A DNA stretch of 59,907 nucleotides from positions 1 through 59,907 of the IMG/VR virus record IMGVR_UViG_3300030103_004214; one strand, 5' to 3'. This stretch comes from a virus. Lineage: Duplodnaviria > Caudoviricetes. Below, piece by piece: positions 1 to 59,907 of the stretch (position 1 is the first letter of the stretch; each line of letters opens with the position of its first letter). The notes below the pieces were generated by a model, which was not told the DNA's origin, searched no databases, and worked only from the letters and a program-made list of their open reading frames with translations. The translations under genes and the position numbers were made by a program.

Positions 1-280
1 GTTGAAAGTCAAATACAATAATAACTTTCTTCTCATTAAATCCCATCAAGTCCATACCAAAACAGGGGAGGTTACTCCCCGTCTTTGGATATAATATGTT
101 GTTGTAAATACAACATTTATCATTCCATATTTCAACTTCTCTTGACTTAATTAAATTGGGATTGGAATAAGTCTTAGCAGTAAGACTCATTCCTTTTGAT
201 TCCCACTCACCCCACACTTCATTATGCCTTAATGATATCGTTTCGTGGAGTGCGTGTTTATACTTTTCCCAAAGTTTCAT
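1..280 (-). CDS. pebS: Phycoerythrobilin synthase PebS (ferredoxin-dependent bilin reductase), 3' part runs off the window
   Basis: Not in the ORF track; hand translation from ATG at 280 gives MKLWEKYKHALHETISL...IYNNILYPKTGSNLPCFGMDLMGFNEKKVIIVFDFQ, closely matching the cyanophage PebS core motif. ATGA overlap with the upstream psbN-like stop. Confidence 0.9.
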   Translation of the reverse strand, partial: MKLWEKYKHALHETISLRHNEVWGEWESKGMSLTAKTYSNPNLIKSREVEIWNDKCCIYNNILYPKTGSNLPCFGMDLMGFNEKKVIIVFDFQ

Positions 281-567
281 TTGCGTGTAATTTTACCCTT
301 TTCGTGACGGTGTTGTGGATAGTCTTGCTCTTGTGCTTTTTGTGTCATTACAGGTAGTTGTCCTTCGTGACCGTGAGCAATACCGAGTTCGTGCATTCTA
401 GCGTGTTCTCTAATCTCGTCTTTTAGGTCTTTGCCACCAGGACCAAAGGTATAGTATACACCGTACCCCATTAGTCCTGCAAGAGATGCAACTATCCAAA
501 AGATAAACACTCCTGTTGGTGGTAATCCATCATAATTACCGTGTTCAATCAAATTAAGAAATACCAT
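277..567 (-). CDS. psbN: PsbN-family small membrane protein with His-rich tail
   Basis: Single TM helix followed by GYGVYYTFGPGGKDLKDEIREH, a PsbN-like signature. Likely start is ATG 567 (MVFLN) with GGAGG just upstream, not 603. Confidence 0.7.
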   Translation of the reverse strand: MVFLNLIEHGNYDGLPPTGVFIFWIVASLAGLMGYGVYYTFGPGGKDLKDEIREHARMHELGIAHGHEGQLPVMTQKAQEQDYPQHRHEKGKITRK

Positions 568-1663
568 TGTCCTCCTGTGTTGTTGGCATTTGGAAATCTG
601 CATCTACTTTGTCATACAGTTCCAAGAATGATTGTTTTGTCTCATCATCAAAACGATTGATGCAGACTTGTATTGATTTTGCTTTATCACCAAAGATTGA
701 ATATGCACGAATGATGTGAACCAATCTTCTTGTGCTGATGATTTCTTCGATACCACCATCATAGAAGGTTTTACGAATAATGTCAGCCCAATCTACTAAT
801 CTCTTGACAAATGCTGTGTCATTTACTTTGACACTATCTGCGTGAAGTGTGAGTAATCTCTCTTCCACTTTTGGGTGTGGATATGATTGCTCAAAGGTAA
901 CTGGAAATCTTTCAAGGAATGCTTCATTCAATACGTTAGTACCAATAAAACGTCCATCGTCAGAACCTTTACCTTTTGTGTTTGCGGTTGCAATCACATT
1001 AAAACCTGCTTTAGGTGTCACAAACTTACCAATCTTCTTTAAGAATAATCCCTTACCCTCAAGAACTGGTTGTAGACAAAGTATCTTGTTAGATGCTAAG
1101 TCAATCTCATCTAGAAGGAGGATAGCTCCCCTCTCCAAAGCTTCGATGACAGGACCGTTGTGCCAAACAGTATTACCATCAACAAGACGAAACCCACCAA
1201 TAAGATCGTCTTCGTCAGTTTCGATTGTGATGTTGACACGAATTAACTCCCTCTTGAGTTGTGCACATACTTGTTCTACACCGAATGTTTTACCATTACC
1301 TGATAGACCAGTAATGAATGTTGGATAGAACTGTTTTGATTGAACAACTTTCTTGACATCAGTAAAGTGTCCAAACTTAACAAAGGTATTATCTACAGTT
1401 GGAACTAAATTCTTCTCTGTAATCGGCATGACTGCAGGAGCAGCAAAACTATTTTCAATCTGCTGAACACTCTCCTGTGTAACTTCTAAGTTCCACTTAC
1501 CTTTGGAAACTTTGTATTGTTGTAACTTTCTAGTTACTGTTTGATATGTAATATCATTCATTGCACAGAACGCTTTGATATCCGCTGCTGTGAACTCAGT
1601 GCCATAAAGTGCTTTTAGTTTTGCAATTACTTGGTCGGCAGTCATTTTAATCTCGAAGGGCAT
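554..1663 (-). CDS. cobS: CobS-like / MoxR-family AAA+ ATPase
   Basis: Walker A GLSGNGKT, Walker B LLLDEID, ATANTKGKGS, NEAFLERF; typical T4-like cyanophage gene. Confidence 0.9.
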   Translation of the reverse strand: MPFEIKMTADQVIAKLKALYGTEFTAADIKAFCAMNDITYQTVTRKLQQYKVSKGKWNLEVTQESVQQIENSFAAPAVMPITEKNLVPTVDNTFVKFGHFTDVKKVVQSKQFYPTFITGLSGNGKTFGVEQVCAQLKRELIRVNITIETDEDDLIGGFRLVDGNTVWHNGPVIEALERGAILLLDEIDLASNKILCLQPVLEGKGLFLKKIGKFVTPKAGFNVIATANTKGKGSDDGRFIGTNVLNEAFLERFPVTFEQSYPHPKVEERLLTLHADSVKVNDTAFVKRLVDWADIIRKTFYDGGIEEIISTRRLVHIIRAYSIFGDKAKSIQVCINRFDDETKQSFLELYDKVDADFQMPTTQEDNGIS

Positions 1664-1681
1664 AATAAAGTTTGATTTTCA

Positions 1682-1749
1682 TTTGATATATTCATTATAA
1701 TCAAAAAAGAGGGTTGTGTAACCCCCTTGTGTGCCACTTTATCGATTGG
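1682..1749 (-). promoter_or_regulatory. Putative early promoter, copy A (CCA-N4-TAAAGTG ... hairpin/U-tract ... TATAAT-N3-TATATCAAA)
   Basis: Upstream of cobS; same architecture and spacing as 4383-4449. Confidence 0.6.
1703..1728 (-). terminator. Intrinsic terminator-like hairpin
   Basis: AAGGGGGTT-ACAC-AACCCTCTT running into a U tract, just after the stop of 1739-2011. Confidence 0.65.
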
Positions 1750-2011
1750 ATATAAACTGTTCTAATTCTCTTATCAATCTTTTTCTACTGTGTCTACGGT
1801 CTAACTCAATTCCTATGGCTCTACCATATGTTTCAAGTTGAAGTTTAGACATTGTAGTAAAATCTAATGGTTCAGGATTAACTGGGTCTTCAACTGATGC
1901 AGGTGAATTATCTACATCAACAGTTGTCTGTTGAGTAGTTTTAGGTGAAGTTACACTTTCATATGCCGAATGAACTTCGCCACTACTTAATAGTTCAGTA
2001 AATCTAGTCAT
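1739..2011 (-). CDS. Hypothetical protein; C-terminus resembles a SAP/Rho-N-type helix-extension-helix
   Basis: 90-aa ORF; C-terminal DFTTMSKLQLETYGRAIGIELDRRHSRKRLIREL; GAGG upstream of the start. Confidence 0.65.
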   Translation of the reverse strand: MTRFTELLSSGEVHSAYESVTSPKTTQQTTVDVDNSPASVEDPVNPEPLDFTTMSKLQLETYGRAIGIELDRRHSRKRLIRELEQFISNR

Positions 2012-2013
2012 TT

Positions 2014-2148
2014 TTATTCCTCAGTGTTTGGTTCTTCAGTGGTTTCTGCTGATACTTCAGTCTCAGGTTTTGGTTCCTCTTTAGGTGCATATACTTTCGC
2101 ATACGCATCTAACATTTTTGCTGCATCTTCAGGTGTAATTCTAACCAT
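2014..2148 (-). CDS. Small acidic hypothetical protein (44 aa)
   Basis: Hand translation MVRITPEDAAKMLDAYAKVYAPKEEPKPETEVSAETTEEPNTEE; fills the gap; preceded by a late box AATAAATA. Confidence 0.65.
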   Translation of the reverse strand: MVRITPEDAAKMLDAYAKVYAPKEEPKPETEVSAETTEEPNTEE

Positions 2149-2170
2149 TATAATAATATAAGTTACACTT

Positions 2171-2178
2171 TATTTATT
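2171..2178 (-). promoter_or_regulatory. T4-type late promoter (AATAAATA)
   Basis: NATAAATA about 22 nt upstream of ATG 2148. Confidence 0.55.
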
Positions 2179-4372
2179 ATGCCACCAATTCAATAAATTC
2201 TCCAAGTATTTTCTTATTCATCTTCTTATTCTTAAGACTTTTAACAAATGCTCTTTTGATATCTGCCTTTGAGTCAGACTTAGGTTCAAACTCTGCATCG
2301 TTTGCAAGTGCCTGTGAAGCAATACCAAAGTAAGTATGATAACCCGCATCTTTAATTGCAAATGACCTTTCCTTTCTCCATCTAAGCATTGTCTTTTCAA
2401 CTAACTCATTACCATATCCAAGATATCTGCGAGCGAATTGACCACCATCACGACTAGACATGATACGAATACCAATGAAGTTCATATTTGGTAAACGTTC
2501 TCTAAGATTACGAAGAAGAACATCAGTCTGATTACGGTCATCATAGTAATGACCTTCACAACGATATGTTGTTCCTAATTGTCTATCACGAATAAAACAA
2601 CTCTCACCAAAATATTGTGTTCCCATATATGGTTCATCATCCCAATCTCTATGAACTTCCTTATTAAATCTCATTGGTTGACCCTCACCATCAGTCAGAA
2701 CAACACATTGAACTTTCTCAACTCCAGTTTCTTTCTTGAACTTAGGAAGTATTTGACGAAGTGCTATCATTGTTTCATTTAATGGTGTTCCTGATAGTCT
2801 GAAACCCAAAGGTGCTTGCATCCAAGCATTATTATATTTCCAATCAGATGATGCACCACATCTGAAGATATTAAGCATTTGACGGTCTAAATCTCTAGTT
2901 TTTGTGGTATGTGTAAAGAAGTTTAGAAGATGAAAATTATCAGGTATTTGTATTTCTTTATCCTTTAATTCAGCAACTCTTGGTTTATCTGTATTTGGAT
3001 AATCAACAGTAAATGCATAGACTTCATAAGGTATCTGAACTTTACGACAGAACCAAATCAAATTGTATAGTTGCTTCAATGTATCTAGTATTACATTGTT
3101 CATTGAACCAGACCAATCAAGAATGAATACTAGTCCGTGGTTTTTGCCATCGGGCACCACTGTGATTTTCTTGAAAATATCTTCATTGAACTTATATGTA
3201 TGAAGAGATTTGGTATCCAAGACACCAGTACGACTAGTAGAAGAGCGAGCATAAGCTCCTGCAGATTTGCGTCTCTCGAATTCTTTGACAAGATAGTTTA
3301 CCTCTTTCTGTGCATCTCTCTTGAATTTATAATACATCTTATCAACTTCACTGTAAATTGGTTCATCACTTGGACTCGTATTAAATCTTTCATGATACTC
3401 TTTTTCATATCTGATTTTTCTTTCTTCACAATCTACCCAATTTTTATCCATTGATTGATGAACTTTCTCATTATCAACGATAATATTTTCTAAAATTAAC
3501 TCAGGTATTTCGACATATTGACTTTCTCTAGTCTGAGTATTTGTAAGATTTTTAAGTGCTTCGCTCAATGACTTCATTGTTTCTGAGTCAGGTTCTTCAC
3601 TCCACTCTTCCTTAACATTATCATTAAGATTGAAATCCTCAAAGTCTTCAATTACTGGTTCGTTAGTTGCCTGTGGTGTGCCACTATCAATATCTGCTTC
3701 AGTCTCTTGTTGTGTCTCTTGACCGTCACCATCGGTCTCACCAGATGTTGAACCTATCATATCATCAAGTCTGATTTCATCACTCTGCATCTCAGATAAT
3801 CTATCCATCTCTTCTTTCTCTTCTGCTTTTTTCTGCTTACAGTATGCGTATAACTCTTCTGCAACATCAAGTGCTTCCTCGAATGTTTCAATCTTGTCAA
3901 TCTTGTTTACAAAGTATTGCTCTTCCTCATTAAAATCAATATCAACAAAGTTACCAATCTTGAAGTGTATATTAATACGGTCTGCAAGGTTCATATCATT
4001 TACATCTTTGTCTTTTATCTCAAAGAAATCAATATCAGTTAATTCATTGTATGCATTAAAAAATGTCTTAGATGTTCCCTCATATCTACGCTTAATAAGT
4101 TTTTCAATTCTTGCATCTTCAACAATATTGACAAATGCATGAGATGTAACTCTACCACCTTCTCTCCAATCCACATCAGGTGTGTAGAGAGCGTGTCCGA
4201 CCTCATGACATACAAGCATATCAAATACACCTTCACTTGCTTTATCCCAGTTAGGGAGTGTTAGAACACGACTGTGAACATCGAACTGTGCAGTCTCTAC
4301 ATTCTTATGCTCTACAACTAAATCCTCTGTTGCAAGTAGTTTAGCGAGTGTTGATTTGATTTCGTGTTTCAT
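2177..4372 (-). CDS. CobT-like protein: N-terminal HExxH metallopeptidase-like domain plus C-terminal vWA domain
   Basis: HEVGH and NIVEDARIE; acidic linker; MIDAS DWSGS, GTPL, VLTDG. Likely partner of the CobS-like ATPase. Confidence 0.85.
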   Translation of the reverse strand: MKHEIKSTLAKLLATEDLVVEHKNVETAQFDVHSRVLTLPNWDKASEGVFDMLVCHEVGHALYTPDVDWREGGRVTSHAFVNIVEDARIEKLIKRRYEGTSKTFFNAYNELTDIDFFEIKDKDVNDMNLADRINIHFKIGNFVDIDFNEEEQYFVNKIDKIETFEEALDVAEELYAYCKQKKAEEKEEMDRLSEMQSDEIRLDDMIGSTSGETDGDGQETQQETEADIDSGTPQATNEPVIEDFEDFNLNDNVKEEWSEEPDSETMKSLSEALKNLTNTQTRESQYVEIPELILENIIVDNEKVHQSMDKNWVDCEERKIRYEKEYHERFNTSPSDEPIYSEVDKMYYKFKRDAQKEVNYLVKEFERRKSAGAYARSSTSRTGVLDTKSLHTYKFNEDIFKKITVVPDGKNHGLVFILDWSGSMNNVILDTLKQLYNLIWFCRKVQIPYEVYAFTVDYPNTDKPRVAELKDKEIQIPDNFHLLNFFTHTTKTRDLDRQMLNIFRCGASSDWKYNNAWMQAPLGFRLSGTPLNETMIALRQILPKFKKETGVEKVQCVVLTDGEGQPMRFNKEVHRDWDDEPYMGTQYFGESCFIRDRQLGTTYRCEGHYYDDRNQTDVLLRNLRERLPNMNFIGIRIMSSRDGGQFARRYLGYGNELVEKTMLRWRKERSFAIKDAGYHTYFGIASQALANDAEFEPKSDSKADIKRAFVKSLKNKKMNKKILGEFIELVA

Positions 4373-4382
4373 CTTATCTTTG

Positions 4383-4449
4383 TTTGATATACACAGTATA
4401 AACTAAAAAACCGCCCAATGGACGGTTCAGTGGACACTTTATTAACTGG
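4383..4449 (-). promoter_or_regulatory. Putative early promoter, copy B, with embedded terminator-like hairpin
   Basis: CCAGTTAATAAAGTG ... AACCGTCC-ATT-GGGCGGTT-TTTT ... TATACT-GTG-TATATCAAA upstream of the CobT-like gene. Confidence 0.6.
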
Positions 4450-4803
4450 TTACTTCTTCGATTTTTTCATTCCCTGTTGTATCTGAGTATTCATTTTACT
4501 AAATCCTTGTTCTATTTTACCTGATTTAAGAAAATCACTAAACTTATTTACTGCACCTGGCAATTCATCAGTCATTTTGGTAACTTTATCATCTACAAAA
4601 CCTTTTACTTTATTAATTGCTTCTTCATCATCTTTAGCACCTAATTTTTCAAGTGCTTTATTTTTTACAGTATTAATAACAAAATTTTTGACATCTGCTG
4701 GATTGATAACCTTACCTATTCCCTTTGCAGTTCTTTCCATAGACTTTTCTATATTCGGTAAAACTTTAGGTGTCTCTTCTTGAAATTGTTGAAATGTTTT
4801 CAT
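4450..4803 (-). CDS. Hypothetical protein with MKTFQQFQE leader (candidate internal head protein)
   Basis: 117-aa Lys-rich helical ORF; TAATG-coupled to the upstream gene. Confidence 0.75.
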   Translation of the reverse strand: MKTFQQFQEETPKVLPNIEKSMERTAKGIGKVINPADVKNFVINTVKNKALEKLGAKDDEEAINKVKGFVDDKVTKMTDELPGAVNKFSDFLKSGKIEQGFSKMNTQIQQGMKKSKK

Positions 4804-4997
4804 TATGCTTTCTCGTTAATAGCGGTTACGTTCCAACCATTAGTGGTTTTCTTTTCCCAGATGTAATCCTCTGCCTTTGCTTTTGCTTGAGACGTATAAG
4901 TTTTACGATTATCATAAGTTTCAGTCCACCTCATATCACCTTTATAATAAACAGGTCTTGATGTAATAAAACTTGTTTTTTTAATATGCCAAGCCAT
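4803..4997 (-). CDS. Hypothetical protein (64 aa)
   Basis: ORF MAWHIKK...; late box AATAAATA at 5013-5020 upstream. Confidence 0.7.
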   Translation of the reverse strand: MAWHIKKTSFITSRPVYYKGDMRWTETYDNRKTYTSQAKAKAEDYIWEKKTTNGWNVTAINEKA

Positions 4998-5012
4998 TTT
5001 GATCTTTTTAGG

Positions 5013-5020
5013 TATTTATT
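5013..5020 (-). promoter_or_regulatory. T4-type late promoter (AATAAATA)
   Basis: Box 15 nt upstream of ATG 4997. Confidence 0.55.
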
Positions 5021-6731
5021 AAGATGCCATTTGTGAAAAACCCTTTACCTTCTCAAACCTTATGACACTCTCAAACTTATCATGTAGGTCTGCTTTATGA
5101 GATATTACAAAGACATTTGCATCTTTAATTACATATCGGATGATTTTTAAAAACTCATCAGTTCCCATACCATCAAGAGAACTATCAAATACTTCATCCA
5201 TAATTAATAGATTTGTATTGACTGAGTTCTTAACTCTTGCAACTTCTCTCCAAGTAAAAAGTAATGCTAAGTCAATACGCATCTTCTCACCTTCACTAAA
5301 AGAACTATATGAAAAGTTTTCGTGAATCGGTGATTCAATCGTTTCACTAAATTCCTCATCTAACTTAAAGTTGATATAGAAATCCATCATCTGCAAATAA
5401 CGATTTACCTGCTGATTAATGAGTGGTAGATATTTTTTGATTATCTTAGTCTTAACTCCATCGTCTTTTAGCAATGTATATGCAAAATCATGATACATGA
5501 TTTCTGTTTTTCTATCTGCTAATTCCTTAAAAATGCTTTGGAGGTTTTGATTAAACTCTTCTAACTTTCCATGTTCAGTATTTCTGTTCGCAAGTTGGTC
5601 GGTAATTTTCTGAATTTCTGATTCCAGATCTCTGATTTGTCGGTTGAATCCAGATATCCGAGTATTGTTTTGAGAAATGCCATTATTGAGTTTAGTAATC
5701 TCCTTTGTTAATTTGGTGAAAAGACGCTCTCGTTCTTCTTCGTTTTTAATTGCTTCTTCGAGTTCTTTATACCCAGATTGCAACTCTTTTGCTTTAGTTT
5801 GAGCGTCACTGATTCTATTTAATCGAAATGATTCTTCTATATCCTGAGTGCAGGTGGGACATACCGTATTTTCTGTAAAAAACTTATGTTCTTTTGTTAT
5901 AGTTGATACTTTATTGGATATTTTACCCTTCAGATTGTTAAGAGACTTTAATTTTTTATTCGATCCTGTTACCTTTTCCTGCTCTTGAGTTTTATTAAAA
6001 ACATCATTTTCTAACTGTTGATTTTCTAATGAGTATTTCTCTGCATCCTCTATCAAAGAATCAATTTTAGTTCTTTTACCTTTAATATTTTCCTTCCCAC
6101 GATTATCTAACTCTTCAATAAACTTTTCTTGCATCTCAAGTTTATCTTTGACATTATCTTTCTTTAAGTCTAATACCTGAATATTTTCTTTCTGTTTTTT
6201 TATCTTATCACGAATGATTGTGTTCATTGCAGAGAAGATACGAATATCTAACAAGTCTTCAATCACCTCTCTACGATTTGTTCCTGATAGTTGCATAAAA
6301 GGAACAAAAGCACTACTACCTAAAATTACAATTTGCGTAAATGATTTATAGTTTACTTTAAGTATATTTTCTTCTAATATCTTTTGCATTGCACGATCAT
6401 CAGATTGTTTATGCATCTTCTGACCATCTACTTCAATCTCAAATAAATTTGGTTTGATTGACCTTCGGACAATATATTGTCTACCATTAATATCAAACTC
6501 AACTTCCACTAAACAATCTTTCTCATTCGTAGCGTTAATGAGTTGAGATTTGTTTATCTTACGAAATGGTTTGTTGAATAAACTAAAGGTAAGAGCATCC
6601 AACACAGTTGATTTACCTGTGCCGTTTGTTCCTACAATTAAATTTGTTCCGTTTTTTATAAAGTCAATTTCTGAGAAATGATTTCCTGTCGAAAGGAAAT
6701 TTTTCCATCTAATTTTTTGAAACGTTATCAT
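5019..6731 (-). CDS. gp46: Recombination endonuclease subunit gp46 (Rad50/SbcC-like)
   Basis: KNFLSTGN, Walker A GTNGTGKS, CPTC zinc hook, FSEGEKMR signature, LIMDEVFDSSLD. Confidence 0.97.
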   Translation of the reverse strand: MITFQKIRWKNFLSTGNHFSEIDFIKNGTNLIVGTNGTGKSTVLDALTFSLFNKPFRKINKSQLINATNEKDCLVEVEFDINGRQYIVRRSIKPNLFEIEVDGQKMHKQSDDRAMQKILEENILKVNYKSFTQIVILGSSAFVPFMQLSGTNRREVIEDLLDIRIFSAMNTIIRDKIKKQKENIQVLDLKKDNVKDKLEMQEKFIEELDNRGKENIKGKRTKIDSLIEDAEKYSLENQQLENDVFNKTQEQEKVTGSNKKLKSLNNLKGKISNKVSTITKEHKFFTENTVCPTCTQDIEESFRLNRISDAQTKAKELQSGYKELEEAIKNEEERERLFTKLTKEITKLNNGISQNNTRISGFNRQIRDLESEIQKITDQLANRNTEHGKLEEFNQNLQSIFKELADRKTEIMYHDFAYTLLKDDGVKTKIIKKYLPLINQQVNRYLQMMDFYINFKLDEEFSETIESPIHENFSYSSFSEGEKMRIDLALLFTWREVARVKNSVNTNLLIMDEVFDSSLDGMGTDEFLKIIRYVIKDANVFVISHKADLHDKFESVIRFEKVKGFSQMAS

Positions 6732-6987
6732 CCTTTGGTGGCGGTATTACGATGTCATTAGGGGTAATCACTGCATACTTATAATTATACCTCTTACAAG
6801 TCAAAATGGCAAGTGCATCATCAATTTCAATGACCTGCATTTCTTTATCTTCATCCTCCTCAAGCATCATTGCATATCTTTCTGCATCATCCTCTTCCTC
6901 AAACATAAACAAAACTTTTTCACCATAACGATTCAACACTGCGTATGCACCGTTTTCCTGTTTTTTGTCTAGTGTAAGAAGATACAT
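6709..6987 (-). CDS. Conserved hypothetical protein between gp47 and gp46
   Basis: 92-aa ORF with LFMFEEEDDAERYA; overlaps the gp46 start. Confidence 0.8.
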   Translation of the reverse strand: MYLLTLDKKQENGAYAVLNRYGEKVLFMFEEEDDAERYAMMLEEDEDKEMQVIEIDDALAILTCKRYNYKYAVITPNDIVIPPPKDDNVSKN

Positions 6988-8028
6988 TTAGTCTACCTCG
7001 CAAGCTTCTGCGTATATTTTTTGTAGAATACCTTTAATTAGGGTTTTATCTCCCTCAAACTCAGAGTCATCAATATAACGATTCAATATACCAATTGTGT
7101 TTTCAGTTTCCTCTACCTCAAAGTCTGCTGCCTCTTGAAGAACAAAGTTCTCAATGATTTTTAGATCTTGAATACCAGAGTTGTATAATTTATCTATAAA
7201 TTTTTCAAACTGTTTCTGGTCGGTTTTCCGTTTGACTATGACTTTTACTATCTTATTCTTGAAATCTCGATAGTCAAATAATTTATAATTTGTATCTTCA
7301 TAGTAGATATTATAGAATAAACGATAAGGATTATTAACAGGAGTATGTTTAACAGAAGTAGTATCAAAGAGATGAAAACCTCTCTTATCATTCACATCAT
7401 TCCAAAACATTTCATAAGGATTACCAAGATAATAAATCTTTCCATTATTTGATCTTGTATGATAATGTCCAGAATAAACACGATCAAACTTATCAAATAC
7501 CTTCGTATCCATACCGTGCTCCATTGTATGACCACGAGTTGCTACAAAACCATTTAACTCTAAATGACCCATCACAACCTTTGAGTCAGACATCTTAATC
7601 GCTTCAAGTGTTTCTGAACGATTCTCCTCATTAATCCAAGGTAGAAATAGAATATCTAATCCACCTACATTTATTTCGGTAGGTTTTGAGTAAACTTCAA
7701 TATTATTATATTCCTTGAGTAAAAGATCAACTGTATTCACAGAGTTTGTATCTTTGTAATATGCAGTATGATTTCCAACAATAATATGAACCTTGATACC
7801 CATTGCTTGAAGTTTATCAAAGTAAATTCTTTTTGACCATTGAAGTGATGCTAAATCAATATTCCTTCGATTGTCAAAGGTATCACCCATATCAATGATG
7901 GTATCAATCTTATTTTCTTGAAGATATGGAAAGAAGATATCATCATAAAACTTTTGGAAATAGTTATTGATATAAGAAGCACCTTTTCTGGCACCGAAAT
8001 GCTGGTCTGTAATAATTACGATGTTCAT
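6988..8028 (-). CDS. gp47: Recombination endonuclease subunit gp47 (Mre11/SbcD-like)
   Basis: Metallophosphoesterase motifs TDQHFG, GDTFD, GNH, GHLE, SGHYH. Confidence 0.97.
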   Translation of the reverse strand: MNIVIITDQHFGARKGASYINNYFQKFYDDIFFPYLQENKIDTIIDMGDTFDNRRNIDLASLQWSKRIYFDKLQAMGIKVHIIVGNHTAYYKDTNSVNTVDLLLKEYNNIEVYSKPTEINVGGLDILFLPWINEENRSETLEAIKMSDSKVVMGHLELNGFVATRGHTMEHGMDTKVFDKFDRVYSGHYHTRSNNGKIYYLGNPYEMFWNDVNDKRGFHLFDTTSVKHTPVNNPYRLFYNIYYEDTNYKLFDYRDFKNKIVKVIVKRKTDQKQFEKFIDKLYNSGIQDLKIIENFVLQEAADFEVEETENTIGILNRYIDDSEFEGDKTLIKGILQKIYAEACEVD

Positions 8029-8504
8029 CTATTGGAAGACTTATATTGAATATTATCTTTGATTGTATTGTAATCTGAACTACTACCTGCTAATGCACCA
8101 TCATCGACAGTCATCACTTCATCAAATCCTGTCTTCTCAATTATCTTTGTCTTGATTTCTAATTGCTTCTTCTCCTTCTGTATGCGTCTCAGAAAAGCAT
8201 AGTGTATAATCTGTGTAAAGTATGCAAAAGGATTACGAGACTTCTCTGGGTCGAAGTTATGAATGTATTGGACACAATTCTCAATTCCGTCAGATATCAT
8301 ATCATCACGGAACATATAGTTTACAAAGTTTGGTTTATATGATAGATGAGTTGCTATCTTAAGAAAGCACTCTCCAAGATAGTTTGTAATTCTCGGTTTC
8401 GGCAAATCATTTTCCTTTGCGTGAGCAACTTTACCTCTGTAAACAATTAGTGCTTCTAATAATTCCTTATTATTGACATAATGCTCAGATTTCTTTCTTA
8501 CCAT
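8025..8504 (-). CDS. gp55: Late transcription sigma factor gp55
   Basis: HYVNNKE, KPNFVNYMFRDDMISDGIENC, NPFAYFTQI; canonical position before gp47. Confidence 0.96.
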   Translation of the reverse strand: MVRKKSEHYVNNKELLEALIVYRGKVAHAKENDLPKPRITNYLGECFLKIATHLSYKPNFVNYMFRDDMISDGIENCVQYIHNFDPEKSRNPFAYFTQIIHYAFLRRIQKEKKQLEIKTKIIEKTGFDEVMTVDDGALAGSSSDYNTIKDNIQYKSSNR

Positions 8505-8527
8505 ATCTCGTATCTGAATGTATCCAT

Positions 8528-8556
8528 ATTATAACATTATTTACTTGACTTGACAA
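8528..8556 (-). promoter_or_regulatory. Sigma70-type promoter for gp55 (TTGTCA-N17-TATAAT, extended -10 TG)
   Basis: -35 at 8556-8551, -10 at 8533-8528; the spacer contains GTAAATA. Confidence 0.7.
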
Positions 8557-8578
8557 CACCCTCAAAAACGTATACAAT
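8550..8578 (+). promoter_or_regulatory. Divergent sigma70-type promoter (TTGACA-N17-TACAAT) pointing antisense into the uvsW operon
   Basis: TTGACA at 8550-8555, TACAAT at 8573-8578; no plus-strand ORF downstream. Confidence 0.6.
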
Positions 8579-8604
8579 AACCTTTGTAAGGTTTCAAGGA
8601 CATA

Positions 8605-9018
8605 TTAAGACTCTTTCTTTGGATCTGTATTACCCTTAAAGATATTCTCAAGGCTCTGGCGAGCATCTTCAACTGTTGTGATAAATCCCATCTTTGGATG
8701 TAGAGATACTTTACCGTCAATCTCAATATCAATATCATCTTCATTTAAATACTTTTCATAAAAAGTTATCATTCGATCATCAGATACTTCTGACATTGTA
8801 ACTATTTTATCATACTTTAACAGGAAAAGATCTTCAGTAGGGAGTTCTAACCACGGGCGAACCTTTACATATGCCCCTGCAGGAGATTGAAGCATTTTCA
8901 TAATCACAGGATTTGACAGCATTATAATTGGGTCTCCATCATTCTCATCGACAGAGACTAAGGCAAAGATTTCTTCACCTGTGACTAATTTTAATACTGC
9001 GTGAAACTCTTCTCCCAT
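8605..9018 (-). CDS. Conserved hypothetical protein downstream of uvsW (possibly Sm-like fold)
   Basis: LKLVTGEEIFA...LSNPV...PW motif; TAATG coupling with uvsW. Confidence 0.8.
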   Translation of the reverse strand: MGEEFHAVLKLVTGEEIFALVSVDENDGDPIIMLSNPVIMKMLQSPAGAYVKVRPWLELPTEDLFLLKYDKIVTMSEVSDDRMITFYEKYLNEDDIDIEIDGKVSLHPKMGFITTVEDARQSLENIFKGNTDPKKES

Positions 9019-10481
9019 TATTTTTTGAGTGGTATGTTAACTATATCATAGTTAAAGTTCTCTTCATTATACACTTTGATTCTTTCAATTAAATGATTGA
9101 GTGTATAGTTTCTTCGTGATTTGTAACTGATATCATCAGCGATATCATAGAGTGTTGCTTTAGTTTTATTACTTCCTTTACGAAGTACACGACCTATCGA
9201 CTGTAGGTTTCGTATCCGAGACTTAGAAGGAGATGCAAAAATTATATTGTGCAAATTCTTGATGTTAATCCCAGTGGAAAAAGTCCCGTAAGAGGCAACG
9301 ATAATCGCATTATTCTCGCTTTCCGTGATCTCTCGTACCTTTTCCCTATCTTCGGTGGCAACTCCACCATGAACAAAAAAGACATGACGATCAATAATGC
9401 TATTACTATTTATGAGGTTGAATAAAGGTTCACCGTGACCTTCGACTCTTGCAAAGAGTATCAGAGTATTACCTTTTAGGTCTAATGCAAGATTACGAAT
9501 AAAATTATTTCTTCGATTATGAGTAATAATATATTGTATCTCATCTTCAAATGTCTCAAATTTATTCGGTGGGTGTTTCAATAGAAGCACGTTAATATCC
9601 AACGTCGCAACGTGACCTTTCTTCATAAGCTCGTCAGTCTTAATAATTTTGTAAGACGGACCAAATAAACCTTCTAAGACCCACTTGTGTGTTTGTGTTC
9701 CATCAAGTGTTCCTGTAAATCCATAACGATACTTCGCATTTCCAAGTTTAGTCATTATTGATATCAGTGACTTTGACTTGAACTGATGTGCCTCATCACC
9801 AACGACTACAGAAAATCTCTCAAAATACTTTCGAGGAAGTTTATAGATAGATTGCCAAGTGGTAATGATAACCTGTGCATCTGTGACTCTTTCCTTACCT
9901 GCATATATTTTGTGACAATATGAACCTACATCCCATCCATAGTCCTCGAAGTCTTTATACATTTGTTCTACAAGGGAAGTCGTTGGAACAACAATCAGAG
10001 TATTTTGACTTCTTTCAACAAAATATCGCACAATCCCGTATATCATCAGCGACTTTCCTGAAGCAGTTGGAGATATCAATAGTTTACGATTATGTTTTAA
10101 GGCATCATATACTCCATCAACCTGATAGTCTCTAGGTTTATATTTTGATATCGATGTCACATAATCCTTGACACCCTCTCTTGAGATATGTGGATTTACC
10201 TCAAATGGTAAACCATAGTATTCATTCTTCTTAAATTCGTATGTATATTCGTGGTCTTTACAAAACTGTCTTATTTTATCTAACAATCCAACATATATCT
10301 GTCCGTTCTGAATATTAAATAATCTTATCTTACCGTCCCAATACCTGCTTTTATAAGTTGGCATAAATTTTGCACCAGGTACCTCAAACGTGAAGTAGTC
10401 TGCCAATTCATAATAAACGTGTATATCAGATTCGATATGAAGATGCACTTCATCCTTCTTTGATATAATCAAATTTGTCAT
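9018..10481 (-). CDS. uvsW: DNA helicase UvsW
   Basis: WDGKIRLF, PRDYQ, SPTASGKS, DEAH, TGT, QSIGRVLR. Confidence 0.97.
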   Translation of the reverse strand: MTNLIISKKDEVHLHIESDIHVYYELADYFTFEVPGAKFMPTYKSRYWDGKIRLFNIQNGQIYVGLLDKIRQFCKDHEYTYEFKKNEYYGLPFEVNPHISREGVKDYVTSISKYKPRDYQVDGVYDALKHNRKLLISPTASGKSLMIYGIVRYFVERSQNTLIVVPTTSLVEQMYKDFEDYGWDVGSYCHKIYAGKERVTDAQVIITTWQSIYKLPRKYFERFSVVVGDEAHQFKSKSLISIMTKLGNAKYRYGFTGTLDGTQTHKWVLEGLFGPSYKIIKTDELMKKGHVATLDINVLLLKHPPNKFETFEDEIQYIITHNRRNNFIRNLALDLKGNTLILFARVEGHGEPLFNLINSNSIIDRHVFFVHGGVATEDREKVREITESENNAIIVASYGTFSTGINIKNLHNIIFASPSKSRIRNLQSIGRVLRKGSNKTKATLYDIADDISYKSRRNYTLNHLIERIKVYNEENFNYDIVNIPLKK

Positions 10482-10508
10482 AATCTTACACCAATATAAA
10501 GTATATAG

Positions 10509-10799
10509 TTACCTTCTGGGATCGTCAAAATCAATCCAGTGTATACAGTCAACAGGACAAGTATCGATTGCTTCTTGTATTAATTCAGGACTATCACCAT
10601 CTTGTCGGATAGCACGACTTTTACCTCTTTCCTCTGCAACAATAAAAGTATTTGATGCAACGTGAACACAATATTGACAACCAATACATTCTTCTTCATC
10701 TACCCATACTGCTTTCTCACACAACTCTCCACCAAGACAAGGTTCATAACCTGTTATCTCAGTGTTATCAAATATCTCAAATGCAATACGAGGATCAAT
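10509..10799 (-). CDS. Cyanobacterial-type 3Fe-4S/4Fe-4S ferredoxin; start uncertain (ATT 10799 or TTG 10724)
   Basis: VWVDEEECIGCQYCVHVA...AIDTCPVDCIHW. The frame stays open upstream through GYEPCLGGEL, which resembles the N-terminus of picocyanobacterial homologues. Confidence 0.85.
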   Translation of the reverse strand: MDPRIAFEIFDNTEITGYEPCLGGELCEKAVWVDEEECIGCQYCVHVASNTFIVAEERGKSRAIRQDGDSPELIQEAIDTCPVDCIHWIDFDDPRR

Positions 10800-10929
10800 T
10801 TTTATTTTCCTTCAACTTAAAATCTTCTGTCACACCTACACCAGCTTGATAATTTTGAGGATTTTTCTTTGCAAGTTCTACTGACTTTAGACCACCGATG
10901 ATGTCAGCACGATTGATAATAGGTTTCAT
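10795..10929 (-). CDS. Small hypothetical protein (44 aa)
   Basis: Hand translation MKPIINRADIIGGLKSVELAKKNPQNYQAGVGVTEDFKLKENKN; fills the gap between its neighbours. Confidence 0.55.
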   Translation of the reverse strand: MKPIINRADIIGGLKSVELAKKNPQNYQAGVGVTEDFKLKENKN

Positions 10930-10931
10930 GA

Positions 10932-11195
10932 TTATTTAAAGAAGTCGCTATATTCTCCCGTAGGATCTCCAAACACTCTAATTTTTTTGTATTTATTATC
11001 TTTCCTTCTTTGTTTCAATGCGTCTACACCTGTTGAAAAGTCACTTTTATTTACTTTTGTAGATGGTGTATCTGGTGTTGATGGTTTAGATGGTGTTTTA
11101 CCTTTAGGTTTTAATAAATTATATAAAGCGACACCACCAAGACCTAAACCCACCATTGTCTTTAGACCTTCATTAAATTGTTTAAAAGTTTTCAT
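10932..11195 (-). CDS. Hypothetical protein with MKTFKQFNE leader and Gly-rich hydrophobic segment
   Basis: 87-aa ORF; ATGA overlap with the upstream gene. Confidence 0.75.
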   Translation of the reverse strand: MKTFKQFNEGLKTMVGLGLGGVALYNLLKPKGKTPSKPSTPDTPSTKVNKSDFSTGVDALKQRRKDNKYKKIRVFGDPTGEYSDFFK

Positions 11196-11680
11196 GTTCC
11201 TAATCTAATTTTTGCGTCTTTTGGTTTGAATGCTAGTGTTGTATTTATAGGTTTTTCTTTATTTTTTATCGGTGTTGTTTCAATTTTATTTTTATTAGTT
11301 TTATTGTTTGTCGGTGCTGTCTCAATTTTATTTTTATTAGTTTTATTTTTTGCTATTGTAGTATTACTTAGTGTATCAGATACAAAATTTCTTCCATCTG
11401 GACCTACAAATTTATTAGCAGTAGATAAACCCTTAACACCCTTTGCTATTTTATCACTTTTACTTACAAATTTAGCACCTTGAAATATTTTACCACCAGG
11501 TACTGCACCTAAAGCACTTAGTGCAGCTCTACCATAATTACCCTTTCTTGCTTGCTTAACAGCATCATATGCAGAATATGCAGCTAATCCTGCACCTATT
11601 ACTTTTCCTGCAACTGCAAGAGCAGGTAATCCTTCATTTAATTTATTGGTTTCCTGTTGAAACTCATTAAATGTTTTCAT
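11192..11680 (-). CDS. Hypothetical protein with MKTFNEFQQE leader, Gly/Ala-rich hydrophobic helices and a tandem repeat
   Basis: 162-aa ORF; TAATG coupling. Confidence 0.75.
   Translation of the reverse strand: MKTFNEFQQETNKLNEGLPALAVAGKVIGAGLAAYSAYDAVKQARKGNYGRAALSALGAVPGGKIFQGAKFVSKSDKIAKGVKGLSTANKFVGPDGRNFVSDTLSNTTIAKNKTNKNKIETAPTNNKTNKNKIETTPIKNKEKPINTTLAFKPKDAKIRLGT
11269..11352. repeat. 42-bp tandem repeat x2 encoding (N/K)NKTNKNKIET(A/T)P
   Basis: Copies at 11269-11310 and 11311-11352 differ at three positions. Confidence 0.9.
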
Positions 11681-11835
11681 TATTCTGCAATGGTATCATA
11701 CCAGTCTTGACTCATACCTGAGATAATCTTATCTGCTGACTCTTTATCTACAGCATACTTTTCTTCAATAAGGTGTTTCACGACCTTATCATACTTCTCG
11801 TGAATCTGTTTTGCTTCTCTTGGTGTTGGTTTCAT
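11680..11835 (-). CDS. Small hypothetical protein (51 aa, MKPTPREAK...WYDTIAE)
   Basis: Start at ATG 11835 preferred because the late promoter TATAAATA lies at 11858-11865, inside the longer ORF-track extension. Confidence 0.7.
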   Translation of the reverse strand: MKPTPREAKQIHEKYDKVVKHLIEEKYAVDKESADKIISGMSQDWYDTIAE

Positions 11836-11857
11836 AGTAATTATGATTCGTCCTGAA

Positions 11858-11865
11858 TATTTATA
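11858..11865 (-). promoter_or_regulatory. T4 late promoter TATAAATA
   Basis: Perfect consensus heading the 11835-to-uvsW gene run. Confidence 0.75.
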
Positions 11866-11895
11866 TTCTAAATAAATTAGTTTTATCAACAATTA

Positions 11896-12693
11896 ATGAC
11901 AAGTTTGATCGACCCAAAAAAGTATACGAAGACACTTGACCTATTAAGGTCATTTTTTTTGTCTAAAGGTTTCTTAGAAGTTCATACTCAGAACCGTTTA
12001 AGTATACTTGCTGCTTGTGAAGACCCAGAGACAGTAGCAACATACACATACAACGGTGAAATCTGGCCGTTACCTCAAACAGGACAAATGTGGTTAGAAT
12101 ATGAACTCCTGAAAAATCCTGATGTTCCTGGTTTCTTTTGCCTATCTACTTCCTATCGACAAGAACCTAATCCAGTTGCAGGTAGACACGAAGTAATATT
12201 TCCAATGTTTGAGTTTGAGATGCATGGTGGTATAGAAGAACTTAAAAAGATGGAAATTGAATTATGTAAACATCTTGGATTACCAGATTTAGAAATTGAA
12301 ACATATGATGATTGGACAAATATGTTCAATACAAAAGAATTAGATCATGATCACGAGGATAAAATTGGTTATGGTATGATTACTGACTTCCCAGAATTTA
12401 CATCTCCTTTCTGGAATATGTCGAGAAACGACGATGGTAAGACTAGTCGAAAGATTGACGTAATCTTAAATGGTATGGAAACAATTGGTAGTGCAGAACG
12501 TAGCACTGACAAAAAACAGATGCGTGATACCTTCCATACGATATCTGATGGCGAATATGCTAACTTACTTTACAAATTATTTGGTAAGGAAAGAGTTGAA
12601 AAAGAACTTGAAGAGTTCTTAGAGTTTGATTTCTTCCCTCGCAGTGGTGGTGGGATAGGAGTTACACGCATAATGCAAGCGATCCCTGATTAG
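11896..12693 (+). CDS. Class II (Asp/Asn/Lys-type) aminoacyl-tRNA synthetase catalytic-core protein lacking the anticodon-binding domain
   Basis: Motif 1 LRSFFLSKGFLEVHT; LPQTGQMWLE; motif 2 SYRQE...RHEVIFPMFEFEM; PFW; ETIGSAER; motif 3 PRSGGGIGVTR. Only 265 aa, with no N-terminal OB-fold. Confidence 0.88.
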   Translation: MTSLIDPKKYTKTLDLLRSFFLSKGFLEVHTQNRLSILAACEDPETVATYTYNGEIWPLPQTGQMWLEYELLKNPDVPGFFCLSTSYRQEPNPVAGRHEVIFPMFEFEMHGGIEELKKMEIELCKHLGLPDLEIETYDDWTNMFNTKELDHDHEDKIGYGMITDFPEFTSPFWNMSRNDDGKTSRKIDVILNGMETIGSAERSTDKKQMRDTFHTISDGEYANLLYKLFGKERVEKELEEFLEFDFFPRSGGGIGVTRIMQAIPD

Positions 12694-12698
12694 GGATC
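12681..12698 (+). other. Perfect 7-bp hairpin over the synthetase-like stop codon, directly 5' of the tRNA
   Basis: GATCCCT-GATT-AGGGATC. Confidence 0.7.
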
Positions 12699-12702
12699 TC
12701 AA

Positions 12703-12788
12703 TGTGGGGTGGCGAAACTGGTAAACGCACTAGTCTGTTTAACTAGCGTTCCTGGCGGGACTTGTAGGTTCGACTCCTACCCTCACAG
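12703..12788 (+). tRNA. Atypical tRNA, anticodon GTT (Asn), long variable arm, no encoded CCA
   Basis: Acceptor TGTGGGG/CCTCACA + G73; D arm GCG-AAACTGGTAAA-CGC; anticodon stem CTAGT/ACTAG with loop CTGTTTA; 17-nt variable region with stem GTTCC/GGGAC; T arm GTAGG-TTCGACT-CCTAC. Confidence 0.92.
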
Positions 12789-12802
12789 TAAAAAGTTATT
12801 TA

Positions 12803-13234
12803 TTAATTATAACCTGCTTGGAACTTATTCCATTCAATTGCATTTTTGATTTGATAAGTTCGATTTGATACTGCACGAATTATTTCTTCTAAAAATTTAA
12901 GCATTACATCATAGTATTTGATTTTCATATCAATCTTATTCATCTTTGCATCTGCATCTAAATGCCTTTGGATTGCATCTTTCTCACGAACCTTGTAAGG
13001 AAATGGTTCCTCCACATATGCTTCTGCAGATGCTTTTCCAGTATAATAATTATATCTTTCTAATCTAACTTTGGCATAACTTTCCCGTGCCTTCTCCCGT
13101 AACAAAGTAATTGTATTGTAGAGTGTATAATACTTTGAGTGAAGTTGTGGTATTTTAAGTGATTCATCATGTAGATTATCAGGATCGATTTGAGAGTCTC
13201 TCTCCCACATCTCCTGAATTTTTTCAAGATCCAT
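12803..13234 (-). CDS. uvsY: Recombination mediator UvsY
   Basis: D..ID..NL..ES..IP.LHSKY; YYTGKA; R.YQIKNAIEW.KF.AG. Confidence 0.93.
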   Translation of the reverse strand: MDLEKIQEMWERDSQIDPDNLHDESLKIPQLHSKYYTLYNTITLLREKARESYAKVRLERYNYYTGKASAEAYVEEPFPYKVREKDAIQRHLDADAKMNKIDMKIKYYDVMLKFLEEIIRAVSNRTYQIKNAIEWNKFQAGYN

Positions 13235-13770
13235 TAATTACTGGTTGATAGTTTGTATATAGTATACTTGAAAGTTGCCTCTGCTGTAAAGTACTGTATA
13301 TCTGTATTTGTAGCATCAAAATCCAAAGATGTCAAGGACGTAGGAAATAAATCTTCAAATTTAACCTTTGCCACTTCTCTATAGTTACTATTCAATATTC
13401 TAAGTGTTCCATCACTAAATGCTTCTTTATTATCTTTTTGCCCATCTTTATCAGTTGTCAAAGTTTTATATTGTTTTGCTGTTTCTGGAAATCCTAATCC
13501 TTTTAACCAATCATATACTGCAAGATAATTCTCCATATTTTCATCAACTAAAAATCGAAGTGTCAAATCACCAAAAGTTAATCTTTCACCAGGTACATCA
13601 ATATTTTTTAGATATGATGGTTGCTGTGTAAGTTCTAGGTTTAACTCTGGTATTCTAGTGCTATTCGAGAAAAAGTCAACCTTTGGTAACTTAGTTAAAT
13701 TAAACTTAAATGCTACACCTGTAAGGAAGTTTCTATTTTCTATCTGCTTTGCAAATGCCGAGTTCGTCAT
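13234..13770 (-). CDS. gp3: Tail completion / sheath stabiliser gp3
   Basis: NRNFL, PGERLTFGDLTLRFLVDENMENY, LFPTSL; follows gp23 as in cyanophages. Confidence 0.9.
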   Translation of the reverse strand: MTNSAFAKQIENRNFLTGVAFKFNLTKLPKVDFFSNSTRIPELNLELTQQPSYLKNIDVPGERLTFGDLTLRFLVDENMENYLAVYDWLKGLGFPETAKQYKTLTTDKDGQKDNKEAFSDGTLRILNSNYREVAKVKFEDLFPTSLTSLDFDATNTDIQYFTAEATFKYTIYKLSTSN

Positions 13771-13785
13771 TATTAGTTTTATTTG

Positions 13786-13793
13786 TATTTAGA
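13786..13793 (-). promoter_or_regulatory. Late promoter variant (TCTAAATA)
   Basis: Directly after the gp23 terminator, 15 nt before the gp3 ATG. Confidence 0.55.
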
Positions 13794-13794
13794 T

Positions 13795-13823
13795 AAAAAA
13801 AAGAGGGTTCGTATGAACCCTCT
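13795..13823 (-). terminator. Rho-independent terminator after gp23
   Basis: GAGGGTTC-ATAC-GAACCCTC followed by U8. Confidence 0.9.
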
Positions 13824-13843
13824 CGGAAAATATGTAAAAGAGA

Positions 13844-15256
13844 TTACATAAGGTTTGTAACCTTAACTCTTCTGTAGTAACGGTTCTTGTTACGTGTAAG
13901 AACACCAAGTCCTTGTCCGTCAGCCGCACTACCTTGTGAGAATGGGTTCTCGACAATACCATATCTTGTCTTGAATCCAATTTTTGGTTGGAATGTATCC
14001 TGACCAACCGCACGAACCATCTGTAGAGGAACGTATGGGCAGTAGAATAATCCAGCGTCGTATGGAGATGAACCCTTGTAACCAATAACGTAATACTGAG
14101 TATCAGATACGTTAGCTGAGAATGGGTCGATGTATACTCTATACTTACCTTGTAAAACACCAGCAAATGTATTGCCTGTGTCGTCTACGTTTAAGTTTGC
14201 ATTAAGTGCAGGTGTGTAATCTAATACACCAGCCATTGTTAATGCTGAAGCAACGTCTGCGGAACATAGGATCATGTTACCCTTTCCACGACGAGTTCTT
14301 TGTGCGATAGCGTTAGCGTCTCTTTCGATTTGGAATATAAGACCCTTAAACTTCTCAACACTCCATCTTCCGTTGGAGTCTGTGTCTAAGTCGAATGTTC
14401 CACCTGAAGCAACGTTTGCTTGTGCACCTGGTTCAGCGACGTTATAGATTGTTCTGATAACTTCTCTGTTGATTTCAGCAAGAATCTCAGTTGATAGAAT
14501 GTTTGCTAACTCAGCCTCTGCATTCAATCCGTGGATTGCTTTAAGGTCTTGAGCTAATTCTAGACTGTACTCTGCTTTTAGTGCTCTGGACTTCGCTGTT
14601 ACGGTTACTTTCTCGATTGAGAATGCCATCTGGTTGAAGTTATCACCAGTTGTTCCGAGGTCTTCAGCGTCGTCTGTACGCATACCCTGACCTACGTTGT
14701 AGTCAGTAGCATTTGTTTGTGCAGCAGTTCCATTAAGAAGTCCTGGATTAGAACCGTTCTGTGCAGTTGTACCTAAACCAACGTTGCTTGCACCTGTAGC
14801 AGTGAAACCGCTAGTAAGGTCTAATCCTTCATTCTGTCCAGAGAATGCTGAATCTGCTTCGTTGAATAGTGCTTCGCCACCAGACTGATTGTTGAATCTG
14901 GATCTCATTGCGAAGATAAGTCCTGTAGGACCATTCATTGGTTGAACACCAGCAAGGTCATAAGCGACCAAGTTTGGCATTGAACGTCTAATTAATGAGA
15001 TTAGAACTGGGTCGAAACCAGCAACAGGTCCAGTAGCACCTGCGTTAGCAGAGAAACCTGCATTAGCACCTGACTGTGTGTTTACTGTTGGTTGTTCTGA
15101 AAGGAATGATGCTTCCTCTCTTAATTCTTTTTCTTGGTTTTCAAGCAGGATTGCGGTAGTAGCTCTTCTATGAGCGTCCTTGATTGGATCAAGTCCATCA
15201 TAATCGAGGATAGGTCCCCACTTCTCCTGCAAGTGTTGTGTGTTATACATTTGCAT
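13844..15256 (-). CDS. gp23: Major capsid protein gp23
   Basis: FDPVLISLIRR, GVQPMNGPTGLIFAMR, KSRALKAEYSLELAQDLKAIHG, FQPKIGFKTRYG. Confidence 0.99.
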   Translation of the reverse strand: MQMYNTQHLQEKWGPILDYDGLDPIKDAHRRATTAILLENQEKELREEASFLSEQPTVNTQSGANAGFSANAGATGPVAGFDPVLISLIRRSMPNLVAYDLAGVQPMNGPTGLIFAMRSRFNNQSGGEALFNEADSAFSGQNEGLDLTSGFTATGASNVGLGTTAQNGSNPGLLNGTAAQTNATDYNVGQGMRTDDAEDLGTTGDNFNQMAFSIEKVTVTAKSRALKAEYSLELAQDLKAIHGLNAEAELANILSTEILAEINREVIRTIYNVAEPGAQANVASGGTFDLDTDSNGRWSVEKFKGLIFQIERDANAIAQRTRRGKGNMILCSADVASALTMAGVLDYTPALNANLNVDDTGNTFAGVLQGKYRVYIDPFSANVSDTQYYVIGYKGSSPYDAGLFYCPYVPLQMVRAVGQDTFQPKIGFKTRYGIVENPFSQGSAADGQGLGVLTRNKNRYYRRVKVTNLM

Positions 15257-15301
15257 TTGAGTTTTTACCCTTACGGTTTATTGTTTGAATTAATGTTAAA
15301 T

Positions 15302-16387
15302 TCACTTTTTAACAGCTCTGGAAAGAACATCTAGATAGGCTTGCATTCTAGGTGTAGCATCCTCTTGGATTACTTCATCTGTTGAAACCTCTTCTGATAA
15401 ATTCTCAGAGGTGTTCTTTGGAGCACTAGTTTTACTTGGGAAATAAGATTCCTTAAGTGTTTCTAGTTTCTCACGATAGTCTGTATCACTTTCAAACTCA
15501 ACTTTTTCGGCAAGAGTAGCGAGTTTTTCCTTCTGAGTGTCTGCAAGACCTTCAGATACAGCGGTGAAAATACCATCTGCATTGGATTCTGCCAATCTAC
15601 GATTTAGAGCAACGTTGCGATCAATTTGCTCATTGAGTTTATTCTCCATTTCATCAAGCTTGTCTACCATGCTATTAAGCACATCATATTTTTCTTCAGG
15701 AATAGTTACATAATGTTCTTCAAAAAGACTCTTCATTCCTTCTAGGAAAGATTCAGTCATTTCTGTTTTGAGTCCTGACTCTACCTGTAATGCGTTCTCT
15801 TGGAACCACTCATCACAGACATACTCTAAGTATGAGTCAACTCTTTCTGTTAAGCCTTTCTTAATGTCATCTAGTTCTTCAACTAGTGCAGTAGCATAGG
15901 CTTCTTGCAATTCTTCTTTGATTGTTGCGACTTTAGACTTAATCGCAGCTTCAAAGATAGTAGTTGCTTTTTTCTGGAACTCTTCAGAGAGTTCTTCACC
16001 TTCAAGAAGTGCCTGAACGTCTGCTTCGACATCATAGGTTTCTTCTTCTTCGATGACTTCTTCCTCTGTTGTCTCCTCTTCGGCAACAACTTCCTCTTCA
16101 GAAGTTTCCTCTTCAGCAACAACTTCATCAGTTGCTTCTGCAGTTGGTTCTTCTTCGATTACATCGCCTTCAGGTTCTACTGATTCTGCTTTACCTGCCT
16201 TCGCATTCACGATATCCTTAACTTGTGCAAGGGTCGCTGCTGGATCTTTAAGTTTTGCAGAGTCGTCATCAGGACGATAGTTTTCTGGTGTAGGTCCACC
16301 AAGATCCTCTACTGGGATGCCTGATGATGGCATTGGATCGGCTTTACCCGCTCCTGCTGTGACCTGGTTTTCTTCGATGTTTTCCAT
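15302..16387 (-). CDS. gp22: Prohead core scaffolding protein gp22
   Basis: Acidic coiled-coil protein with EDLGGPTPENY, LSEEF.KKATTIFEAA, YLEYV..EW; lies between gp21 and gp23. Confidence 0.95.
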   Translation of the reverse strand: MENIEENQVTAGAGKADPMPSSGIPVEDLGGPTPENYRPDDDSAKLKDPAATLAQVKDIVNAKAGKAESVEPEGDVIEEEPTAEATDEVVAEEETSEEEVVAEEETTEEEVIEEEETYDVEADVQALLEGEELSEEFQKKATTIFEAAIKSKVATIKEELQEAYATALVEELDDIKKGLTERVDSYLEYVCDEWFQENALQVESGLKTEMTESFLEGMKSLFEEHYVTIPEEKYDVLNSMVDKLDEMENKLNEQIDRNVALNRRLAESNADGIFTAVSEGLADTQKEKLATLAEKVEFESDTDYREKLETLKESYFPSKTSAPKNTSENLSEEVSTDEVIQEDATPRMQAYLDVLSRAVKK

Positions 16388-16439
16388 TTCGTGTAAGTTG
16401 TTACCGAGTTTTTTGATTGAATTCGTAAGAATCTATACT

Positions 16440-16447
16440 TATTTATA
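16440..16447 (-). promoter_or_regulatory. T4 late promoter TATAAATA
   Basis: Perfect consensus upstream of gp22. Confidence 0.8.
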
Positions 16448-16460
16448 GATTTTAAATTTA

Positions 16461-17111
16461 TTAGAGGTTATTTAGAAAATCCTGAAACAGACTCAGTTTG
16501 TTCTCCTCTAATCTTCTTTGATCGACAAGTGTATTGATTGTCTTCTGAGTTTTTTCTGCGAGTTCTTCACGAAGACTACCGCCTTCCCAAATCCACTCTC
16601 TCCCTTCCATAATTCCATTTACAAAAGCGTCTGGAGCTGAAGGGTCTGCAACTATATCCGCTGCAGTTGCTAGTTGGAAATCTTCTCCAACCATTTTACA
16701 ACCATTACTACTTTCTCTAAGTGATCCAACACCACGAGAGGAAACTCCGAGTTTAACTCCTTCATCTATTAATGATGAAGCAATCTTACCCATAGGTGTT
16801 GATAGTAATTGTGCTTTTCCTCTAAAGTTATTACCCTCTCTTACAAGAGAAGTAATTTTATGTGAAACACGATCAAGATTCACAGTTGGACCTTCGGGAT
16901 GTCCTAGTTCTCCAAGTGCTCTTCCTTGACCCACAAAAGTTTTGCAGTATCTATTAACTTCTTTTTCAAGAATATCAACTGGATACATTCTCCCGTTTCT
17001 ATTCTTTATACCACCTTGAAGGAATACACCTTCGATATAAAGTTTTTTACCACCATTCTTTTTTTCGGTGATAAATTTAACTTGAGAAATTTCTTCTGTG
17101 ATTAGTTTCAT
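16461..17111 (-). CDS. gp21: Prohead protease gp21
   Basis: MKLITEE (ATG 17111), NRNGRMYP, ALGELGHP, GVSSRGVGSL, DIVADPSAPDA. Confidence 0.97.
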   Translation of the reverse strand: MKLITEEISQVKFITEKKNGGKKLYIEGVFLQGGIKNRNGRMYPVDILEKEVNRYCKTFVGQGRALGELGHPEGPTVNLDRVSHKITSLVREGNNFRGKAQLLSTPMGKIASSLIDEGVKLGVSSRGVGSLRESSNGCKMVGEDFQLATAADIVADPSAPDAFVNGIMEGREWIWEGGSLREELAEKTQKTINTLVDQRRLEENKLSLFQDFLNNL

Positions 17112-17115
17112 TTTT

Positions 17116-17385
17116 TTAATTTGTATATCCAACAGCAGCACCCTTTACTCCAGCGTTAGCAGCAAAGATGCCTTGTAGTGGTTCTTTCTCTAATTGAACA
17201 ACAGCACCACCTGGTAATGTAAATGAACCAACTGTTGATCCGCCCACTGTTGCAACGAGTGTTACTAAATGTGCATTACTAGTCGTATTAACAACACGAA
17301 CCAGTCTTGCATTACTAAATGCATTTGCACCAGCAGTATTTGTTCCTAATGCTGCTTCTGCACCTTTAATTAATAGTCTACTCAT
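17116..17385 (-). CDS. Conserved small virion-region hypothetical protein
   Basis: 89-aa beta-rich ORF (ARLVRVVN...LEKEP) between gp20 and gp21. Confidence 0.75.
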   Translation of the reverse strand: MSRLLIKGAEAALGTNTAGANAFSNARLVRVVNTTSNAHLVTLVATVGGSTVGSFTLPGGAVVQLEKEPLQGIFAANAGVKGAAVGYTN

Positions 17386-17602
17386 CAGTTTCCTCTGTTT
17401 CTACAGTAGTTTCATCTTCCACTTCAAGTTCAGATTCTGCTTCAGGTGCTTCAGGCACCTCTCCACCAAAGACATCTGCTGCGACCACAGGTCTAGCACC
17501 GTCAACATATTCTGATGCTCTTGCATAGAGTCTTTCCTTTATTTTATCGGAAATATCACTAGCACTAGCGTCAGTAGCTATCAAATCCACAAGATCTTCC
17601 AT
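17378..17602 (-). CDS. Acidic hypothetical protein, possible prohead core protein (gp67/gp68 position)
   Basis: 74-aa ORF (ISDKIKERLYARA) with late promoter; syntenic with T4 core genes. Confidence 0.7.
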   Translation of the reverse strand: MEDLVDLIATDASASDISDKIKERLYARASEYVDGARPVVAADVFGGEVPEAPEAESELEVEDETTVETEETDE

Positions 17603-17626
17603 AAGATTAATTTATTGCAATATACT

Positions 17627-17634
17627 TATTTATA
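17627..17634 (-). promoter_or_regulatory. T4 late promoter TATAAATA
   Basis: Perfect consensus after the gp20 stop. Confidence 0.75.
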
Positions 17635-17639
17635 CTGTA

Positions 17640-19334
17640 TTATAACTCTGCTGTTTTTGTATCTTTCTGATATTGAGCATCTACAGTTGGTCCTGCAGCA
17701 TCATCTTCGTCTTCATCTTCGAGAGATTTGCCTAAAACATTTCCATTAGTTTCTGTTGCTGACTCTCCTTCCTGTGGTAATGGTTCTCCTGTAATTGGAT
17801 CTGTCTCTGCAGGATTTGGAATAATACCTTTTTCAATTTCATCTTCAATCTGCATATCAATCTCTTCAATCTCAGAATCTGTTTGTTGTAAAACTCTCTT
17901 ACGAACATATTCTGTTGAATAATATTTACCAATATATGGTTCAATTGTTGCAAGATTACTGAGACGATTTTGTAGCATCTCAGATTCTTTGAGTTCTGCA
18001 AATTGATTATCATACAAGAAGTCATATTGAATATGATCTTCCATTTGTTTCCAATCTTCTGGAGTAACAATATTCTTAAGAATTAACTGAGTCTTAAGCA
18101 TATCATTAAACATATTTGCAAAACGTTTTCTTAAACGTCCTACAAATTTAGAGAAACGTAATTCATCTCTAAGTATTTCAGATGAACGACCTAAGTTAAA
18201 TCCTGTATCACCACCAATGCGTGACTCAGGAACATTAAGTGCACGATATAATTTTCTTTGGAAATATTCAATATCTGTTAGTTCACCTAAGTTTTGTCCA
18301 CCAGGTAAGGTTGTGATTTCAGTTCCTCTTCCACCTTCTCTTCTTGGTAGCCAGAAATCTTCCATCATCGACATAAACTTACGATCATCTCTGATTTCAC
18401 CAGTTTGTGCATTATATACTAGTTTATTACGATAACGATTCATTACCTCTTTGAGGTATTGTTCTGCTTTGATTTTTGGTAAATTACCAACATCAATATA
18501 AAATATTCTTCTTTCTGGTGCTCTTGATAGTCTATAAATTACAAGACTATCTTCAATCATTCTTAACTGGTTAAGTGCCTTGATTGATTTTTGCAAATAA
18601 GAAAGAACTCGATGATTATTACGGTCAACTAATCCTGATGTGCAATATGTGATTGAATCTTTTGATATTTTAACAGCACCTTTACCTGCACTTGCAACCA
18701 TCCCAGTTGGATAGTTTGGTTTCATTGTATAAAGATAATATTCATCAAACTTAGGATTTGGAACTATCTCTGTATCTCTACCACTACTAATTCTAATAGA
18801 TGTATCAGGTGCCTCGTTTGATCTCTTTTCCTGACGAACATATTTCATCTTCATCGGATCAATATATCTTAAATCCTGAATACCTTCTTGTGGATTCTTT
18901 GGGTCTATAACTTTTAGATAATATACTCTTCCATCAATATACCAGTTACGAAATATCTCGTGTGACTTCTTATCGAAGTCCATTGTTTCTTTTAAATATC
19001 TAAATTCTTCTCTAATTTTTTTCTTAATGCTTTCACTAGCATTAAGGTTAGATAACTCTACCTCTACAGGAGAGTCATATAAATCTGTGACGATTGCTTC
19101 ATTAACGACATCTTCGATAGCACTATCAACTTCAGGATGAAGTGCCATCTCTCGATATCTTTTAATTAATTCGTGTTCGTTACGATATGCACCTTCAATA
19201 TCTACGTATTGACCATAAAATCCACTTGATATAAAATTATCAACCCCATCCTCATTATTCTTGGGAACAGGGCTGACAAGTTTATCGGATTTATTATTTT
19301 TATCCTCAATTGAAAAACCAAAAAGTTTTGCCAT
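17640..19334 (-). CDS. gp20: Portal vertex protein gp20
   Basis: MAKLFGF, RAPERRIFYIDVGNLPK, EDFWLPRREGGRGTEITTLPGGQNLG. Confidence 0.99.
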   Translation of the reverse strand: MAKLFGFSIEDKNNKSDKLVSPVPKNNEDGVDNFISSGFYGQYVDIEGAYRNEHELIKRYREMALHPEVDSAIEDVVNEAIVTDLYDSPVEVELSNLNASESIKKKIREEFRYLKETMDFDKKSHEIFRNWYIDGRVYYLKVIDPKNPQEGIQDLRYIDPMKMKYVRQEKRSNEAPDTSIRISSGRDTEIVPNPKFDEYYLYTMKPNYPTGMVASAGKGAVKISKDSITYCTSGLVDRNNHRVLSYLQKSIKALNQLRMIEDSLVIYRLSRAPERRIFYIDVGNLPKIKAEQYLKEVMNRYRNKLVYNAQTGEIRDDRKFMSMMEDFWLPRREGGRGTEITTLPGGQNLGELTDIEYFQRKLYRALNVPESRIGGDTGFNLGRSSEILRDELRFSKFVGRLRKRFANMFNDMLKTQLILKNIVTPEDWKQMEDHIQYDFLYDNQFAELKESEMLQNRLSNLATIEPYIGKYYSTEYVRKRVLQQTDSEIEEIDMQIEDEIEKGIIPNPAETDPITGEPLPQEGESATETNGNVLGKSLEDEDEDDAAGPTVDAQYQKDTKTAEL

Positions 19335-19366
19335 TACATTATTATGATTGAACTGTTATTATGTTC

Positions 19367-19374
19367 TATTTAGC
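19367..19374 (-). promoter_or_regulatory. Late promoter variant (GCTAAATA) overlapping the gp19 stop
   Basis: TAAATA core about 32 nt before the gp20 ATG. Confidence 0.5.
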
Positions 19375-19960
19375 TGATGTCTACACCGCCAGAAACTGGA
19401 CTATCTCCTTTTAGAATTTCAATATACTGAACCTGAAGTTCAACAGTAAATTCTTGGATACCAGCAGCATCATATGAAAGTTCAATTGGACCAACCTGTG
19501 TTGGGAATGTATCATAGAAACGATATTTCCTGATACTCTGTCCATCACGGTCAAGTTGGAATACAAATGCATCTGCTTGATAGTCTGCTGGATTTACTAA
19601 TCCAGTGTTATCACTCAATTTGTTAATTGTATTCATCCAGTTCTCAAACGCTGACCTTATTGCAAAGTCTGTATCGTTGATAACTGTGACTGTCCATGAA
19701 TCGAATGTTCTGTCACCTGCGATTTTAAGAACCCTTCCTCTGAAAGGAACTTCGATTTGTGCAATGTTTGATGCTGGTAATCTCGCTCCTTTAACTAAGA
19801 ACCTTGATTTATCAAGGACATCCTGTGCTGGCTGAGCAGCATCAGGAAAAGTGAGGACTACTTCAAACAGATTAGCACGAGCACCGCCACCTGTCAATTT
19901 ACTCTTAAAGTCGGAAATCGTCCTTAGTGGTGGTGGATTGACTTGATTTCTACTAGCCAT
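19370..19960 (-). CDS. gp19: Tail tube protein gp19
   Basis: GGGARANLFEV, VPFRGRVLKIAGDRTF..WTVTVINDTDF. Confidence 0.97.
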   Translation of the reverse strand: MASRNQVNPPPLRTISDFKSKLTGGGARANLFEVVLTFPDAAQPAQDVLDKSRFLVKGARLPASNIAQIEVPFRGRVLKIAGDRTFDSWTVTVINDTDFAIRSAFENWMNTINKLSDNTGLVNPADYQADAFVFQLDRDGQSIRKYRFYDTFPTQVGPIELSYDAAGIQEFTVELQVQYIEILKGDSPVSGGVDIS

Positions 19961-19981
19961 AGTTGATTAAACCTCTGTTAA

Positions 19982-22186
19982 TTAAACGGAACCAATTACT
20001 TCTTCAAATGCAACACCAGTTCTGGTGGCAACGAAGGTAAGACCGATAAAGTTGATCGACCTCGCTGGTTTGATAAAGATATCAGCAACAAATTCATTTC
20101 GGTCAATGACTGCTGCAGTGTTGTTTGTTTCATCGCAAATTACAACAAAGTCAAATATACCTCTGTTGGATTGAACCTCTCTCAAGAATGGTTCAATAAT
20201 ATTTACGAAGTTTGTTCTTGTTAGTTCATCATTGAACTCAAAGAGTTGATCTTTAGCAGCTGCTGATATAGCATCTTCTAAGAAAATGAACAACCTACGA
20301 ACGTTGATACGGTCAAATGCTGATGACTTACCGAATCCAGTCTTATCTCCAAAGAGTATAATACCAGCACCAGGTGAGAGAATTACAGGATTAATTCTAT
20401 TGGAATATAGAATGTCTCTCTGTTTCTTACCAGGATTGTAGATAAGTTTTACTGAGTTGAGTATCGTTCCTCTTGCAGTTCCTGCGGGTGAGAACCAAGG
20501 GAACTGTTCAATATCAGTTCTAGCACAAGTTCCAGCGATGTCACCATTTAATGGAACATATCTGAAAGTATTGTTGAACCTATCGAACATATACTTATAA
20601 CCACTATCAAACACACCGTATGTTGTTGAAGTGATTGGTGCATAGAAACTCACCACATTTGATGTGATTGTATCTATGTTATTAACTGTAACAGAACCAA
20701 CTGCACTATCATTCAAGAATGATTGACGGTTAGGTGAGACAAATGCAACTGCATCTTTTCTCAACTCTGCAACAGCAATTATTTTTTCAGCAACTGCCTG
20801 TGTTTGCTCTTTTGGATGATGACCTGCACCCATAAGAAGGAAGTCAACTTCAATCTCTTCAGTATTCTCAAATAGTGAATAACCTGTAATAAGGTCATCA
20901 ACACCTGAGTTAAGTGCACCAGTTGAAGTATAATTTTGTACTCCACCATAGTTACACCCACCTGCGAGTGAACCAGTGAATACACCAGAACCACCGAAGG
21001 TTACTCCGTTTGCTTCCTGATCCCAACCACTATCAGCATCTAAGTTACCAACAGCAGTTGCAGTTCCACCAGTAAATCCAGTAGTTGTGATTCCAGCAGG
21101 AGCACTACCACCGTAAATGTATTGTGAAACGTTTGCAAGATACTTTCTCCAGTATGATGTTGAACCTACTGAATACTCACCATCTTTCGCTTTTGATAGA
21201 TTTAAGTGTTTCTCAAGGATAGTTCCAGCATTACCTGTTACTTCTCCTTTGTCATCAATGACAACAACGTGAACCTCATCAAATCTGCTACCTCTTGCAG
21301 CTGCGAAACTTGATGTGCCAGGTGCATCTGCTAACTGATCCCACTCTAACTTAGTAGCGTTACCATTTATATCTGTTGTTGTTAAAACAATATTTTGTTG
21401 CTCAAACCAATCTTTTTGTGCAGTAACAGATTGTGCTGTTCCTCCAATATTAGTTCCAGCTGCACTGGCAGAAATAGTGCTACCACTCTTGAAGCAGTAA
21501 ACCCCACCTTGCTGATAATCAACATTAGTTACTGTGCCAGCAGTTGATACGTGTTGTAAAACTTTTACTTCTGCTTGTCCAGATTCTGGAAGTCCAGTAA
21601 CGATACCTTTTAAGTAACCGTCAAGAACACTTGTTCCAGCTGCACCAGCAACAATTCTTCCAGCTGCGGATTGGGTAATTCCTAATCCAACTGTAGATAT
21701 TCCAGCAACAGTTAATATCTGGTCTGCTTTTGCGTCGATTATTGAAACTCTAATTCCATTCGCATAACTACCAGGAGTTTTTGCTGCGACTGTTACATTA
21801 GTGATTGTATTATCATCATAACCAAGTTGATTATAATGGTCTGAACTTTTTATTCTGATGCTACTTGCAGCACCAACAAATGCGTTCTTTAGTCCAACAC
21901 CAGTTGCACTATTGAAGTCATCCGCACGAATTACCTGCAATGTTCCACCATACGCTAAAAACGATGATGCGACCATCCAGTATTCATAATGTTTATCAAC
22001 CGAATAGGGTTGACCAAATGTCTGTAATAGATCCTCCTCACTCTCAATTAATTGAGCGTCCTCCACGGGACCTTTCGTAAATGGAGCGACAATCGCACCA
22101 ATAGAGCCGCTTGTAGCGTCCACTCTACCTATGGTGAGATCAACCTCTCTAACTACGATACCAGGAGATGCTAAATTTAATGCCAT
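19982..22186 (-). CDS. gp18: Tail sheath protein gp18
   Basis: SPGIVVREVDLT, PWFSPAG..RG, SAFDRINVRRLF, IKPARSINFI. Confidence 0.98.
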   Translation of the reverse strand: MALNLASPGIVVREVDLTIGRVDATSGSIGAIVAPFTKGPVEDAQLIESEEDLLQTFGQPYSVDKHYEYWMVASSFLAYGGTLQVIRADDFNSATGVGLKNAFVGAASSIRIKSSDHYNQLGYDDNTITNVTVAAKTPGSYANGIRVSIIDAKADQILTVAGISTVGLGITQSAAGRIVAGAAGTSVLDGYLKGIVTGLPESGQAEVKVLQHVSTAGTVTNVDYQQGGVYCFKSGSTISASAAGTNIGGTAQSVTAQKDWFEQQNIVLTTTDINGNATKLEWDQLADAPGTSSFAAARGSRFDEVHVVVIDDKGEVTGNAGTILEKHLNLSKAKDGEYSVGSTSYWRKYLANVSQYIYGGSAPAGITTTGFTGGTATAVGNLDADSGWDQEANGVTFGGSGVFTGSLAGGCNYGGVQNYTSTGALNSGVDDLITGYSLFENTEEIEVDFLLMGAGHHPKEQTQAVAEKIIAVAELRKDAVAFVSPNRQSFLNDSAVGSVTVNNIDTITSNVVSFYAPITSTTYGVFDSGYKYMFDRFNNTFRYVPLNGDIAGTCARTDIEQFPWFSPAGTARGTILNSVKLIYNPGKKQRDILYSNRINPVILSPGAGIILFGDKTGFGKSSAFDRINVRRLFIFLEDAISAAAKDQLFEFNDELTRTNFVNIIEPFLREVQSNRGIFDFVVICDETNNTAAVIDRNEFVADIFIKPARSINFIGLTFVATRTGVAFEEVIGSV

Positions 22187-22221
22187 CCCTTACTCTCCAT
22201 TCAGGATATTTTTGCTGAAAT

Positions 22222-22229
22222 TATTTATG
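22222..22229 (-). promoter_or_regulatory. Late promoter (CATAAATA)
   Basis: NATAAATA upstream of gp18. Confidence 0.65.
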
Positions 22230-22265
22230 GTTAGCCATTATTACACTGGGGAAACTGTGCATGAA

Positions 22266-22487
22266 CTACCAATCTGGATACTCCCATTCCCTCATCTTTG
22301 GTTTCTTTTTACTTCTCACTCTTTTTATAGTGCACACTTTACACTCATAGGAATATGATGATTTAATATTTTTATTCTTTCGTATAAGATAATATCCATC
22401 AATCAATTCTTTCATCTGACCACACACTCTACATTTTCTTTCAGAGAAAGTAAAATGTCCAAGTTCTAATTGTTCATCAAATTCCAT
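22266..22487 (-). CDS. Small Zn-ribbon-like hypothetical protein
   Basis: CRVC ... YSYECKVC; C-terminal WEYPDW. Confidence 0.75.
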   Translation of the reverse strand: MEFDEQLELGHFTFSERKCRVCGQMKELIDGYYLIRKNKNIKSSYSYECKVCTIKRVRSKKKPKMREWEYPDW

Positions 22488-22768
22488 TATAGAACTTGCA
22501 TTACACCAACTATCTCTGGAAAAGTTTGTGTTAGATGTCTTTCAATACCCATTCGTAATGTTTGTGCACTCATTGCACAGGTTTCACAAGCACCACTTAA
22601 TCTTACTTTAGCAATCGCTGCTTCTTCTCCTTCCTTCACCCCGTAATACATTCTAACTTGTTCTTCTAAATTATAGTCTAATTCAACAAATTCAAGATAT
22701 CCTCCATCGGATTCGATGTAAGGACGTATATCATCTAATGATTTATTAACTTCTACTGGGTCTAACAT
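22487..22768 (-). CDS. nifU: NifU/NfuA-domain Fe-S cluster carrier protein
   Basis: LDDIRPYIESDGG...VRLSGACETCAMSAQTLRMGIE. Confidence 0.88.
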   Translation of the reverse strand: MLDPVEVNKSLDDIRPYIESDGGYLEFVELDYNLEEQVRMYYGVKEGEEAAIAKVRLSGACETCAMSAQTLRMGIERHLTQTFPEIVGVMQVL

Positions 22769-23040
22769 TATAAATCACCTCTCCAAATAATGTCAGAACC
22801 AGGCACTTGTGCTGAACGTGATGCAAAGTTTAGACAAATATTACAGAAGAACCAGAAAAAGTTAACTATCCAAGTCTGTCTCCATAGAAACTTTCGATTT
22901 GTAACAACAATAAAAGTATTCATTTCATTGTCTTGCTGTTTTACTACCTGTTCTAATATAAAAGCAATCACAAATCCAATTGCAAATATAAAGAAACAAA
23001 AATTAAAAAACTGTGAACCAACTAGAAAAAAATAAAGCAT
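22768..23040 (-). CDS. Small membrane protein (two hydrophobic segments)
   Basis: Start MLYFF at 23040 by TAATG coupling to the gp17 stop. Confidence 0.7.
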   Translation of the reverse strand: MLYFFLVGSQFFNFCFFIFAIGFVIAFILEQVVKQQDNEMNTFIVVTNRKFLWRQTWIVNFFWFFCNICLNFASRSAQVPGSDIIWRGDL

Positions 23041-24683
23041 TAATAATAATCCCACATATAAGAACGATCTCCATACTCATCAGTTTTCCATAAATCTCCA
23101 TCTTTGTCAACAAAGGTATCATCACCAAACCCATCAGAGATAAAACCAAATGGTGCCATATCTTGCTCTATCTGATTTTTTTGCTCTTCATATATTCTCT
23201 TTCGCACATCATTATCAGTCATTTCCTTAAAATAATCCTGTGCTACTAACCAAGAAAATATAACAAGACACATTGCTAGGTCATCGTTACATCCTTCCTC
23301 TGCCTCAAATGAGTTATGTTTTTGAGCAAAAGTTGTAAGTTCGGATATGATATCGTAATCAACCACTAATATCTTATCATCTTCTAGCATAGTTTTCAAG
23401 TTGGAACAACCCAACTTCTTGACTGCTGCTGTGGTTCTTACACCTAACTGTGATCTTTTACCACTGAAACCAGCACCAACTACTTGACCATTACGACCTC
23501 GTTGTGAACACATTAGTAAGTTTTCATATTCTAAATCATAATTCAGAATAGATGCAACCTGATCTCCAATATCATTTACCTCTACTAAAAGAAATGCCTT
23601 ATTATATGCCATTGCAATATCGTATATTACATTTGGAAAAAGCATAGGTTTAATTTCATTGTTCCGATATTTTCCAACTACTTTATATGGAAACTCTGTT
23701 ATATCAAAAACGAGAAAAGCGGAATAGTCATTTCCTAATCCACGAGCAACATCAACTGTGATAAGATAATTATGGTCTTTTCTTGGTGCTTCATATATGT
23801 CAAGACCTGCATTTCTTTGTATTGGGTCTTCATATACAAGTGTTTTTAACTTTGCTGGATTAATAAGTGTATTGACAGAACCTAAGAACTCACACTCAAA
23901 CTCAACCTTGAACTGTTGTTCTGATGTGTTTGCGATTGTTTGTTCTTTCCAAGTTTCATCACGACCTGGTACTTCTGACCAGTGAACTTCTGTTGGTACA
24001 TATTCATTTTTCTTTCTCTCAGCATCGTGCCACATACGGTAGAAATGATTCATACCTCGTGGTGTAGATACAATAATTACCTTTGTTTTCTGACCAGAAG
24101 AGATAGTAGGATAAACAGAGGCAAAGAAGTCGTCAGCAATGTGATTCGGGATGAAAGCGAACTCGTCGAGAAAGATGACATTATAGGAACCGCCTCGGAC
24201 AGCAGATGAAGATGTAGAGTTTGCAGAAATCTTTGATCCATTTTCTATTTCTAATGATCCTTTATTCCAAGATATAATACCTTGTTGCATCCATCTTGGC
24301 AAGTTTTCATATGCTAATTGTAATCTACCTAATAGATCACGGGCAGTAGATGCCTTGTTTGCAAGTATAGCAATATTAACATTATCATTAAATATTGCAT
24401 AATGTAGAAGGTATGATACAACTGTTGTTGATTTACCAGTCTGCCGAGGCATCTTGCATATATTGAAACGGTTTTCATGGAAATTCTGAATTAATTTTTT
24501 CTGAAAAGCATATTGCTTAAATGGAACTAAACCCTCATCAAGAGATACAATCTTGATATAGTTATTTGCAAAATAAACAGGATCGTCCTTACACTTCAAG
24601 AATTCACGAATATTTTCTTCCGTAAACTCAATCGGTGTGTTTGCTTTTTTTAGATTAGGATTACCAAGATAGACTTCACTCAT
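23040..24683 (-). CDS. gp17: Terminase large subunit gp17
   Basis: YLGNPNLK, RQTGKST, FLDEFAF, STPRGMNHFY, DVARG, DDLAM. Confidence 0.98.
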   Translation of the reverse strand: MSEVYLGNPNLKKANTPIEFTEENIREFLKCKDDPVYFANNYIKIVSLDEGLVPFKQYAFQKKLIQNFHENRFNICKMPRQTGKSTTVVSYLLHYAIFNDNVNIAILANKASTARDLLGRLQLAYENLPRWMQQGIISWNKGSLEIENGSKISANSTSSSAVRGGSYNVIFLDEFAFIPNHIADDFFASVYPTISSGQKTKVIIVSTPRGMNHFYRMWHDAERKKNEYVPTEVHWSEVPGRDETWKEQTIANTSEQQFKVEFECEFLGSVNTLINPAKLKTLVYEDPIQRNAGLDIYEAPRKDHNYLITVDVARGLGNDYSAFLVFDITEFPYKVVGKYRNNEIKPMLFPNVIYDIAMAYNKAFLLVEVNDIGDQVASILNYDLEYENLLMCSQRGRNGQVVGAGFSGKRSQLGVRTTAAVKKLGCSNLKTMLEDDKILVVDYDIISELTTFAQKHNSFEAEEGCNDDLAMCLVIFSWLVAQDYFKEMTDNDVRKRIYEEQKNQIEQDMAPFGFISDGFGDDTFVDKDGDLWKTDEYGDRSYMWDYY

Positions 24684-24700
24684 TATATTAAAAAATTATA

Positions 24701-25060
24701 TTATACTCTTACACCAAATGGATTATTTGGTGTGCCAGATCTTACTGAACCTTTTCCAACTCCAGCTGCATTCTTATACTTAGGACCTGCTATAACATCT
24801 CCTGCAGCACCTTTTGCAGGGGGAGTCTTGAATAATTTTTTATCGTGAGTAGCAATCTTTTTATCTTTAACTTTATTTAATTTAGCTCCCTTAAAATCAG
24901 TGCCCATAAAATACTTACTGAAAAAATCAATTGCTCCCCTTTCAAGAACGTCCTTTGTTCTTATATAAGGTAATGTTCCTGAATATGAATTTGGATAAGG
25001 AGACCTCTCACTTGAATTTTTTGGAACTACTTGTTCCTGAAATTGTTTAAATGTTTTCAT
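24701..25060 (-). CDS. Hypothetical protein with MKTFKQFQE leader (candidate internal head protein)
   Basis: Start ATG 25060 by TGATG coupling to the upstream stop; basic protein. Confidence 0.75.
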   Translation of the reverse strand: MKTFKQFQEQVVPKNSSERSPYPNSYSGTLPYIRTKDVLERGAIDFFSKYFMGTDFKGAKLNKVKDKKIATHDKKLFKTPPAKGAAGDVIAGPKYKNAAGVGKGSVRSGTPNNPFGVRV

Positions 25061-28029
25061 CAGCAGTTCCACCTTCTAAGTGCCTTATTAATTCTTGAAT
25101 CTGGATCTCTTGCAGTTTTTGCAGATGTAAGTCTTTTCTTCATACCTTTCATCCTTCTACAGAATGACAGTCTTCTCTTTGCATCCTTAGAACCTTTCTT
25201 CAATTTCTTCGGATCTTTTGTGACTGCAGTTTTTAATTTAGAACCAGGATTCTCACGACGATATGCCTTGACTGCCTTTTTACTTAAACCATCTGTCTTA
25301 TCTTTACGATTAACTTTCTGCCAATCTTCACCTAAGTCATCTCTCCAATTAGACATATTTTCTTTGAGTGCTTTAGGTTTAATTATATCAACAGTTTCAA
25401 TTTCTGTAAACTTGATATCATCTACATTCCAATCTTGAATTGTAAGTGCTTCATCAGCAATATTCTCATTCATTTTTTTCTTTTTCTTCTTATCCATAAC
25501 AATTTTAGTTGCGATTGCGTACTTCACGTTCTTGTCACCATATCTATCTTTCATATCTTTGGTGCTAATTGCATCAGCAATCTCATCACGTTTTTTGATG
25601 TCCTTTTTAGTCATTTTCTTTTCATCAATGACTTCACCTTCTGGTTCATAATGTGCTAAGTTAATGTTATCACCTCCCAATGTTTTTTTAATTTTTTTAC
25701 CTTTACCTACACCCATTATATTTTTATCAATACCATCATCTAGATTTTTCATTGTTCCCTTTATATTATCACCTGTCATATTTTTTTTCTTAGGTGTTTC
25801 ATAAATTGATCCTGCACCAGTGCTGGTAGCATAAAATCTTTGTAACATAGATGGTGTTACATTTGGATCATCTTTTCTTTTTTTATCTCCACCAGTTGCA
25901 GTTTTAAGTAAAACATCGGCTGCACCTTCAATCACTCCATCGTAATCGATCTCCTCTTTCCGAGTTTTCTTTTTAGACTTTTTTACGCAGTTTGGATACC
26001 TCTTACCGAACATTGTTTTCATACCCTTCTTTTCGTAACCTGGCCAGCATTTCTCTTCTAAGTCTGTTCTCCAATCAGAAAACTCCTCTTTCTTCATTTC
26101 TTTTTTCTTGCCATAAGTCTTGCAAGGTGTTTGACCACATCCACAATTCTTATCATCACCTACACCTGCTGCTCTGAGTTGTTGTGCTTGTTTTTTATGC
26201 ATTGCAACTGCCTTGTCTAATTGACCAGGTATTTTATTTGCAGTTTCACCAGCATCTTTCTTAAACTCAGGAGACTTCCTTAATCTTTCTGCCTGACTTT
26301 TATGTAATGCAACTGCCTTATCTAACTCTGCTGGTATTTTATTTACCGCAGAACCATAATGCCCTTCTTTAATATCATCTTCATGAGGTATGGTGTTACC
26401 ATCTTCATCTTTACGATGATGCTCTGCCAAAGCATCTCTCCAACGATAATGAGGTGTCTTATAAACCTTTGCTTCATATTCAACTTCTTCCTTACGACTA
26501 TTACCCCAGTTTGCAGCACCAACTTTACGACACTTAACTAATGCACCTGATGCATATGCACTTGGCCAGACTGAATATCTTGACTTGACTTTATGATAGC
26601 AAGCATCTTTTTTACCACTACCCTTACCTTTTCTATCTTTTCCTTCAGACACAGTATCGTGACACTCACACTCACAATTATCACAACTCTCACCACACTT
26701 CTGACAACCTTCTTCTAATATTGCATCTCCTACAACAACACCATTCTCAGCAAACCATCCACGATTTACTTCGATTGCATATCTAATATTTCCATTTGGA
26801 TATACTGGAATTGAACTTAATGGGTTTAATTGTTTAATACTTTCAATAATACCTTCTTCGTTTATAAACGCAATATCAAGAGGCATCATAGTATTCTTCA
26901 TATGGAAAGAGTGTTGACCTGTTTCCTCAAATATAAAAAGCATTCCCCGATCCTGTTCCAGACTCTCACGGAACATCAGACCTAATCTAAATTCTCCATC
27001 ATTTTGTGGAACTTCAAGTTGAAGTGGTAGTGAGATAAATTCTTCTTTCATTTTCTTTTTCTTAGGTTTGTCAGTTGCAACATATGTTGGTTTTGCAGCA
27101 CCTGTTTTCTTTTGTTGATTTGGATCTGCTTTTTTCTTTCTTCTTGCTGCTGATTCTCTCTCTTTTTTAGTCATACTTTCATATTTACTTCGAGACACGC
27201 ACTTTGGCACTCCCTCGCCTGGTTCATCACTTGCACAAGTTCCTCCTGTGCGAACATTAACCCAACCACCTTTTCCATCCTTAGACTTAGAACCACTGAA
27301 CCATTTATGAAGTGAACCCTCTTTTACTTCATCTTTATTTGTCATATAATCTGCTGCAGTATCAAGATAATCAGCTGCTTTAGTTATCTTAGACTGCACC
27401 CATGCTTTAACCTCACCTTCACCTTTACCAACTTTCTTTTTAATTTTCTTAGCAGAAACCATAACATTATCAGTTTGACGACGAATCATTTCATGTTCGT
27501 GGTCGCCCTTATGAGATTTACCCTCATTCATTGCTTTTGTTTTCTTTTTCATTGAGTTGATAAACTTTCTATACACTGCTGCTTCAGCAGTCTTACCCAT
27601 CACTCTTGCTCTTTGCTCCATAGCAATCGCTGCTTGAATTTTATGAGCATGTGATCGACTTGATTTCCTAATCTTTGCCACGCTCGCTTTCGCAGTAGCG
27701 ACATTCTTGAAACCCAGTCCATGAATAGTTCCTTTAGGATCTTCATCTGTATATAAATCAGAATGTTTTTTTGACTTTGCAGGTTGTCCTTTTTTACGGG
27801 CAATGCGAGGATTTGATTCCTCAGTCATTTTTTTCTTTTTACCTGCACAGTGTGCTTTCTGACTGAACCCTTTTGGATTGTCACAATCAATCGATTTTTT
27901 GTATTTTGATGACCAACCTTCTTTTACAAGAAAACCGTCTTCACGAACCTTATACCCTTTGGGTATTGGTTTATACATCTTGTCCGTATTACAGTAGTAG
28001 TATCCTTTTTTAGGGGACTTTGTGCCCAT
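25060..28029 (-). CDS. 989-aa Lys-rich modular protein containing a DUF192-like domain; candidate internal-head polyprotein
   Basis: String of short basic modules ending in hydrophobic-X-E; GLMFRESL..DRGMLFIF...FHMKNT..PLDIAFI (DUF192-like) at about 26710-27040. Confidence 0.85.
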   Translation of the reverse strand: MGTKSPKKGYYYCNTDKMYKPIPKGYKVREDGFLVKEGWSSKYKKSIDCDNPKGFSQKAHCAGKKKKMTEESNPRIARKKGQPAKSKKHSDLYTDEDPKGTIHGLGFKNVATAKASVAKIRKSSRSHAHKIQAAIAMEQRARVMGKTAEAAVYRKFINSMKKKTKAMNEGKSHKGDHEHEMIRRQTDNVMVSAKKIKKKVGKGEGEVKAWVQSKITKAADYLDTAADYMTNKDEVKEGSLHKWFSGSKSKDGKGGWVNVRTGGTCASDEPGEGVPKCVSRSKYESMTKKERESAARRKKKADPNQQKKTGAAKPTYVATDKPKKKKMKEEFISLPLQLEVPQNDGEFRLGLMFRESLEQDRGMLFIFEETGQHSFHMKNTMMPLDIAFINEEGIIESIKQLNPLSSIPVYPNGNIRYAIEVNRGWFAENGVVVGDAILEEGCQKCGESCDNCECECHDTVSEGKDRKGKGSGKKDACYHKVKSRYSVWPSAYASGALVKCRKVGAANWGNSRKEEVEYEAKVYKTPHYRWRDALAEHHRKDEDGNTIPHEDDIKEGHYGSAVNKIPAELDKAVALHKSQAERLRKSPEFKKDAGETANKIPGQLDKAVAMHKKQAQQLRAAGVGDDKNCGCGQTPCKTYGKKKEMKKEEFSDWRTDLEEKCWPGYEKKGMKTMFGKRYPNCVKKSKKKTRKEEIDYDGVIEGAADVLLKTATGGDKKRKDDPNVTPSMLQRFYATSTGAGSIYETPKKKNMTGDNIKGTMKNLDDGIDKNIMGVGKGKKIKKTLGGDNINLAHYEPEGEVIDEKKMTKKDIKKRDEIADAISTKDMKDRYGDKNVKYAIATKIVMDKKKKKKMNENIADEALTIQDWNVDDIKFTEIETVDIIKPKALKENMSNWRDDLGEDWQKVNRKDKTDGLSKKAVKAYRRENPGSKLKTAVTKDPKKLKKGSKDAKRRLSFCRRMKGMKKRLTSAKTARDPDSRINKALRRWNC
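26173..26345. repeat. Internal 35-codon-period duplication (NKIPxxLDKAVAxHKxQAxxLR x2)
   Basis: NKIPAELDKAVALHKSQAERLR and NKIPGQLDKAVAMHKKQAQQLR. Confidence 0.85.
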
Positions 28030-28035
28030 TACAAA

Positions 28036-28467
28036 CTATTCAGAGTTATTATTATTTAGTAATCCATCTTTTAACATCTTTGAGAGTTCACTAGTTGAAC
28101 CTACAAATAATGCGTTATTTGTGACAGTGCTTTGTTTTTTAGGATTATCTTCATCTATCTCTTTAATTTTTTTCTGTAAATCCATTAACTTATCAGTGCT
28201 ATCTGCAACACTTTTAATTAATTGACCAGCAACTTCATATGCTCTTGGACTTGCTGTTTCACCAGCAACTTCCATTATACCATTAATCGCCTCTTGACCT
28301 TTTTCTATCAAGGAATATAAATTACCTCTTGTATAATCATAATCTTTACTTACATCATCAGTAAGTTTCTGGATTTGATTTTTACGAGTTTCTTCCTTCG
28401 TAATAGCATCTACTTCAACAGCATCTGTGTTAAAAGTATCATTCAATGAGTCATATGAGTTTTTCAT
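28036..28467 (-). CDS. gp16: Terminase small subunit gp16
   Basis: DYDYTRGNLYSLIEKGQEA, SPRAYEVAGQLIK, NNALFVGST. Confidence 0.95.
   Translation of the reverse strand: MKNSYDSLNDTFNTDAVEVDAITKEETRKNQIQKLTDDVSKDYDYTRGNLYSLIEKGQEAINGIMEVAGETASPRAYEVAGQLIKSVADSTDKLMDLQKKIKEIDEDNPKKQSTVTNNALFVGSTSELSKMLKDGLLNNNNSE
28053..28060 (-). promoter_or_regulatory. Late promoter variant (ACTAAATA) in the gp16 3' end
   Basis: TAAATA core 23 nt upstream of the 989-aa gene. Confidence 0.5.
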
Positions 28468-28469
28468 GA

Positions 28470-29318
28470 TTAGATGTCCACACCCCTATTCGGAGCAAAA
28501 TCTTTTGAGTCACCGAAGAACGTGCTTGTTTCAGTGAAACCGAAATCATCACCTGGTTCGATGAATGGTTCGTCTGCAGTATCTATAACATTATCTTCGT
28601 TATAATCCTTTTTCGCCTTTGGAACAACAGTATATCTCTGAACTCTCTTTGCTGTTTGTGTATTACTATCAGAGTAGTAATCCAACTGAACCTTACGAAT
28701 AAGTCCCTCTGGAGTATCAGCAATATGACCAAACATAAAGGTTTTTGCAGTAAATGATAAAGTGTAAATTAATGCTCGTCGAGTAGAAAAATCACCTTCA
28801 TAATCATCTTGTTGCTGAATACCATTCAACACCATCGGAACATCTCTTTTTTCGCCAATTGATTTTACTAAGTCTATTGAAAGAGTAAATGCTGGTTGAA
28901 AGAAAGGTAATATTTGCTCTAATATTTGTAATCCGTCATCTTGCAATTTAACTAAAATATTTAACTCAAATCCAAGATTGTATGGAACAGGCATAAACAC
29001 CTTTTTCATTTGATTATTATTGACATCTTTTGCCTTAAAGGTTTGTGTTATACCTGCCTTCCTTGTAGAATCATAAGATATATTAGTAATCTCAAAAGAC
29101 ATTCTTGGTAATGTTATTTGAGTTGCTTTATTTAAGTCTGGTTGTTGCGTTATTCTTGCTAAAAACTTTTGTCTTGGACCATATGCAACTGGAACTTTAA
29201 GTTCTGATAATACATTTCCTGCTTGATCATCGTGACGAACGTGAATATCGTTAAACAGTGTGCCGAACGCAATAACCGTCTTTCTTATAATTTCGTGATA
29301 AAAATAATTTCCTAACAT
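28470..29318 (-). CDS. gp15: Tail sheath stabiliser / terminator gp15
   Basis: YFYHEIIRK..IAFGTLFN, VPVAYGP.QKFLAR, LPRMSFE, QILEQILPFFQP. Confidence 0.96.
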   Translation of the reverse strand: MLGNYFYHEIIRKTVIAFGTLFNDIHVRHDDQAGNVLSELKVPVAYGPRQKFLARITQQPDLNKATQITLPRMSFEITNISYDSTRKAGITQTFKAKDVNNNQMKKVFMPVPYNLGFELNILVKLQDDGLQILEQILPFFQPAFTLSIDLVKSIGEKRDVPMVLNGIQQQDDYEGDFSTRRALIYTLSFTAKTFMFGHIADTPEGLIRKVQLDYYSDSNTQTAKRVQRYTVVPKAKKDYNEDNVIDTADEPFIEPGDDFGFTETSTFFGDSKDFAPNRGVDI

Positions 29319-30730
29319 TAGTAGTTACCGAATGGGTTTGACTCTGTGAAATCGAGAATAGCATCTGCTTCGGTCTCAAATATGTCTCCTTCATTATATT
29401 TATCGGTGCTATCTTCCTTATCAAAGATGGCAACACTAAATAATGCCTCAGAAGTGAGACCTTTGATATCTTCACCAGGGAAGAATCCAGTAGTTGTGGT
29501 TCCAATACCAATATTTGCAATTGATAAAATACCAGTATCTTGATCCCATTTTTTGACTCTTGCTTGTGTTCCTGAACGCATACCCTGAACAATTTCATTA
29601 AATTGATAAGTTCCAATCCCACTGATTGTCTCTGGGTCTGCGATTGTGACTGTTGGTGATGATGTGTAACCCTTACCAGCATTCTGAACAAATATAGATG
29701 CAACTTCATTGAATCCAGATGTAGAGACTCTGATTGATGCAATTCCAACTGCCTTATCAGATGCAATACCTGCCTGTGGATTTGCAATCGTAACAACTGG
29801 AACTGTTCCAAAACCAACACCCTTATCAGACATAATAAATCTTACTACACCACTTGCTCCAGTTACGATTGAGCAAGTTGCTGCAGCTCCAACTCCTCCA
29901 CCTCCAGAAATGGTAATTGTTGGAGAGACAGTATAACCTACACCTGCATTTGTTAATAATATTTTTTCAACTGATCTTACACCTGCTCTTTCTGTTGTAA
30001 AGGCAACGGCAGATGCATTATGTAAAATATTTCCACTGGGAGATGTACTAATTGCAACTGTTGGAGTTCCAGTAAATCCTGAACCATCGTTGTTTAGGAA
30101 TATTTCACGAATATACCCACTACCTGTTACAGCACTCGCTGTTGCGGTTCTACCGACACCAACAAGTTGGAGTGTTGCTGTAAATCCTTCATCTTGAACC
30201 TGAGTATCGATAAGGTTAATCGTAGTATCAATAACCTCGTCCTCATACTCGAAGAGTTCACATTTAAGTTTATAGACATAATTCTTACCTAACTGATAGA
30301 ATGGGTCTTCATGCTCAACAAATTTAATCTCAAATAATCTTGCACCCAAAGGAAAAAATACTAAATCACCCTCTCTTGGTCTTGTCGCAAGATCAATATC
30401 ATCATCTGAGTTCATAAATGGAGCAATAAACTCCTCAAATCTTTCTCTTGATACAGTGAGTTCAATTTCATCTCTCAAACTCATACCAAACTTTGTTAGT
30501 ACATCTCCAGCACCAGAGTATCCATCATATGAGTTAACATACATTTCAACAGAAAAGTTATCATCAAACTTTGATGCAGTAACCTCTTCAATAATTGTTG
30601 CTTTATTTACAAATTTACGTGGAATATAAGTTACTTCCTGTCCATAAAGTCTAAGTTGTTCATTGATTAAATCTTGAACTAATCTTTGCTCACCTTGCGA
30701 TCCTTGCTGAAAATACGGATTTAATGCCAT
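29318..30730 (-). CDS. gp14: Neck protein gp14 with internal Gly/Thr-rich insertion
   Basis: MALNPYF, LTKFG, RPREGDLVFFP, PFYQLGK, DFTESNPFG. Confidence 0.95.
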   Translation of the reverse strand: MALNPYFQQGSQGEQRLVQDLINEQLRLYGQEVTYIPRKFVNKATIIEEVTASKFDDNFSVEMYVNSYDGYSGAGDVLTKFGMSLRDEIELTVSRERFEEFIAPFMNSDDDIDLATRPREGDLVFFPLGARLFEIKFVEHEDPFYQLGKNYVYKLKCELFEYEDEVIDTTINLIDTQVQDEGFTATLQLVGVGRTATASAVTGSGYIREIFLNNDGSGFTGTPTVAISTSPSGNILHNASAVAFTTERAGVRSVEKILLTNAGVGYTVSPTITISGGGGVGAAATCSIVTGASGVVRFIMSDKGVGFGTVPVVTIANPQAGIASDKAVGIASIRVSTSGFNEVASIFVQNAGKGYTSSPTVTIADPETISGIGTYQFNEIVQGMRSGTQARVKKWDQDTGILSIANIGIGTTTTGFFPGEDIKGLTSEALFSVAIFDKEDSTDKYNEGDIFETEADAILDFTESNPFGNY

Positions 30731-30736
30731 TATTCA

Positions 30737-31561
30737 TCACCCGATAAAATCAAGAGGTGGCATTTCATAATCTTGTGACATTCTATCCCTCAATGCTTGT
30801 AATTCTCTTACACCCTCATCATATATTTCTCTACCATTGAGTTCAATTCCACCTGGTAATTTAGTTCCTCTAAATTTGATTAGGTTTTGTCCCCATTGTT
30901 TTTTAATTAATGCTGTAAAATATCTCTTGACAAATGGATCATTAAATATTTGCTCTGTATCTATCGCACGAAGGCAATCAATAACAATAAAGTTTCCAAC
31001 TGTTTCTGCTCCCCAATCAATATCCAAATATAATCTATCCTGCCTCATATTAAATCTTATCTGCTTCTCTGTTGTTAACAAATGATCAATATCTTCAAGA
31101 TATGTCTTTGTCATTGCATACTGCAACAGATTAACTGAATTAAAATAGTATAGATCATTCAAGAATAACTGATACTTTATACTAAACATTCCACCAGATA
31201 TTGAACTGGAATCAAACTTAAATATTTTATGAACTCCTAAAATATTTTCTGGTACTGCCAAGAAATTGGATGTTTCATAAAAATTACTAGTAACAGTAAC
31301 ATTTGATGTCTGAATACCTGTTGTTGTAACTATACCAACACCATCAGTTCCCTTTGCTGTTCCTCTATCAATGTCTTCTTGAGTTATTTTATACTTTAGA
31401 TATATTCTCTCCAAACCATCATAATGACGTTCTTGATATATTTGAATAGTATCATCTAATGCATCATGAAGTTGATCATCATCTATATTAATTTCTAATA
31501 CAGGTGCTCCTAACTGACGCAATCCATAATTGATAAGTCTTCCTCTAGTATCTGGTTTCAT
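30737..31561 (-). CDS. gp13: Neck protein gp13
   Basis: LRQLGAPVLEINIDDDQ, KKQWGQNLIKF, LPGGIELNG. Confidence 0.96.
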   Translation of the reverse strand: MKPDTRGRLINYGLRQLGAPVLEINIDDDQLHDALDDTIQIYQERHYDGLERIYLKYKITQEDIDRGTAKGTDGVGIVTTTGIQTSNVTVTSNFYETSNFLAVPENILGVHKIFKFDSSSISGGMFSIKYQLFLNDLYYFNSVNLLQYAMTKTYLEDIDHLLTTEKQIRFNMRQDRLYLDIDWGAETVGNFIVIDCLRAIDTEQIFNDPFVKRYFTALIKKQWGQNLIKFRGTKLPGGIELNGREIYDEGVRELQALRDRMSQDYEMPPLDFIG

Positions 31562-31737
31562 TTGTCATCCTTAAGGTTTGCTAGTTCTTCTAGAAGTTCA
31601 TTTTTCTCTTTCTCAAAATCATTTTTTAGAGTTTGTATTTTTGCCTCTAACAAGATATTTTGATTTAATGCAGATGCTAATTTAGAATTATATAAGTTGA
31701 CGAGTATGTTAACGTCCACTTCACTGTTTTGTGGCAT
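31558..31737 (-). CDS. Small coiled-coil hypothetical protein (59 aa)
   Basis: Hand translation MPQNSEVDVNILVNLYNSKL...NQNILLEAKIQTLK...; ATGA overlap with gp13. Confidence 0.7.
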   Translation of the reverse strand: MPQNSEVDVNILVNLYNSKLASALNQNILLEAKIQTLKNDFEKEKNELLEELANLKDDK

Positions 31738-33438
31738 TTAGAAAGTTCCTCCGTCTAGGGTCGATGTCCAATGTGGTTTGTTAGTGTATGTAGTCGCTAC
31801 ACTAGAAGGTGCTGCAAGAGATGATGTTCCACCACTCTGACCTTCTCTGATAAGAGTATTGGATGAGTTAAATGTTCCTTCCACACCAACTAATGGTACT
31901 GAAGTTGCAGCATTAACTGCACTTTCAACTACACCAAATGCATCTGTACTATCTTGTTTAACGATATCACCTTGTGCAAGTGTGACGTTACCAGGCATTG
32001 TTAATACTACCTTTGTTATCGCAGTTAATATCTGCTTCGATGTAATAACAGGAGATGCAGGTGCATTTGTAGACCTCTGTAAACCTGTGCTATCAAACCA
32101 AGTGACACCACCTGAAGCAAAATCACCTGATTGATAGTAAAGACCTTTAATATCTAAGAAACCTTTGGTTCCAGAAACTACACTAGCAGTAATAGTTGCA
32201 TCAGGAACATATGTCCATCTTCTACTATCATTAGCGTGTGTTCCGTGATTGGTTGCTCCTGCAGTGCTGGTTGCGATTGAACTGTCATCTAGTCCAAAGA
32301 AACCATCCTTAGAGTTCGCTGTTCCTACACCGACATTATACTTAAATCCAAGTCCACGGTCAGTATTGGTATCTGTAGCATGAACAACTGTTATTTCAGT
32401 CTGTGTGCTGATACCAGCAATTGCTGTTCCTTGGAATGTAAGTGTCTTAGTTCCTGTGTTTATCGCAGTAACTGTGGTTATACCACTTGCTGAGAAACTT
32501 GCGTGTAAAAGAGTATCATTAACTGCAACACCAGTTACTTGGTCGATTACAACAGTTGAGTCACCAGAACTAACTGCTGTCATTACAGTTCTCTTACTGG
32601 TTGTATCACCAACAACCATAATTGGGTCGTTTACAGTTGTAGCAGTAGAGTTAACAGTTGTGGTTGTTCCATCAACCTGTAAGTTACCTTTGATGATAAC
32701 ATCACCCTCATTACTTAAACCATCTGGATATGGGTCAATGAATATCTTGTTATCAGAATTACCTAGTGATGAGATTACATTATCAGCAATTCTTATTTTA
32801 CCTAAAAGAGAAGCAGTTCCTGATGATATTAAATTACCACCGACAGTTAGATTTTTCTCAATTCCAACACCACCTTCTACAATTAATCCACCCGTATCTT
32901 TTGAGGTTGACTGTGTTGCAACGTTAATTCTAACATCTGCACCAGCAAATGTTAGTTGGTCAGTTCCATTTTCGTCATACTCAATTGTTGCATCGGGAGT
33001 TGAAGTTCCGTCAGCACCACCACCAAAACCAATTTTAGTATCATCAGGAACCATTATGTCCCCAGAACCATTTGGATTAATGATAATATCACTATCGGTT
33101 GTCTCGGAGGAAAGAACATTACCGTTTAACTTAAGATCATCGACACTCCATTCATCTATTTTTCGGTTGCTATCCAGTATTGCTACTATACCACCATCAC
33201 TATTCCTTGAATTGGTTACACCAGTTAAGTTACCTGGTGAGTGTTCCATCATTGAGGTATAGAAATGTCCCGCAACTGGATTGACGTTCGACCCGTCATC
33301 TCCTAAAAATACTCTGTCTTTATACTGGTTTACTCCACCGAAGCTACCGATACCAGTAACATACGCCATTTCACCCCAGTTCAAACTAGCAGGTTTGGCT
33401 GTACCCGATGATCGTTTGATTCTAATTATACTAGCCAT
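31738..33438 (-). CDS. Virion structural / fibre-like protein
   Basis: N-terminus IRIKRSSGTAKPASLNWGEMAY, GGVGIEKNL.VGG beta-repeats, C-terminal LDGGTF. Confidence 0.8.
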   Translation of the reverse strand: MASIIRIKRSSGTAKPASLNWGEMAYVTGIGSFGGVNQYKDRVFLGDDGSNVNPVAGHFYTSMMEHSPGNLTGVTNSRNSDGGIVAILDSNRKIDEWSVDDLKLNGNVLSSETTDSDIIINPNGSGDIMVPDDTKIGFGGGADGTSTPDATIEYDENGTDQLTFAGADVRINVATQSTSKDTGGLIVEGGVGIEKNLTVGGNLISSGTASLLGKIRIADNVISSLGNSDNKIFIDPYPDGLSNEGDVIIKGNLQVDGTTTTVNSTATTVNDPIMVVGDTTSKRTVMTAVSSGDSTVVIDQVTGVAVNDTLLHASFSASGITTVTAINTGTKTLTFQGTAIAGISTQTEITVVHATDTNTDRGLGFKYNVGVGTANSKDGFFGLDDSSIATSTAGATNHGTHANDSRRWTYVPDATITASVVSGTKGFLDIKGLYYQSGDFASGGVTWFDSTGLQRSTNAPASPVITSKQILTAITKVVLTMPGNVTLAQGDIVKQDSTDAFGVVESAVNAATSVPLVGVEGTFNSSNTLIREGQSGGTSSLAAPSSVATTYTNKPHWTSTLDGGTF

Positions 33439-33669
33439 TTAGAAACTTCCTCCGTTGATGTCTAAATTCTGTGCTGAACCTGGCGTTAATTCTAAGGTTG
33501 CATCAAATTTTTGAGTATCTCCATTAAAAACAAGAACCATACCACTTTGTAAGGTTCCAGAAACATTCACATCACTTAATTCTGTTATTGATAGAGTTGA
33601 GGCACCTGCCAGAGATGAAATCACTCTCGTAGCATTCTGTTGTCCTACTCTGACTTTTATATCTGCCAT
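33439..33669 (-). CDS. Small virion-associated hypothetical protein
   Basis: 76 aa; LSDV...GMVLVFNG; C-terminal INGGSF. Confidence 0.75.
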   Translation of the reverse strand: MADIKVRVGQQNATRVISSLAGASTLSITELSDVNVSGTLQSGMVLVFNGDTQKFDATLELTPGSAQNLDINGGSF

Positions 33670-33697
33670 CTAAAATAAGCAATTCAGATCTAAAAAG

Positions 33698-33705
33698 TAT
33701 TTATA
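33698..33705 (-). promoter_or_regulatory. T4 late promoter TATAAATA
   Basis: Perfect consensus upstream of ATG 33669. Confidence 0.75.
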
Positions 33706-33709
33706 TTTA

Positions 33710-33922
33710 CTATGATGTTATCTTTGAGGCAAGGTCATTTAATAAGGATTTTAGTTCATTAATCTCATTTTTCATGTCATCTAGTTGCTCTTGTTTACTT
33801 TTATTCCTATTTCTTAGAGCAATATAATTTTCATAAGCAACCGTATCTTGATTTACTATTGCGTTTGTATTTTCATCACGAAATAAGTCTTTATGACCTT
33901 CAACTGGTATCATTTTACTCAT
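33710..33922 (-). CDS. Conserved hypothetical protein (70 aa, C-terminal coiled coil)
   Basis: VEGHKDLFRDENTNAIVN...EINELKSLL. Confidence 0.8.
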   Translation of the reverse strand: MSKMIPVEGHKDLFRDENTNAIVNQDTVAYENYIALRNRNKSKQEQLDDMKNEINELKSLLNDLASKITS

Positions 33923-34401
33923 TACTTACCTAAATCTTTATCTATTTGTTTATTGATTGCTCTTTTATCTTTCATATTCTGGTTTTGCCTTTTCAATAAT
34001 TCTCTAACAGTTTGTGCTGGACTCTTACCTCCTTCTTTCTTTCTGAAATCATCTGAAACAGAACTAATTCTTCCAGTTGAACTTGTTGATTCAACTTCTT
34101 TACCTGCACTTAAACCTTTTTTATACCTAAGACCTGCATCAACTAATGCATTCTTTATTTTTTCTCTTGTGCTTGGTTTTTCAGCATCTGACTCTGCCTT
34201 TTTCTTTAAATCTTCTCCTTCACCTTTTTGCTGTTGCTGTCTTAGTTTCTCAAAGTTACTTCCACCATTTTTTTTGCTAGCTTGATATAACGTTCCTACA
34301 GCACCAATACCTGTCATTAAAGCAGGAAGTATAAATTTACTTCCTCCCTTCAATGCTGCTAAAGCAGCTGCATTTTCCTGAAATTGGTTGAATGTTTTCA
34401 T
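33922..34401 (-). CDS. Hypothetical protein with MKTFNQFQE leader and hydrophobic segment
   Basis: 159 aa; TAATG coupling at both ends. Confidence 0.75.
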   Translation of the reverse strand: MKTFNQFQENAAALAALKGGSKFILPALMTGIGAVGTLYQASKKNGGSNFEKLRQQQQKGEGEDLKKKAESDAEKPSTREKIKNALVDAGLRYKKGLSAGKEVESTSSTGRISSVSDDFRKKEGGKSPAQTVRELLKRQNQNMKDKRAINKQIDKDLGK

Positions 34402-37400
34402 TATGCTAGTGCAATTGCTCTAAAGTCCTTAAACTTGATTTGTGATGACTCATTTGTTGAACTCATTACTATTTTAATTGTGAATGAATTAAATTGCTCT
34501 AAATTATCAGCAGTAAATTGATACTCTGAGAATATTCCTATTCGATTAGGAGATACAAAAGCATCCGATCTACCATCATTCTCAGCAACATTAATTATTT
34601 CATCACCAAATCCATCACCATTTGTATCTCTCAAGTTTACGAAACCAGGAAATGGTCTGTATGTTGAAGACACTTCAGTTGAGTCTGAACTGAATAAACG
34701 ATAATATACTCTAAAGTCTGATTCAGGTTGCACACTTGCACCAACTAATACTTTAAGTGATGTTGCAGGTTGTTGTAAGTCAACTCTTTGAGAAACAAAT
34801 ACTGAACCATGAGGGTCATTTTTAAGTTGATTTGTGCGATCATCTGATGCATAATTAGCAAGACCAATAGGATTGTTTAATTTATTACGTCCAAGAATAA
34901 ATATTGCATTCTTAGTATCCAATACTGGTGATAAGTTTGGATCTTGAGTGCTCATATTCACATTCAAGGTTAATGATTTATTTTTTGGAAGAGTTGCTAG
35001 TCTCGCATTTTCATTAATTTTAGATGCAACTAATCTTGGTGTTGGGAAGAATGTTGCTTGATTTAGAATCGCTGGCTCAAATCCTTGATCTACAAATGAA
35101 TTTTCAACACCATCTGCACTTGTACCACTAATTGTTCTAAACGATGAATTAACCCTTGTTGTTCTACCTGGTGTAATACAATTAAATTGTGGTGTTGCAT
35201 TACTAAATTGATGGTTTTGTGATACTCTCGCAACTTTACCACCAAATGCCTTTTCATTCTTGAAACATAATAATGAATTGCCAGTTCTTGTTGGAGCAAG
35301 ATTGGAAGTATTAATTTCTAAGAAATAACTGTCAATAGTATCTTGATGTGATGATACTGTAAATGTTGTATTAATACCAACTAATGATATACCACTTGCT
35401 TCATAAGTTTGAATGTCTGCATTTTCGGGATGAGGTAAAGCAATTGTATTAAATTTACCCCTTGTTAATGTTAATGAACCAGTGCCAACAACATAAGATA
35501 CAATCTCATCCTCAAATAATGCCTCACCTCTGTCAGTTGTAATACCATTATATGATACAAATGGAGTTGTGTTTGCAACAGAAACAGTTGTTCCCTCTGC
35601 AGTTACACTTGATGTTGTTTGTATAATCTGGGTATCAGGTTTAATATTTTTAACATCAACTTGATTTAATCCAGAGTGATGTGCGTGATTGAATTGAGTG
35701 ACCTCAAATACATTACCAGTAAACTTCGCACCATTTACAGTAGAGTCACCATTTACAGCGACGTTTGTAGCAACAGTTCTAGTATTATTATTAGCACCAT
35801 AATGAACCATTACTTCATTATTTGTAAATTTCTCACCCTGAACATCAGTTAGATATAAAGTATCAAATGTTGAGTTGATTGCTGTAACAACAAACTTCAA
35901 TCCAGAACCTCTGGTATACTTAGAACTTGTAGTGTCAACTGTTAATACCTCACCAACTTGATAACCGTTACCTGCAGCATTAATGGCAATTGCGGTTACA
36001 ACACCACCAGATACAGTTGGATTCACTGTCGCTCCAGTTCCACTTCCAGTTAATGAAACAACTGGTACAGCAGTTGTGTTACTGAATGCATATCCACCAC
36101 CACCAGATACTACTTCTTCAGTGGAAATTGGTGCACCTTGTCCTTCAATAATACCTGTTACACTTTGATCTTCTAAATCAGCAGCTGCACCTGTACTTAC
36201 TTTTCTTCCTATTGGGAATACAGCATCTGTTTTTGTTCCAGACCCATCAATAACAACTTTTAATTTTCGAGGTAAAGATTTAAGTGGATTATCAGGTAAA
36301 ACTTGTGTATTTAAGTTTCCTGCTTCAATTGGAGTATTAAAGAATGTTGCAGTTCCTGAAGGTACAAATGATGCCTTACGTAACTTAAAGCATAAATCTT
36401 GGAATTGACTTGGAGTCCAAATTGTTCCATTCTGTGATTTAAATAAACTACCACCAAGATATTGTTTGGATACAATTACATTCTCAACATCAGGTAAGTT
36501 TGTTGATCTAACAGTTTTCTGACCCATTGTAGCAACCCACATCTCATATTTGTCAGATGCAGGAGATAAGAATACAATAGCATACTCTCTCTTTGGTTCA
36601 AGATAAACTGGAGATGGGAAACGAATTGTAGTTGGTACAGATGCGTCAGCAGATGTGTTGATTTGATTTGGATTTAATGCAACCTGAGAATAATCCTGTA
36701 CAAGGAATCTAGTAGGAGTTCCAAGTTCAACATGCCTTAATTCAACAAATACTTTTGCACTTGGATCTTTTGATGCAAAGAATACATCAAATGAGGTTAA
36801 GAATGCACCAGTTTCATCAGTTGTAAATGTCTGGGAAAGTGGGTCTCTATCAGGTGCTTCAACCCATCTTCTATCAGTTCTAGTGGATGTGTTAGTAAAG
36901 TTAGTAAACTCGTTTGGTCGTTGTGGGGGTGCTGGTGGGTTTCTAAGGTCTACAGTTGATGTATCTTGGGTAACTATCGTTCCTGTTCCTGTAAACGTAC
37001 CAGAAGCGTCACTGGCATGGTCTGTTGCACCAGGTATTGGTATAGAACCCTCTGATGCTGCAGTCACTCTCATTGTAATTGTTCCTGAACGGAATACATT
37101 TGGTGGTTGAGGAGTTTGGTTAGGATCTCTGAAGAAGAATGCACCAACTATATCACCCCAATTATCTGAAATAAGGTTTATATTTGTAACCGTAGCAATC
37201 GCTCCACTAGTTTCACCTATGATTGTCGCATTTCTTATAGCATATCCAAAATATTCTTCAAGATTTGCTAACGATGTAACATCAACATTTAATAATCTTG
37301 ATGTTGCAGAGTAACTTGATGATGGTGCTGGTCTACTTCTATCATAAATATCAACTTCGTAATTTTCTTCTAGAACAGCAAGAGAACCAAGTCCTGAACC

Positions 37401-40400
37401 AATATCAGGTCTTTGACTATCACCAAATTTATGATTTGGTCTTTGCAGACGAACATATCCAATTTGCTCTCCATTTAATTCAATTCTTGCATTCTCAAAA
37501 ATTGTAAATGTACCTGTGACCATTTCAATTTCAACAAGTTTAGGTACGATATCTGGAACTGCACTATCAAGATACTGGAAATGACGAGTAAGTGGTTTTA
37601 ATCCATTAACTGAGAAATAAACATTTCTTGATCTCATAAACGGATCTGCTTCACTTGTTACTTTAACGTCTTCAATATACTTGAATTCTCTTGAAGGTCC
37701 TTCTAATACATTGGTAAATGCAATTTCCCTATCAATATTAACTGTTGTAGTAGCGGTAAATCCAACCCAACCTGAGTCATCACGACTTCTTCTTGTGTCA
37801 AATTGTTGAACATCAGTTGTTGAAGTGATATTCTCATTAACAATATTTGATTGCTCTACCCATCTTGCACCTGTTGACTCAATTCTTTCATCATCAAGAT
37901 AGATTGTTCGTGACCAGTTATCTGATGGTGGATCAAGAACAATTCCACCAGCAAAGGTAATTACATTGAATGGGTTAATATTTTCTACTTCAGTTGCTTG
38001 AGGTTGATTTAACCAATCTACTTCAGTATATGCAAGTGTAATTATATCACCTGTTTTCTGACAATTAGTATCAAGTAGTTGTAAATTAGAATTTAAATCA
38101 GCAGTTGCTACAGCAATCTGTGGGTTAAGTGCTAATTCTGCTCTTAAAGACCAGAAATCAACAGCATTACACATCTCTCTTTTTCTTATGTCAACATCAA
38201 TTCTTGAACCTGTTTCTGGAGTAAAATCAATAAATCTTCTATCTTTGAAGTTATTAACTGCAAAACCACTCTTAAATCGATCTAAACCATCACCATCTCT
38301 TACTTGGAATGATTTTGTATCTAACTCAAGGGCATTTAATGTTGTTAAAGTTTCAAGATTATCAATTCTCTTTTCAAGAGCACCGATATCTCTCATCGTA
38401 AATCTTCGATTATCTTGTAACTTAATAGATGGTTGTCTTACAGGATCATAAAGATATGGTGGTAAAGAAATCTGAGCAATCTCCATAGAATCACCAAGTT
38501 CAGTTGGTGGAGCAGGATTTTCAGCAGACTCACCCTTAATAAGTTTTACTTCCTCAAATTGGTTTATAACCAATTTATCAATACGTGGTAGATAGAAATT
38601 GAATCCTAATATAGAACTCTCATTAGGTGTAATTATGAATGGATTATTTGCAACAAATGTACGATTTATTAATGAGAATGGACTACCAACTCCTCCAGCT
38701 ACAGTGTAATTTGCAACTCTTGGTCTGAAATCTAATATGTCAGTGACACGATTACGATCAACTGATATTATATCATCTGTAAATCTCTCTTTCGTATATG
38801 AACTAGCTGTAAATAAATCACCTGTAACATCCCCAGATACCTGATATTGATCATACACAACTAATAATTTTCTTGATGGAATTGCAGATTTTGCTTTTCT
38901 AACAATTCTTGACAGTCCGCAATATTCTTTAGTATGACCTGAATTTAATATGAAATTATTTGTTCTATCAACAAAATTACCTGTATCAATTCCTTGTAAA
39001 ATTGATTGTATTGCTGACTCATCAAACTTTACTTTCTCACCAACAATAAATGAATTACCATTTAAGTAAACAATTTCAACATCGTTTGCATTACGATTGA
39101 CTACTTGACCAATTGCACGACTTTCTTGACCAATTACTTTTTCACCTTTTATTGAATCTGTGTTTAGATTTAATCCACCAACAAATTTTAATTTATCAAA
39201 AGTAGGTGAATTATCAGTTTTTGATTCATATATTGCAATTACTTTATTAACATCAGGTACATTAAGTGAGATTTCTTCATCTTCAACTCTCAATCCATAG
39301 TTTGAACTCGTTGTTAATCCACTTAAAGTATTGAATTTAGATGTTCTTGTAATCTGTACTTGCTCACTTCTAATATAATCTTTTGCCTTACTTGTAATAC
39401 CAATTTTCTTTAATGTGACATTAACAGTTGCGTTTCCACTTGATTTTGATAAACCGTTAAATGCAATATTATTACCACCATTTGTAATGACTACTTGATC
39501 TGAAGTTAGTGGTTCAGTTGTACCATCACTGTATTGAATTGAATATTTTTCTGCATCAAATGGTTCAAAGAATGCACTTGTAATTCCTGCAGATGCATTT
39601 AATGCATCAGAAGATGCTAAAGTTATAGTAGAACTACTAATTGCTTTATTTAATATTTGTTTGCCGATTATTAAATTTGAGTTGGATGTATCAACATCAG
39701 CAATATTTTTTCTTGGTAACGGTGCAAATATACCTGAATTAGTCGAAATTCTAGGAACTTTAACCCTAAAGGAATTGCTTGTTGATATACCTGCTGCTTT
39801 AATGGCACCATTATTAACACCAGAAACGGTAGTTGTTGCAGATAAAGTCAAAGTTGCTCCATCAGCGGATATTGCACTTACTCTGTTTACCGTTTCATCT
39901 GCATCTGTACTAAATTGATATGCAATAAGAGCATCTGTATTAATACCAATCTGTCCAGAAAATCTACGACTTGGAACATTTGCAGTGTTTGTTCCTGATC
40001 CACCTAAGACATTAAGTTGATCTGTTAGAGAAAAATTAGGTAATACTTTATCATATAAAACTGCATCAGCAAGAAAATCTGATACCAGTGCAGGTGAACC
40101 AAGGATTGTAGAGACATCTTGTGAAACACTTTTGATGTCATCAACAGTATATTTGTTTATTTTTGTGATTGAAAAATTAGGTGAACCTTGTCCCTCATTG
40201 ATTATAATTTCTTCACCATTTATAAAATCACCAGTGGTTTCAGCGACAATCATTTCTTTTGCATGTGTCGAACCAGCATTTTCAAATAAGAAACCTACAG
40301 TACCACTTGTCTTACCTCTAACTCTTGAACCACCAATTTGTCTAGTTGGTTCAAGTGTTCCTGCAACCTGTAGAATAGTAAATGTCTGGATATCATACAA

Positions 40401-41804
40401 ATGTAAATCAAACTGAGTTGTAGCACCACTGTATACTCCATCTGTTGCACCGTAAGAATATACTCTTGCTTGACCTATTTGTATACCACCTCCACTTAAT
40501 GTTGACCCATCTCTTCTACGATTGAAAAGTTTAATTGTGTTTGTATTATCACCACCAACACTTACAAATGGTGAACCAAAGACATTATTTACTTTAAGAA
40601 CACTACCCATGTTAAATGGAATAGATGCTGCATTTACTTTCTTTACATCTCTTGGTTTTTCAATATCTAATACAGTTGTTCCTGGTAAATAAACATCAAA
40701 TCCTCTTACATATGCACGACCTGGTGATAATTTAACGCACATTAAATCATCAGTTGGTTTATTTCCCTCGTCTGTTACTTGATTTTCAGTATATAATCCT
40801 CTACTATCAATTTCATTATTCAATGAATTTTGGATATTTACACGGAAAGGAACTACAGAGTAATCACCAGATTCATCAAATGTTCTCTTCGCAAAATACT
40901 TTTTAATCTCAGAATATACTGACATATTCTGTAATTTTTTAGTTTCTCCTTCTCTTACCCTAAAAAGTTCAACAAAATTCGTATCATTAAAATCTTGAAG
41001 TGATTTTTTCGCTAATTTACAAGTTATCTTAAATCTATCAGCACCAGGTGCAGCAAAGTTAGTAAATCCTTTTGCATTGTCATACAATTTAGAGTTATCG
41101 TTTGCATTTACAACCTCTTCAATTACCTCAAATCCAACTCTGTATGATGGTTGATTATTATATGGATCTAATACTATTAATGAAGTAGGAACATCAACAA
41201 ATATACCTCTTAAGAAGTAAACACCTTTGTTTACACCAAAAGCAGAACCAGTTGCTGCAGCATTTTCAGGAGTAAGTGTTAATACAGTTTCATCAATACT
41301 TAAAGTTGTATTGCCATATGTTAATGGTTCTTCAAGTATTAAAACTTCTCCATCGGGAAAAGCAACACTCTCATTATCTGTTCCAGACTGATTATACTTT
41401 AAGAAAACAGTTATTTCATCTACACCTTCTGCTGGAGGTAATATAAAATTCTTGATAGTTGCCACAATACCAGAATTTTGCCCTCTAACTCTAGTTCCTT
41501 TACCATTATTGTTAGATATAATATCACTTAGATAAATCGATACATCAATACCAAGATGTGTCGCATTAATTTTCGCAGAATAGTAGGATTTGTCAAACTC
41601 AATGCCACCAGGAATGACCATCGAACCTTCTTTGAAGATATGTTTTCCAAAGTTTTCAACTTGATTTTGTAATATAGATTGTAATCCCGTTAATTCTCTT
41701 GCCTGAACTGGAAGACCAGGCTTGAAAAGGACTTTGTAAAAATTATCATCCTTACTGAAATCATCATAGTAAGGACTTATATTTAAATTCGTTTTTTGTG
41801 GCAT
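34401..41804 (-). CDS. Large virion structural protein (DUF4815/VrlC-like, baseplate-associated)
   Basis: MPQKTNLNISPYYDDF...VQARELT.LQSILQNQ; RRFTMRDIG.LEKRI; DPLSQTF; C-terminal FRAIALA. Confidence 0.88.
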   Translation of the reverse strand: MPQKTNLNISPYYDDFSKDDNFYKVLFKPGLPVQARELTGLQSILQNQVENFGKHIFKEGSMVIPGGIEFDKSYYSAKINATHLGIDVSIYLSDIISNNNGKGTRVRGQNSGIVATIKNFILPPAEGVDEITVFLKYNQSGTDNESVAFPDGEVLILEEPLTYGNTTLSIDETVLTLTPENAAATGSAFGVNKGVYFLRGIFVDVPTSLIVLDPYNNQPSYRVGFEVIEEVVNANDNSKLYDNAKGFTNFAAPGADRFKITCKLAKKSLQDFNDTNFVELFRVREGETKKLQNMSVYSEIKKYFAKRTFDESGDYSVVPFRVNIQNSLNNEIDSRGLYTENQVTDEGNKPTDDLMCVKLSPGRAYVRGFDVYLPGTTVLDIEKPRDVKKVNAASIPFNMGSVLKVNNVFGSPFVSVGGDNTNTIKLFNRRRDGSTLSGGGIQIGQARVYSYGATDGVYSGATTQFDLHLYDIQTFTILQVAGTLEPTRQIGGSRVRGKTSGTVGFLFENAGSTHAKEMIVAETTGDFINGEEIIINEGQGSPNFSITKINKYTVDDIKSVSQDVSTILGSPALVSDFLADAVLYDKVLPNFSLTDQLNVLGGSGTNTANVPSRRFSGQIGINTDALIAYQFSTDADETVNRVSAISADGATLTLSATTTVSGVNNGAIKAAGISTSNSFRVKVPRISTNSGIFAPLPRKNIADVDTSNSNLIIGKQILNKAISSSTITLASSDALNASAGITSAFFEPFDAEKYSIQYSDGTTEPLTSDQVVITNGGNNIAFNGLSKSSGNATVNVTLKKIGITSKAKDYIRSEQVQITRTSKFNTLSGLTTSSNYGLRVEDEEISLNVPDVNKVIAIYESKTDNSPTFDKLKFVGGLNLNTDSIKGEKVIGQESRAIGQVVNRNANDVEIVYLNGNSFIVGEKVKFDESAIQSILQGIDTGNFVDRTNNFILNSGHTKEYCGLSRIVRKAKSAIPSRKLLVVYDQYQVSGDVTGDLFTASSYTKERFTDDIISVDRNRVTDILDFRPRVANYTVAGGVGSPFSLINRTFVANNPFIITPNESSILGFNFYLPRIDKLVINQFEEVKLIKGESAENPAPPTELGDSMEIAQISLPPYLYDPVRQPSIKLQDNRRFTMRDIGALEKRIDNLETLTTLNALELDTKSFQVRDGDGLDRFKSGFAVNNFKDRRFIDFTPETGSRIDVDIRKREMCNAVDFWSLRAELALNPQIAVATADLNSNLQLLDTNCQKTGDIITLAYTEVDWLNQPQATEVENINPFNVITFAGGIVLDPPSDNWSRTIYLDDERIESTGARWVEQSNIVNENITSTTDVQQFDTRRSRDDSGWVGFTATTTVNIDREIAFTNVLEGPSREFKYIEDVKVTSEADPFMRSRNVYFSVNGLKPLTRHFQYLDSAVPDIVPKLVEIEMVTGTFTIFENARIELNGEQIGYVRLQRPNHKFGDSQRPDIGSGLGSLAVLEENYEVDIYDRSRPAPSSSYSATSRLLNVDVTSLANLEEYFGYAIRNATIIGETSGAIATVTNINLISDNWGDIVGAFFFRDPNQTPQPPNVFRSGTITMRVTAASEGSIPIPGATDHASDASGTFTGTGTIVTQDTSTVDLRNPPAPPQRPNEFTNFTNTSTRTDRRWVEAPDRDPLSQTFTTDETGAFLTSFDVFFASKDPSAKVFVELRHVELGTPTRFLVQDYSQVALNPNQINTSADASVPTTIRFPSPVYLEPKREYAIVFLSPASDKYEMWVATMGQKTVRSTNLPDVENVIVSKQYLGGSLFKSQNGTIWTPSQFQDLCFKLRKASFVPSGTATFFNTPIEAGNLNTQVLPDNPLKSLPRKLKVVIDGSGTKTDAVFPIGRKVSTGAAADLEDQSVTGIIEGQGAPISTEEVVSGGGGYAFSNTTAVPVVSLTGSGTGATVNPTVSGGVVTAIAINAAGNGYQVGEVLTVDTTSSKYTRGSGLKFVVTAINSTFDTLYLTDVQGEKFTNNEVMVHYGANNNTRTVATNVAVNGDSTVNGAKFTGNVFEVTQFNHAHHSGLNQVDVKNIKPDTQIIQTTSSVTAEGTTVSVANTTPFVSYNGITTDRGEALFEDEIVSYVVGTGSLTLTRGKFNTIALPHPENADIQTYEASGISLVGINTTFTVSSHQDTIDSYFLEINTSNLAPTRTGNSLLCFKNEKAFGGKVARVSQNHQFSNATPQFNCITPGRTTRVNSSFRTISGTSADGVENSFVDQGFEPAILNQATFFPTPRLVASKINENARLATLPKNKSLTLNVNMSTQDPNLSPVLDTKNAIFILGRNKLNNPIGLANYASDDRTNQLKNDPHGSVFVSQRVDLQQPATSLKVLVGASVQPESDFRVYYRLFSSDSTEVSSTYRPFPGFVNLRDTNGDGFGDEIINVAENDGRSDAFVSPNRIGIFSEYQFTADNLEQFNSFTIKIVMSSTNESSQIKFKDFRAIALA

Positions 41805-41805
41805 T

Positions 41806-43398
41806 TTAGAATTCTAGTATGATTTTAATGTCTTCCTTTTGTCGAGAGTTTCTGACAATCAACGGTCTATTATCTAAGTAAATTGTTTCACCTGACCCTT
41901 TATTTATCTCTGAGTTAGATAACCCTGAAATAAAGTTTGTTCCTAAATTGATAAGTTTGTTACCTGTAGGATTAGTTGTAATACCAGAGAATGACTGTGA
42001 TATTGCACCTGAGAAAGATGATTCCTTTCCTTCAATATTATTTGCACCTGTGGTGGACTCAAATTGATAAATTCTACCAGAAGTAGAAATACCAGCATAA
42101 TCTGTTTGGTCAAATGTCGTTCTATTAAAGTTTAATGAACGATCTCTAAAATACTTCAATACTTTGGTTTCAGTATCATAAGATGCAATATATGCAGTTG
42201 CTACTCTTCCTACATTGGGTGAGACTGTAAGCACCTGCTTTATTTCTTCTCCAACTATCGGAACACCAGTAATGGTGTTAAATTTAACTGCCTGTAATGA
42301 TGAGTAAGTATTATCAGTATATGTTACTGAAGTTCCTACCTTAGTTGGATTTTTAACAATACCAACTTGTGCAAATTTAGTATCAATTGGAAAATCTTTA
42401 GTAGAATCATCAAAACGTGCATAAACAATACATCTATCAGTTCCTAATTCAGTATATAAATCATGACCATGACCCAATGATGGTGGAATGATGGGAATTA
42501 ATTTTGCACGACCAGTTGATGTAGATACACCGCTATTCAATGTTCCTAAATCAACAACACCATAACTATATCCTTTACCACCAGCACTTACAATAACATC
42601 AGTTATTGTGCCGTTTACAACATCAACTCTTGCTTTTGCCCCTTCACCATCTCCAATTATATCAACTTCCTGACTCAAACCATTTGCATATCCATTTCCA
42701 GCATTTTCAATAAAGACATGTTTGATTTGATTTAAGTTAACATCAGAATTACCATTCTCTCTTACTGATCTGATTTGAGAATCAGTGCTTGTGTTCCAAC
42801 CATTTGGGACAGTAATGAATTCAGTTGAATCAAATTTAATAATATCACTAGGTGAAACAGTGAAAAGATACTTCCAAACATATCCATCACCACTATTACC
42901 TGCCTTTGATGGTTCCAAATCGGTAAATGTTGGTTCATCCTGTGAGACATTCCCAAGCGGGTTTGCTCCTGTTGATCCATTATCAATACAAACGTAAACC
43001 TTAAAGTCGGAATTGAGAACGTAGTAGTTTGCATCATATAACCTATTTGCCTTTGTTAGGGGACTTGGGTTTTCAACACTATAATCATCTCTATAAATCT
43101 CATATCTATTTCCTGCAACCCAATCAACTCTCCTTATAATTCTTCTAATATTAGCAGATGATACTTTTTTACCATACATCATCGTATCACCAGTATGGGC
43201 ACGATATGAAAAACTATCTGTGGGTGCTGGAGTTGTTGAATTCCAATCAGAAGACCTTCCATACCCAACCAAAGTGTTAGTTCCAGTAGGGTTAGCTAGA
43301 CCTATGAACACATAATATGAATTATTTGTGTTTTCTACTGATTCTACGAAATTGTTTGCGTTCAGAATTCTAAATTGATCAGTTATAATTGCTGACAT
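41806..43398 (-). CDS. gp8: Baseplate wedge subunit gp8
   Basis: MSAIITDQFRI, YYVLNSDFKVYVC, DGYVWKYLF, QKEDIKIILEF. Confidence 0.93.
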   Translation of the reverse strand: MSAIITDQFRILNANNFVESVENTNNSYYVFIGLANPTGTNTLVGYGRSSDWNSTTPAPTDSFSYRAHTGDTMMYGKKVSSANIRRIIRRVDWVAGNRYEIYRDDYSVENPSPLTKANRLYDANYYVLNSDFKVYVCIDNGSTGANPLGNVSQDEPTFTDLEPSKAGNSGDGYVWKYLFTVSPSDIIKFDSTEFITVPNGWNTSTDSQIRSVRENGNSDVNLNQIKHVFIENAGNGYANGLSQEVDIIGDGEGAKARVDVVNGTITDVIVSAGGKGYSYGVVDLGTLNSGVSTSTGRAKLIPIIPPSLGHGHDLYTELGTDRCIVYARFDDSTKDFPIDTKFAQVGIVKNPTKVGTSVTYTDNTYSSLQAVKFNTITGVPIVGEEIKQVLTVSPNVGRVATAYIASYDTETKVLKYFRDRSLNFNRTTFDQTDYAGISTSGRIYQFESTTGANNIEGKESSFSGAISQSFSGITTNPTGNKLINLGTNFISGLSNSEINKGSGETIYLDNRPLIVRNSRQKEDIKIILEF

Positions 43399-43419
43399 TG
43401 TTATCTAAACTTTTCTTTT

Positions 43420-43427
43420 TATTTATA
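43420..43427 (-). promoter_or_regulatory. T4 late promoter TATAAATA
   Basis: Perfect consensus upstream of gp8. Confidence 0.8.
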
Positions 43428-43439
43428 GTGGTAATTTAA

Positions 43440-46400
43440 TCAAAGTCCAAATACTCTAATCGCACCTGATGATCTTAAACCTCTGAGTGATTCAGATGTA
43501 TAATTCTTACGTTGTATTGTTGGGAAGGTTGACATCCCCACATTTACAGTAAATCCAGTAACACCAATGGATATTGGGTTTGCATTTCTTGTAGCATTAA
43601 ACAATCTTCCCCAAGTAATTCTACCTAATGAAGTTGTCAAACCAACACCACCAGCAGCAGTTGGATTGTGGAAACCAGTAATTGCAATACCAGTTACTGA
43701 TGAACTGCTGTTTGTATGAACATTACAAACAATTTCACCTGTTGGACCAACAGATGACACCGAGTGAACCTTGTAAATGTTATCTACAAATGTAGTTCCT
43801 ACTCCTACAACAGATGAATCTTGACTATCAACAGATGTCACTCCATTTCCAACAGTTGTATCCTTAATTAATACTGGATATCCAGCAAGTAATGTATTTG
43901 CTGTCTTATCTGCCCTAAAGAAGAACTTAAGAGCTAATGGATGACCACCTGTTCCAGTTGTAGTGGTAATACCAGTTATTATACCAGTGAAACCTTCTAC
44001 ATTACTAATTGAAGTTACTTTCTCTGTTTTATACTCAGGTAGACTTACAATTACTTGTGGTGGTGTTAGATTAGAGTATCCTAGACCTGCATTTGTAATT
44101 GTTGTTGAAGTTATAGTTCCATTAGTAATTGTAGCAGTTGCTGTTGCTGTAGTTCCAATACCAACTCCGATTACTGGAGGTGCACTTATTTTAATAGTTG
44201 CTGTTGCATATCCAGTTCCAGCATTTGTTATATTCAATGATGTAATTTTACCAGCACTTGATACAATCGCTGTTGCTGCTGCACCTGTATTAACTTCACC
44301 TGATGTTACAAGAGCATCAACTGAATTATAAGTTAAATTATAATCACCTGCTGATTCATCTGGTAGAGATGCTGATAAATGATTACCTTTCTCATAGAAG
44401 AATACTTCAGCATCATCTACAAATATTCCATTTGTGCTTCCTTCACCTGATGATGTTGTGAAATCACCAATAATTTTAGATGTAGGATAAACTTGTGGTT
44501 CAAGTATTTCTCTTGATTTAGAAATTTTTCTACCACCAAGAATGACATCAACTTTTTGTTTTGTCCATCTAACTGGTTTATCATTATTCTCATCAATACC
44601 TCTACCACCGTAAATATCTGTTTCAAGTAACTTAGCACCAAGTATCTCCTTGATTGTTCTCTCAAACTGCTGTGTAGTTGTAATTCCAATCGGATGCTTG
44701 AATAATTTTAATTCATCACCAATCTTAATTGTTTCTTGAGTATCAACTATATCAACATCAATACCATCCTGTCCCTTATAGAAGAAGATGTCAACTTTTG
44801 CTTCTGATTTAGGTGCTTCCTCAAAGTCAAATGTTGTTCCACCATCAAAGGTGTATGATTCATTAGGTTTCTGTAGAACACCGTTTACAAATACAAGTAA
44901 GACTGCATTCAAGTCAATTAACTGAGATGATGAGTTTGATACATCCTTCTCAAAACTTAAGAGTTGACCATTAAAGAATAATGGGAATCTCTTTCTTGAA
45001 CCATTTTGTAAGTTCTGAATACTATCAATAAAGTCTAATTCACCAAACTGCCAAGAGGAGAAACTATCATTAAAGATGTCTATAACCTCTAACTCAAATT
45101 GTTGTATTGGTGATGATAAATGTGATGCAGTCACAAGTCCAACTGGTGTGAATTTATCACCAACCTTGAATGAATGACCAGGTCTTGCTATCTTAAACTT
45201 AGATATCTCAAAGGTAGTAGATCCAATACCTACAGTTGTAAGTGCTGCTCCAACTTCTACATCTAATAGTAAGTTAGAACCTGTATCAGTTGTTGCTCCA
45301 ACTCCTACTCTTGATACACCGATTATAGGTATATTATCATAATTTGGTTCAGGAATAATAATTTCTGGGTTGACATAACTTGTTCCAGCAGAAACAATAT
45401 TAAATGCAAGTGTTCCACCAGCACCCACAGTTGCAGTTACAACAGCACCACTACCTGCACCACCACCAACTCCAACTTGAAGAGTAATGGTATCATCAGT
45501 TTTAGCAATAATAGAAGTCTGAATACCAGCAATAGGATCAGAGTTGGGGAAACTAGTCTTAGAAATCGCTCTTGGATATGGGTGATTAGAGAAGAAGTTA
45601 TCTTTAGAGCACTTGAATACTAATCCACCAGTATCAATACCAACAGTATCACTTGTAGTTAAACCGTGATTTGGTATTGTAAGAACAAGAGTTCCTGTAT
45701 GTGATGTATAAACAGCGTTTGTTGCAGTAAATGAGTTTGCACTAGAGGCAGCAAAACTTCCCTTACGGATTGAACCAATACCAGCACTTACAAATCTATG
45801 AACATATGCTTGATCAGTAACACCAATCGCAACTGAACCACCACGATATCCAGAACCAAATGTTAAATCCTCAAAGAACTCAAATGCATTACCACCACGA
45901 AGATATGAATGTGGTATCGTGCTTGCTCCTGCTTGAACCTCAAATGTTCTGTCAGACACTATACCAACTACAAATAATCCTCTTTCGTGGTCTTGGAAGA
46001 ATGAAGTTGTGATACCTGAACCAGCAGGACAAGTAAATTCTAAATCTTTTAATTTAACTTGATTAGGTCTTTCAAGAGCAAATCCGTGAACTTTATTAGT
46101 AGTAACAGTAATAATACCTGTGATATTATCATACGTAGCAGTCTGAACACCAATATTAAATCCAGATGATGTGCCAATACCAACAATACTTGTTAATCCA
46201 CCAGCAGCATTCTTTCTTGCAATTACCTTTGCACCTTGTAATGGTGCATATCCGAGACCAGGTGTTGAACCTAATGAAACAATTAAACCACCTCTTGGAA
46301 CTTGATTCTGATTGATATCAAATTCAGATATGATAAAGTCACCATTTGTTGAAGTGATTCCAGTGAATTCAACTGTTGATATACCAGCAGTTGAATCCGA

Positions 46401-49400
46401 GATAAATTCGTAAGTATTTCCAGTGTTATTTGTTGTCTTTGGAGTTTGGAATATTCCATTGATGAATAGAACACCATTACCAACACCAATACCAGATGAA
46501 GTGTTCGCTCCACCAACCCTTAGTGAATAAGTTTTACCAATACCAGTAAATCCATCAGATATATCATCAAAAATCATATTAGTGGTATAATCACTTCTCA
46601 AGAATGTTCTACCACTATAATCTGCCTTTACGAACGGTAGATTAGTTTCATCTCTTCTTGATCTAGTGTCGCCTTTTGGTGGTTCTGCAAAGAAGATTGT
46701 GCTATCTACAATATTGAATGAACCTCTATGAACCCTCGCAGTATCGTTTGCAGAGTGAGTAGTCGCTGCAATACCTAATTGTCCTCTTTCCACTTTAACT
46801 GATGGTAGAGTGGCAATACCAAGTGCTACATCAGTAGCATCGTTTATAATACCTGTTGGTGTGCTGGAGAATCCTACTTCAGTTACTTTTACGTATTCAT
46901 CATTGATTTTTAAGAAGTCAGATGCTCTAACTGAATTGATTCCACTTAATACGAACTGAGTAAGTCCAATTGCAACGTTTGAGTCTAATGTATGAGAGAT
47001 TGATGTAAAGTTTATAGGAGTCTGGACAACACCATCAAGACCAATAATTGATTTTGTCAATTGTTTTGTCATTGACAATTTGTGTAAATTACCAGCACCT
47101 GTTCCTGTAAATGTTACAGCAGCACCTGTTGCTACGTATTCAGGTCTTGTAAACAACTGGAATCTGTTTTCATCCAGAACTTTAGCAAATACAGTGCTTG
47201 GTAATATTGTAGTAACGATACCAGCAGTATTTGCAGTTGAACCGATTGAAACAGCAGAAGCAGCAACCCCAACAAATGTAGATGTAGGTGTATAAGTTAA
47301 TTCTTCATTTGTATTGAAGAAATGACTTGGTATCGTGAATATACCTGTAGATGTGCTTAGAATGCCAGTATTAGTTGGATTAAATGTCTTAGTGAAGATT
47401 GGAATACCATCGTGCTTCAGATCAAAACTTAATTTGTCAGCTCTTTGTCCACCTGAACCATCATATGTTGTAAGGAATAATTTTTGTGATACTGTTCCGT
47501 ATGATAAATCTGGTGGTTCATTTGCAAAATCACTTAGAGTATAGAATATCTGATTAAATGATTGAACTTCAATTAAGGAATCAAATTCAGCATCTGGATA
47601 AAATCTTAGATTAATATTATTTCCACTAAATTCACCACCAAATGTTCCAATACCTGTGGTAGATCCTAGTGATACAAATGGATATTGAACTGTTAATACG
47701 TCATCAACATCTCTTATTGATACAATTTGATGAACTGCTGATGTTTCTCCACAGGATACTCTTACAAGAGATTTAACTGATGAATCAATAGTTTTATTAA
47801 TAGTTGCATATGTAATTGTGCTTGCGGTTCCAGTAACATATCCAGATTCTAATCTAGCACTTCTCTCTGCCCCTTCAGGTTGACCAGCAACTGCAAAACG
47901 ATGTGTTCCGATTCCAGCAGTGGTTGTTCCTAATCCTACAATGTTTGCTCTTACATCAAGAACATTTACTCTATCATTCTCACATTGTAATTTGATTAAA
48001 TCATTCTCAAATCTTGCTGTTACAATACCAACAGAACTCTTACTAAAACCAGATTGTGTATCAATATATGATTCTGTGATAGTGACATTCGTTCCATCAA
48101 AGTCAACTAATATCTCATTATAATTGATTTCTTTAGTTGAACTATCTTGAACAAATACAGTTGCATAGAAAGCATTAAAATCATTTTTAGAGAATTGTGC
48201 AATGGTTCCTGTGCTTACACCAACAGTTGTGCTTGCAATACCTGTATTAACACCTGTTAAGTCAACACTACCGATTACATTTGTTCCAATACCTGCTAAA
48301 TCTGTATTAAAATCAACCTTTAATATTTTAATATCATGATCTTTGGTAAATTTTTCTGTAGGAGTAAACAATAAATTCTTTTCACCTGTTTTAAGAATTT
48401 CTGAATCAAAGTCACCAAGTTTTAATGTTGTAAAATCTTGTGTTTTTTCAAGAATGTATGCATTATTTTCATCAGTTAAAGTAATTAATTCAGTGAACTG
48501 AGTATCAAATGTATCAGGATCAATTATCTGAACAAGATAATTTCCAAAATCTTCTGTTAGTTCTTCAATTATAGTATTTGTTGCATCAAATCCTTCACTT
48601 GAGAATGTTTGACTTATATCATCGTGAATAAGAACTCTATTTGTTTTACATCTAGTAAAGTCACTTAATGATCTATTTTTGATAGTTAAGAACTTAGAAC
48701 CATTAGGTCGAGTATCAAAATCTCTAGCGAAGTCAAAATTATTAATCGCATCAACTCTCTGCTTTTCCTCCAAACCAACAACATTGCCAACATCAAGAAC
48801 AATAGTTTGACTTGTGTTTCTAACTGTTCCAACTCCAACAGAAATGTTTGAATCTACTGATGTATCAGAGAAGTTTTTAAGACCTGATGGATGAACTAAA
48901 CGATTGACAGGATTGACAAATTTTTCCCACTCAATAGAACTCTTAATTGTATATGAAAGATTTTGATAGTAATCATTGTCAGGTATGACTTGATAATCTT
49001 CATTTAATTTACCGATATCGTCTAACCAACCATATTCTTGTCTATTTGAGAAATCAACATTGAATTTTGCTTGATTATTAACTAAAGAAGATATTTCTGC
49101 AGATACACCACTTAGTTCCCCTTTGACTCGATCACCTTTTTTAATCTTTGTCTTTCCATCAATCTTAATATAATCACTTCTTACCTCTTGTATTGTTAAA
49201 TCAGTTTTAACATCATCAATTAAGAGAGATTCTTTAATCTCAAATACACCTCTAGTCTGTATTGGTTTTATAACAGGATATTTTGTTTTATTAATAAGAT
49301 TAGCATAACCTGATTGGAATGTTTTTGCGATACCAGCATTTGTTGTAACACCTGCTAAACTAAACTTGACAACACTTTGAGTTCCTGCAATATAGTCATC

Positions 49401-52400
49401 AACATTAAAGAATTGATAATTATAGTTTTCAGAGTTGTATCCATCTCCAGTTACAGTTGTATTTGTTGATATTCCACCTTGTGTAGCACCTACACCAGTT
49501 TCTCCATCTCTCTGAATACCTTCAACAAATATTTCATCTCCTATCTTGAATGGTTGAATATCAAATCCATTGATTGGTGTTTCTAGGAAACAGGTTACAA
49601 CTCCAGAATTACTGGTTTGGAGTGAATTAATTCCAACACCATTTGAGTTATTAATTGCAATAATTTTATGAACCACTGAATCTAATCCAGATACAGGTGC
49701 TAATACATCAACTTGTGATATTGTTTGATTTGGAGCTACTGCTTGTAGAGATACATTATCAACAATAGTATTTGATACTGGATTGAATACTATTAAATTA
49801 GGTGCACTGATATATTCTGCACCACCATCAACAACCTCAACTTTATTAATAACATCTAAATTATTAATATTAAGCACAGGAGAAACAAATGCTTCAGGAC
49901 TTAATGTTTTATCGGATGAATATTCATATCCAAAATCAATAATTCTTACTTTTTTAATTCTACCGATTGATTTTGATGTAGCAATTATATTTGCATCGGA
50001 ACCATCTGTACTCTTAACTGTATTAAATTGTGGTAATTTTTTATAATTGAAACCTGGTGAGATAATCTTAAATCCTTTAATAGAACCGTGAACATTTTTT
50101 GACTTTGTAGAGTATTCTAATTTTTCACAATCAGAACTAAAGTATGTTAAGAACTCAGGAAGTTTAGGTGATATATCAAACTTATCGTTTGTAACATTAA
50201 AAATCTTATACTCGCCATTATAAGCACTATCAATAAATCTTATTTCTGAATAATCTGTAACCTGAGTATCAGCAGTGCTAATAAATCCACCCTTAGTTAA
50301 TCCATAATACAATGAACCAGGTGTAGATGCTGAGAATTGCACTGATAATTCAGAACCTGATAACCCAATGGTTCCTGCAGTACCTACGTTAAAGGTATTA
50401 CTATCTTGAGAACTTAAATATTCATTTGTCAGTTCCTTATCGTAGAATAACTTAAAGTCAAAGTCTGCTAAAGTAGTGCTTGATAATCCAAAAGTAAGTT
50501 TAGAATTTTTAACAACATCAATTCTTGGATTAATTAATGCAATAGATTGGTTTGCACCACCAGTATTTGCTGTAATTGAAACAGTTTTTACTGGATTTGA
50601 GTTTATATCAGTTAGTGTTTCTGCTAATTGGAATCTTCTATCACTTATTTTATTAATAAAGAATGTTCCTGTTCCAATTCCTGTTGCATTTCCATCGTAT
50701 AATACCTTATCTCCTGTCTCAAAACCGTGTCCAGCAATATCAATTTGATTAGTCTCAACGTCTGATGCAGCAAATGTAAGAGGATTGATAGTCAAAACCT
50801 CAAACTCTGGATTGTAATTAACAGAAATTGGTGCAGTTGTTCCAATACCTACTGCTAAGTTGGGGACAACATTCATTTTTATGATGTCACCATTTAATAA
50901 ATTATGAGTTGTTGTCTCTGCTACTGCTACATTTGTCTGAACTGATGTAATAATTTTACTAATATCACCAGTGATTTGTTCTTTTGTAGACTCAAAATTG
51001 TAAAGACCTGAAGAAATACCTGAATTTGTTCCCTTTGAGAAGAAGAATAATCCCTCACTTGTATTACCGATACTTGCTCTGGTTGTAACTAAACCAACAT
51101 AATTTACACCTTTGTTAATTATGAATACTTCAGTTGTATTTTGACCTGTAAATGGTAACTTAAATGTGTTAACCACTTCTGTTGGACCTACATCAAACCT
51201 TAATGCACCATTTCTCTTATTAAGATTTACTTTTTGTCCTGTCTTAAATGGGTGATTAGGTATATGAATTGTTCGAGTTGGTATTGATAAACTACTCTTA
51301 GTCTCTCCAATAACCTGCTCAACCTCAATTGCACCACCAGCAGTTGTTCCAACACCAACTGATTGAGGTCCATTAAAGAATATTAAATCATTTCTCTCAG
51401 AATCAAACTTTTTAGTTTTAACAGGTATCAATATTTGATTGTTCAATACATCTATTTCAGAACCAAAGGTGTGAGCAATTCCTGCATGTCTTTGTATTCT
51501 GATTACTTTTGGTGTTGGGAATATTTCTAATACCTTTAATATCTCTGTATTAGTTGTATTTCCAGAACCAACTCTTAATGATCCACCTACTGCAACTGAA
51601 TTAGGTATTGAGGTAACAAAAATATCTTGAATTACACCACTTGCATTACCAACTTTCATAGTTTGTGCAAGTCCTATACTATCAGTCTTAACACCAACTT
51701 TAAATGTATTTGTTAAATTAACAATCGAACTACTTAATCCTGATACTGATATTGCATCTTGGTCATTTAATTCTACAAATGGTAGATAATTTGCGGTAAC
51801 TTGATTCGGATTATTCCACTCAAAAACAACATTCTCAAATTTAGTTAATGTTGTGTCGATGAATGAAACACCAAGACCTACAATTTCATCAACTTCTGCA
51901 CCGAATCCTGAACCATTTGTATTTGTATCATCAAAATCAACCTGATCACCAACCTTATATCCAGAACCACCATTGAATATTGTAATATCATCAATATCAC
52001 CAGTAGTAACAGACTCTACAGATGATAGTTGTCTTATCTGCTCATAGGATTCAATTATAAAATCATTTTGTGCAAATTTCTCATCTACATTATATGGGAA
52101 TGTATTTCTTCTAAGGTTAGATGCATTGAAGTTAAAATCTTGATTCAGTGTTTGATTTTCTTTTATGAAAGGTGATCTATAAGTATTTCCAATAAAGTAT
52201 GGATATATTCCTTCTAATTTGTTGGTTGCAGTTCCAAGTCCAACAGTTGTAAAGTAAGCATATATTCCATTTGGAAATTCTGGTGTCTTACAGAATCTTC
52301 CATTATGAATATCTAAGTCTCCTGTACCATCAAAGATGTGATCCTGAACAAAGAAACCATCTGCATAACCTGTTGGTCTGTTTACAACTTCGGTTGTATT

Positions 52401-55400
52401 AGTTTTGTATGATGGTGTAAGTATTTTGATACTTGAGTTAATATTATCTGCTTCACTATATCCAAAAGGTCCGTAAATTGGATTACCATCATATGCCCAT
52501 CCAATGATTGGAGAGTGTCCTGTAATTTTATCAAACTCACCATTTGATTTGACACTGAATGTATTCTCAAAAGTTCCTGCAATATCTTGTGAATAACCTA
52601 ATATACTAAATTTAAGACTACCATTTTTTTCAGTTAATAGTGAATCTCCAAATCTCTCAGAGTTGTTTAATGTAAGGTTTCTAACTCTTGCTTGAAATAG
52701 TCCACCAAACCCTCTGTTAAACGCTCTGACCTCTGTTGTAAAACTACTATAACCAATTCCACTATTAATTACGATTGCGTCTGTAACCCTATTATTTTCA
52801 ACCACAGGACGTATTACCGCACCAGCACCTAATCCAGAATCTGTAATTTTTAATTCAGGAATTGAATTATACTCTCTACCTCTATTTGTAACAACACAAT
52901 CTATTATTCTTCCGTTAATTATAACAGGTTTAAATTCTGCATCTCTACCATCTTGTATTGATACTTTTGGACTAATCTCAGTATCTAATATCTCTGAACC
53001 ATAATTAGTTCCTGTTTCATATAGATAAGCACCCAATAAATCTCCAGTAACAACTGGTGTGATTGTCAAATTACCTGTAACTGTTGAACCAAAAGAAACT
53101 TCAATATTAACTTTAATTTCTGGGTAATTAAATATTTGGAATCCTGTTCCTGATGAAGTAAAATCAACAAATTTATCTCTATCAAAATCAGCGGTTGATG
53201 TTCCACCAACTCCTGCATTTGATAACTTAAACTCATCATCAGATATTTTTTTAATAATATATGATGTTGTTGTGCTCAAACCACCTATCGCAGTTGTTTC
53301 AGTAGAATACTCAACTACCTCTCCACTCTCAAAACCATGATTCTTAAAGTTAATTGAATTAAATGATGTTGAAATACCTGCAGGTTTTACTCTTAATTTA
53401 CGATGAGTATAACCAGAACCTTCATTTATGACTTTAACAGCAATAAGAGTGTTCTTTTCTTCAGTCTCAAATTTATGAATACCACTTGCACTTGTATCAG
53501 TTGATAATCCAACTGTATTAATACCAGCAATACCTGTTAATGCATCAACTTTAGAATTAAATATTCTGACTGTAGTTGAGTTTACAACTCTAACAAAGTA
53601 AGGATCTCCATCTGATAGAGTTCCTGTAATGGTATTTGTTCCATCGTAAGCAGCACCTATACCAATTGGAGTATGACCATTCGCATTGTAAAAGACTAAT
53701 TGACCATTTTCTAAGTTATGTGCTGTCTTGAAGGTGATTGTTTCGTTAACTATATCTACACCACCATTGAAAAATATATCTCTACTATCAAATTCTAACT
53801 GTCTATTACGATTTCCAAGTAATGGTTCTAATTTACATCCAGTTCCATTACCACCAGTTAATGAAATATTCTGAACAGTATCAATATCAAAGTCTTGTGG
53901 GTCAACAAATACTTCTTTTACGGTTCCTTTAATGATTGGTTCTGCTAATGCTGCTGTTCCAGAACTTGTTTCAATACCAATTACTGGTGGATTTAATACA
54001 TCATATCCAGTTCCAGAGTTTAATAAATCTACAGATTCAAGAGGACCAAAGAATATTTGATTATCTGAGATAGGTGAACGTATCTGAACACCATTTATTA
54101 GTATACCAATATCATTTACAGGAGAATCGTGCTTAGATACTGTAAATAAATTTTGTGATAATGGGATTTTTCTTAAAATTTTATCTGAATCTATCTTTCT
54201 TGAAGAGTGTCTCTTTAATACAAATCTATGAACCTCTGTTGTAATGCCTGTTGGACCTATCTGAACAGTGCTGGCAGTTCCTATTTGTGAACTTGAATTA
54301 TAAATTTTAATTTTTGATGTATTCTGATTTGCACCAGGTGTAACAGGATCAACATAATAACTCCTACCACTCTCTAATCCAACAAAACTTTGACCTTCTG
54401 GTTGATAAACTATTTCATCACCTTGAATGAATTTAATATTTTCACCTGCAGGTGGAGTAAATTTAATGAAACTATACTTTTGAGTTAATACATCAAACCC
54501 ATCTAAAACACTTTCTGTGCCACTTGTGACAGTTTCTTCAATAATATTGGTTGTAATATCATAACTTGGTAGTGAATTTGATGCAACATAACCCTCTACA
54601 TTACCGTCAACATAAACACTAAGAGTATCTGTTATAACTTTTTCATTACCCTGTAGAATCTCTGCACCTGAACTGGTTGCTTTCTCTACAATTCTGCGAA
54701 TATCATATAATTGATTTGCTACTGGTGTAAATCCTGCAATATTAGTTGCGTTTATTTGATTCAATCCAACGTCAACACTCTCAACTTCACCACTTCCTTC
54801 TATAATCTGCTCATTTCTTTTTAAGATATGGAATTTATCACCAACTTTTAATGATGCCTTATCAATTTTTGTTTCTAAGTTAAATGTTGATCCTGTTATT
54901 TCTACTTGAAATCTTGAACTTGTATTATAAATCCAAGAATTAGCAAATATTTTCTTATAAGATTGGTCATCATTATCAATTTTTTCACCAACATTCTTTA
55001 CAAATATATTTTCTCCTTCATCAACTAGTTTAATATCTGTTACTGGAACAAACTCTGATAATACACCAGTAATTCTCAATTCTATTTTCTTGCTTAAATC
55101 CCCATTCTCATATCCAAATATGGTTTCAGTTGATCTTAAACTATCAGCAGTCGATATACTTGAATTAACACCAGAGCAACCAAAGAATTGATTGATAGAT
55201 TTAGATGTATATTCTATTGTATTATCACCACTAACAACAGTTCCTATTGTTCCAAACCCTACTGTAGAGTCAACATCAATAATTGTTGCACCACTAGTAA
55301 CAGGATTTAATATTTTTGTATTACCAGGTATTGTAAATGTTCCTTCGATTAAATCACGGTCACTAAATCCTACGAATAAAGCAATTTTATAGTAACTCTT

Positions 55401-56273
55401 ACCATCTCTCTTTATAATTTCAACTTCAGATACTGAACCACTTGTATTTGAATCAGTTGATTTGAAGATAGTTTGACCAGTTAAGTTTTGAGGATTGCCT
55501 GTAGGTGTTATTAAATCTGCAACGATTACTTCACGACGTATAAACTCTGCATCAGATGGTTTAATTAGATTTCCTTCTAAGTCAATTACATTTGACTCAA
55601 CACCATATAATACCTTGAATAATATTTTAATTGATTCTTCTACACCTTTTGACTGATAGAATGAACGTGCAAACTTAACAAAGTTACCTACATCAAGATT
55701 TTCAGCAAATTCATTATTTTCTAAACCTGGTAGAAATGTTTTCTTTAATTTCTTAAAGAACTCTTGAATGAATAAAACAGATAAGTTTGTAACTTTCGCT
55801 CCAGTTGTATGAGAAGCACTATCTGTTTCATCAAAAACTAAACTCTCTTTGTTTACATCCAATAAAGATGAACTAACTCCAACATTATAACCACTTATTC
55901 CACTGAATCCACGAATACAACCTGTAAATGTATTAGTAGTAATACCAGTATAAGATATTATTTCATCATTAATCTTGAGTAAACCATACTCTGAGGGGAA
56001 ACCTTTAGTGCTAGGGACAGATATAGTAGTATCTGTAGAAGATACATCTGCTGTCGTTGTAGTTACACCTACAACAACTTCTGGAACAAGGTTATCAACT
56101 TTAAGATATTGATCAAAGTTACTGATTAAATCAGTCGGACCACCTTGATATTCTTGAGAAATATAATATTGCTTAAAAAATTCAACTGCATTAGGAAAAT
56201 CAGTTAACACATATTCGGGTAACTGATTCTCAATAATAGTATTGACTTGTATTCTTTTGTCAATTTGTGACAT
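43440..56273 (-). CDS. gp7: Baseplate wedge initiator gp7 (4277 aa, cyanophage giant form)
   Basis: QLPEYV..FP..VEF.KQYY, FYQSKG..ESIKILFK.LYG, DNDYYQNLSY..KS, LVHPSGLK; lies between gp6 and gp8. Confidence 0.88.
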   Translation of the reverse strand: MSQIDKRIQVNTIIENQLPEYVLTDFPNAVEFFKQYYISQEYQGGPTDLISNFDQYLKVDNLVPEVVVGVTTTTADVSSTDTTISVPSTKGFPSEYGLLKINDEIISYTGITTNTFTGCIRGFSGISGYNVGVSSSLLDVNKESLVFDETDSASHTTGAKVTNLSVLFIQEFFKKLKKTFLPGLENNEFAENLDVGNFVKFARSFYQSKGVEESIKILFKVLYGVESNVIDLEGNLIKPSDAEFIRREVIVADLITPTGNPQNLTGQTIFKSTDSNTSGSVSEVEIIKRDGKSYYKIALFVGFSDRDLIEGTFTIPGNTKILNPVTSGATIIDVDSTVGFGTIGTVVSGDNTIEYTSKSINQFFGCSGVNSSISTADSLRSTETIFGYENGDLSKKIELRITGVLSEFVPVTDIKLVDEGENIFVKNVGEKIDNDDQSYKKIFANSWIYNTSSRFQVEITGSTFNLETKIDKASLKVGDKFHILKRNEQIIEGSGEVESVDVGLNQINATNIAGFTPVANQLYDIRRIVEKATSSGAEILQGNEKVITDTLSVYVDGNVEGYVASNSLPSYDITTNIIEETVTSGTESVLDGFDVLTQKYSFIKFTPPAGENIKFIQGDEIVYQPEGQSFVGLESGRSYYVDPVTPGANQNTSKIKIYNSSSQIGTASTVQIGPTGITTEVHRFVLKRHSSRKIDSDKILRKIPLSQNLFTVSKHDSPVNDIGILINGVQIRSPISDNQIFFGPLESVDLLNSGTGYDVLNPPVIGIETSSGTAALAEPIIKGTVKEVFVDPQDFDIDTVQNISLTGGNGTGCKLEPLLGNRNRQLEFDSRDIFFNGGVDIVNETITFKTAHNLENGQLVFYNANGHTPIGIGAAYDGTNTITGTLSDGDPYFVRVVNSTTVRIFNSKVDALTGIAGINTVGLSTDTSASGIHKFETEEKNTLIAVKVINEGSGYTHRKLRVKPAGISTSFNSINFKNHGFESGEVVEYSTETTAIGGLSTTTSYIIKKISDDEFKLSNAGVGGTSTADFDRDKFVDFTSSGTGFQIFNYPEIKVNIEVSFGSTVTGNLTITPVVTGDLLGAYLYETGTNYGSEILDTEISPKVSIQDGRDAEFKPVIINGRIIDCVVTNRGREYNSIPELKITDSGLGAGAVIRPVVENNRVTDAIVINSGIGYSSFTTEVRAFNRGFGGLFQARVRNLTLNNSERFGDSLLTEKNGSLKFSILGYSQDIAGTFENTFSVKSNGEFDKITGHSPIIGWAYDGNPIYGPFGYSEADNINSSIKILTPSYKTNTTEVVNRPTGYADGFFVQDHIFDGTGDLDIHNGRFCKTPEFPNGIYAYFTTVGLGTATNKLEGIYPYFIGNTYRSPFIKENQTLNQDFNFNASNLRRNTFPYNVDEKFAQNDFIIESYEQIRQLSSVESVTTGDIDDITIFNGGSGYKVGDQVDFDDTNTNGSGFGAEVDEIVGLGVSFIDTTLTKFENVVFEWNNPNQVTANYLPFVELNDQDAISVSGLSSSIVNLTNTFKVGVKTDSIGLAQTMKVGNASGVIQDIFVTSIPNSVAVGGSLRVGSGNTTNTEILKVLEIFPTPKVIRIQRHAGIAHTFGSEIDVLNNQILIPVKTKKFDSERNDLIFFNGPQSVGVGTTAGGAIEVEQVIGETKSSLSIPTRTIHIPNHPFKTGQKVNLNKRNGALRFDVGPTEVVNTFKLPFTGQNTTEVFIINKGVNYVGLVTTRASIGNTSEGLFFFSKGTNSGISSGLYNFESTKEQITGDISKIITSVQTNVAVAETTTHNLLNGDIIKMNVVPNLAVGIGTTAPISVNYNPEFEVLTINPLTFAASDVETNQIDIAGHGFETGDKVLYDGNATGIGTGTFFINKISDRRFQLAETLTDINSNPVKTVSITANTGGANQSIALINPRIDVVKNSKLTFGLSSTTLADFDFKLFYDKELTNEYLSSQDSNTFNVGTAGTIGLSGSELSVQFSASTPGSLYYGLTKGGFISTADTQVTDYSEIRFIDSAYNGEYKIFNVTNDKFDISPKLPEFLTYFSSDCEKLEYSTKSKNVHGSIKGFKIISPGFNYKKLPQFNTVKSTDGSDANIIATSKSIGRIKKVRIIDFGYEYSSDKTLSPEAFVSPVLNINNLDVINKVEVVDGGAEYISAPNLIVFNPVSNTIVDNVSLQAVAPNQTISQVDVLAPVSGLDSVVHKIIAINNSNGVGINSLQTSNSGVVTCFLETPINGFDIQPFKIGDEIFVEGIQRDGETGVGATQGGISTNTTVTGDGYNSENYNYQFFNVDDYIAGTQSVVKFSLAGVTTNAGIAKTFQSGYANLINKTKYPVIKPIQTRGVFEIKESLLIDDVKTDLTIQEVRSDYIKIDGKTKIKKGDRVKGELSGVSAEISSLVNNQAKFNVDFSNRQEYGWLDDIGKLNEDYQVIPDNDYYQNLSYTIKSSIEWEKFVNPVNRLVHPSGLKNFSDTSVDSNISVGVGTVRNTSQTIVLDVGNVVGLEEKQRVDAINNFDFARDFDTRPNGSKFLTIKNRSLSDFTRCKTNRVLIHDDISQTFSSEGFDATNTIIEELTEDFGNYLVQIIDPDTFDTQFTELITLTDENNAYILEKTQDFTTLKLGDFDSEILKTGEKNLLFTPTEKFTKDHDIKILKVDFNTDLAGIGTNVIGSVDLTGVNTGIASTTVGVSTGTIAQFSKNDFNAFYATVFVQDSSTKEINYNEILVDFDGTNVTITESYIDTQSGFSKSSVGIVTARFENDLIKLQCENDRVNVLDVRANIVGLGTTTAGIGTHRFAVAGQPEGAERSARLESGYVTGTASTITYATINKTIDSSVKSLVRVSCGETSAVHQIVSIRDVDDVLTVQYPFVSLGSTTGIGTFGGEFSGNNINLRFYPDAEFDSLIEVQSFNQIFYTLSDFANEPPDLSYGTVSQKLFLTTYDGSGGQRADKLSFDLKHDGIPIFTKTFNPTNTGILSTSTGIFTIPSHFFNTNEELTYTPTSTFVGVAASAVSIGSTANTAGIVTTILPSTVFAKVLDENRFQLFTRPEYVATGAAVTFTGTGAGNLHKLSMTKQLTKSIIGLDGVVQTPINFTSISHTLDSNVAIGLTQFVLSGINSVRASDFLKINDEYVKVTEVGFSSTPTGIINDATDVALGIATLPSVKVERGQLGIAATTHSANDTARVHRGSFNIVDSTIFFAEPPKGDTRSRRDETNLPFVKADYSGRTFLRSDYTTNMIFDDISDGFTGIGKTYSLRVGGANTSSGIGVGNGVLFINGIFQTPKTTNNTGNTYEFISDSTAGISTVEFTGITSTNGDFIISEFDINQNQVPRGGLIVSLGSTPGLGYAPLQGAKVIARKNAAGGLTSIVGIGTSSGFNIGVQTATYDNITGIITVTTNKVHGFALERPNQVKLKDLEFTCPAGSGITTSFFQDHERGLFVVGIVSDRTFEVQAGASTIPHSYLRGGNAFEFFEDLTFGSGYRGGSVAIGVTDQAYVHRFVSAGIGSIRKGSFAASSANSFTATNAVYTSHTGTLVLTIPNHGLTTSDTVGIDTGGLVFKCSKDNFFSNHPYPRAISKTSFPNSDPIAGIQTSIIAKTDDTITLQVGVGGGAGSGAVVTATVGAGGTLAFNIVSAGTSYVNPEIIIPEPNYDNIPIIGVSRVGVGATTDTGSNLLLDVEVGAALTTVGIGSTTFEISKFKIARPGHSFKVGDKFTPVGLVTASHLSSPIQQFELEVIDIFNDSFSSWQFGELDFIDSIQNLQNGSRKRFPLFFNGQLLSFEKDVSNSSSQLIDLNAVLLVFVNGVLQKPNESYTFDGGTTFDFEEAPKSEAKVDIFFYKGQDGIDVDIVDTQETIKIGDELKLFKHPIGITTTQQFERTIKEILGAKLLETDIYGGRGIDENNDKPVRWTKQKVDVILGGRKISKSREILEPQVYPTSKIIGDFTTSSGEGSTNGIFVDDAEVFFYEKGNHLSASLPDESAGDYNLTYNSVDALVTSGEVNTGAAATAIVSSAGKITSLNITNAGTGYATATIKISAPPVIGVGIGTTATATATITNGTITSTTITNAGLGYSNLTPPQVIVSLPEYKTEKVTSISNVEGFTGIITGITTTTGTGGHPLALKFFFRADKTANTLLAGYPVLIKDTTVGNGVTSVDSQDSSVVGVGTTFVDNIYKVHSVSSVGPTGEIVCNVHTNSSSSVTGIAITGFHNPTAAGGVGLTTSLGRITWGRLFNATRNANPISIGVTGFTVNVGMSTFPTIQRKNYTSESLRGLRSSGAIRVFGL

Positions 56274-56276
56274 AAA

Positions 56277-58223
56277 TTATTTCCTCTCTAAGTCTCCATT
56301 TGAGTAACTTGAGGTGTAGTAGTCTCGTGTAAATACAACTCCTGAAACATCTTCACCTGATGCGATTACGTCTTTCAATGTATTTATTGAACTACTTGAA
56401 ACATCAAAATTTAGGTATAAATCCTTTAACCCTACAACATCATTCGATTCTGGGAATGCCTGAACTTGAATTATGTTATTTTGATTCACCGTAGAAGTTA
56501 TATTGATAGTATTTAATAGTATTTCACCTTTTTTATAATCAACCCCACCTGCTTCTTTAATTAAAACAGTTTGTTCATTCTTATCATTCTTTGTAACAAC
56601 ACTGATAGTTCCTTTATTACTACCATCTAATCCACCTGAAGAATTTTTATTTGGTATATCTGTAAGATATGCAATCTTATTTGATCCAGAAACTGTAAAT
56701 CCTGTACTCTTAATATTATATCCAGCAGGATTTATATTGAAACGATTACCATAACATAACTCATATTGTGCAAATTGATTCAATAATGCCTTCAGGTCTC
56801 TACGAACAATGACTTTTGTAATATTAGAAGTGATTCCATTATCAACACGGTCTATGAGTTGATTTATTTTACTATACTTAAACCTGCCACCAAACTTATT
56901 AATCTCTACATTGTTTGCATATTGACTTAATGCAGATATAACATCTGTTCTTAAACCAGTAGCAGAAGCGATTTGAGCAGGATTATAGTAAATATTAGTA
57001 TTAATTTCTACATATAGTATTTTTAAGTCAACAATTTCTGAATTAATACCAGCAATAGCGTAACTCTTCAACTTATTCTTTATCTGAGTTTTATCAAAAT
57101 CAGATACAAATGTTCCATTTTTTGGTTTAATACTTATCTGAACTTTACCAAATTGTGGTGGGTTAAGTTCTTCTCCTCCAACTACTGATACAGACTCAGT
57201 TTGAGGGAAGATTGTTTCGATTATTGCTTCATAATCTCTTGGTGTAACTGCTCTATATTGTGCTGAGTAGAGACGAGGAGCGAAATACTTAATAGACGAC
57301 ACATCTTCACTTTCTGCACCATTAGAAGCGTTTCTGACGGTAGTAACATCAATACTCTCAGATGGTGTAAACAATGCTCCAGCATCAGTTATGAATGAAC
57401 CTTGGAAACTAAAGTTACTTGGACCATTACCTGACTCTCCATCAGTTACAATGTAAGTTGCAGTGATGACTGAACCATTTTCTAATTTCTTACCAAATAA
57501 TCCATCACCAAACAATATTTCATAACTTTCGTCCTGAACCTCTTGAGTCAGATAGATTTCAGAGTTCTTATTTAATTTTAATATATTATCTACTTGTGAA
57601 TATTTACGTCCTAGTCCTACATCTCCTGTTCCCTTTACATAAACTCTTAAAGTTGATGTATCAATGTTAGGATTATTAATTATAAACCTCTGATCAACAG
57701 AAGTATCTACTGCAAAAGTCCTTGAGAGGTATGTGCCCTCATAAACAAGAATTTCAGAATCAAATTGAGCAAAAGAAGTGCCATTAACATCCTTAACTCT
57801 GGAAGAAGTAATATCATCAGGTATAGAAAAGGTAAAAGTTGTATTTTGGACTGCACCAACAGAGACAAGTCCTGAACGTAGTGTCAAGAACTTAGGAGTC
57901 GAGTCATTCGTTGTTCCGAGATTTACATCACTTATCTTAATTGAAGCGACTGCAGCGGTTTTAGAGCGTGGAACATAACCTATATTTCTTGCTAATGAAA
58001 CAACGTTCTCACGAATTGTCGCAGAGTCTAAAAATGACTCATTAGCAACTAAATTCGAGTTGAATGCATTAATATAGGTATTATATGCTAAAGTATCAAT
58101 TAGAACAGAGAAGTTGGCACCCTCAAAGTCAAAATCAGTAAAATTGGAATTTGCACGAAGGAAATCTTTAATCTGAGCTTTGATTTGATCAAAGTCTAAT
58201 GTGTTAAACTGTGTAAACGGCAT
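56277..58223 (-). CDS. gp6: Baseplate wedge subunit gp6
   Basis: LDFDQIK, FTDFDFEG.N, LAYNT, ESFLDSA..RENVVSLAR.IGYVPRS, Q.RAVT..DY. Confidence 0.96.
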   Translation of the reverse strand: MPFTQFNTLDFDQIKAQIKDFLRANSNFTDFDFEGANFSVLIDTLAYNTYINAFNSNLVANESFLDSATIRENVVSLARNIGYVPRSKTAAVASIKISDVNLGTTNDSTPKFLTLRSGLVSVGAVQNTTFTFSIPDDITSSRVKDVNGTSFAQFDSEILVYEGTYLSRTFAVDTSVDQRFIINNPNIDTSTLRVYVKGTGDVGLGRKYSQVDNILKLNKNSEIYLTQEVQDESYEILFGDGLFGKKLENGSVITATYIVTDGESGNGPSNFSFQGSFITDAGALFTPSESIDVTTVRNASNGAESEDVSSIKYFAPRLYSAQYRAVTPRDYEAIIETIFPQTESVSVVGGEELNPPQFGKVQISIKPKNGTFVSDFDKTQIKNKLKSYAIAGINSEIVDLKILYVEINTNIYYNPAQIASATGLRTDVISALSQYANNVEINKFGGRFKYSKINQLIDRVDNGITSNITKVIVRRDLKALLNQFAQYELCYGNRFNINPAGYNIKSTGFTVSGSNKIAYLTDIPNKNSSGGLDGSNKGTISVVTKNDKNEQTVLIKEAGGVDYKKGEILLNTINITSTVNQNNIIQVQAFPESNDVVGLKDLYLNFDVSSSSINTLKDVIASGEDVSGVVFTRDYYTSSYSNGDLERK

Positions 58224-58224
58224 A

Positions 58225-58626
58225 TTATCTCGTTGGTTCTAATATGAATGTGAATGATTGAATCGGAACATCAAGTCCTCTTATCTCAAACAATACTTTG
58301 ACCTCAAATGTATTGGTATCGGGTGTTGCATTTACCTCAACACCAATATCAGCGACTCTTGGTTCAAAGTTTTTAATCGTATTTCGTATTTGGTCTTCAA
58401 TAATCATCGTTGTTGAGGCAGTAAAGTTGTTAAACAAACTGTCACGAATATCTGTACCTAACAAAGGGTTAAAAAACCTTTCTGTTGGGATAGTTTCAAC
58501 TAAATTACGAACTGATCTGACAATTGCTCGCTCATTTGATAGCACAGGAAGGTCTTTTGTCACTGGATGCGGTGAAAAAGAGAAACTTATATCCTTAAAT
58601 GCCCTTGATTTGCGTTGAATCGCCAT
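58225..58626 (-). CDS. gp25: Baseplate wedge subunit gp25
   Basis: FKDI, HPVTKD, AI.RSVRNLV.T...ERFF, FEPRV. Confidence 0.95.
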   Translation of the reverse strand: MAIQRKSRAFKDISFSFSPHPVTKDLPVLSNERAIVRSVRNLVETIPTERFFNPLLGTDIRDSLFNNFTASTTMIIEDQIRNTIKNFEPRVADIGVEVNATPDTNTFEVKVLFEIRGLDVPIQSFTFILEPTR

Positions 58627-58644
58627 TATTGATACTTTTAGATT

Positions 58645-58652
58645 TATTTATA
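58645..58652 (-). promoter_or_regulatory. T4 late promoter TATAAATA
   Basis: Perfect consensus upstream of gp25. Confidence 0.8.
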
Positions 58653-58654
58653 CC

Positions 58655-59011
58655 CTATCTTGCATAATCATTCATCACATAATCATCACTATCGAAGTAT
58701 TCAAGCAACCACCACGCTACTTGGCGAGGATTTTTGTTACCACAAGTGAAAATATCGACTGCTACACACTGTTTTTCTGGCCAAGTATGGCAACATAAGT
58801 GACTTTCGGCAAGAGTCACGTTACAAGTCACTCCATAAGGGTCAAATTGATGAGTATATACGTTCAACACCTCTAAATTTTCAGTTTTACAAGCACCAAC
58901 ACACTTTTCTTCGATTTTTTTGATATCATTTAACTTATCAAAGGGTACATTATACACTTCAATGAGTAAGTGAGTGCCCATATGAGCATTTTTAACGTGT
59001 TTTTTTGTCAT
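58655..59011 (-). CDS. speD: Pyruvoyl-dependent S-adenosylmethionine decarboxylase family proenzyme
   Basis: GTHLL, HQFDPYGVT, LAESH (self-cleavage site), HTWPE, DIFTCG. GGAG precedes ATG 59011. Confidence 0.92.
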   Translation of the reverse strand: MTKKHVKNAHMGTHLLIEVYNVPFDKLNDIKKIEEKCVGACKTENLEVLNVYTHQFDPYGVTCNVTLAESHLCCHTWPEKQCVAVDIFTCGNKNPRQVAWWLLEYFDSDDYVMNDYAR

Positions 59012-59459
59012 CAAGGACTCCGTAATCATCTTCTAAGACCTCTTCAAGGTAATTTTGTTCCCAATGGTCGTAATAATTGGTTTTTGCCAACTTTTTTCGT
59101 GCTTCAGTCAATTCTTGTCTGGGTTGGCATAGCACTAAATTATATTTTCCGTTACTTGTTTGGATTCCTTGTATGTATGTCTTGGTTTTTCCGTGATCTG
59201 CGATGAATTTATAGTCTGGATAGTTCCGATTATAGTCATCAACAGCATCATAGAGAAATTGAGCATCCATATCGTCCTCTACAACATGAATTATAACATC
59301 GAAATCAGGATTTGGCACGATTTGACATAATTTAGTCTCCTCAATACGAAAATTAGCACCTGACGCATAAGGACAGATGCTAAAATTACCAAGTTCTGGT
59401 CTAATTTTAGATAATTGACGTATCCAATGTAGAATATAACTATTTTTTGTCTCGTTCAT
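58992..59459 (-). CDS. Hypothetical protein (CPYA motif)
   Basis: Likely start MNETK at 59459; ELGNFSICPYA, L..AR..L.K..YYD.W. Confidence 0.75.
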   Translation of the reverse strand: MNETKNSYILHWIRQLSKIRPELGNFSICPYASGANFRIEETKLCQIVPNPDFDVIIHVVEDDMDAQFLYDAVDDYNRNYPDYKFIADHGKTKTYIQGIQTSNGKYNLVLCQPRQELTEARKKLAKTNYYDHWEQNYLEEVLEDDYGVLDDKKTR

Positions 59460-59907
59460 CGGGTGTTGTCCAGAAATAGTCATCACAATCTCCCAATCTT
59501 CCCCACTTGACATCATTTTCAACCTCAAAGATGCGTGTTGATACCTTAAAGTCAGGTATTTTCACTTCTTCAGGTGTCATTGAGGTGTCATAGATGCGAC
59601 AACGGTTGTTTGGATACAATGCAAACTGCCCATTTCGTAATTCAACAAGGTTAAATGACTTATGTTCATCAGGCATCTCACTTGTGGAGGCATCAATCTG
59701 GTCAAAATCACCGTGATAGTTATCTAAAGTGCAAATATACTGCCCTTTTTGGTTTCCGAAGTGTCTTGTTCGCAGTTCCCACTCCATTGGAGCAACAAAT
59801 TGCTTGACAACGACTGTAAAATCATAATCCATACAGTTCCAGAACTGTAAATTGACCAAATCCATATCAGGGTCTGGTGTATCAGGTCTTGATAAAAAGG
59901 CAGAGAT
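59440..59907 (-). CDS. Conserved hypothetical protein, 5' part outside the window
   Basis: Frame open to the window edge (ISAFLSRPDTPDPDMDL...); LQFWNC, EHKS, NGQFALYPNNR. Confidence 0.8.
   Translation of the reverse strand: MSAFLSRPDTPDPDMDLVNLQFWNCMDYDFTVVVKQFVAPMEWELRTRHFGNQKGQYICTLDNYHGDFDQIDASTSEMPDEHKSFNLVELRNGQFALYPNNRCRIYDTSMTPEEVKIPDFKVSTRIFEVENDVKWGRLGDCDDYFWTTPDERDKK

Follow-up and report, generated by a model that had tools for sequence, protein, structure and literature searches.

What does the catalytic core of a class II aminoacyl-tRNA synthetase do in a phage genome when it lacks an anticodon-binding domain and is directly followed by an atypical tRNA gene? The question is raised by a 59,907-nt stretch of a Caudoviricetes virus (IMG/VR record IMGVR_UViG_3300030103_004214, positions 1 to 59,907), hereafter referred to as the window. 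The original prediction, made from the DNA letters and their reading frames, saw in the two genes a private translation module, in which an anticodon-blind mini-synthetase serves its own tRNA(GUU) and tolerates changes in the anticodon loop, and named as a simpler alternative an asparagine synthetase located next to a tRNA-Asn. Our analysis confirms enzyme and tRNA as a real, tightly linked and conserved mobile cassette of marine T4-like cyanophages and other marine phages. As to its function, we tentatively put forward, with a probability of about one in three, that the enzyme may be an Asn/Asp-adenylating ligase feeding the orotate branch of pyrimidine synthesis, and the tRNA an Asn-identity carrier rather than an ordinary decoder.

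The locus and its core-only enzyme

The window is a 28%-complete fragment and shows no pyrE. Among its non-overlapping ATG-initiated open reading frames (ORF) of at least 120 aa, a single one lies on the plus strand versus 32 on the minus strand, the latter spanning 53.3 kb, in agreement with the initial description of the locus as the only credible plus-strand unit. The ORF is confirmed, with an ATG start and a length of 265 aa (its end coordinate in Table 1 counts the stop codon), and ARAGORN detects one tRNA in the whole 59.9-kb window, with anticodon gtt. A scan for sigma-70 promoters and terminators near the cassette was uninformative (6 promoter-like sites vs 5.7 expected). Contigs from RNA libraries (four runs, three studies) cover the gene in parts, mostly from relatives less than 90% alike, and one of them spans 12624-12789, bridging the 3′ end of the gene and the tRNA; DNA carry-over is possible, these contigs are no proof of transcription, and the uncovered parts carry no meaning.

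Table 1. Coordinates of the cassette and of the structural elements of its tRNA in the window
Feature	Position	Strand	Basis
Gene for 265-aa class IIb AsnRS-like catalytic-core protein	11896..12693	+	ORF list, Pfam PF00152
Spacer, 9 nt, from stop codon to tRNA position 1	12694..12702	+	Sequence
Non-canonical type II tRNA(GUU), 86 nt, CCA not encoded	12703..12788	+	ARAGORN, Rfam, own covariance model R1, covariation
tRNA acceptor stem (U1-A72)	12703-12709 / 12781-12787	+	tRNA fold
tRNA discriminator G73	12788	+	tRNA fold
tRNA D stem	12712-12714 / 12726-12728	+	tRNA fold
tRNA anticodon stem	12730-12734 / 12742-12746	+	tRNA fold
tRNA anticodon loop CUGUUUA	12735..12741	+	Anticodon GUU at 12737-12739; U37 at 12740
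tRNA variable arm, 5 bp	12748-12752 / 12757-12761	+	tRNA fold
tRNA T stem	12764-12768 / 12776-12780	+	tRNA fold

The encoded protein matches Pfam family PF00152 (tRNA-synt_2, class II D/K/N) with an E-value of 2.3e-15 (56.9 bits; cut-off, 25), and the match spans profile positions 27-291 of 308, corresponding to the catalytic core alone. The Pfam search of the 265-aa protein returned no OB-fold anticodon-binding domain and no further domain. The alignment of the family, whose members are about 260-300 aa long, retains class II motif 2 as SYRxE..GRH..FPMFEFE and motif 3 as GGGIGxTR; the enzyme is thus the class IIb core without OB-fold that had been proposed. Its AF2 model has a pLDDT of 95.4 and displays the antiparallel-sheet fold of class II enzymes, with Foldseek superposing it on AspRS and AsnRS cores (TMq 0.75-0.80, E about 1e-17). 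A homodimer model, of the kind formed through motif 1 in class II enzymes, scores 0.77 (best of three controls, 0.01). The mark it passes was attained by 20 of 30 proteins with solved pair structures and by 1 of 23 with solved single-chain structures, and the pass may stem from likeness to solved class II dimers; the predicted interface comprises residues 5-35 and 48-53, with at least 78% of contacts shared among runs and a partner pLDDT of at least 88.

The known enzyme closest to this core is AsnRS, which provides the best PDB profile match (E 4.4e-13) and shares the catalytic-core fold (PDB 2xti, 1x54 and 8tc7; TMq 0.73-0.78). Alignment of the pocket sets the family's PQTGQMxLE against TQSSQLYLE of AsnRS, and ETIGSAERS against EIVGGSMRI, whereas AspRS has AQSPQLYKQ in place of the former, with Lys where the family has Leu. 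Leu-Glu of the first motif and the Arg of the second (GSxxR), putative Asn-type pocket residues, align with AsnRS, and the residues of motifs 2 and 3 are present as well. Beyond lacking the OB-fold, the enzyme differs from AsnRS in falling below the canonical model TIGR00457 (20.1 bits vs a cut-off of 342.6) and in having pyrimidine genes as partners, and in the phylogeny its family forms a single clade that a very long branch separates from AsnRS, AspRS, LysRS and EpmA. The model for non-discriminating AspRS, TIGR00458, likewise stays below its cut-off (26.4 bits vs 368.4).

Archaeal AS-A (AsnRS2 / AS-AR; 3p8t, 3rex) and bacterial AsnA are also stand-alone class IIb cores, shorter than 300 aa and devoid of a tRNA-binding domain, and the enzyme, a predicted dimer, plausibly shares their Asx-adenylate chemistry. 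It could hence be an ammonia-dependent Asn synthetase of this type that was co-transferred with an extra tRNA-Asn, the two jointly raising the supply of Asn-tRNA. The Asn/Asp-type pocket, a Foldseek match to 3rex (TMt 0.67), weak NCBIfam and PDB-profile matches to AS-A (3p8t, E 2.7e-4) and the acidity of the protein are consistent with such an enzyme, and the accessible part of PMC9716671 describes a marine-derived Synechococcus-like population in which asnA was not found and asnB occurs in under half, so a source of Asn could matter to a phage. We nonetheless regard it as unlikely: every curated Asn-synthetase model failed, with no match to AsnA PF03590 at E up to 1 and only 23.7 bits for AS-A model NF005055 (cut-off, 389); an odd anticodon loop and long variable arm would remain unexplained, and so would the gene contexts described below.

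EpmA/PoxA (GenX), the LysRS paralogue that modifies EF-P, is a further truncated class IIb core (Foldseek 3a5z, TMt 0.63), one that passes an activated amino acid on to a partner shaped like a tRNA. We reject a Lys- or EpmA-type function for the enzyme on account of its pocket, which is of Asp/Asn and not of Lys type, and an EF-P link is absent from all neighbourhoods examined; the EpmA/PoxA models TIGR00462 (25 bits vs 264) and NF006828 (15.8 bits vs 286.9) also fail.

Among phage protein families, PHROG 29758 (unknown function) matches residues 1-265 of the enzyme over profile positions 1-267 (E 1.1e-165), and the corresponding cluster is T4-GC194, annotated as 'tRNA ligase'. The 'tRNA ligase' genes of Prochlorococcus phages P-SSM2, P-SSM5 and P-SSM7 encode proteins 86.5%, 84% and 80% identical to the enzyme, respectively, and are followed 9-10 nt downstream by a 'tRNA-Asn', constituting the same cassette; in these GenBank records the genes are named only. 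Literature searches returned no published description of the enzyme, of the pair or of an alternative dihydroorotate route; in the main text of PMC3037559, as far as accessible, T4-GC194 occupies one table row, and the supplementary tables of that paper may hold more on it.

A type II tRNA linked to the enzyme

The tRNA scores 50.6 bits with Rfam model RF00005 (gathering score 29) and is well beyond chance: the 64 distinct relatives compared have 99.4% of cells paired, and both sides have changed in 23 of 25 pairs, whereas none of 500 shuffles reached any of five measures and slid controls were 39-49% paired. Its body scores nearest tRNA-Leu, with a canonical T loop and G18 G19, and the variable region of the family, 13-29 nt long, folds as a helix. 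The initial reading of an atypical tRNA starting 9 nt past the stop codon therefore stands, down to its length, 5-bp variable arm and anticodon loop (Table 1).

The bacterial tRNA-Asn identity set is nevertheless complete. Among distinct family tRNAs, the anticodon G34 U35 U36 and the U1-A72 pair are invariant (61/61 each), as is G73 (58/58); that bacterial Asn identity consists of anticodon and G73, with U1-A72 as a GatCAB determinant, follows the accessible text of PMC9976931 and PMC2330236. The typical tRNA-Asn body, which is of type I with a purine (t6A) at position 37 and U33, is in turn absent. Position 37 is always a pyrimidine (U in 60 of 61, C in one) and position 33 is relaxed (U in 50, C in 10, A in one), versus 98/99 with purine-37 and 96/99 with U33 among other distinct tRNAs from the same set of loci. 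For yeast, t6A37 is described as an antideterminant against AspRS in the part of PMC9976931 available. Loop changes fall at positions 32, 33, 37 and 38 while the anticodon stays fixed. On two counts this conservation does not bear out the original prediction: an anticodon-blind enzyme, given that GUU, U1-A72 and G73 never vary, and a tolerance of anticodon-loop changes, given a constant anticodon and a U37 conserved in all distinct tRNAs save one.

Enzyme and tRNA are linked in both directions. Starting from the enzyme, the tRNA is present at 95 of 100 viral loci, and four of the five loci without it stop 0-8 nt past the gene. Starting from the tRNA, a scan provided 78 new loci, with the enzyme gene upstream in 68, no room for it in eight and chance non-tRNA matches in two, so that the gene is found at 68 of the 68 matches with room. 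A single distant query (P0137) recovered four viral loci, all of them with the tRNA. In P-SSM2, P-SSM7 and the window, the cassette is met in three distinct contexts and in either orientation, and most related loci have a spacer of 5-15 nt. An insert of about 85 nt, palindromic, is seen in the spacer of three loci (L008, L027 and L038).

Among distant homologues the linkage is partly lost. No such tRNA accompanies the gene at 73 of 80 genome-contig loci, nor, in huge phages, does one lie within 3 kb of either enzyme locus read. Searching two huge-phage records throughout with covariance model R1 gave no family-level match (best 66 bits, a tRNA-Leu), and the long-arm GUU tRNA was not found elsewhere in five cellular genomes and two huge phages, all tRNA-less carriers, where the best R1 matches are ordinary tRNA-Leu and tRNA-Ser at 57-72 bits, compared to 67-100 bits for genuine family tRNAs. 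The R1 search omitted loci L162-L164, L087-L141 are contigs already counted, and the neighbour count reported below omitted L229. One complete 236-kb cyanophage keeps the enzyme without any cassette tRNA. The expectation that a long-arm GTT tRNA follows the gene is borne out among phage homologues, and for distant homologues the converse, that they usually lack the tRNA, partly applies.

The changed loop around a fixed anticodon resembles a published idea, stated in the accessible part of PMC10264068, by which phage tRNAs are proposed to escape anticodon nucleases through loop mutations. The tRNA might then be no substrate of the enzyme, serving instead as a nuclease-resistant decoy or replacement for tRNA-Asn, or acting in cis as a 3′ structure that processes or stabilizes the mRNA, with the linkage reflecting common transfer and transcription. 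The short distance between stop codon and tRNA would suit this, as would an enzyme that presumably functions elsewhere without the tRNA. We consider it very unlikely, however: a structural 3′ element needs no invariant GUU, U1-A72 and G73, a free-standing anti-defence tRNA should be met also alone or in tRNA clusters, when in fact this one was never found apart from the enzyme wherever there was room, and it would be mere coincidence that an enzyme of Asn type sits beside an Asn anticodon.

The linked enzyme-tRNA unit that had been proposed is upheld by the two-way linkage and the AsnRS-like pocket motif, and an Asn anticodon beside an Asn-type enzyme is exactly how a true synthetase/tRNA pair is expected to look. 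The core could charge the tRNA with Asn by recognizing U1-A72, G73 and perhaps the long arm, and the tRNA could decode AAY codons for an AT-rich phage. Conserved ATP/Mg and motif 2/3 residues, the Asn identity nucleotides, the canonical T loop and G18 G19, and the 6.7% share of Asn codons in the long ORFs of the window all favour such a mini-AsnRS, and the RNA-library contig joining gene and tRNA does so weakly, given possible DNA carry-over. The case is weakened by the missing anticodon- or RNA-binding domain, by the poor decoder features of the tRNA (pyrimidine-37 in 61/61, non-U33 in 11/61) and by the complete phage that has lost the tRNA and retained the enzyme. The protein is also strongly acidic (pI 4.8, net charge -19), more in keeping with a metabolic enzyme than with a protein that binds RNA by itself. 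Together with the distribution and contexts of the family, examined next, this makes the mini-AsnRS pair rather unlikely, though it is a live rival of the ligase put forward here, as is the Asn synthetase.

Distribution of the family and pyrimidine-gene context

The enzyme belongs to a large family, with at least 8000 protein clusters matching it at E ≤0.001 and 593 IMG/VR stretches encoding a relative; carrier genomes number 409, and carriers comprise phages, Patescibacteria, Bacteroidota, Proteobacteria and Dependentiae. A Protein Atlas search returned nothing beyond the family's own 'putative tRNA ligase' clusters, and a narrower family alignment searched against viral contigs returned the closest relatives again. 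Cellular members are 57-63% identical to the enzyme, and 75 of its 265 positions are at least 97% invariant among 99 phage and cellular members. The tRNA-linked clade differs from the remaining family at one internal position (161, M vs F); an enzyme that hardly changes between clades with and without the tRNA argues against a synthetase dedicated to it.

No more than two ORFs away from the enzyme gene, pyrD and/or pyrF/pyrE, or a gene resembling a PRTase, is found at 19 of the 79 loci from cells or MAGs, in two operon layouts and three phyla; one locus has the order enzyme gene, PyrD-like gene, PRPP synthetase (prs). Aspartate carbamoyltransferase (pyrB) exceeds its cut-off in none of five pyr-linked carrier genomes, mostly MAGs of unstated completeness, versus 14 of 14 controls. 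Both dihydroorotase models were likewise over cut-off in none of these five genomes, two of which have sub-threshold PyrC-like matches of 204-244 bits. Among enzyme-carrying phages, pyrE exceeds its cut-off in P-SSM2, P-SSM5, P-SSM7, both complete UViGs and two fragments, that is, in every complete enzyme-carrying phage searched for it, and PyrE homologues occur in just 13 of 50,697 phage records, six of which are all the records of P-SSM2, P-SSM5 and P-SSM7. No pyrD was found in the enzyme-carrying phages examined.

Patescibacteria depart from this picture. The neighbours of the enzyme gene in these carriers are Dus and DnaX; in a class sample, pyrD was found in 0/6 carriers and a weak pyrE-like match in 1/6, and among 14 further carriers seven have OMP decarboxylase, six a DHO_dh match and four neither. 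Canonical AsnRS is over cut-off in 1 of 151 genomes of the class, none of the six carriers is among the 24 class genomes with weaker AsnRS matches, and the carriers have GatB. An accessory AsnRS would be useful to organisms lacking the canonical one, a point in favour of the mini-AsnRS pair; with the gene in just 6 of 151 genomes, the enzyme is not the general AsnRS of that class. The same genomes weaken the Asn synthetase, the simpler alternative of the original prediction, because they have no AsnRS to use free Asn: the part of PMC2330236 available states that AsnA genomes pair with AsnRS, not with GatCAB. Occurrence in genomes without AsnRS, and a tRNA alongside in phages, also set the enzyme apart from AS-A and AsnA.

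Neither a mini-AsnRS nor an Asn synthetase accounts for operons with pyrD, pyrF, pyrE and prs, for the missing pyrB or for the co-occurrence with pyrE that is exclusive among phages. This context, out of sight for the original prediction, speaks against translation as the primary role of the enzyme, and with bacterial relatives lying amid pyrimidine genes, the cassette is perhaps more than a simple private pair for translation.

A possible ligase of the orotate branch

The partner genes pyrD, pyrF, pyrE and prs, the failure to find aspartate carbamoyltransferase and the co-occurrence with phage pyrE point to a small-molecule ligase, for which we infer substrate, product, tRNA-charging enzyme and hand-off as follows. 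The first gene of the cassette would encode a homodimeric AsnRS-derived core with ATP and an Asn- or Asp-like compound as substrates, a ligase of the chemical type of AsnA and archaeal AS-A, and the family would share this chemistry across phages, Patescibacteria, Bacteroidota, Proteobacteria and Dependentiae. The ligase may supply a ring precursor, dihydroorotate or a compound convertible to it, to the orotate-to-UMP branch, for example from Asn, CO2 and ATP, or through a ring closure driven by ATP. The second gene would provide a tRNA-Leu-like type II tRNA with the complete bacterial Asn identity set and a degraded decoding loop, which host AsnRS, or ND-AspRS together with GatCAB, would charge by way of its anticodon and discriminator. 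The charged tRNA might then hand its Asn to the enzyme, an AsnRS core able to dock the Asn-A76 end; alternatively, the tRNA could buffer the supply of Asn-tRNA as the enzyme depletes the Asx pool.

Several observations speak against a ligase of the orotate branch with a tRNA carrier. The pyr genes of Patescibacteria are sparse, the window has no pyrE and the phages have no pyrD; the enzyme probably works without a special tRNA in one complete phage and in cells; and as a carrier, the tRNA would have no chemical use made of its ester bond. A bolder version, which we deem quite unlikely, would make the enzyme a new pyrimidine 'front end', producing dihydroorotate straight from Asn (for instance Asn, CO2 and ATP via carbamoyl-adenylate) and bypassing carbamoyl-phosphate synthetase, aspartate carbamoyltransferase and dihydroorotase, with Asn in marine phages delivered on a private, translation-crippled tRNA loaded by host ND-AspRS and GatCAB, or by AsnRS, via anticodon, G73 and U1-A72.

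Synthetase-derived cores that lack normal anticodon recognition and work with a particular tRNA or aminoacyl-tRNA have precedents in ProRSx with tRNA-ProA, CysRS* with a selC*-like tRNA, Glu-Q-RS and the cyclodipeptide synthases. To our knowledge, none of these is a class IIb enzyme of Asn type, is tied to pyrimidine genes or involves a type II tRNA body bearing GUU and pyrimidine-37.

The cassette is abundant and present in model cyanophages that have been cultured for two decades, and its type II tRNA, with Asn anticodon, pyrimidine-37 and relaxed U33, is a natural tRNA of a new kind. Should the enzyme charge this tRNA, no natural class II synthetase would be smaller, and the two would form a ready-made orthogonal pair. 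If instead it feeds the orotate branch, this would explain the presence of pyrD, pyrE and pyrF without pyrB in Pasteurellaceae, Rickettsiales, Dependentiae, predatory Bacteroidota and some Patescibacteria, and would constitute a new auxiliary metabolic route for ocean phages to raise nucleotide supply; were the front-end version true, nucleotide synthesis would be fed by a tRNA-dependent amino-acid pathway.

Organization and mobility of the cassette

The window is a fragment of a T4-like cyanomyovirus whose closest cultured relatives are the Prochlorococcus phages P-SSM2, P-SSM5 and P-SSM7. Its minus strand carries 32 non-overlapping ATG ORFs of at least 120 aa, together 53.3 kb, and the gene for an AsnRS-like class IIb core (the enzyme) is the only such ORF on the plus strand, as the original prediction of a single plus-strand unit had it. 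Two adjoining small ORFs have similar N-termini (MKTFKQFNEG... and MKTFNEFQQE...) and low-complexity tails rich in Lys, Thr and Asn, and look as if they arose by tandem duplication; the CxxCxxC...C pattern of a 71-aa ORF is reminiscent of a small 4Fe-4S ferredoxin.

Features of the window and their coordinates
Feature	Position	Strand	Remark
Putative ferredoxin-like ORF	10509-10724	-	
First small ORF	10932-11195	-	
Second small ORF	11192-11680	-	
Enzyme gene	11896-12693	+	ORF list, 265 aa
tRNA, the only one in the window	12703-12788	+	starts 9 nt past the enzyme stop
Major capsid gene gp23	13844-15256	-	ORF list

Whether a long-variable-arm tRNA(GUU) always follows the enzyme gene, forming a cassette, was examined with R1, a covariance model built from ten diverse copies of the tRNA. 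The proposed linkage holds in viruses, with the tRNA directly 3' of the gene in 95 of 100 loci (80 from the first search for relatives and 20 further contigs from a second), but not in cells: of the best 80 of 409 relatives in one-per-species genomes, which were taken as loci, seven have the tRNA, and all seven belong to the marine-phage clade. Four of the five viral loci without it run out 0-8 nt past the gene, leaving L076 as the only one with room. R1 matches nowhere in the complete 236-kb genome of this locus, its enzyme is nested deep within the tRNA-bearing clade and its flank is like that of the window; we therefore regard the tRNA loss as secondary. Scanning for the tRNA first yielded at least 120 stretches, 80 of them listed as loci and 78 of these new; the gene lies upstream in 68 of the new loci, eight have no room for it and two match by chance without being tRNAs. 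Farther marine-phage members (62-83% identical) have the tRNA too, in some cases with an encoded CCA, and several were binned into MAGs.

The cassette is flanked in P-SSM7 by gp23 and three tRNAs on one side and gp3 on the other, all in the same orientation, and in P-SSM2 and P-SSM5 by hypothetical genes and a lipase; in the window it is inverted and lies after uvsY. These three different placements indicate that it moves as a unit. Parts of it occur in marine RNA-library contigs from three studies, one covering the 3' end of the gene and the whole tRNA, which does not prove transcription.

Several loci depart from the common arrangement. In the P-SSM7 lineage (L002:2720-2943; also L053 and L059), ordinary Ile-UAU, Arg-UCU and Leu-UAA tRNAs, for AT-rich codons, precede the cassette, and the long-armed tRNA remains with the enzyme, outside this cluster. 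A palindromic MITE-like insert of about 85 nt lies between enzyme stop and tRNA in L008:3296-3388, L027:1312-1404 and L038:2434-2524, shifting the tRNA about 90 nt downstream. On a MAG contig binned as Pacearchaeota with an enzyme of the marine-phage clade (L175:3814-3900), a hairpin of about 20 nt takes the place of the tRNA; it comprises the 5' and 3' acceptor-stem halves, G73 and CCA, nothing else, and is either a minihelix or what a deletion has left behind.

The enzyme family

The Pfam tRNA-synt_2 match is confined to the catalytic domain, bearing out the description of the product as a 265-aa catalytic core. The enzyme falls far under every cut-off of the curated NCBIfam models for AsnRS, non-discriminating AspRS (ND-AspRS), LysRS, EpmA and archaeal asparagine synthetase A (AS-A), and is matched end to end by PHROG 29758 (function unknown). 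When its confident AF2 model (pLDDT 95.4) is superposed on known structures, the AspRS and AsnRS cores lie closest and EpmA and archaeal AS-A slightly farther off. Modelling predicts a homodimer that meets through motif 1, at a score of 0.77 (best of three controls, 0.01; contact agreement at least 78%, partner pLDDT at least 88). Of proteins solved as pairs, 20 of 30 attain this mark, and of those solved as single chains, 1 of 23; because class II dimers are already among the solved structures, the result may reflect mere likeness.

A full-library search returned 687 representatives at E ≤ 0.001 and 174 at E ≤ 1e-30, nearly all of 260-300 aa, and searching the PDB with the family profile placed AsnRS on top (4.4e-13), followed by archaeal-type AspRS, EpmA and AS-A. 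In alignment the family motif matches the AsnRS form (Leu-Glu) and differs from the AspRS form (Lys-Gln), residues that would be functionally significant. A quick maximum-likelihood tree of 104 rows groups the family as a single clade, which a very long branch separates from AsnRS, AspRS, LysRS and EpmA; its four subclades are Proteobacteria with huge phages, Bacteroidota, marine phages and Patescibacteria. Of the 265 positions, 75 show at least 97% invariance in a comparison of 99 members, and position 161 alone sets the tRNA-linked clade apart, so the reaction is very probably one and the same with or without the special tRNA. The enzyme is strongly acidic (pI 4.8, net charge -19).

The GenBank records of P-SSM2, P-SSM5 and P-SSM7 use the names 'tRNA ligase' and 'tRNA-Asn'. 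T4-GC194 'tRNA ligase' is tabulated for P-SSM2 and P-SSM7 in the accessible part of PMC3037559, and the accessible part of PMC1079782 does not discuss the enzyme. A literature search restricted to main texts found no functional study of it and no alternative dihydroorotate route.

Structure and identity of the cassette tRNA

The tRNA is of type II: its variable arm has 5 bp, the acceptor/T architecture is 7/5, the T loop is canonical, G18 G19 are present and CCA is not encoded. In the alignment of R1 matches 99.4% of cells are paired and 23 of 25 pairs have changed on both sides, covariation that exceeds all 500 shuffles and every slid control. Among distinct cassette tRNAs, U1 and G34 U35 U36 are constant (61/61 each), as is G73 (58/58); position 37 is U in 60 of 61 and C in one, position 33 is U in 50, C in 10 and A in one, and the variable region spans 13-29 nt (61 tRNAs). 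The baseline, 99 other distinct tRNAs from the loci studied, has purine-37 in 98 and U33 in 96. Judged on sequence, the cassette tRNA is without features normal for a good decoder. Searched with R1, five cellular genomes and two huge phages give tRNA-Leu as their nearest matches (57-72 bits; family members, 67-100 bits), and the body of the cassette tRNA is therefore considered tRNA-Leu-like.

According to the available portions of PMC9976931 and PMC2330236, anticodon and G73 together make up the bacterial Asn identity set, which is transplantable; GatCAB takes U1-A72 as its determinant and ignores the anticodon, G73 is a LeuRS antideterminant, and t6A37 blocks AspRS in yeast. The tRNA thus has all that host AsnRS, or ND-AspRS with GatCAB, would need. 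That a tRNA with exactly this identity set is so strictly linked to the enzyme in both directions is hard to put down to hitch-hiking. A decoy or a cis-acting RNA seems to us an improbable alternative.

Pyrimidine genes and the role of the enzyme

In 19 of the 79 cellular or MAG loci analysed, the enzyme (X) has pyrD and/or pyrF, a pyrF-pyrE fusion or a PRTase-like gene at most two ORFs away, as pyrD-X in Bacteroidota or X-pyrF-PRTase in Pasteurellaceae and Alphaproteobacteria; one Rickettsiaceae MAG has a transporter, then X, a PyrD-like gene and PRPP synthetase. A DHO_dh-like neighbour occurs on two tRNA-bearing phage-like contigs (L167, 46 bits; L174, 23.5 bits, under the cut-off). An Aureispira MAG has the order PyrD, metallo-beta-lactamase-fold gene (L178:1677-2633, same strand), X; the middle gene may act in the same pathway too.

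In five pyr-linked carriers of the enzyme (completeness not stated, only G001 an isolate), neither pyrB (controls 14/14) nor pyrC_multi (two sub-threshold matches of 204-244 bits; controls 11/14) was above cut-off, and pyrC_dimer had no match. Among the carrier genomes G001-G005, GatB is found in all but G001, which alone has a bona fide AsnRS; AsnB is present in two of these five and AsnA in none.

Among the phages checked, pyrE is above cut-off in P-SSM2, P-SSM5, P-SSM7, both complete UViGs (179 and 236 kb) and two fragments, and was not found in four fragments, including the window (28% complete); pyrD was found in none. PyrE homologues occur in 13 of 50,697 phage records (six of P-SSM2, P-SSM5 and P-SSM7, six single-cell virus fragments and one huge phage), and enzyme and pyrE therefore co-occur exactly among cultured phages, with few independent lineages behind this because P-SSM2 and P-SSM5 are one species.

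A pyrimidine association thus appears from operons in three phyla, absent pyrB and phage pyrE. It is hard to square with a pure translation factor, and a genuine mini-AsnRS/tRNA pair, close to the original prediction, is a possibility we hold doubtful. A plain Asn synthetase beside a tRNA-Asn is also hard to square with it and strikes us as unlikely; the lack of AsnRS in Patescibacteria carriers also counts against it. In a sample of 151 genomes from one Patescibacteria class, six have the enzyme gene; canonical AsnRS is above cut-off in one genome, and none of the six carriers is among the 24 with weaker matches. There, pyrD occurs in 29 genomes, none a carrier, and a pyrE-like match in 21, one a carrier with a weak match. 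Fourteen further carriers have OMP decarboxylase in seven cases, a DHO_dh match in six and neither in four. Enzyme neighbours differ here (Dus in 17 loci, DnaX in 14), and the data fit none of the four readings cleanly. One complete Patescibacteria genome has a second stand-alone class II core of 267 aa (L217:62-865), a Pfam tRNA-synt_2b match (G/H/P/S/T type), three genes upstream of the enzyme, with FtsQ and Dus between them.

The reading we favour, with a probability of about one in three, is that the enzyme is a ligase that would adenylate Asn or Asp and so supply the orotate branch, and that its partner in phages would be a carrier tRNA of Asn identity, loaded by host enzymes.

Follow-up and report, generated by a model that had tools for sequence, protein, structure and literature searches.

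A marine phage tRNA with asparagine identity elements and a long variable arm is linked to a stand-alone class IIb synthetase core

Results

A tRNA(GUU) directly behind a synthetase-like gene

The window analysed here is a stretch of 59,907 nucleotides representing a marine cyanophage of the Caudoviricetes (IMG/VR record IMGVR_UViG_3300030103_004214). A protein-coding gene, referred to below as X, is followed by a tRNA gene on the same strand (Table 1), the only tRNA identified in the window by ARAGORN, which types it as Asn (gtt). The same positions give the sole Rfam match at gathering threshold in the window (RF00005, cmscan), at 50.6 bits where the gathering score is 29 and with a whole-window E of 6.5e-8. 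The original prediction, made from the letters of the window, had described Asn identity elements on a Leu/Ser-type body, and the features that it listed—GUU, U1-A72, G73, a 3-bp D stem, A15/U48, a 17-nt variable region and U37—are all borne out by the sequence, ARAGORN and cmscan.

Table 1 Coordinates of gene X, the tRNA gene and its parts in the window
Feature	Position	Strand	Description
Gene X	11896..12693	+	265 aa; stop codon 12691-12693; ORF list
Spacer	12694..12702	+	9 nt, from the X stop codon to tRNA base 1; from sequence
tRNA	12703..12788	+	86 nt; ARAGORN, Rfam RF00005, covariation in 44 distinct relatives
Acceptor stem	12703-12709 / 12781-12787	+	Discriminator G73 at 12788
D arm	12712..12728	+	3-bp stem 12712-12714 / 12726-12728; 11-nt loop AAACUGGUAAA with A14, A15, G18, G19
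Anticodon arm	12730..12746	+	5-bp stem CUAGU/ACUAG; 7-nt loop CUGUUUA
Anticodon GUU	12737-12739	+	U37 at 12740
Variable region	12747..12763	+	17 nt: unpaired C, 5-bp stem with UGGC loop, UU
T arm	12764..12780	+	GUAGG / CCUAC, loop UUCGACU

Comparison of the sequence with the cmscan alignment gives the acceptor-stem pairs U1-A72, G2-C71, U3-A70, G4-C69, G5.U68, G6-C67 and G7-C66, and the D-stem pairs G10-C25, C11-G24 and G12-C23, with A13/A22 unpaired, which leaves a stem of 3 bp. The anticodon loop reads C32 U33 G34 U35 U36 U37 A38, the stem of the variable arm consists of G-C, U-A, U.G, C-G and C-G, and A15 can pair with U48, the U preceding the T stem. The earlier statement that all stems pair fully holds if two G.U pairs are allowed (G5.U68 and the U.G of the variable arm) and fails otherwise. 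CCA is not encoded at the 3' end, where TAAAAAG comes next. With its 7-bp acceptor stem and 5-bp T stem the tRNA departs from the geometry of tRNA-Sec and allo-tRNAs (8/5, 9/4, 8/4 or 9/3 acceptor/T-stem), and the core expected of RF00005 members (U8, A14, G18G19, T-loop) is invariant in the 44 sequences described below. Single-sequence energy folding of the window tRNA returns no cloverleaf (z-score only -1.17), so that the evidence for its structure is the covariance model together with covariation in relatives. A promoter and terminator scan around X and the tRNA gave nothing above shuffles.

X is a stand-alone class IIb aminoacyl-tRNA-synthetase catalytic core of AsnRS/AspRS type, without the N-terminal anticodon-binding domain. 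Residues 12-262 match positions 27-291 of the 308-position Pfam profile PF00152 (E 2.3e-15), and the AlphaFold2 model (pLDDT 96.5) finds AspRS/AsnRS catalytic domains as top structural matches (TM 0.72-0.80 on the query). The alignments cover catalytic residues solely, for example 138-379 of the 435-aa Brugia AsnRS, with the OB-fold domain left out. Since only the catalytic domain is present, X would be unable to read an anticodon in the usual way. In a 9-sequence alignment the class II residues are invariant, comprising R88, E90 and R97-H98 of motif 2, D188, E195, R202 in a G-S-A-x-R stretch, and R258 of motif 3, and the family motif 'pQtgQmeLE' aligns with AsnRS 'tQSSQLYLE', where archaeal AspRS has K-Q.

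Membership of a named family is not indicated. All 10 NCBIfam matches of X lie far under their cut-offs, among them asnS (TIGR00457, 20.1 bits, cut-off 342.6), NF005055 (23.7 bits, cut-off 389), by which X falls outside asparagine synthetase A, and NF006828 (25 bits, cut-off 264). The archaeal asparagine synthetase A 3p8t (AS-AR) and 3a5z (GenX) are among the sequence and fold matches. Annotation resources carry X as PHROG 29758 ('unknown function', E 1.1e-165), as an 'amino acid--tRNA ligase-related protein' (the only NCBI name of the family) and, in a protein-atlas look-up, just as viral 'putative tRNA ligase' clusters. Its relatives occur in at least 593 stretches in IMG/VR and form at least 8000 clusters at 90% identity.

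A fold under selection with few fixed positions

Anchoring on the neighbouring gene X yielded 92 distinct relatives of the tRNA. In the 44 closest of these stem pairing is complete (880/880 cells), and 17 of the 20 stem pairs have changed on both sides; such changes affect 5/5 pairs of the anticodon stem and 4/5 of the T stem, and in the D stem covariation is seen for two pairs out of three (G-C/A-U and C-G/U-A). The covariation score for these 44 is 0.571 against 0.164 in shuffles, and 0/500 shuffles scored as high. The window RNA is a true tRNA of the phage and is kept by selection. A decaying pseudogene or annotation artefact might have been suspected from the failure of single-sequence folding, but perfect pairing with compensatory changes in 44 distinct sequences and the invariant functional positions in 92 refute it, and its probability is virtually nil. 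The argument in the original prediction that intact stems speak against a pseudogene is thereby upheld, and the search it proposed for viral relatives with the same fold and covariation was successful. It had also held that Leu, Ser or Tyr anticodons in relatives would mark a one-off mutation; these were looked for, and GUU was found in 92/92 instead.

Within the family, G34, U35 and U36 are constant (92/92), as are U1 and G73 (92/92 each), and A72 is present in 91/92. The rest of the anticodon loop drifts. Position 33 is U in 74 of the 92, C in 13, A in 4 and G in 1, U33 thus being lost in 18; position 37 is U in 77, C in 3, G in 8 and A in 4, so that the U37 first noticed in the window is typical of the family without being universal, and in the cyanophage clade it is a pyrimidine (U or C) in 44/44. 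Ten ordinary tRNAs of the same loci all have U33 and A37, and P-SSM7 has Ile, Arg and Leu tRNAs that are likewise canonical at both positions. Lengths of the variable region run from 5 to 39 nt, nine members having a short loop.

According to textbooks only tRNAs for Leu, Ser, Tyr and Sec have long variable arms, and nearly all decoders have U33 and a purine at 37; this family, abundant in ocean phages, departs from all three norms with its Asn identity set perfectly kept. With the canonical type I tRNA-Asn(GUU) the window tRNA shares GUU, G73 and U1-A72, and its loop differs from CUGUUAA at 37 only. In contrast to that tRNA, which has A37, a 4-bp D stem and a 4-5-nt variable loop, it has U37, a 3-bp D stem, an enlarged D loop and a 17-nt variable arm, U33 is unconserved across the family, and the gene always lies behind X. 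The long variable arm, 3-bp D stem and A15:U48 are shared with type II tRNAs (Leu, Ser, Tyr), and the best matches of the family model outside the family are ordinary tRNA-Leu genes (50-61 bits), which makes the description of an Asn identity on a Leu/Ser-type body an accurate one. However, the discriminator is G73 and not the A73 of Leu and Tyr, A72 stands where Ser has C72, the anticodon belongs to none of these types, and the arm is of no fixed length. As summarised by Giege and Eriani 2023 (PMC9976931), bacterial Asn identity consists of G73, G34U35U36 and modified A37, U1-A72 is required by the amidotransferase, t6A37 blocks aspartylation of tRNA-Asn in yeast, and G73 is an antideterminant for LeuRS and TyrRS.

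These data bear on the idea that a host SerRS, recognising the long arm, charges the tRNA and thereby places serine (or another amino acid) at AAY codons. The bacterial Ser determinants given in the same review are G73, C72, G2-C71, R4-Y69, C11-G24, a long variable arm and G30-C40 (PMC9976931), and the window tRNA possesses six of the seven (G73, G2-C71, G4-C69, C11-G24, G30-C40 and the arm). The missing one, however, is C72, and among the 44 closest relatives G2-C71 is switched to C-G in 4, C11-G24 to U-A in 9 and G30-C40 to C-G in 4, C2-G71 being a listed SerRS antideterminant (PMC9976931). The arm, absent in 9/92 and up to 39 nt long elsewhere, is not a fixed recognition element, and a proteome-wide Asn-to-Ser change would hurt the phage itself. 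Serine charging, as envisaged in the original prediction, is accordingly weakened to the point of being hardly credible.

One-way linkage of the tRNA to X

The upstream class IIb core gene, only 9 nt away, had been missed in the original prediction, and the tRNA was never found without it. The gap between the two is within ~15 nt in most relatives and ~90 nt in three loci (L008, L027, L038). A complete tRNA lies just 3' of X in 77 of 86 X-anchored sources, six of the nine lacking it being contigs that end early, and in 69 of 80 loci of a more divergent X-anchored sample. In a scan using the tRNA pattern only, X lies upstream in 57 of the 58 matches with at least 900 nt of upstream sequence; the sole exception is not a full tRNA, and the informative cases are thus 57/57.

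X, by contrast, is found without the tRNA in a 235-kb phage genome estimated to be complete, in two huge phages (LR756501 and LR756508, X identity 45-51%), in 10 of 80 divergent phage loci and in 73 of 80 loci from a genome collection. In the two huge phages the best family-model matches are ordinary tRNA-Leu genes, the family tRNA itself was not found, and LR756508 carries a canonical 74-nt tRNA-Asn. As the tRNA was never seen without X in the informative cases and X does occur without the tRNA, dependence runs from the tRNA to X, of which the tRNA is very probably a functional partner. Together they are a mobile two-gene cassette whose surroundings differ between P-SSM2/P-SSM5, P-SSM7 and the window, three contexts in all, and which GenBank labels just as "tRNA-Asn" and "tRNA ligase". 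At the RNA level, metatranscriptome contigs come from relatives only, one of them, of 475 nt, covering 12569-12847, and RNA libraries can hold DNA; the RNA runs gave contigs from relatives with small shares of the sampled words.

The linkage can be set against the view that the tRNA is a decoder charged by the host (by AsnRS, or by ND-AspRS and GatCAB) and hardened against anticodon nucleases or a need for t6A, escape being provided by the altered loop positions 33, 37 and 38 and the foreign body, with X as a hitch-hiking neighbour. A fixed anticodon, variation exactly at the non-anticodon loop positions, and an intact Asn identity set with U1-A72 are what such a decoder would show. An independent decoder would nevertheless be expected sometimes without X, and 0 such cases occur among the 57; decoding suffers from the loss of purine 37 and of U33; and the cyanophage clade has a fixed pyrimidine at position 37 and no diversification there. 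Modified A37 being a bacterial Asn determinant (PMC9976931), host AsnRS may also charge the tRNA poorly. Loop-altered phage tRNAs predicted to be nuclease-resistant have been published (van den Berg 2023, PMC10264068; Azam 2024, PMC11555353), and they are likewise phage-encoded and off the host type in the loop outside the anticodon. As described there, however, they are otherwise ordinary decoders with no tie to an enzyme gene, whereas here the body is of another class and purine 37 has been given up. A hardened decoder is, on balance, distinctly unlikely.

The target of X might also be the anticodon loop and not the 3' end, or the tRNA might act as a regulatory ligand of X or as an element processing or stabilising the mRNA. 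By analogy, a truncated GluRS paralogue glutamylates queuosine-34 of tRNA-Asp, and G34U35U36 is the sole fully invariant internal element although X has no anticodon-binding domain; the relative's contig that spans the 3' part of X through the tRNA would fit a common precursor. The invariant U1-A72 and G73 point to the acceptor end instead, queuosine insertion needs U33, which 18/92 members do not have, and a processing signal would require neither a conserved anticodon nor a conserved discriminator. This group of roles thus appears very unlikely.

Relatives of X in pyrimidine gene contexts and cellular genomes

Two relatives of X are fused to enzymes of pyrimidine synthesis: P0124 (661 aa) joins dihydroorotate dehydrogenase (PyrD) to an X that is 59% identical to that of the window, and P0157 (588 aa) joins X to OMP decarboxylase (PyrF). 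PyrD, PyrF, a phosphoribosyltransferase, a DHO_dh-like gene or PRPP synthetase lies within 3 kb of X in 15 of 80 genome loci. Many candidate-phyla (CPR) bacteria and genomes without pyrB and pyrC carry members of the X family: pyrB, pyrC_multi and pyrC_dimer are above cut-off in 0/8 X-bearing genomes, and pyrB is above it in 14/14 controls. In 199 viral sources (1.37 Mb), a search for pyr genes beside the cassette gave a single PRPP-synthetase match (in L204); it is thus the cellular and fused relatives of X, and not cyanophage neighbourhoods, that supply the pyrimidine link. One cassette carrier, P-SSM2, carries pyrE (Sullivan 2005).

The link is not universal, since OMP decarboxylase was found in 0/4 CPR genomes with X, the complete one of which also lacks DHO_dh; a purely dihydroorotate-forming X as the universal role is rejected on the same ground. 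In these four genomes asnS is not above cut-off and gatB is present, and X could there be a minimal AsnRS. In CPR bacteria the genes around X (Dus, NUDIX, DNA polymerase III tau, a permease) give no hint of its role. AsnA-encoding genomes, in contrast, use AsnRS (PMC2330236), and a purely AsnA-like role for X in general was likewise discarded. Phocoenobacter has a normal asnS (698 bits) alongside X. X is not a housekeeping synthetase family.

One alternative is a private orthogonal pair for translation: X, as a minimal AsnRS (or AspRS), would charge the tRNA via U1-A72/G73, and the tRNA would decode AAC/AAU, for example bypassing a host with indirect Asn-tRNA formation or supplying an AT-rich genome. 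Several observations agree with it, namely the invariant class II catalytic residues, true AsnRS and AspRS as the closest solved relatives, the motif of AsnRS and not archaeal AspRS type, an invariant acceptor end that a catalytic core alone could read, a GUU invariance for which decoding accounts directly, CPR genomes in which X could stand in for asnS, and a tight two-way linkage inside the closest clade. Yet U33 is lost in 18/92 and A37 kept in 4/92 only, with the ordinary tRNAs of the same loci canonical in 10/10; a translation synthetase would have no reason to be fused to PyrD or PyrF or to lie among pyr genes; and Phocoenobacter has X in addition to a normal asnS. To our knowledge, all characterised truncated class II paralogues without an anticodon-binding domain have a non-canonical job. 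We therefore regard a private pair as rather unlikely.

Discussion

The covarying fold, the positions that do not vary, the dependence on X in one direction, and the class, fusions and neighbourhoods of X lead us to favour, tentatively and with somewhat less than even confidence in the full mechanism, a dedicated Asx carrier tRNA for X over a codon-supply tRNA. G34U35U36 and G73 would act as a label; a host Asp/Asn-type synthetase would read it with its anticodon-binding domain and, we infer, load Asp or Asn, and the near-absence of A37, hence of t6A37, would favour aspartylation. Through U1-A72 and G73 the acceptor end would be offered to a class IIb active site, an amidotransferase or both. 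The aminoacylated 3' end would be the substrate of X, whose ATP-dependent chemistry on the Asx moiety might feed asparagine and/or pyrimidine (dihydroorotate-side) metabolism. Little of the tRNA would be spent on the ribosome, because 33 and 37 lack the conservation that decoding calls for; judged from its sequence, the anticodon loop looks poorly suited to normal decoding. Among the three options offered in the original prediction, the evidence leans towards a non-ribosomal aminoacyl donor, because only 34-36 and the acceptor end are fixed while 33 and 37 drift.

Some observations count against the carrier. Codon reading explains the GUU invariance equally well, the 7-nt loop and 5-bp anticodon stem are canonical, and U33 is kept in 74/92. 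G10, an Asp determinant, is replaced by A in 16/44 relatives. X gets by without the tRNA in many phages and cells, and its chemistry may need no tRNA. An amidotransferase step is doubtful, because an extra D-loop base is an antideterminant in that step (PMC9976931, PMC2330236) and the D loop of this tRNA is enlarged and its variable arm long.

A precedent for tRNA as a scaffold in amino-acid chemistry is tRNA-dependent asparagine formation, in which ND-AspRS and GatCAB read the very positions that are invariant here, the anticodon and G73 by the synthetase and U1-A72 by the amidotransferase (PMC9976931, PMC2330236). The partner of the phage tRNA, however, is a class IIb core and not an amidotransferase, the enlarged D loop may be an antideterminant, and GatCAB is not encoded near the cassette. 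Like X, the truncated class II paralogues represented by 3p8t (AS-AR) and 3a5z (GenX/EpmA) are catalytic cores without an anticodon-binding domain, but X belongs to neither family by the scores given above, and the CPR genomes with X, unlike those using AsnA with AsnRS, lack asnS and have gatB (PMC2330236).

HisZ and the queuosine-glutamylating GluRS paralogue are further truncated synthetase paralogues with other jobs, and we know of no accompanying tRNA gene for any of the four. The staphylococcal cell-wall tRNA-Gly is a non-proteinogenic aminoacyl donor outside translation, and the phage tRNA would, as proposed here, likewise serve an enzyme and not the ribosome, with relaxed decoder features; the amino-acid system and the partner differ, and the cassette has no cell-wall or peptide-synthesis gene.

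A more specific form of the carrier proposal links it to the pyrimidine contexts of X. An AsnRS-derived X would convert Asp- or Asn-tRNA(GUU) in the direction of dihydroorotate, or of Asn as a precursor to it, in an ATP-dependent reaction replacing aspartate carbamoyltransferase and dihydroorotase, with the phage tRNA as a non-decoding carrier. This form is improbable. If true, it would constitute a tRNA-dependent branch of pyrimidine biosynthesis, and a carrier tRNA of their own would keep the nucleotide-feeding route of marine phages from competing with translation.

Our literature search found no paper on a long-arm tRNA(GUU) or its pairing with X, although tRNA lists may be held in paper supplements, and no relevant paper on a synthetase-like enzyme in pyrimidine synthesis. 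Sullivan 2010 (PMC3037559) tabulates the 'tRNA ligase' (T4-GC 194) for two phages and says nothing further of it. As a carrier, the tRNA would be a new, phage-encoded case of tRNA as a metabolic handle; if instead a mini-synthetase blind to the anticodon charges it for decoding, the two would form a natural orthogonal pair of interest for genetic-code engineering. Either way it is a direct experimental handle on the uncharacterised X family, and the cassette is testable in the cultured phages P-SSM2, P-SSM5 and P-SSM7 on Prochlorococcus NATL1A/NATL2A.

Genomic context and structure of the tRNA

The window represents part of the genome of a T4-like cyanophage whose closest named relatives are the Prochlorococcus phages P-SSM2, P-SSM5 and P-SSM7. 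ARAGORN identifies a single tRNA in its 59.9 kb, and the Rfam tRNA model matches at the same coordinates (50.6 bits, gathering score 29, E 6.5e-8), being the only Rfam model with a match to the window at the gathering threshold. Read against the Rfam alignment, the sequence contains every structural feature listed in the original prediction, which had described a chimeric tRNA with Asn identity elements on a Leu/Ser-type body. A cloverleaf does not emerge when the sequence is energy-folded alone (z -1.17); support for the structure therefore comes from the covariance model and from relatives. Farther upstream, neither the 71-aa ORF (at E 1e-5) nor the two adjacent small ORFs, which are possibly paralogues, have a PHROG match.

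Features of the window around the tRNA and its adjoining gene X
Feature	Position	Strand	Description
Small ORF	10509-10724	-	71 aa, CxxCxxC...C spacing, small-ferredoxin look
Small ORF	10932-11195	-	starts MKTF.(E/Q)F; Gly/Lys/Asn-rich
Small ORF	11192-11680	-	starts MKTF.(E/Q)F; Gly/Lys/Asn-rich
X	11896-12693	+	265-aa ORF; ends 9 nt upstream of the tRNA
tRNA	12703-12788	+	Asn (gtt)
Acceptor stem			7 bp, U1-A72, one G.U pair; G73
D arm			3-bp stem; A13/A22 unpaired; A14, A15, G18G19 present
Anticodon arm			5-bp stem; loop C32 U33 G34 U35 U36 U37 A38
Variable region			17 nt: unpaired C, 5-bp stem with one U.G pair, UGGC loop, then UU
T arm			standard
UvsY-like mediator	12803-13234	-	ORF near the tRNA
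Further ORFs near the tRNA			tail-tube/gp3-like protein, major head protein, UvsW-type helicase

GenBank records of P-SSM2, P-SSM5 and P-SSM7 annotate a 'tRNA ligase' and a 'tRNA-Asn' side by side, and Sullivan 2010 tabulates the ligase for two phages. Beyond these labels and this table entry, a literature search of main texts found no paper on the loop, the type II body, the pairing with X or the link to pyrimidine genes.

A tRNA family under structural selection

A search of IMG/VR for relatives of X gave at least 598 pattern-matched stretches, 593 of those listed encoding a relative; the best 80 of these at least 593 loci, five GenBank loci and the window make up 86 sources anchored on X. 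A complete family tRNA lies directly 3' of X in 77 of them, the other nine being six contigs that end too early, two huge phages and one locus that has room for the tRNA yet lacks it (L076). The 77 copies correspond to 44 distinct sequences (alignment A1), in which the four canonical stems show standard pairs in 880/880 cells, changes on both sides at 17 of 20 pairs and a covariation score of 0.571, against 0.164 in shuffles (0/500 as high); in slid registers, pairing falls to 37-49%. The family tRNA is therefore a functional RNA under strong structural selection: the relatives with the same fold and covariation that the original prediction proposed to seek in viromes exist, its argument from intact stems against a pseudogene is borne out, and we give that explanation practically no credence.

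A second sample, anchored on the 63%-identical X of marine contig L104, comprised 80 further loci, with the tRNA in 69, room but no tRNA in 10, and one cut. Pooling of both samples yields 92 distinct family tRNAs; fitting of the second sample to the family model may bias its pair counts, not its loop letters. On long-arm members (L019, L061, L078, L162, L042, L095, L097, L099), ARAGORN returns four-base anticodons, 'tRNA-Asp (atc)' or nothing; the family covariance model recovers all those misread or missed, which implies that routine annotation will undercount the family.

The tRNA depends on X, one way

In a reverse scan of IMG/VR with a D-loop-plus-anticodon pattern (at least 120 stretches; 78 loci analysed, 58 with at least 900 nt upstream), X is encoded upstream in 57 of the 58 informative loci among the matches listed, and the single exception has an incomplete tRNA; the pattern demanded GTTY and is hence uninformative on anticodon variation. 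From a prokaryote genome collection, where 312 of 357 pattern-matched stretches encode an X relative, 80 loci were kept, seven of which carry the family tRNA (L095-L099, L104, L162). These seven contigs all come from marine MAGs, their X is 62-83% identical, and L098 at least has a phage-type family B DNA polymerase. The family tRNA is absent from the remaining 73, mostly Patescibacteria and also Aureispira, Chitinophagales, Moheibacter, Pasteurellaceae and alphaproteobacteria. The family model likewise gives no match in a 235,761-bp phage genome (estimated complete) with X, and in the X-bearing huge phages LR756501 and LR756508 it picks up ordinary tRNA-Leu genes as its top hits; LR756508 also encodes a canonical tRNA-Asn of 74 nt. 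Dependence is thus one-way, the tRNA never being seen without X and X often occurring without the tRNA, which indicates that the tRNA needs X. This leaves a host-charged decoder hardened against nucleases, for which PMC10264068 and PMC11555353 offer precedents, without an explanation for the constant presence of X, and we consider it quite unlikely.

The window stretch with X and the tRNA is near-identical in many marine DNA runs, and contigs of relatives occur in four RNA-library runs. One 475-nt RNA-library contig spans window positions 12569-12847, taking in the 3' part of X and the whole tRNA, and another of 148 nt is identical to 11879-12026; as RNA libraries can contain DNA, these contigs give a weak hint of co-transcription.

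Conserved and variable positions

Among the 92 distinct family tRNAs, G34, U35 and U36 are each found in 92/92, as are U1 and G73, with A72 in 91; the Leu, Ser or Tyr anticodons that the original prediction considered for relatives do not occur. The rest of the loop varies: C 54, U 38 at position 32; U 74, C 13, A 4, G 1 at 33; U 77, C 3, G 8, A 4 at 37 (U 43, C 1 in the 44 closest relatives); and A 54, C 19, G 19 at 38. Ordinary tRNAs within the same loci (n=10) all have U33 and A37, as do the Ile, Arg and Leu tRNAs of P-SSM7-type phages. The variable region ranges from 5 to 39 nt, with a long arm in 83 of 92 (its stem measuring from about 4 bp to over 10 bp) and a 5-7-nt loop instead in nine, eight of which have G37. 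What defines the family is thus its acceptor end, triplet and special D arm together with the avoidance of A37, not a particular variable arm.

P-SSM7-type phages also encode a 73-nt tRNA-Leu(UAA) whose discriminator is A73 and whose variable loop is short (P-SSM7 locus L003, 2371-2443; L053, 2870-2942). It combines a Leu anticodon with a type I body and so mirrors the long-arm tRNA(GUU) that the genome carries 0.9 kb downstream.

According to Giege and Eriani (2023, PMC9976931), bacterial Asn identity resides in G73, G34U35U36 and modified A37, and Asp identity in G73, G10, G34U35C36 and C38; U1-A72 is required by the amidotransferase, for which G1-C72 and an additional base in the D loop are repellent, t6A37 prevents aspartylation of yeast tRNA-Asn, and G73 is an antideterminant for LeuRS and TyrRS. 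As given there, the Asn plus transamidation set, minus A37, matches the invariant positions of the family exactly. Of the seven bacterial Ser determinants in the same source (G73, C72, G2-C71, R4-Y69, C11-G24, long arm, G30-C40), the window copy has six, in line with serine mischarging; the family as a whole, however, lacks C72, and three others (G2-C71, C11-G24, G30-C40) are not constant among the 44 sequences, so serine charging is not what selection maintains. With nine of 92 members also devoid of a long arm, the earlier idea of SerRS recruitment through that arm is weakened, and serine mischarging appears very improbable.

X is a synthetase-like catalytic core

PF00152 (E 2.3e-15) identifies X as a catalytic domain of the class II (D/K/N) synthetases. 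X belongs to PHROG 29758 ('unknown function', E 1.1e-165), and its scores stay below every curated NCBIfam cut-off (the highest being 26.4 bits, where 368 is required). Its confident AlphaFold2 model (pLDDT 96.5) is closest to AspRS/AsnRS catalytic domains, with TM 0.72-0.80 on the query and 0.41-0.50 on the targets, the latter being low because these have an extra N-terminal domain. For a 47-member family profile, the best matches are Brugia AsnRS (2e-14) and archaeal AspRS (2e-13), with archaeal asparagine synthetase A at only 9e-7. This fold and the catalytic arginines, acidic metal ligands and G-S-A-x-R stretch, invariant in close and mid-distance relatives, indicate that X is probably an active adenylate-forming enzyme with an Asx-like (Asp or Asn) substrate. 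The anticodon-binding domain is missing, and X stands apart from the ordinary synthetases. Among 1.84 billion cluster representatives, HMMER finds just 687 relatives with E up to 1e-3 and 174 with E up to 1e-30, mostly of 260-300 aa; NCBI names cellular members 'amino acid--tRNA ligase-related protein'.

Given that X lacks the usual means of anticodon reading, yet the triplet is invariant, another reader is implied, which could be the ribosome or else an OB-fold Asp/Asn synthetase. A fifth of the family has lost U33 and A37 is almost entirely avoided, whereas neighbouring tRNAs in the same genomes are canonical; this contrast speaks for a protein reader, and this favours the tRNA as an Asx carrier acting with X, a reading that we put forward tentatively. 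Beyond the partnership itself, we infer that a host Asp/Asn-type synthetase would load the tRNA, the absence of t6A37 favouring Asp; that the U1-A72/G73 end would be offered to the class IIb active site and/or an amidotransferase; and that X would act on the tRNA-bound Asx, leading to Asn and/or pyrimidine metabolism. A loop-directed modification or regulatory role seems improbable.

Association with pyrimidine genes and other cellular contexts

The gene order in Pasteurellaceae is pyrD, X, OMP decarboxylase and a gene for a short phosphoribosyltransferase. Two arrangements occur on alphaproteobacterial contigs, one with X, pyrF, phosphoribosyltransferase and a DHO_dh-like gene, the other with X, a DHO_dh-like gene and PRPP synthetase; in Chitinophagales and Aureispira, pyrD adjoins X. 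Such a neighbour lies within 3 kb of X in 15 of 80 genome loci (tblastn), and pyrD/pyrF/phosphoribosyltransferase clusters occur at L102, L106, L111, L112, L113, L126 and L166. Two relatives are fusions, of DHO dehydrogenase with X (P0124, 661 aa, 59% identical to the window's X) and of X with OMP decarboxylase (P0157, 588 aa). Above cut-off, none of eight X-bearing genomes has pyrB (14/14 controls), pyrC_multi (11/14 controls) or pyrC_dimer, seven of the eight being MAGs, for which absence is unproven. From these gene associations, the X family may represent an undescribed early step of pyrimidine synthesis. P-SSM2, which carries both X and the tRNA, also encodes pyrE, according to Sullivan 2005 (PMC1079782).

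Four X-bearing Patescibacteria genomes lack OMP decarboxylase (0/4), and the complete one lacks DHO_dh, which counts against a universal pyrimidine role; X is 59-63% identical in these candidate-phyla (CPR) bacteria (loci L145, L135, L134 and L103; genomes G002, G003, G004 and G006). The same four have no asnS above cut-off, and each encodes gatB as well as one AspRS-like gene of archaeal type. In genomes with AsnA, it is AsnRS that is used, not GatCAB (Sheppard 2008, PMC2330236), so X does not behave like AsnA. The lack of asnS would suit the main rival to the Asx carrier, a private pair, with X charging the tRNA via its acceptor end for decoding of AAC/AAU codons; the PyrD and PyrF fusions and the loop statistics (U33 loss, A37 avoidance) fit it poorly, and we regard it as unlikely. 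No single function considered for X fits all contexts.

X is flanked by PEP carboxykinase and a class I/II aminotransferase, steps leading to aspartate, in Moheibacter, L162 (a 335-kb contig binned as Neomarinimicrobiota, with the tRNA inside the flanks) and L170. On the viral contig L204, a PRPP synthetase homologue (about 2940-3920) with 31% identity to that of L126 follows within about 120 nt of the family tRNA.

Follow-up and report, generated by a model that had tools for sequence, protein, structure and literature searches.

ORF989, a 989-amino acid protein encoded on the minus strand at 25060..28029 of the 59,907-nucleotide viral sequence analyzed here (the window), consists of about 15 small modules, most of them basic, strung together in one chain. 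The modules are extensively shuffled among homologs, and a hydrophobic-x-Glu motif is conserved at their joints irrespective of which modules are neighbors. In relatives, the same modules are found directly behind T4-like leaders, and a prohead protease is encoded in the window. We consider it probable (about 0.6) that ORF989 is a capsid-cargo precursor of a T4-like cyanophage, made late and cut into peptides by the head protease. The chain would be incorporated into the prohead core, where the S77 prohead protease (gp21) would cleave it after the Glu of the hydrophobic-x-Glu motifs at the module joints. Cleavage would free about 13 to 17 small products, mostly strongly basic (net +5 to +24), with an acidic minority formed by the DUF192 domain, a Cys-rich peptide and spacers. 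The basic peptides would remain with the DNA in the capsid and probably be delivered into the host alongside it, like the T4 internal proteins, and may bind DNA or act in host takeover.

Genomic setting and module map

ORF989 (P0001; pI 9.6, 111.5 kDa) is a member of the cyanophage gene cluster T4-GC119, and its 989-amino acid reading frame is uninterrupted by any stop codon. In this T4-like cyanomyovirus it is flanked by the terminase genes gp16 and gp17 and lies within the gp13-gp18 structural gene block. The same gp16/gp17-flanked placement is seen in S-SM2, Bellamy and P-TIM68, and T4-GC119 is located elsewhere in P-SSM4. The cluster was reported from 15 of 16 cyanomyovirus genomes, with lengths of 92 to 995 amino acids and often in the gp16-gp17 interval (Sullivan et al. 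2010, PMC3037559). The available portion of that paper describes it as a hypothetical protein within a possible mobile cassette, and modules, joints and processing go unmentioned in the T4-GC119 text of that portion. Relatives of ORF989 account for 6215 of 8000 scored candidates and, at a threshold of E <= 0.001, for 27,212 representative clusters. At E <= 0.1 the only Pfam matches are DUF192 and DUF6321, with no peptidase or enzyme family, and neither Pfam at that threshold nor PHROGs gave homology to T4 IPI, IPII, IPIII or Alt. The PHROGs matches comprise ten families, every one of unknown function. There is no second copy of ORF989 in its own genome record, which is the window itself and is estimated to be 28% complete. 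The searched literature yielded no published description of such polyproteins and no paper on DUF6321.

The initial annotation had read ORF989 as a series of mini-proteins joined at 14 hydrophobic-x-Glu sites, and all 14 are in the sequence, at E37, 70, 169, 237, 329, 440, 462, 536, 555, 659, 803, 855, 890 and 901. Homology breakpoints against 265 relatives coincide with these sites. The coordinates that follow are all on the minus strand. The N-terminus, MGTKSPKKGYYY (MGTKSPKK...), lacks an MKTF capsid targeting leader and opens module 1 (27919..28029, aa 1-37), which ends LVKE/G and is the commonest N-terminal module, standing first in 121 of 265 homologs. Module 2 (27820..27918, aa 38-70; GWSSKYKK...CDNPKGFSQKAHC, net +6) ends KMTE/E; the motif directly precedes it in 15 of 16 novel contexts, and its stand-alone forms begin M|GWS. 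The helical module 3 (27523..27819, aa 71-169; SNPRIAR..., net +16, pLDDT about 70-80) ends AMNE/G, is preceded by the motif in 25 of 27 novel contexts and begins M|AANSRIPR, with no x-Glu, when it stands alone. Module 4 (27319..27522, aa 170-237), also helical, ends EVKE/G, and module 5 (27043..27318, aa 238-329; GSLHKWF...GGWV...C...PKC, net +15) ends KKKKMKE/E and follows the motif in 64 of 97 novel contexts. Module 6 (26710..27042, aa 330-440) is acidic (pI 4.4) and contains the expected DUF192-like domain, matched by Pfam DUF192 at residues 337-437 with 96 bits against a cut-off of 27; its PDB relatives, 3pjy (E 5.5e-11) and 3m7a, are both of unknown function. Module 7 (26644..26709, aa 441-462) is an acidic Cys-rich peptide with six Cys residues that ends TVSE/G.

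Module 8 together with the first WR linker (26422..26643, aa 463-536; KDRKGKG...CYHKVKSRYSVWPSAYASGALVKC...) ends WRDALAE/H. Its residues 464-510 are nearly invariant, and the motif is found in 96 of 123 novel contexts, with 23 further cases one residue downstream. Segment 9 (26365..26421, aa 537-555) is an acidic spacer ending DIKE/G. Module 10 with the second WR linker (26053..26364, aa 556-659; GHYGSAVNKIP...) ends WRTDLEE/K; it is helical (pLDDT 60-83), has an internal two-fold repeat and carries the motif at its start in all 14 of 14 novel contexts. It is followed by module 11 (25927..26052, aa 660-701; KCWPGYEKKGMKTMFGKRYPNC, net +7) and by segment 12 (25798..25926, aa 702-744), whose SIYE/T end serves elsewhere, in other proteins, as a joint leading into module 13. 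Segment 13 (25621..25797, aa 745-803) ends VIDE/K and leads to module 13 of the analysis (25465..25620, aa 804-855; KKMTKKDI..., net +10, pLDDT 66-85), which ends KKKKKKMNE/N and has the motif in 16 of 21 novel contexts. Module 14 (25360..25464, aa 856-890) is acidic and ends at a weakly conserved site, ALKE/N, and the third WR linker (25327..25359, aa 891-901) reads NMSNWRDDLGE/D. The helical C-terminal module (25063..25326, aa 902-989; net +24, pI 11.1) is a Pfam DUF6321 domain at residues 909-987, scoring 51 bits against a cut-off of 28.5, and is 92% identical over 87 amino acids to that of the P-TIM68 homolog. The three WRxxLxE linkers that had been noticed lie at W530-E536, W653-E659 and W895-E901, and the three Cys-pair peptides at C49-C61, C477-C500 and C661-C681.

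The earlier proposal that the modules are exchangeable between phages also held: they occur as stand-alone proteins and in many orders, with 156 distinct module orders across the 265 homologs and a conserved joint motif, rather than as colinear homologs devoid of conserved Glu sites. The AlphaFold2 model of the whole protein, built with 48 aligned relatives, was too poor to show independent domains (mean pLDDT 42.9, pTM 0.26), with some confidence only in residues 10-40, 108-170, 560-625 and 805-850. DUF6321 modelled alone reached a pLDDT of 70.2; Foldseek returned 0 PDB matches at E <= 10 and only other DUF6321 proteins in BFVD, and the best Z against 48,161 chains by VIA-align was 3.6, so that these comparisons assigned neither a fold nor a function to it. 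Searches of the ESM Atlas with modules 5 and 3 gave only unnamed viral clusters. Structure matches there suggest, as leads only, that stretches resembling module 3 are part of viral proteins bearing CTP_transf_like, PAP2 or Zeta_toxin domains.

The hydrophobic-x-Glu joint motif

The evidence for a joint signal comes from novel-context joints, in which a module stands behind upstream sequence differing from that of the query. The Glu of [LIVM]-x-E is the last residue before the joint in 249 of 445 such distinct junctions, against a background of 3323 in 169189 positions (0.0196 per position), and each of the other offsets from -4 to +4 holds 1 to 28 occurrences. A logo of 316 joints has Glu at P1 in 254 and Val, Met, Ile or Leu at P3 in 238, and P2 is variable, which points to selection on the protein rather than DNA microhomology; with P2 and P3 varying freely, microhomology was rejected as the origin of the motif. 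Enrichment inside ORF989 itself is modest, with 21 [LIVM]-x-E against 12.1 +/- 3.1 in 2000 shuffles (0.75% of which reach 21) and 12 L/I-x-E against 6.2 +/- 2.4 (2.05%), and the strong signal is positional. At the joints before modules 11 and 15 the module-start motif is found in 0 of 55 and 3 of 41 cases and sits in the WR linker instead.

Proteolysis is not the only reading of such a signal. If the P3 residues were internal start codons, nested products could arise by internal translation initiation, and the P3 codon is indeed ATG, GTG, TTG or ATT at nine of the 15 sites in the window. The other six are GTA, TTA or CTC, which cannot start translation, and free modules begin at the residue after the Glu rather than at P3; we therefore rejected this extremely improbable mechanism. 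The motif might otherwise be a fossil of gene fusion, in which small genes starting Met-x-Glu came to lie after Lys-rich gene ends and the Met, or a one-step Val, Leu or Ile, was kept with no processing. Four of the 15 tabulated P3 codons are ATG after poly-Lys (KKKKMTE, KKKKMKE, KKKKKKMNE, KAMNE), free module 5 begins MNEG or MQEG, and a single base change turns ATG into a codon for Val, Leu or Ile. However, free modules 2 and 3 lack x-Glu, whereas fused copies of them carry the motif; a poly-Gly linker that finishes in VSE is not the end of a gene; and leaders such as MSLVE| and MEKQVSE| put the motif after the true start. Fusion also gives no reason for the Glu kept at P1 in 254 of 316 joints, and we judge a fossil origin highly improbable.

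A beads-on-a-string protein of the virion or its DNA, never cut and with modules acting while linked, would require the motif to be a structural cap or linker signature. Several observations accord with this: none of the sources consulted showed a cleavage product, neo-terminus or gel size, and the FLV of FLVKE in module 1 is modelled as a strand. Stand-alone module 5 proteins retain Glu-Gly at the N-terminus (MNEG, MQEG, MGEG), so the module itself may contribute some of the motif. Nor is the motif avoided inside several modules, with 34 seen against 7.6 expected in module 1, 30 against 24.9 in module 10, 62 against 35.3 in DUF6321 and 433 against 397 in DUF192, which implies either shielded sites or a protease that needs more than the motif. 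Raw internal counts are low in modules 3 (4 against 43), 4 (3 against 63), 5 (2 against 54) and 13 (2 against 9.2); the instances are related and amount to about one observation per module, so internal avoidance was not used as evidence. A structural cap does not sit easily with unrelated modules sharing the same motif, nor with its position in linkers that have no fold, as 42 of 55 poly-Lys or poly-Gly/Asn linkers finish with it immediately ahead of the following module, as in GGGDGGGGGVSE|AWS. The motif is also absent before free module 2 and at protein C-termini, as in the 44 relatives that terminate directly after the ...NCVKKSKKKK of module 11. Finally, leaders of a type that is cleaved in T4 stand directly on the same modules, and we regard an uncut chain as unlikely.

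Leaders, head protease and known systems

A T4-like leader directly precedes ORF989-type modules in 13 of 389 relatives. The fusions include MKTFQEFLAE|SNPRIPR, the leader preceding module 3 in relative P0095, MKTFEQFTE|GSLHKWF in nine relatives, and MKSFKSFTETPVDE|ACWKGY; short leaders ending in the motif were found in a further 27 of 265 homologs. The T4 capsid targeting sequence, as given in the available portions of the T4 literature, is MKTYQEFIAE and is cut by gp21. Five ORFs of the window, all on the minus strand, begin MKTFxQFxE or a close variant. One is the gene directly downstream of ORF989 (24701..25060; 119 amino acids from the ATG at 25060, leader MKTFKQFQE), and the coupling to an MKTF-leader gene that had been pointed out is borne out by the overlap of the ORF989 stop with its ATG as TGATG. 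The others are at 33922..34401 (159 amino acids, MKTFNQFQE), 4450..4803 (117 amino acids, MKTFQQFQE), 10932..11195 (87 amino acids, MKTFKQFNE) and 11192..11680 (162 amino acids, MKTFNEFQQE). An exact TATAAATA box lies upstream of the 87-residue ORF, at 11242-11249. The late-type box that the initial annotation placed upstream of ORF989 did not hold up: none of the seven exact TATAAATA boxes in the window lies there, and the only, weak, candidate is CTAAATAA, about 25 nt before the ATG and inside gp16.

The prohead protease gp21 is encoded on the minus strand at 16461..17141 (Peptidase_S77, E 1e-35, 123 bits against a cut-off of 27), and the gp22 scaffold, likewise on the minus strand, at 15302..16387 (T4_CASP, E 3.6e-82). 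In gp23 a candidate maturation site, L52-S53-E54/Q55 (SFLSE/Q; 15095..15103, minus strand), aligns with T4 SFLTE/A at E65/A66; the assignment is based on the alignment and on chain lengths of 456 residues here and 521 in T4. The initial annotation gave the T4 specificity as (I/L/V)-X-E: cleavage after Glu agrees with the available portions of the T4 sources, and the rule quoted there is L/I-X-E only, without V. According to the same portions, gp21 cuts core proteins into several pieces. At the ORF989-type joints V and M match L and I in frequency at P3.

The T4 internal proteins and Alt are the closest parallel. They are basic head cargo, as most ORF989 modules are basic; their leader type, MKT(Y/F)xxF..E, is also found on the neighbor gene of ORF989 and on module-sharing relatives; and, in the available portions of the sources, they are cut after Glu in hydrophobic-x-Glu by an S77 protease, also encoded here. 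However, the T4 internal proteins are single proteins cut once, whereas up to 17 units per chain are reshuffled here among thousands of relatives, and ORF989 differs in having no leader, no sequence similarity to them and a P3 at which V and M are common. The core proteins gp22, gp67 and gp68 of T4 are described, in the portions available, as having several gp21 sites per chain and freeing small peptides inside the head, as we propose for ORF989. Their fragments are scaffold debris that mostly leaves the head, whereas ORF989 would yield conserved modules, folded or Cys-paired, that are also encoded by genes of their own. For phiKZ, 201phi2-1 and SPN3US, with their inner-body and ejection proteins, the available portions of the reports describe DNA-associated cargo and many head proteins cut after Glu by a gp21-like protease; these giant phages belong to a different phage group, use S/A-X-E sites, share no modules with ORF989 and have no shuffled chain of mini-proteins.

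The polyvalent proteins of phages and conjugative elements (Iyer et al. 2017, PMC5512222) have 2 to 15 unrelated domains per polypeptide and, in the available portion of the description, are thought to travel with DNA and to be released proteolytically. ORF989 likewise carries many unrelated domains in one polypeptide. Polyvalent proteins are described in that portion as having enzymatic anti-defense domains and often their own embedded peptidase, whereas ORF989 is made up of tiny, mostly non-enzymatic modules and would presumably be cut by a separate enzyme, the prohead protease. The words 'cyanophage', 'Synechococcus' and 'DUF192' are absent from the text of PMC5512222.

T4-like cyanophages rank among the most abundant marine viruses. 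The T4-GC119 family comprises tens of thousands of sequence clusters and is still a hypothetical protein in the searched literature. If the capsid-cargo reading is correct, these phages possess previously unrecognized equivalents of the T4 internal proteins that follow another principle, with one precursor yielding many peptides that can be exchanged for one another. A large share of marine viral 'dark matter' would then receive a functional class, the specificity of the head protease in cyanophages would be defined, and injected phage proteins could be spotted in metagenomes by the simple rule of a leader or joint motif followed by a module. It is possible, although we put it forward only tentatively, that ocean cyanophages of the T4 type, along with related marine myoviruses, encode a combinatorial repertoire of small peptides, cationic and Cys-paired, as polyprotein precursors, head-loaded, cut at standard joints and injected with the DNA, each peptide having its own host target or protecting DNA. 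Shuffling would then be the trace of an arms race, and the joint a universal 'plug' making any small protein capsid cargo. Neuropeptide precursors are likewise polyproteins encoding many peptides.

Virion evidence and DUF6321 outside T4-like phages

Supplement file 1 of PMC3037559 marks T4-GC119 'Existence of Proteomic Data: YES' at the cluster level, and some GenBank records of homologs are named 'virion protein' or 'structural protein'. The available portions of the S-SCSM2R and S-CREM2 virion proteome papers contain nothing on T4-GC119. The proteomic flag might instead reflect carry-over of an abundant protein, about which authors of cyanophage proteomes themselves caution in the portion available, and ORF989 might be a late protein, or one acting on the host, that is no part of the virion, with any cleavage due to a different protease. 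Such a role is very unlikely for a gene that lies among the structural genes, is coupled to a neighbor with an MKTF leader, has modules linked to T4-like head-targeting leaders and carries a joint motif in keeping with the specificity of the S77 protease encoded by the same phage.

In line with the capsid-cargo reading, DUF6321 is a stand-alone gene of 71-85 amino acids in six of six non-T4 phages examined. Four of the six are Autographiviridae, which are not known to have a prohead protease. In favor of a role outside the virion, DUF6321 adjoins lysis-type or photosynthesis genes in podoviruses, and the role of the free gene there need not be inside the capsid; in podovirus HTVC033P its neighbor is a lysis-type amidase.

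The modules of ORF989 are exchangeable units

The window covers part of the genome of a T4-like cyanomyovirus, and its IMG/VR record is linear with an estimated completeness of 28%. Genes on the minus strand run in the order gp15 (tail-sheath stabiliser, E 3.8e-87), gp16 (small terminase), ORF989 (25060-28029, -), a 119-aa ORF (24701-25060, -), gp17 (large terminase), gp18, gp19, gp20, two small ORFs, gp21 (the prohead protease, Peptidase_S77, E 1e-35), gp22 (T4_CASP) and gp23. The 989-aa protein encoded by ORF989 has a pI of 9.6 and contains 17% lysine. Pfam detects only DUF192 (residues 337-437) and DUF6321 (909-987) in it, and PHROGs detects 10 families, each on another stretch and all of unknown function. 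Structure models and fold searches assigned no function. The initial annotation read the protein as a polyprotein of about 15 mini-proteins, cut by the prohead protease at hydrophobic-x-Glu, and the sequence items that it listed are all present except for a late-type box upstream. No exact T4 late box lies there; the only candidate is CTAAATAA, within gp16. Exact TATAAATA boxes number seven in the window, all on the coding (minus) strand (11242, 11858, 16440, 17627, 33698, 43420 and 58645), and several lie just upstream of gp22, of the small ORFs that precede gp21, and of an ORF at 10932-11195 with an MKTF leader, a total at chance level (7 seen, 7.3 expected).

We split ORF989 into 15 modules at the points where alignments with 265 relatives start or stop. 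These breakpoints cluster at residues 35-38, 64-72, 165-175, 230-238, 322-331, 460-464, 515-519, 551-555, 642-658, 688-699, 792-803, 850 and 882-902, and the cleavage sites first proposed coincide with such clusters; the candidate sites 440, 701 and 890 have little backing among the relatives. Mapped back onto the 265 relatives, the modules form 156 distinct architectures, including the reordered 5-8-11-15, 5-11-8-15, 3-2-5-6-8-11-15 and 5-8-4-11-15. Some short proteins begin with one of the modules or consist of it alone, and 44 relatives stop after module 11. Because they are reordered and occur alone or in first place, the modules are exchangeable units, as the initial annotation had anticipated.

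Homologues in isolates, such as gene 109 of S-SM2 and gene 160 of P-SSM4, are annotated as the cyanophage gene cluster T4-GC119. In their supplementary gene table, Sullivan et al. 2010 (PMC3037559) list this cluster in 15 of 16 cyanomyoviruses with genes of 276 to 2985 nt; the supplement marks it "Existence of Proteomic Data: YES", a flag that applies at the level of the cluster, and in the main text it appears as a hypothetical protein located within a possible mobile cassette. Among isolates, P-TIM68 has the closest C-terminal domain (92% over 87 aa); its 427-aa homologue is encoded immediately before gp17 and begins MDNSNSINE/SLRDWF. Among 8000 scored candidates (543-1731 aa), 6215 match at E <= 0.001, and an exhaustive search returned 27,212 matching representative clusters, 1228 of them at E <= 1e-30. 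We found no account of such polyproteins in the literature searched.

A hydrophobic-x-Glu motif is specific to the joints

Joints, the module boundaries, were examined at module starts with an upstream sequence unlike the query (fewer than 3 of 8 identities at P12-P5), and the end position of [LIVM]-x-E was counted, with identical 18-mers taken once and N-terminal instances excluded. The motif is joint-specific. Of 445 contexts, 249 have its end precisely at the joint, while each other offset between -4 and +4 has 1 to 28 motif ends, against a background of 3323 in 169,189 positions; these contexts come from related sequences, so that the counts are not independent events, although the sequences upstream of the joints clearly differ from one another. 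The motif stands at the joint in 15 of 16 contexts for module 2, 25/27 for module 3, 14/14 for module 10, 96/123 for module 8 (with 23 more one residue further on), 16/21 for module 13, 64/97 for module 5, 7/21 for module 6, 8/20 for module 14, 1/7 for module 4, 3/41 for module 15 and 0/55 for module 11. For modules 11 and 15 it is located in the preceding linker, (H/F)(S/Y)(N/D)WRxx(L/F)xE. The form W[RK]xx-hydrophobic-x-E fits 103 of 262 distinct W[RK] contexts and is followed by KCW..., DWQK... or HHRKD....

A logo of 316 joints shows Glu at P1 (the residue before the putative cut) in 254 and V, M, I or L at P3 in 238; P2 is unconstrained, and G, E, V, A and K predominate at P1'. Poly-Lys linkers and poly-Gly/Asn linkers are closed by the motif in 42 of 55 cases, and most of the others have M-K-x-E one or two residues earlier. 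Protein C-termini lack the motif, and so does the start of free module 2, which reads M/GWS. The motif is not avoided inside module 1, module 10, DUF192 or DUF6321.

Leaders and putative processing in the head

According to review text on T4, gp21 cuts after L/I-X-E and cleaves core proteins into several pieces, and the internal proteins bear a capsid targeting sequence of 10 residues, of which positions 4 and 7 matter for targeting and positions 8 and 10 for processing. Processing of this T4 leader is blocked when its Glu is replaced by Asp; a second paper gives the sequence as MKTYQEFIAE. The V and M found at P3 of the joints go beyond the quoted rule. The gp23 of the window has SFLSE/Q at the place of T4 SFLTE/A, and mature T4 gp23 chains in the PDB have 456 residues versus 521 at full length.

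A T4-like leader sits directly on ORF989 modules in 13 of 389 relatives, many of the short leader-bearing proteins coming from short contigs and possibly being C-terminally incomplete fragments. The 1098-aa P0095 begins MKTFQEFLAE followed by SNPRIPR of module 3, P0234 has MKTFQQFLDTPITE and then G...SLHDWF, nine proteins have MKTFEQFTE and then GSLHKWF of module 5, two have MRTFKQFIQ...MNE and then the joint, and P0405 has MKSFKSFTETPVDE and then ACWKGY of module 11. A further 27 of 265 relatives have short leaders ending in the motif, such as MSLVE/A and MEKQVSE/G. ORF989 itself lacks a leader; module 1, which comes first in 121 of 265 relatives, may be its loading element, although this is a guess. 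Leader-like strings also occur within chains as a linker ahead of module 11, as in LTFQQFQE/KCW of one homologue, and LTFQQFQE is also present in the Syn9 sequence given in the supplement to Sullivan et al. 2010 (PMC3037559).

Five ORFs of the window begin MKTFxQFxE, one of them as the variant MKTFNEFQQE. The start of the 119-aa ORF downstream overlaps the ORF989 stop as TGATG. MKTFKQFxE is kept in 10 of 14 aligned rows of its product, and two more begin with MKTF and a variant. This coupled protein is also modular, with a conserved C-terminal half (KIATHDKKLFKTPPA...NPFGVRV) behind differing N-terminal parts in the relatives P0283 and P0288-P0290. Three of the five MKTF ORFs (33922-34401, 10932-11195 and 11192-11680, all -) have a Gly/Ala-rich hydrophobic stretch right behind the leader, for example NAAALAALKGGSKFILPALMTGIGAVGTLY and GLKTMVGLGLGGVALYNLL, which could be a membrane helix; Pfam and PHROG returned no family for these three.

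The best explanation, to which we give a probability of roughly 60%, is putative capsid loading and gp21 cutting: the ORF989 chain would be loaded into the capsid and cut by gp21 at the hydrophobic-x-Glu joints. Cutting at all 16 candidate sites would give 17 pieces of 11-111 aa, 10 of them with a net charge of at least +3. The predicted N-termini of such products include GWSSKYK, ESNPR, GSLHKWF, GKDRKGK, GHYGSAV, KCWPGYE, KKMTKK and DWQKVNR. Our working guess is that the released peptides are DNA-associated, co-injected cargo. The proposed mechanism is that of the T4 internal and core proteins, and inner-body proteins of phiKZ-like phages are processed in a similar, Glu-specific way. Iyer et al. 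2017 (PMC5512222) described "polyvalent proteins" that are close in concept. In contrast to these known systems, ORF989 strings a large number of tiny units, mostly non-enzymatic and freely shuffled, into one chain, with a standard joint and no peptidase of its own.

DUF6321 in other phages and further genes of the window

DUF6321 by itself is present in 505 phage records. All six non-T4 phages inspected carry it as a free gene encoding 71-85 aa: P-SCSP1d, KBS-P-1A, P-GSP1 and S-TIP37, all Autographiviridae, together with HTVC033P and Pra-JY27. T7-like phages are not known to have a prohead protease. The free gene fits the idea that chains accompany the protease, as judged from a small sample of six records, and its existence in these phages shows that the DUF6321 module can work unprocessed.

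In the ESM Atlas, stretches whose predicted structure resembles module 3 occur in viral protein clusters that also contain a cytidylyltransferase-like, a PAP2 or a Zeta-toxin/AAA_33 domain. Cyanomyovirus virions are known to contain a cytidylyltransferase. As a lead from these predicted structures, enzymes may ride into heads on the same modules.

The two small ORFs between gp20 and gp21 (17116-17602, -; 74 and 89 aa) occupy the place where the T4 core proteins gp67 and gp68 sit, and Pfam gave no family for either. Between gp17 and gp18, the region 22266-22768 (-) encodes two small proteins, one of 93 aa with a NifU-like domain (E 1.1e-19) and the other of 73 aa, containing two CxxC pairs; the S-SM2 gene at the equivalent position is annotated PF09723. 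The structural region also contains two giant ORFs, of 2467 aa (34401-41804, -) and 4277 aa (43440-56273, -).
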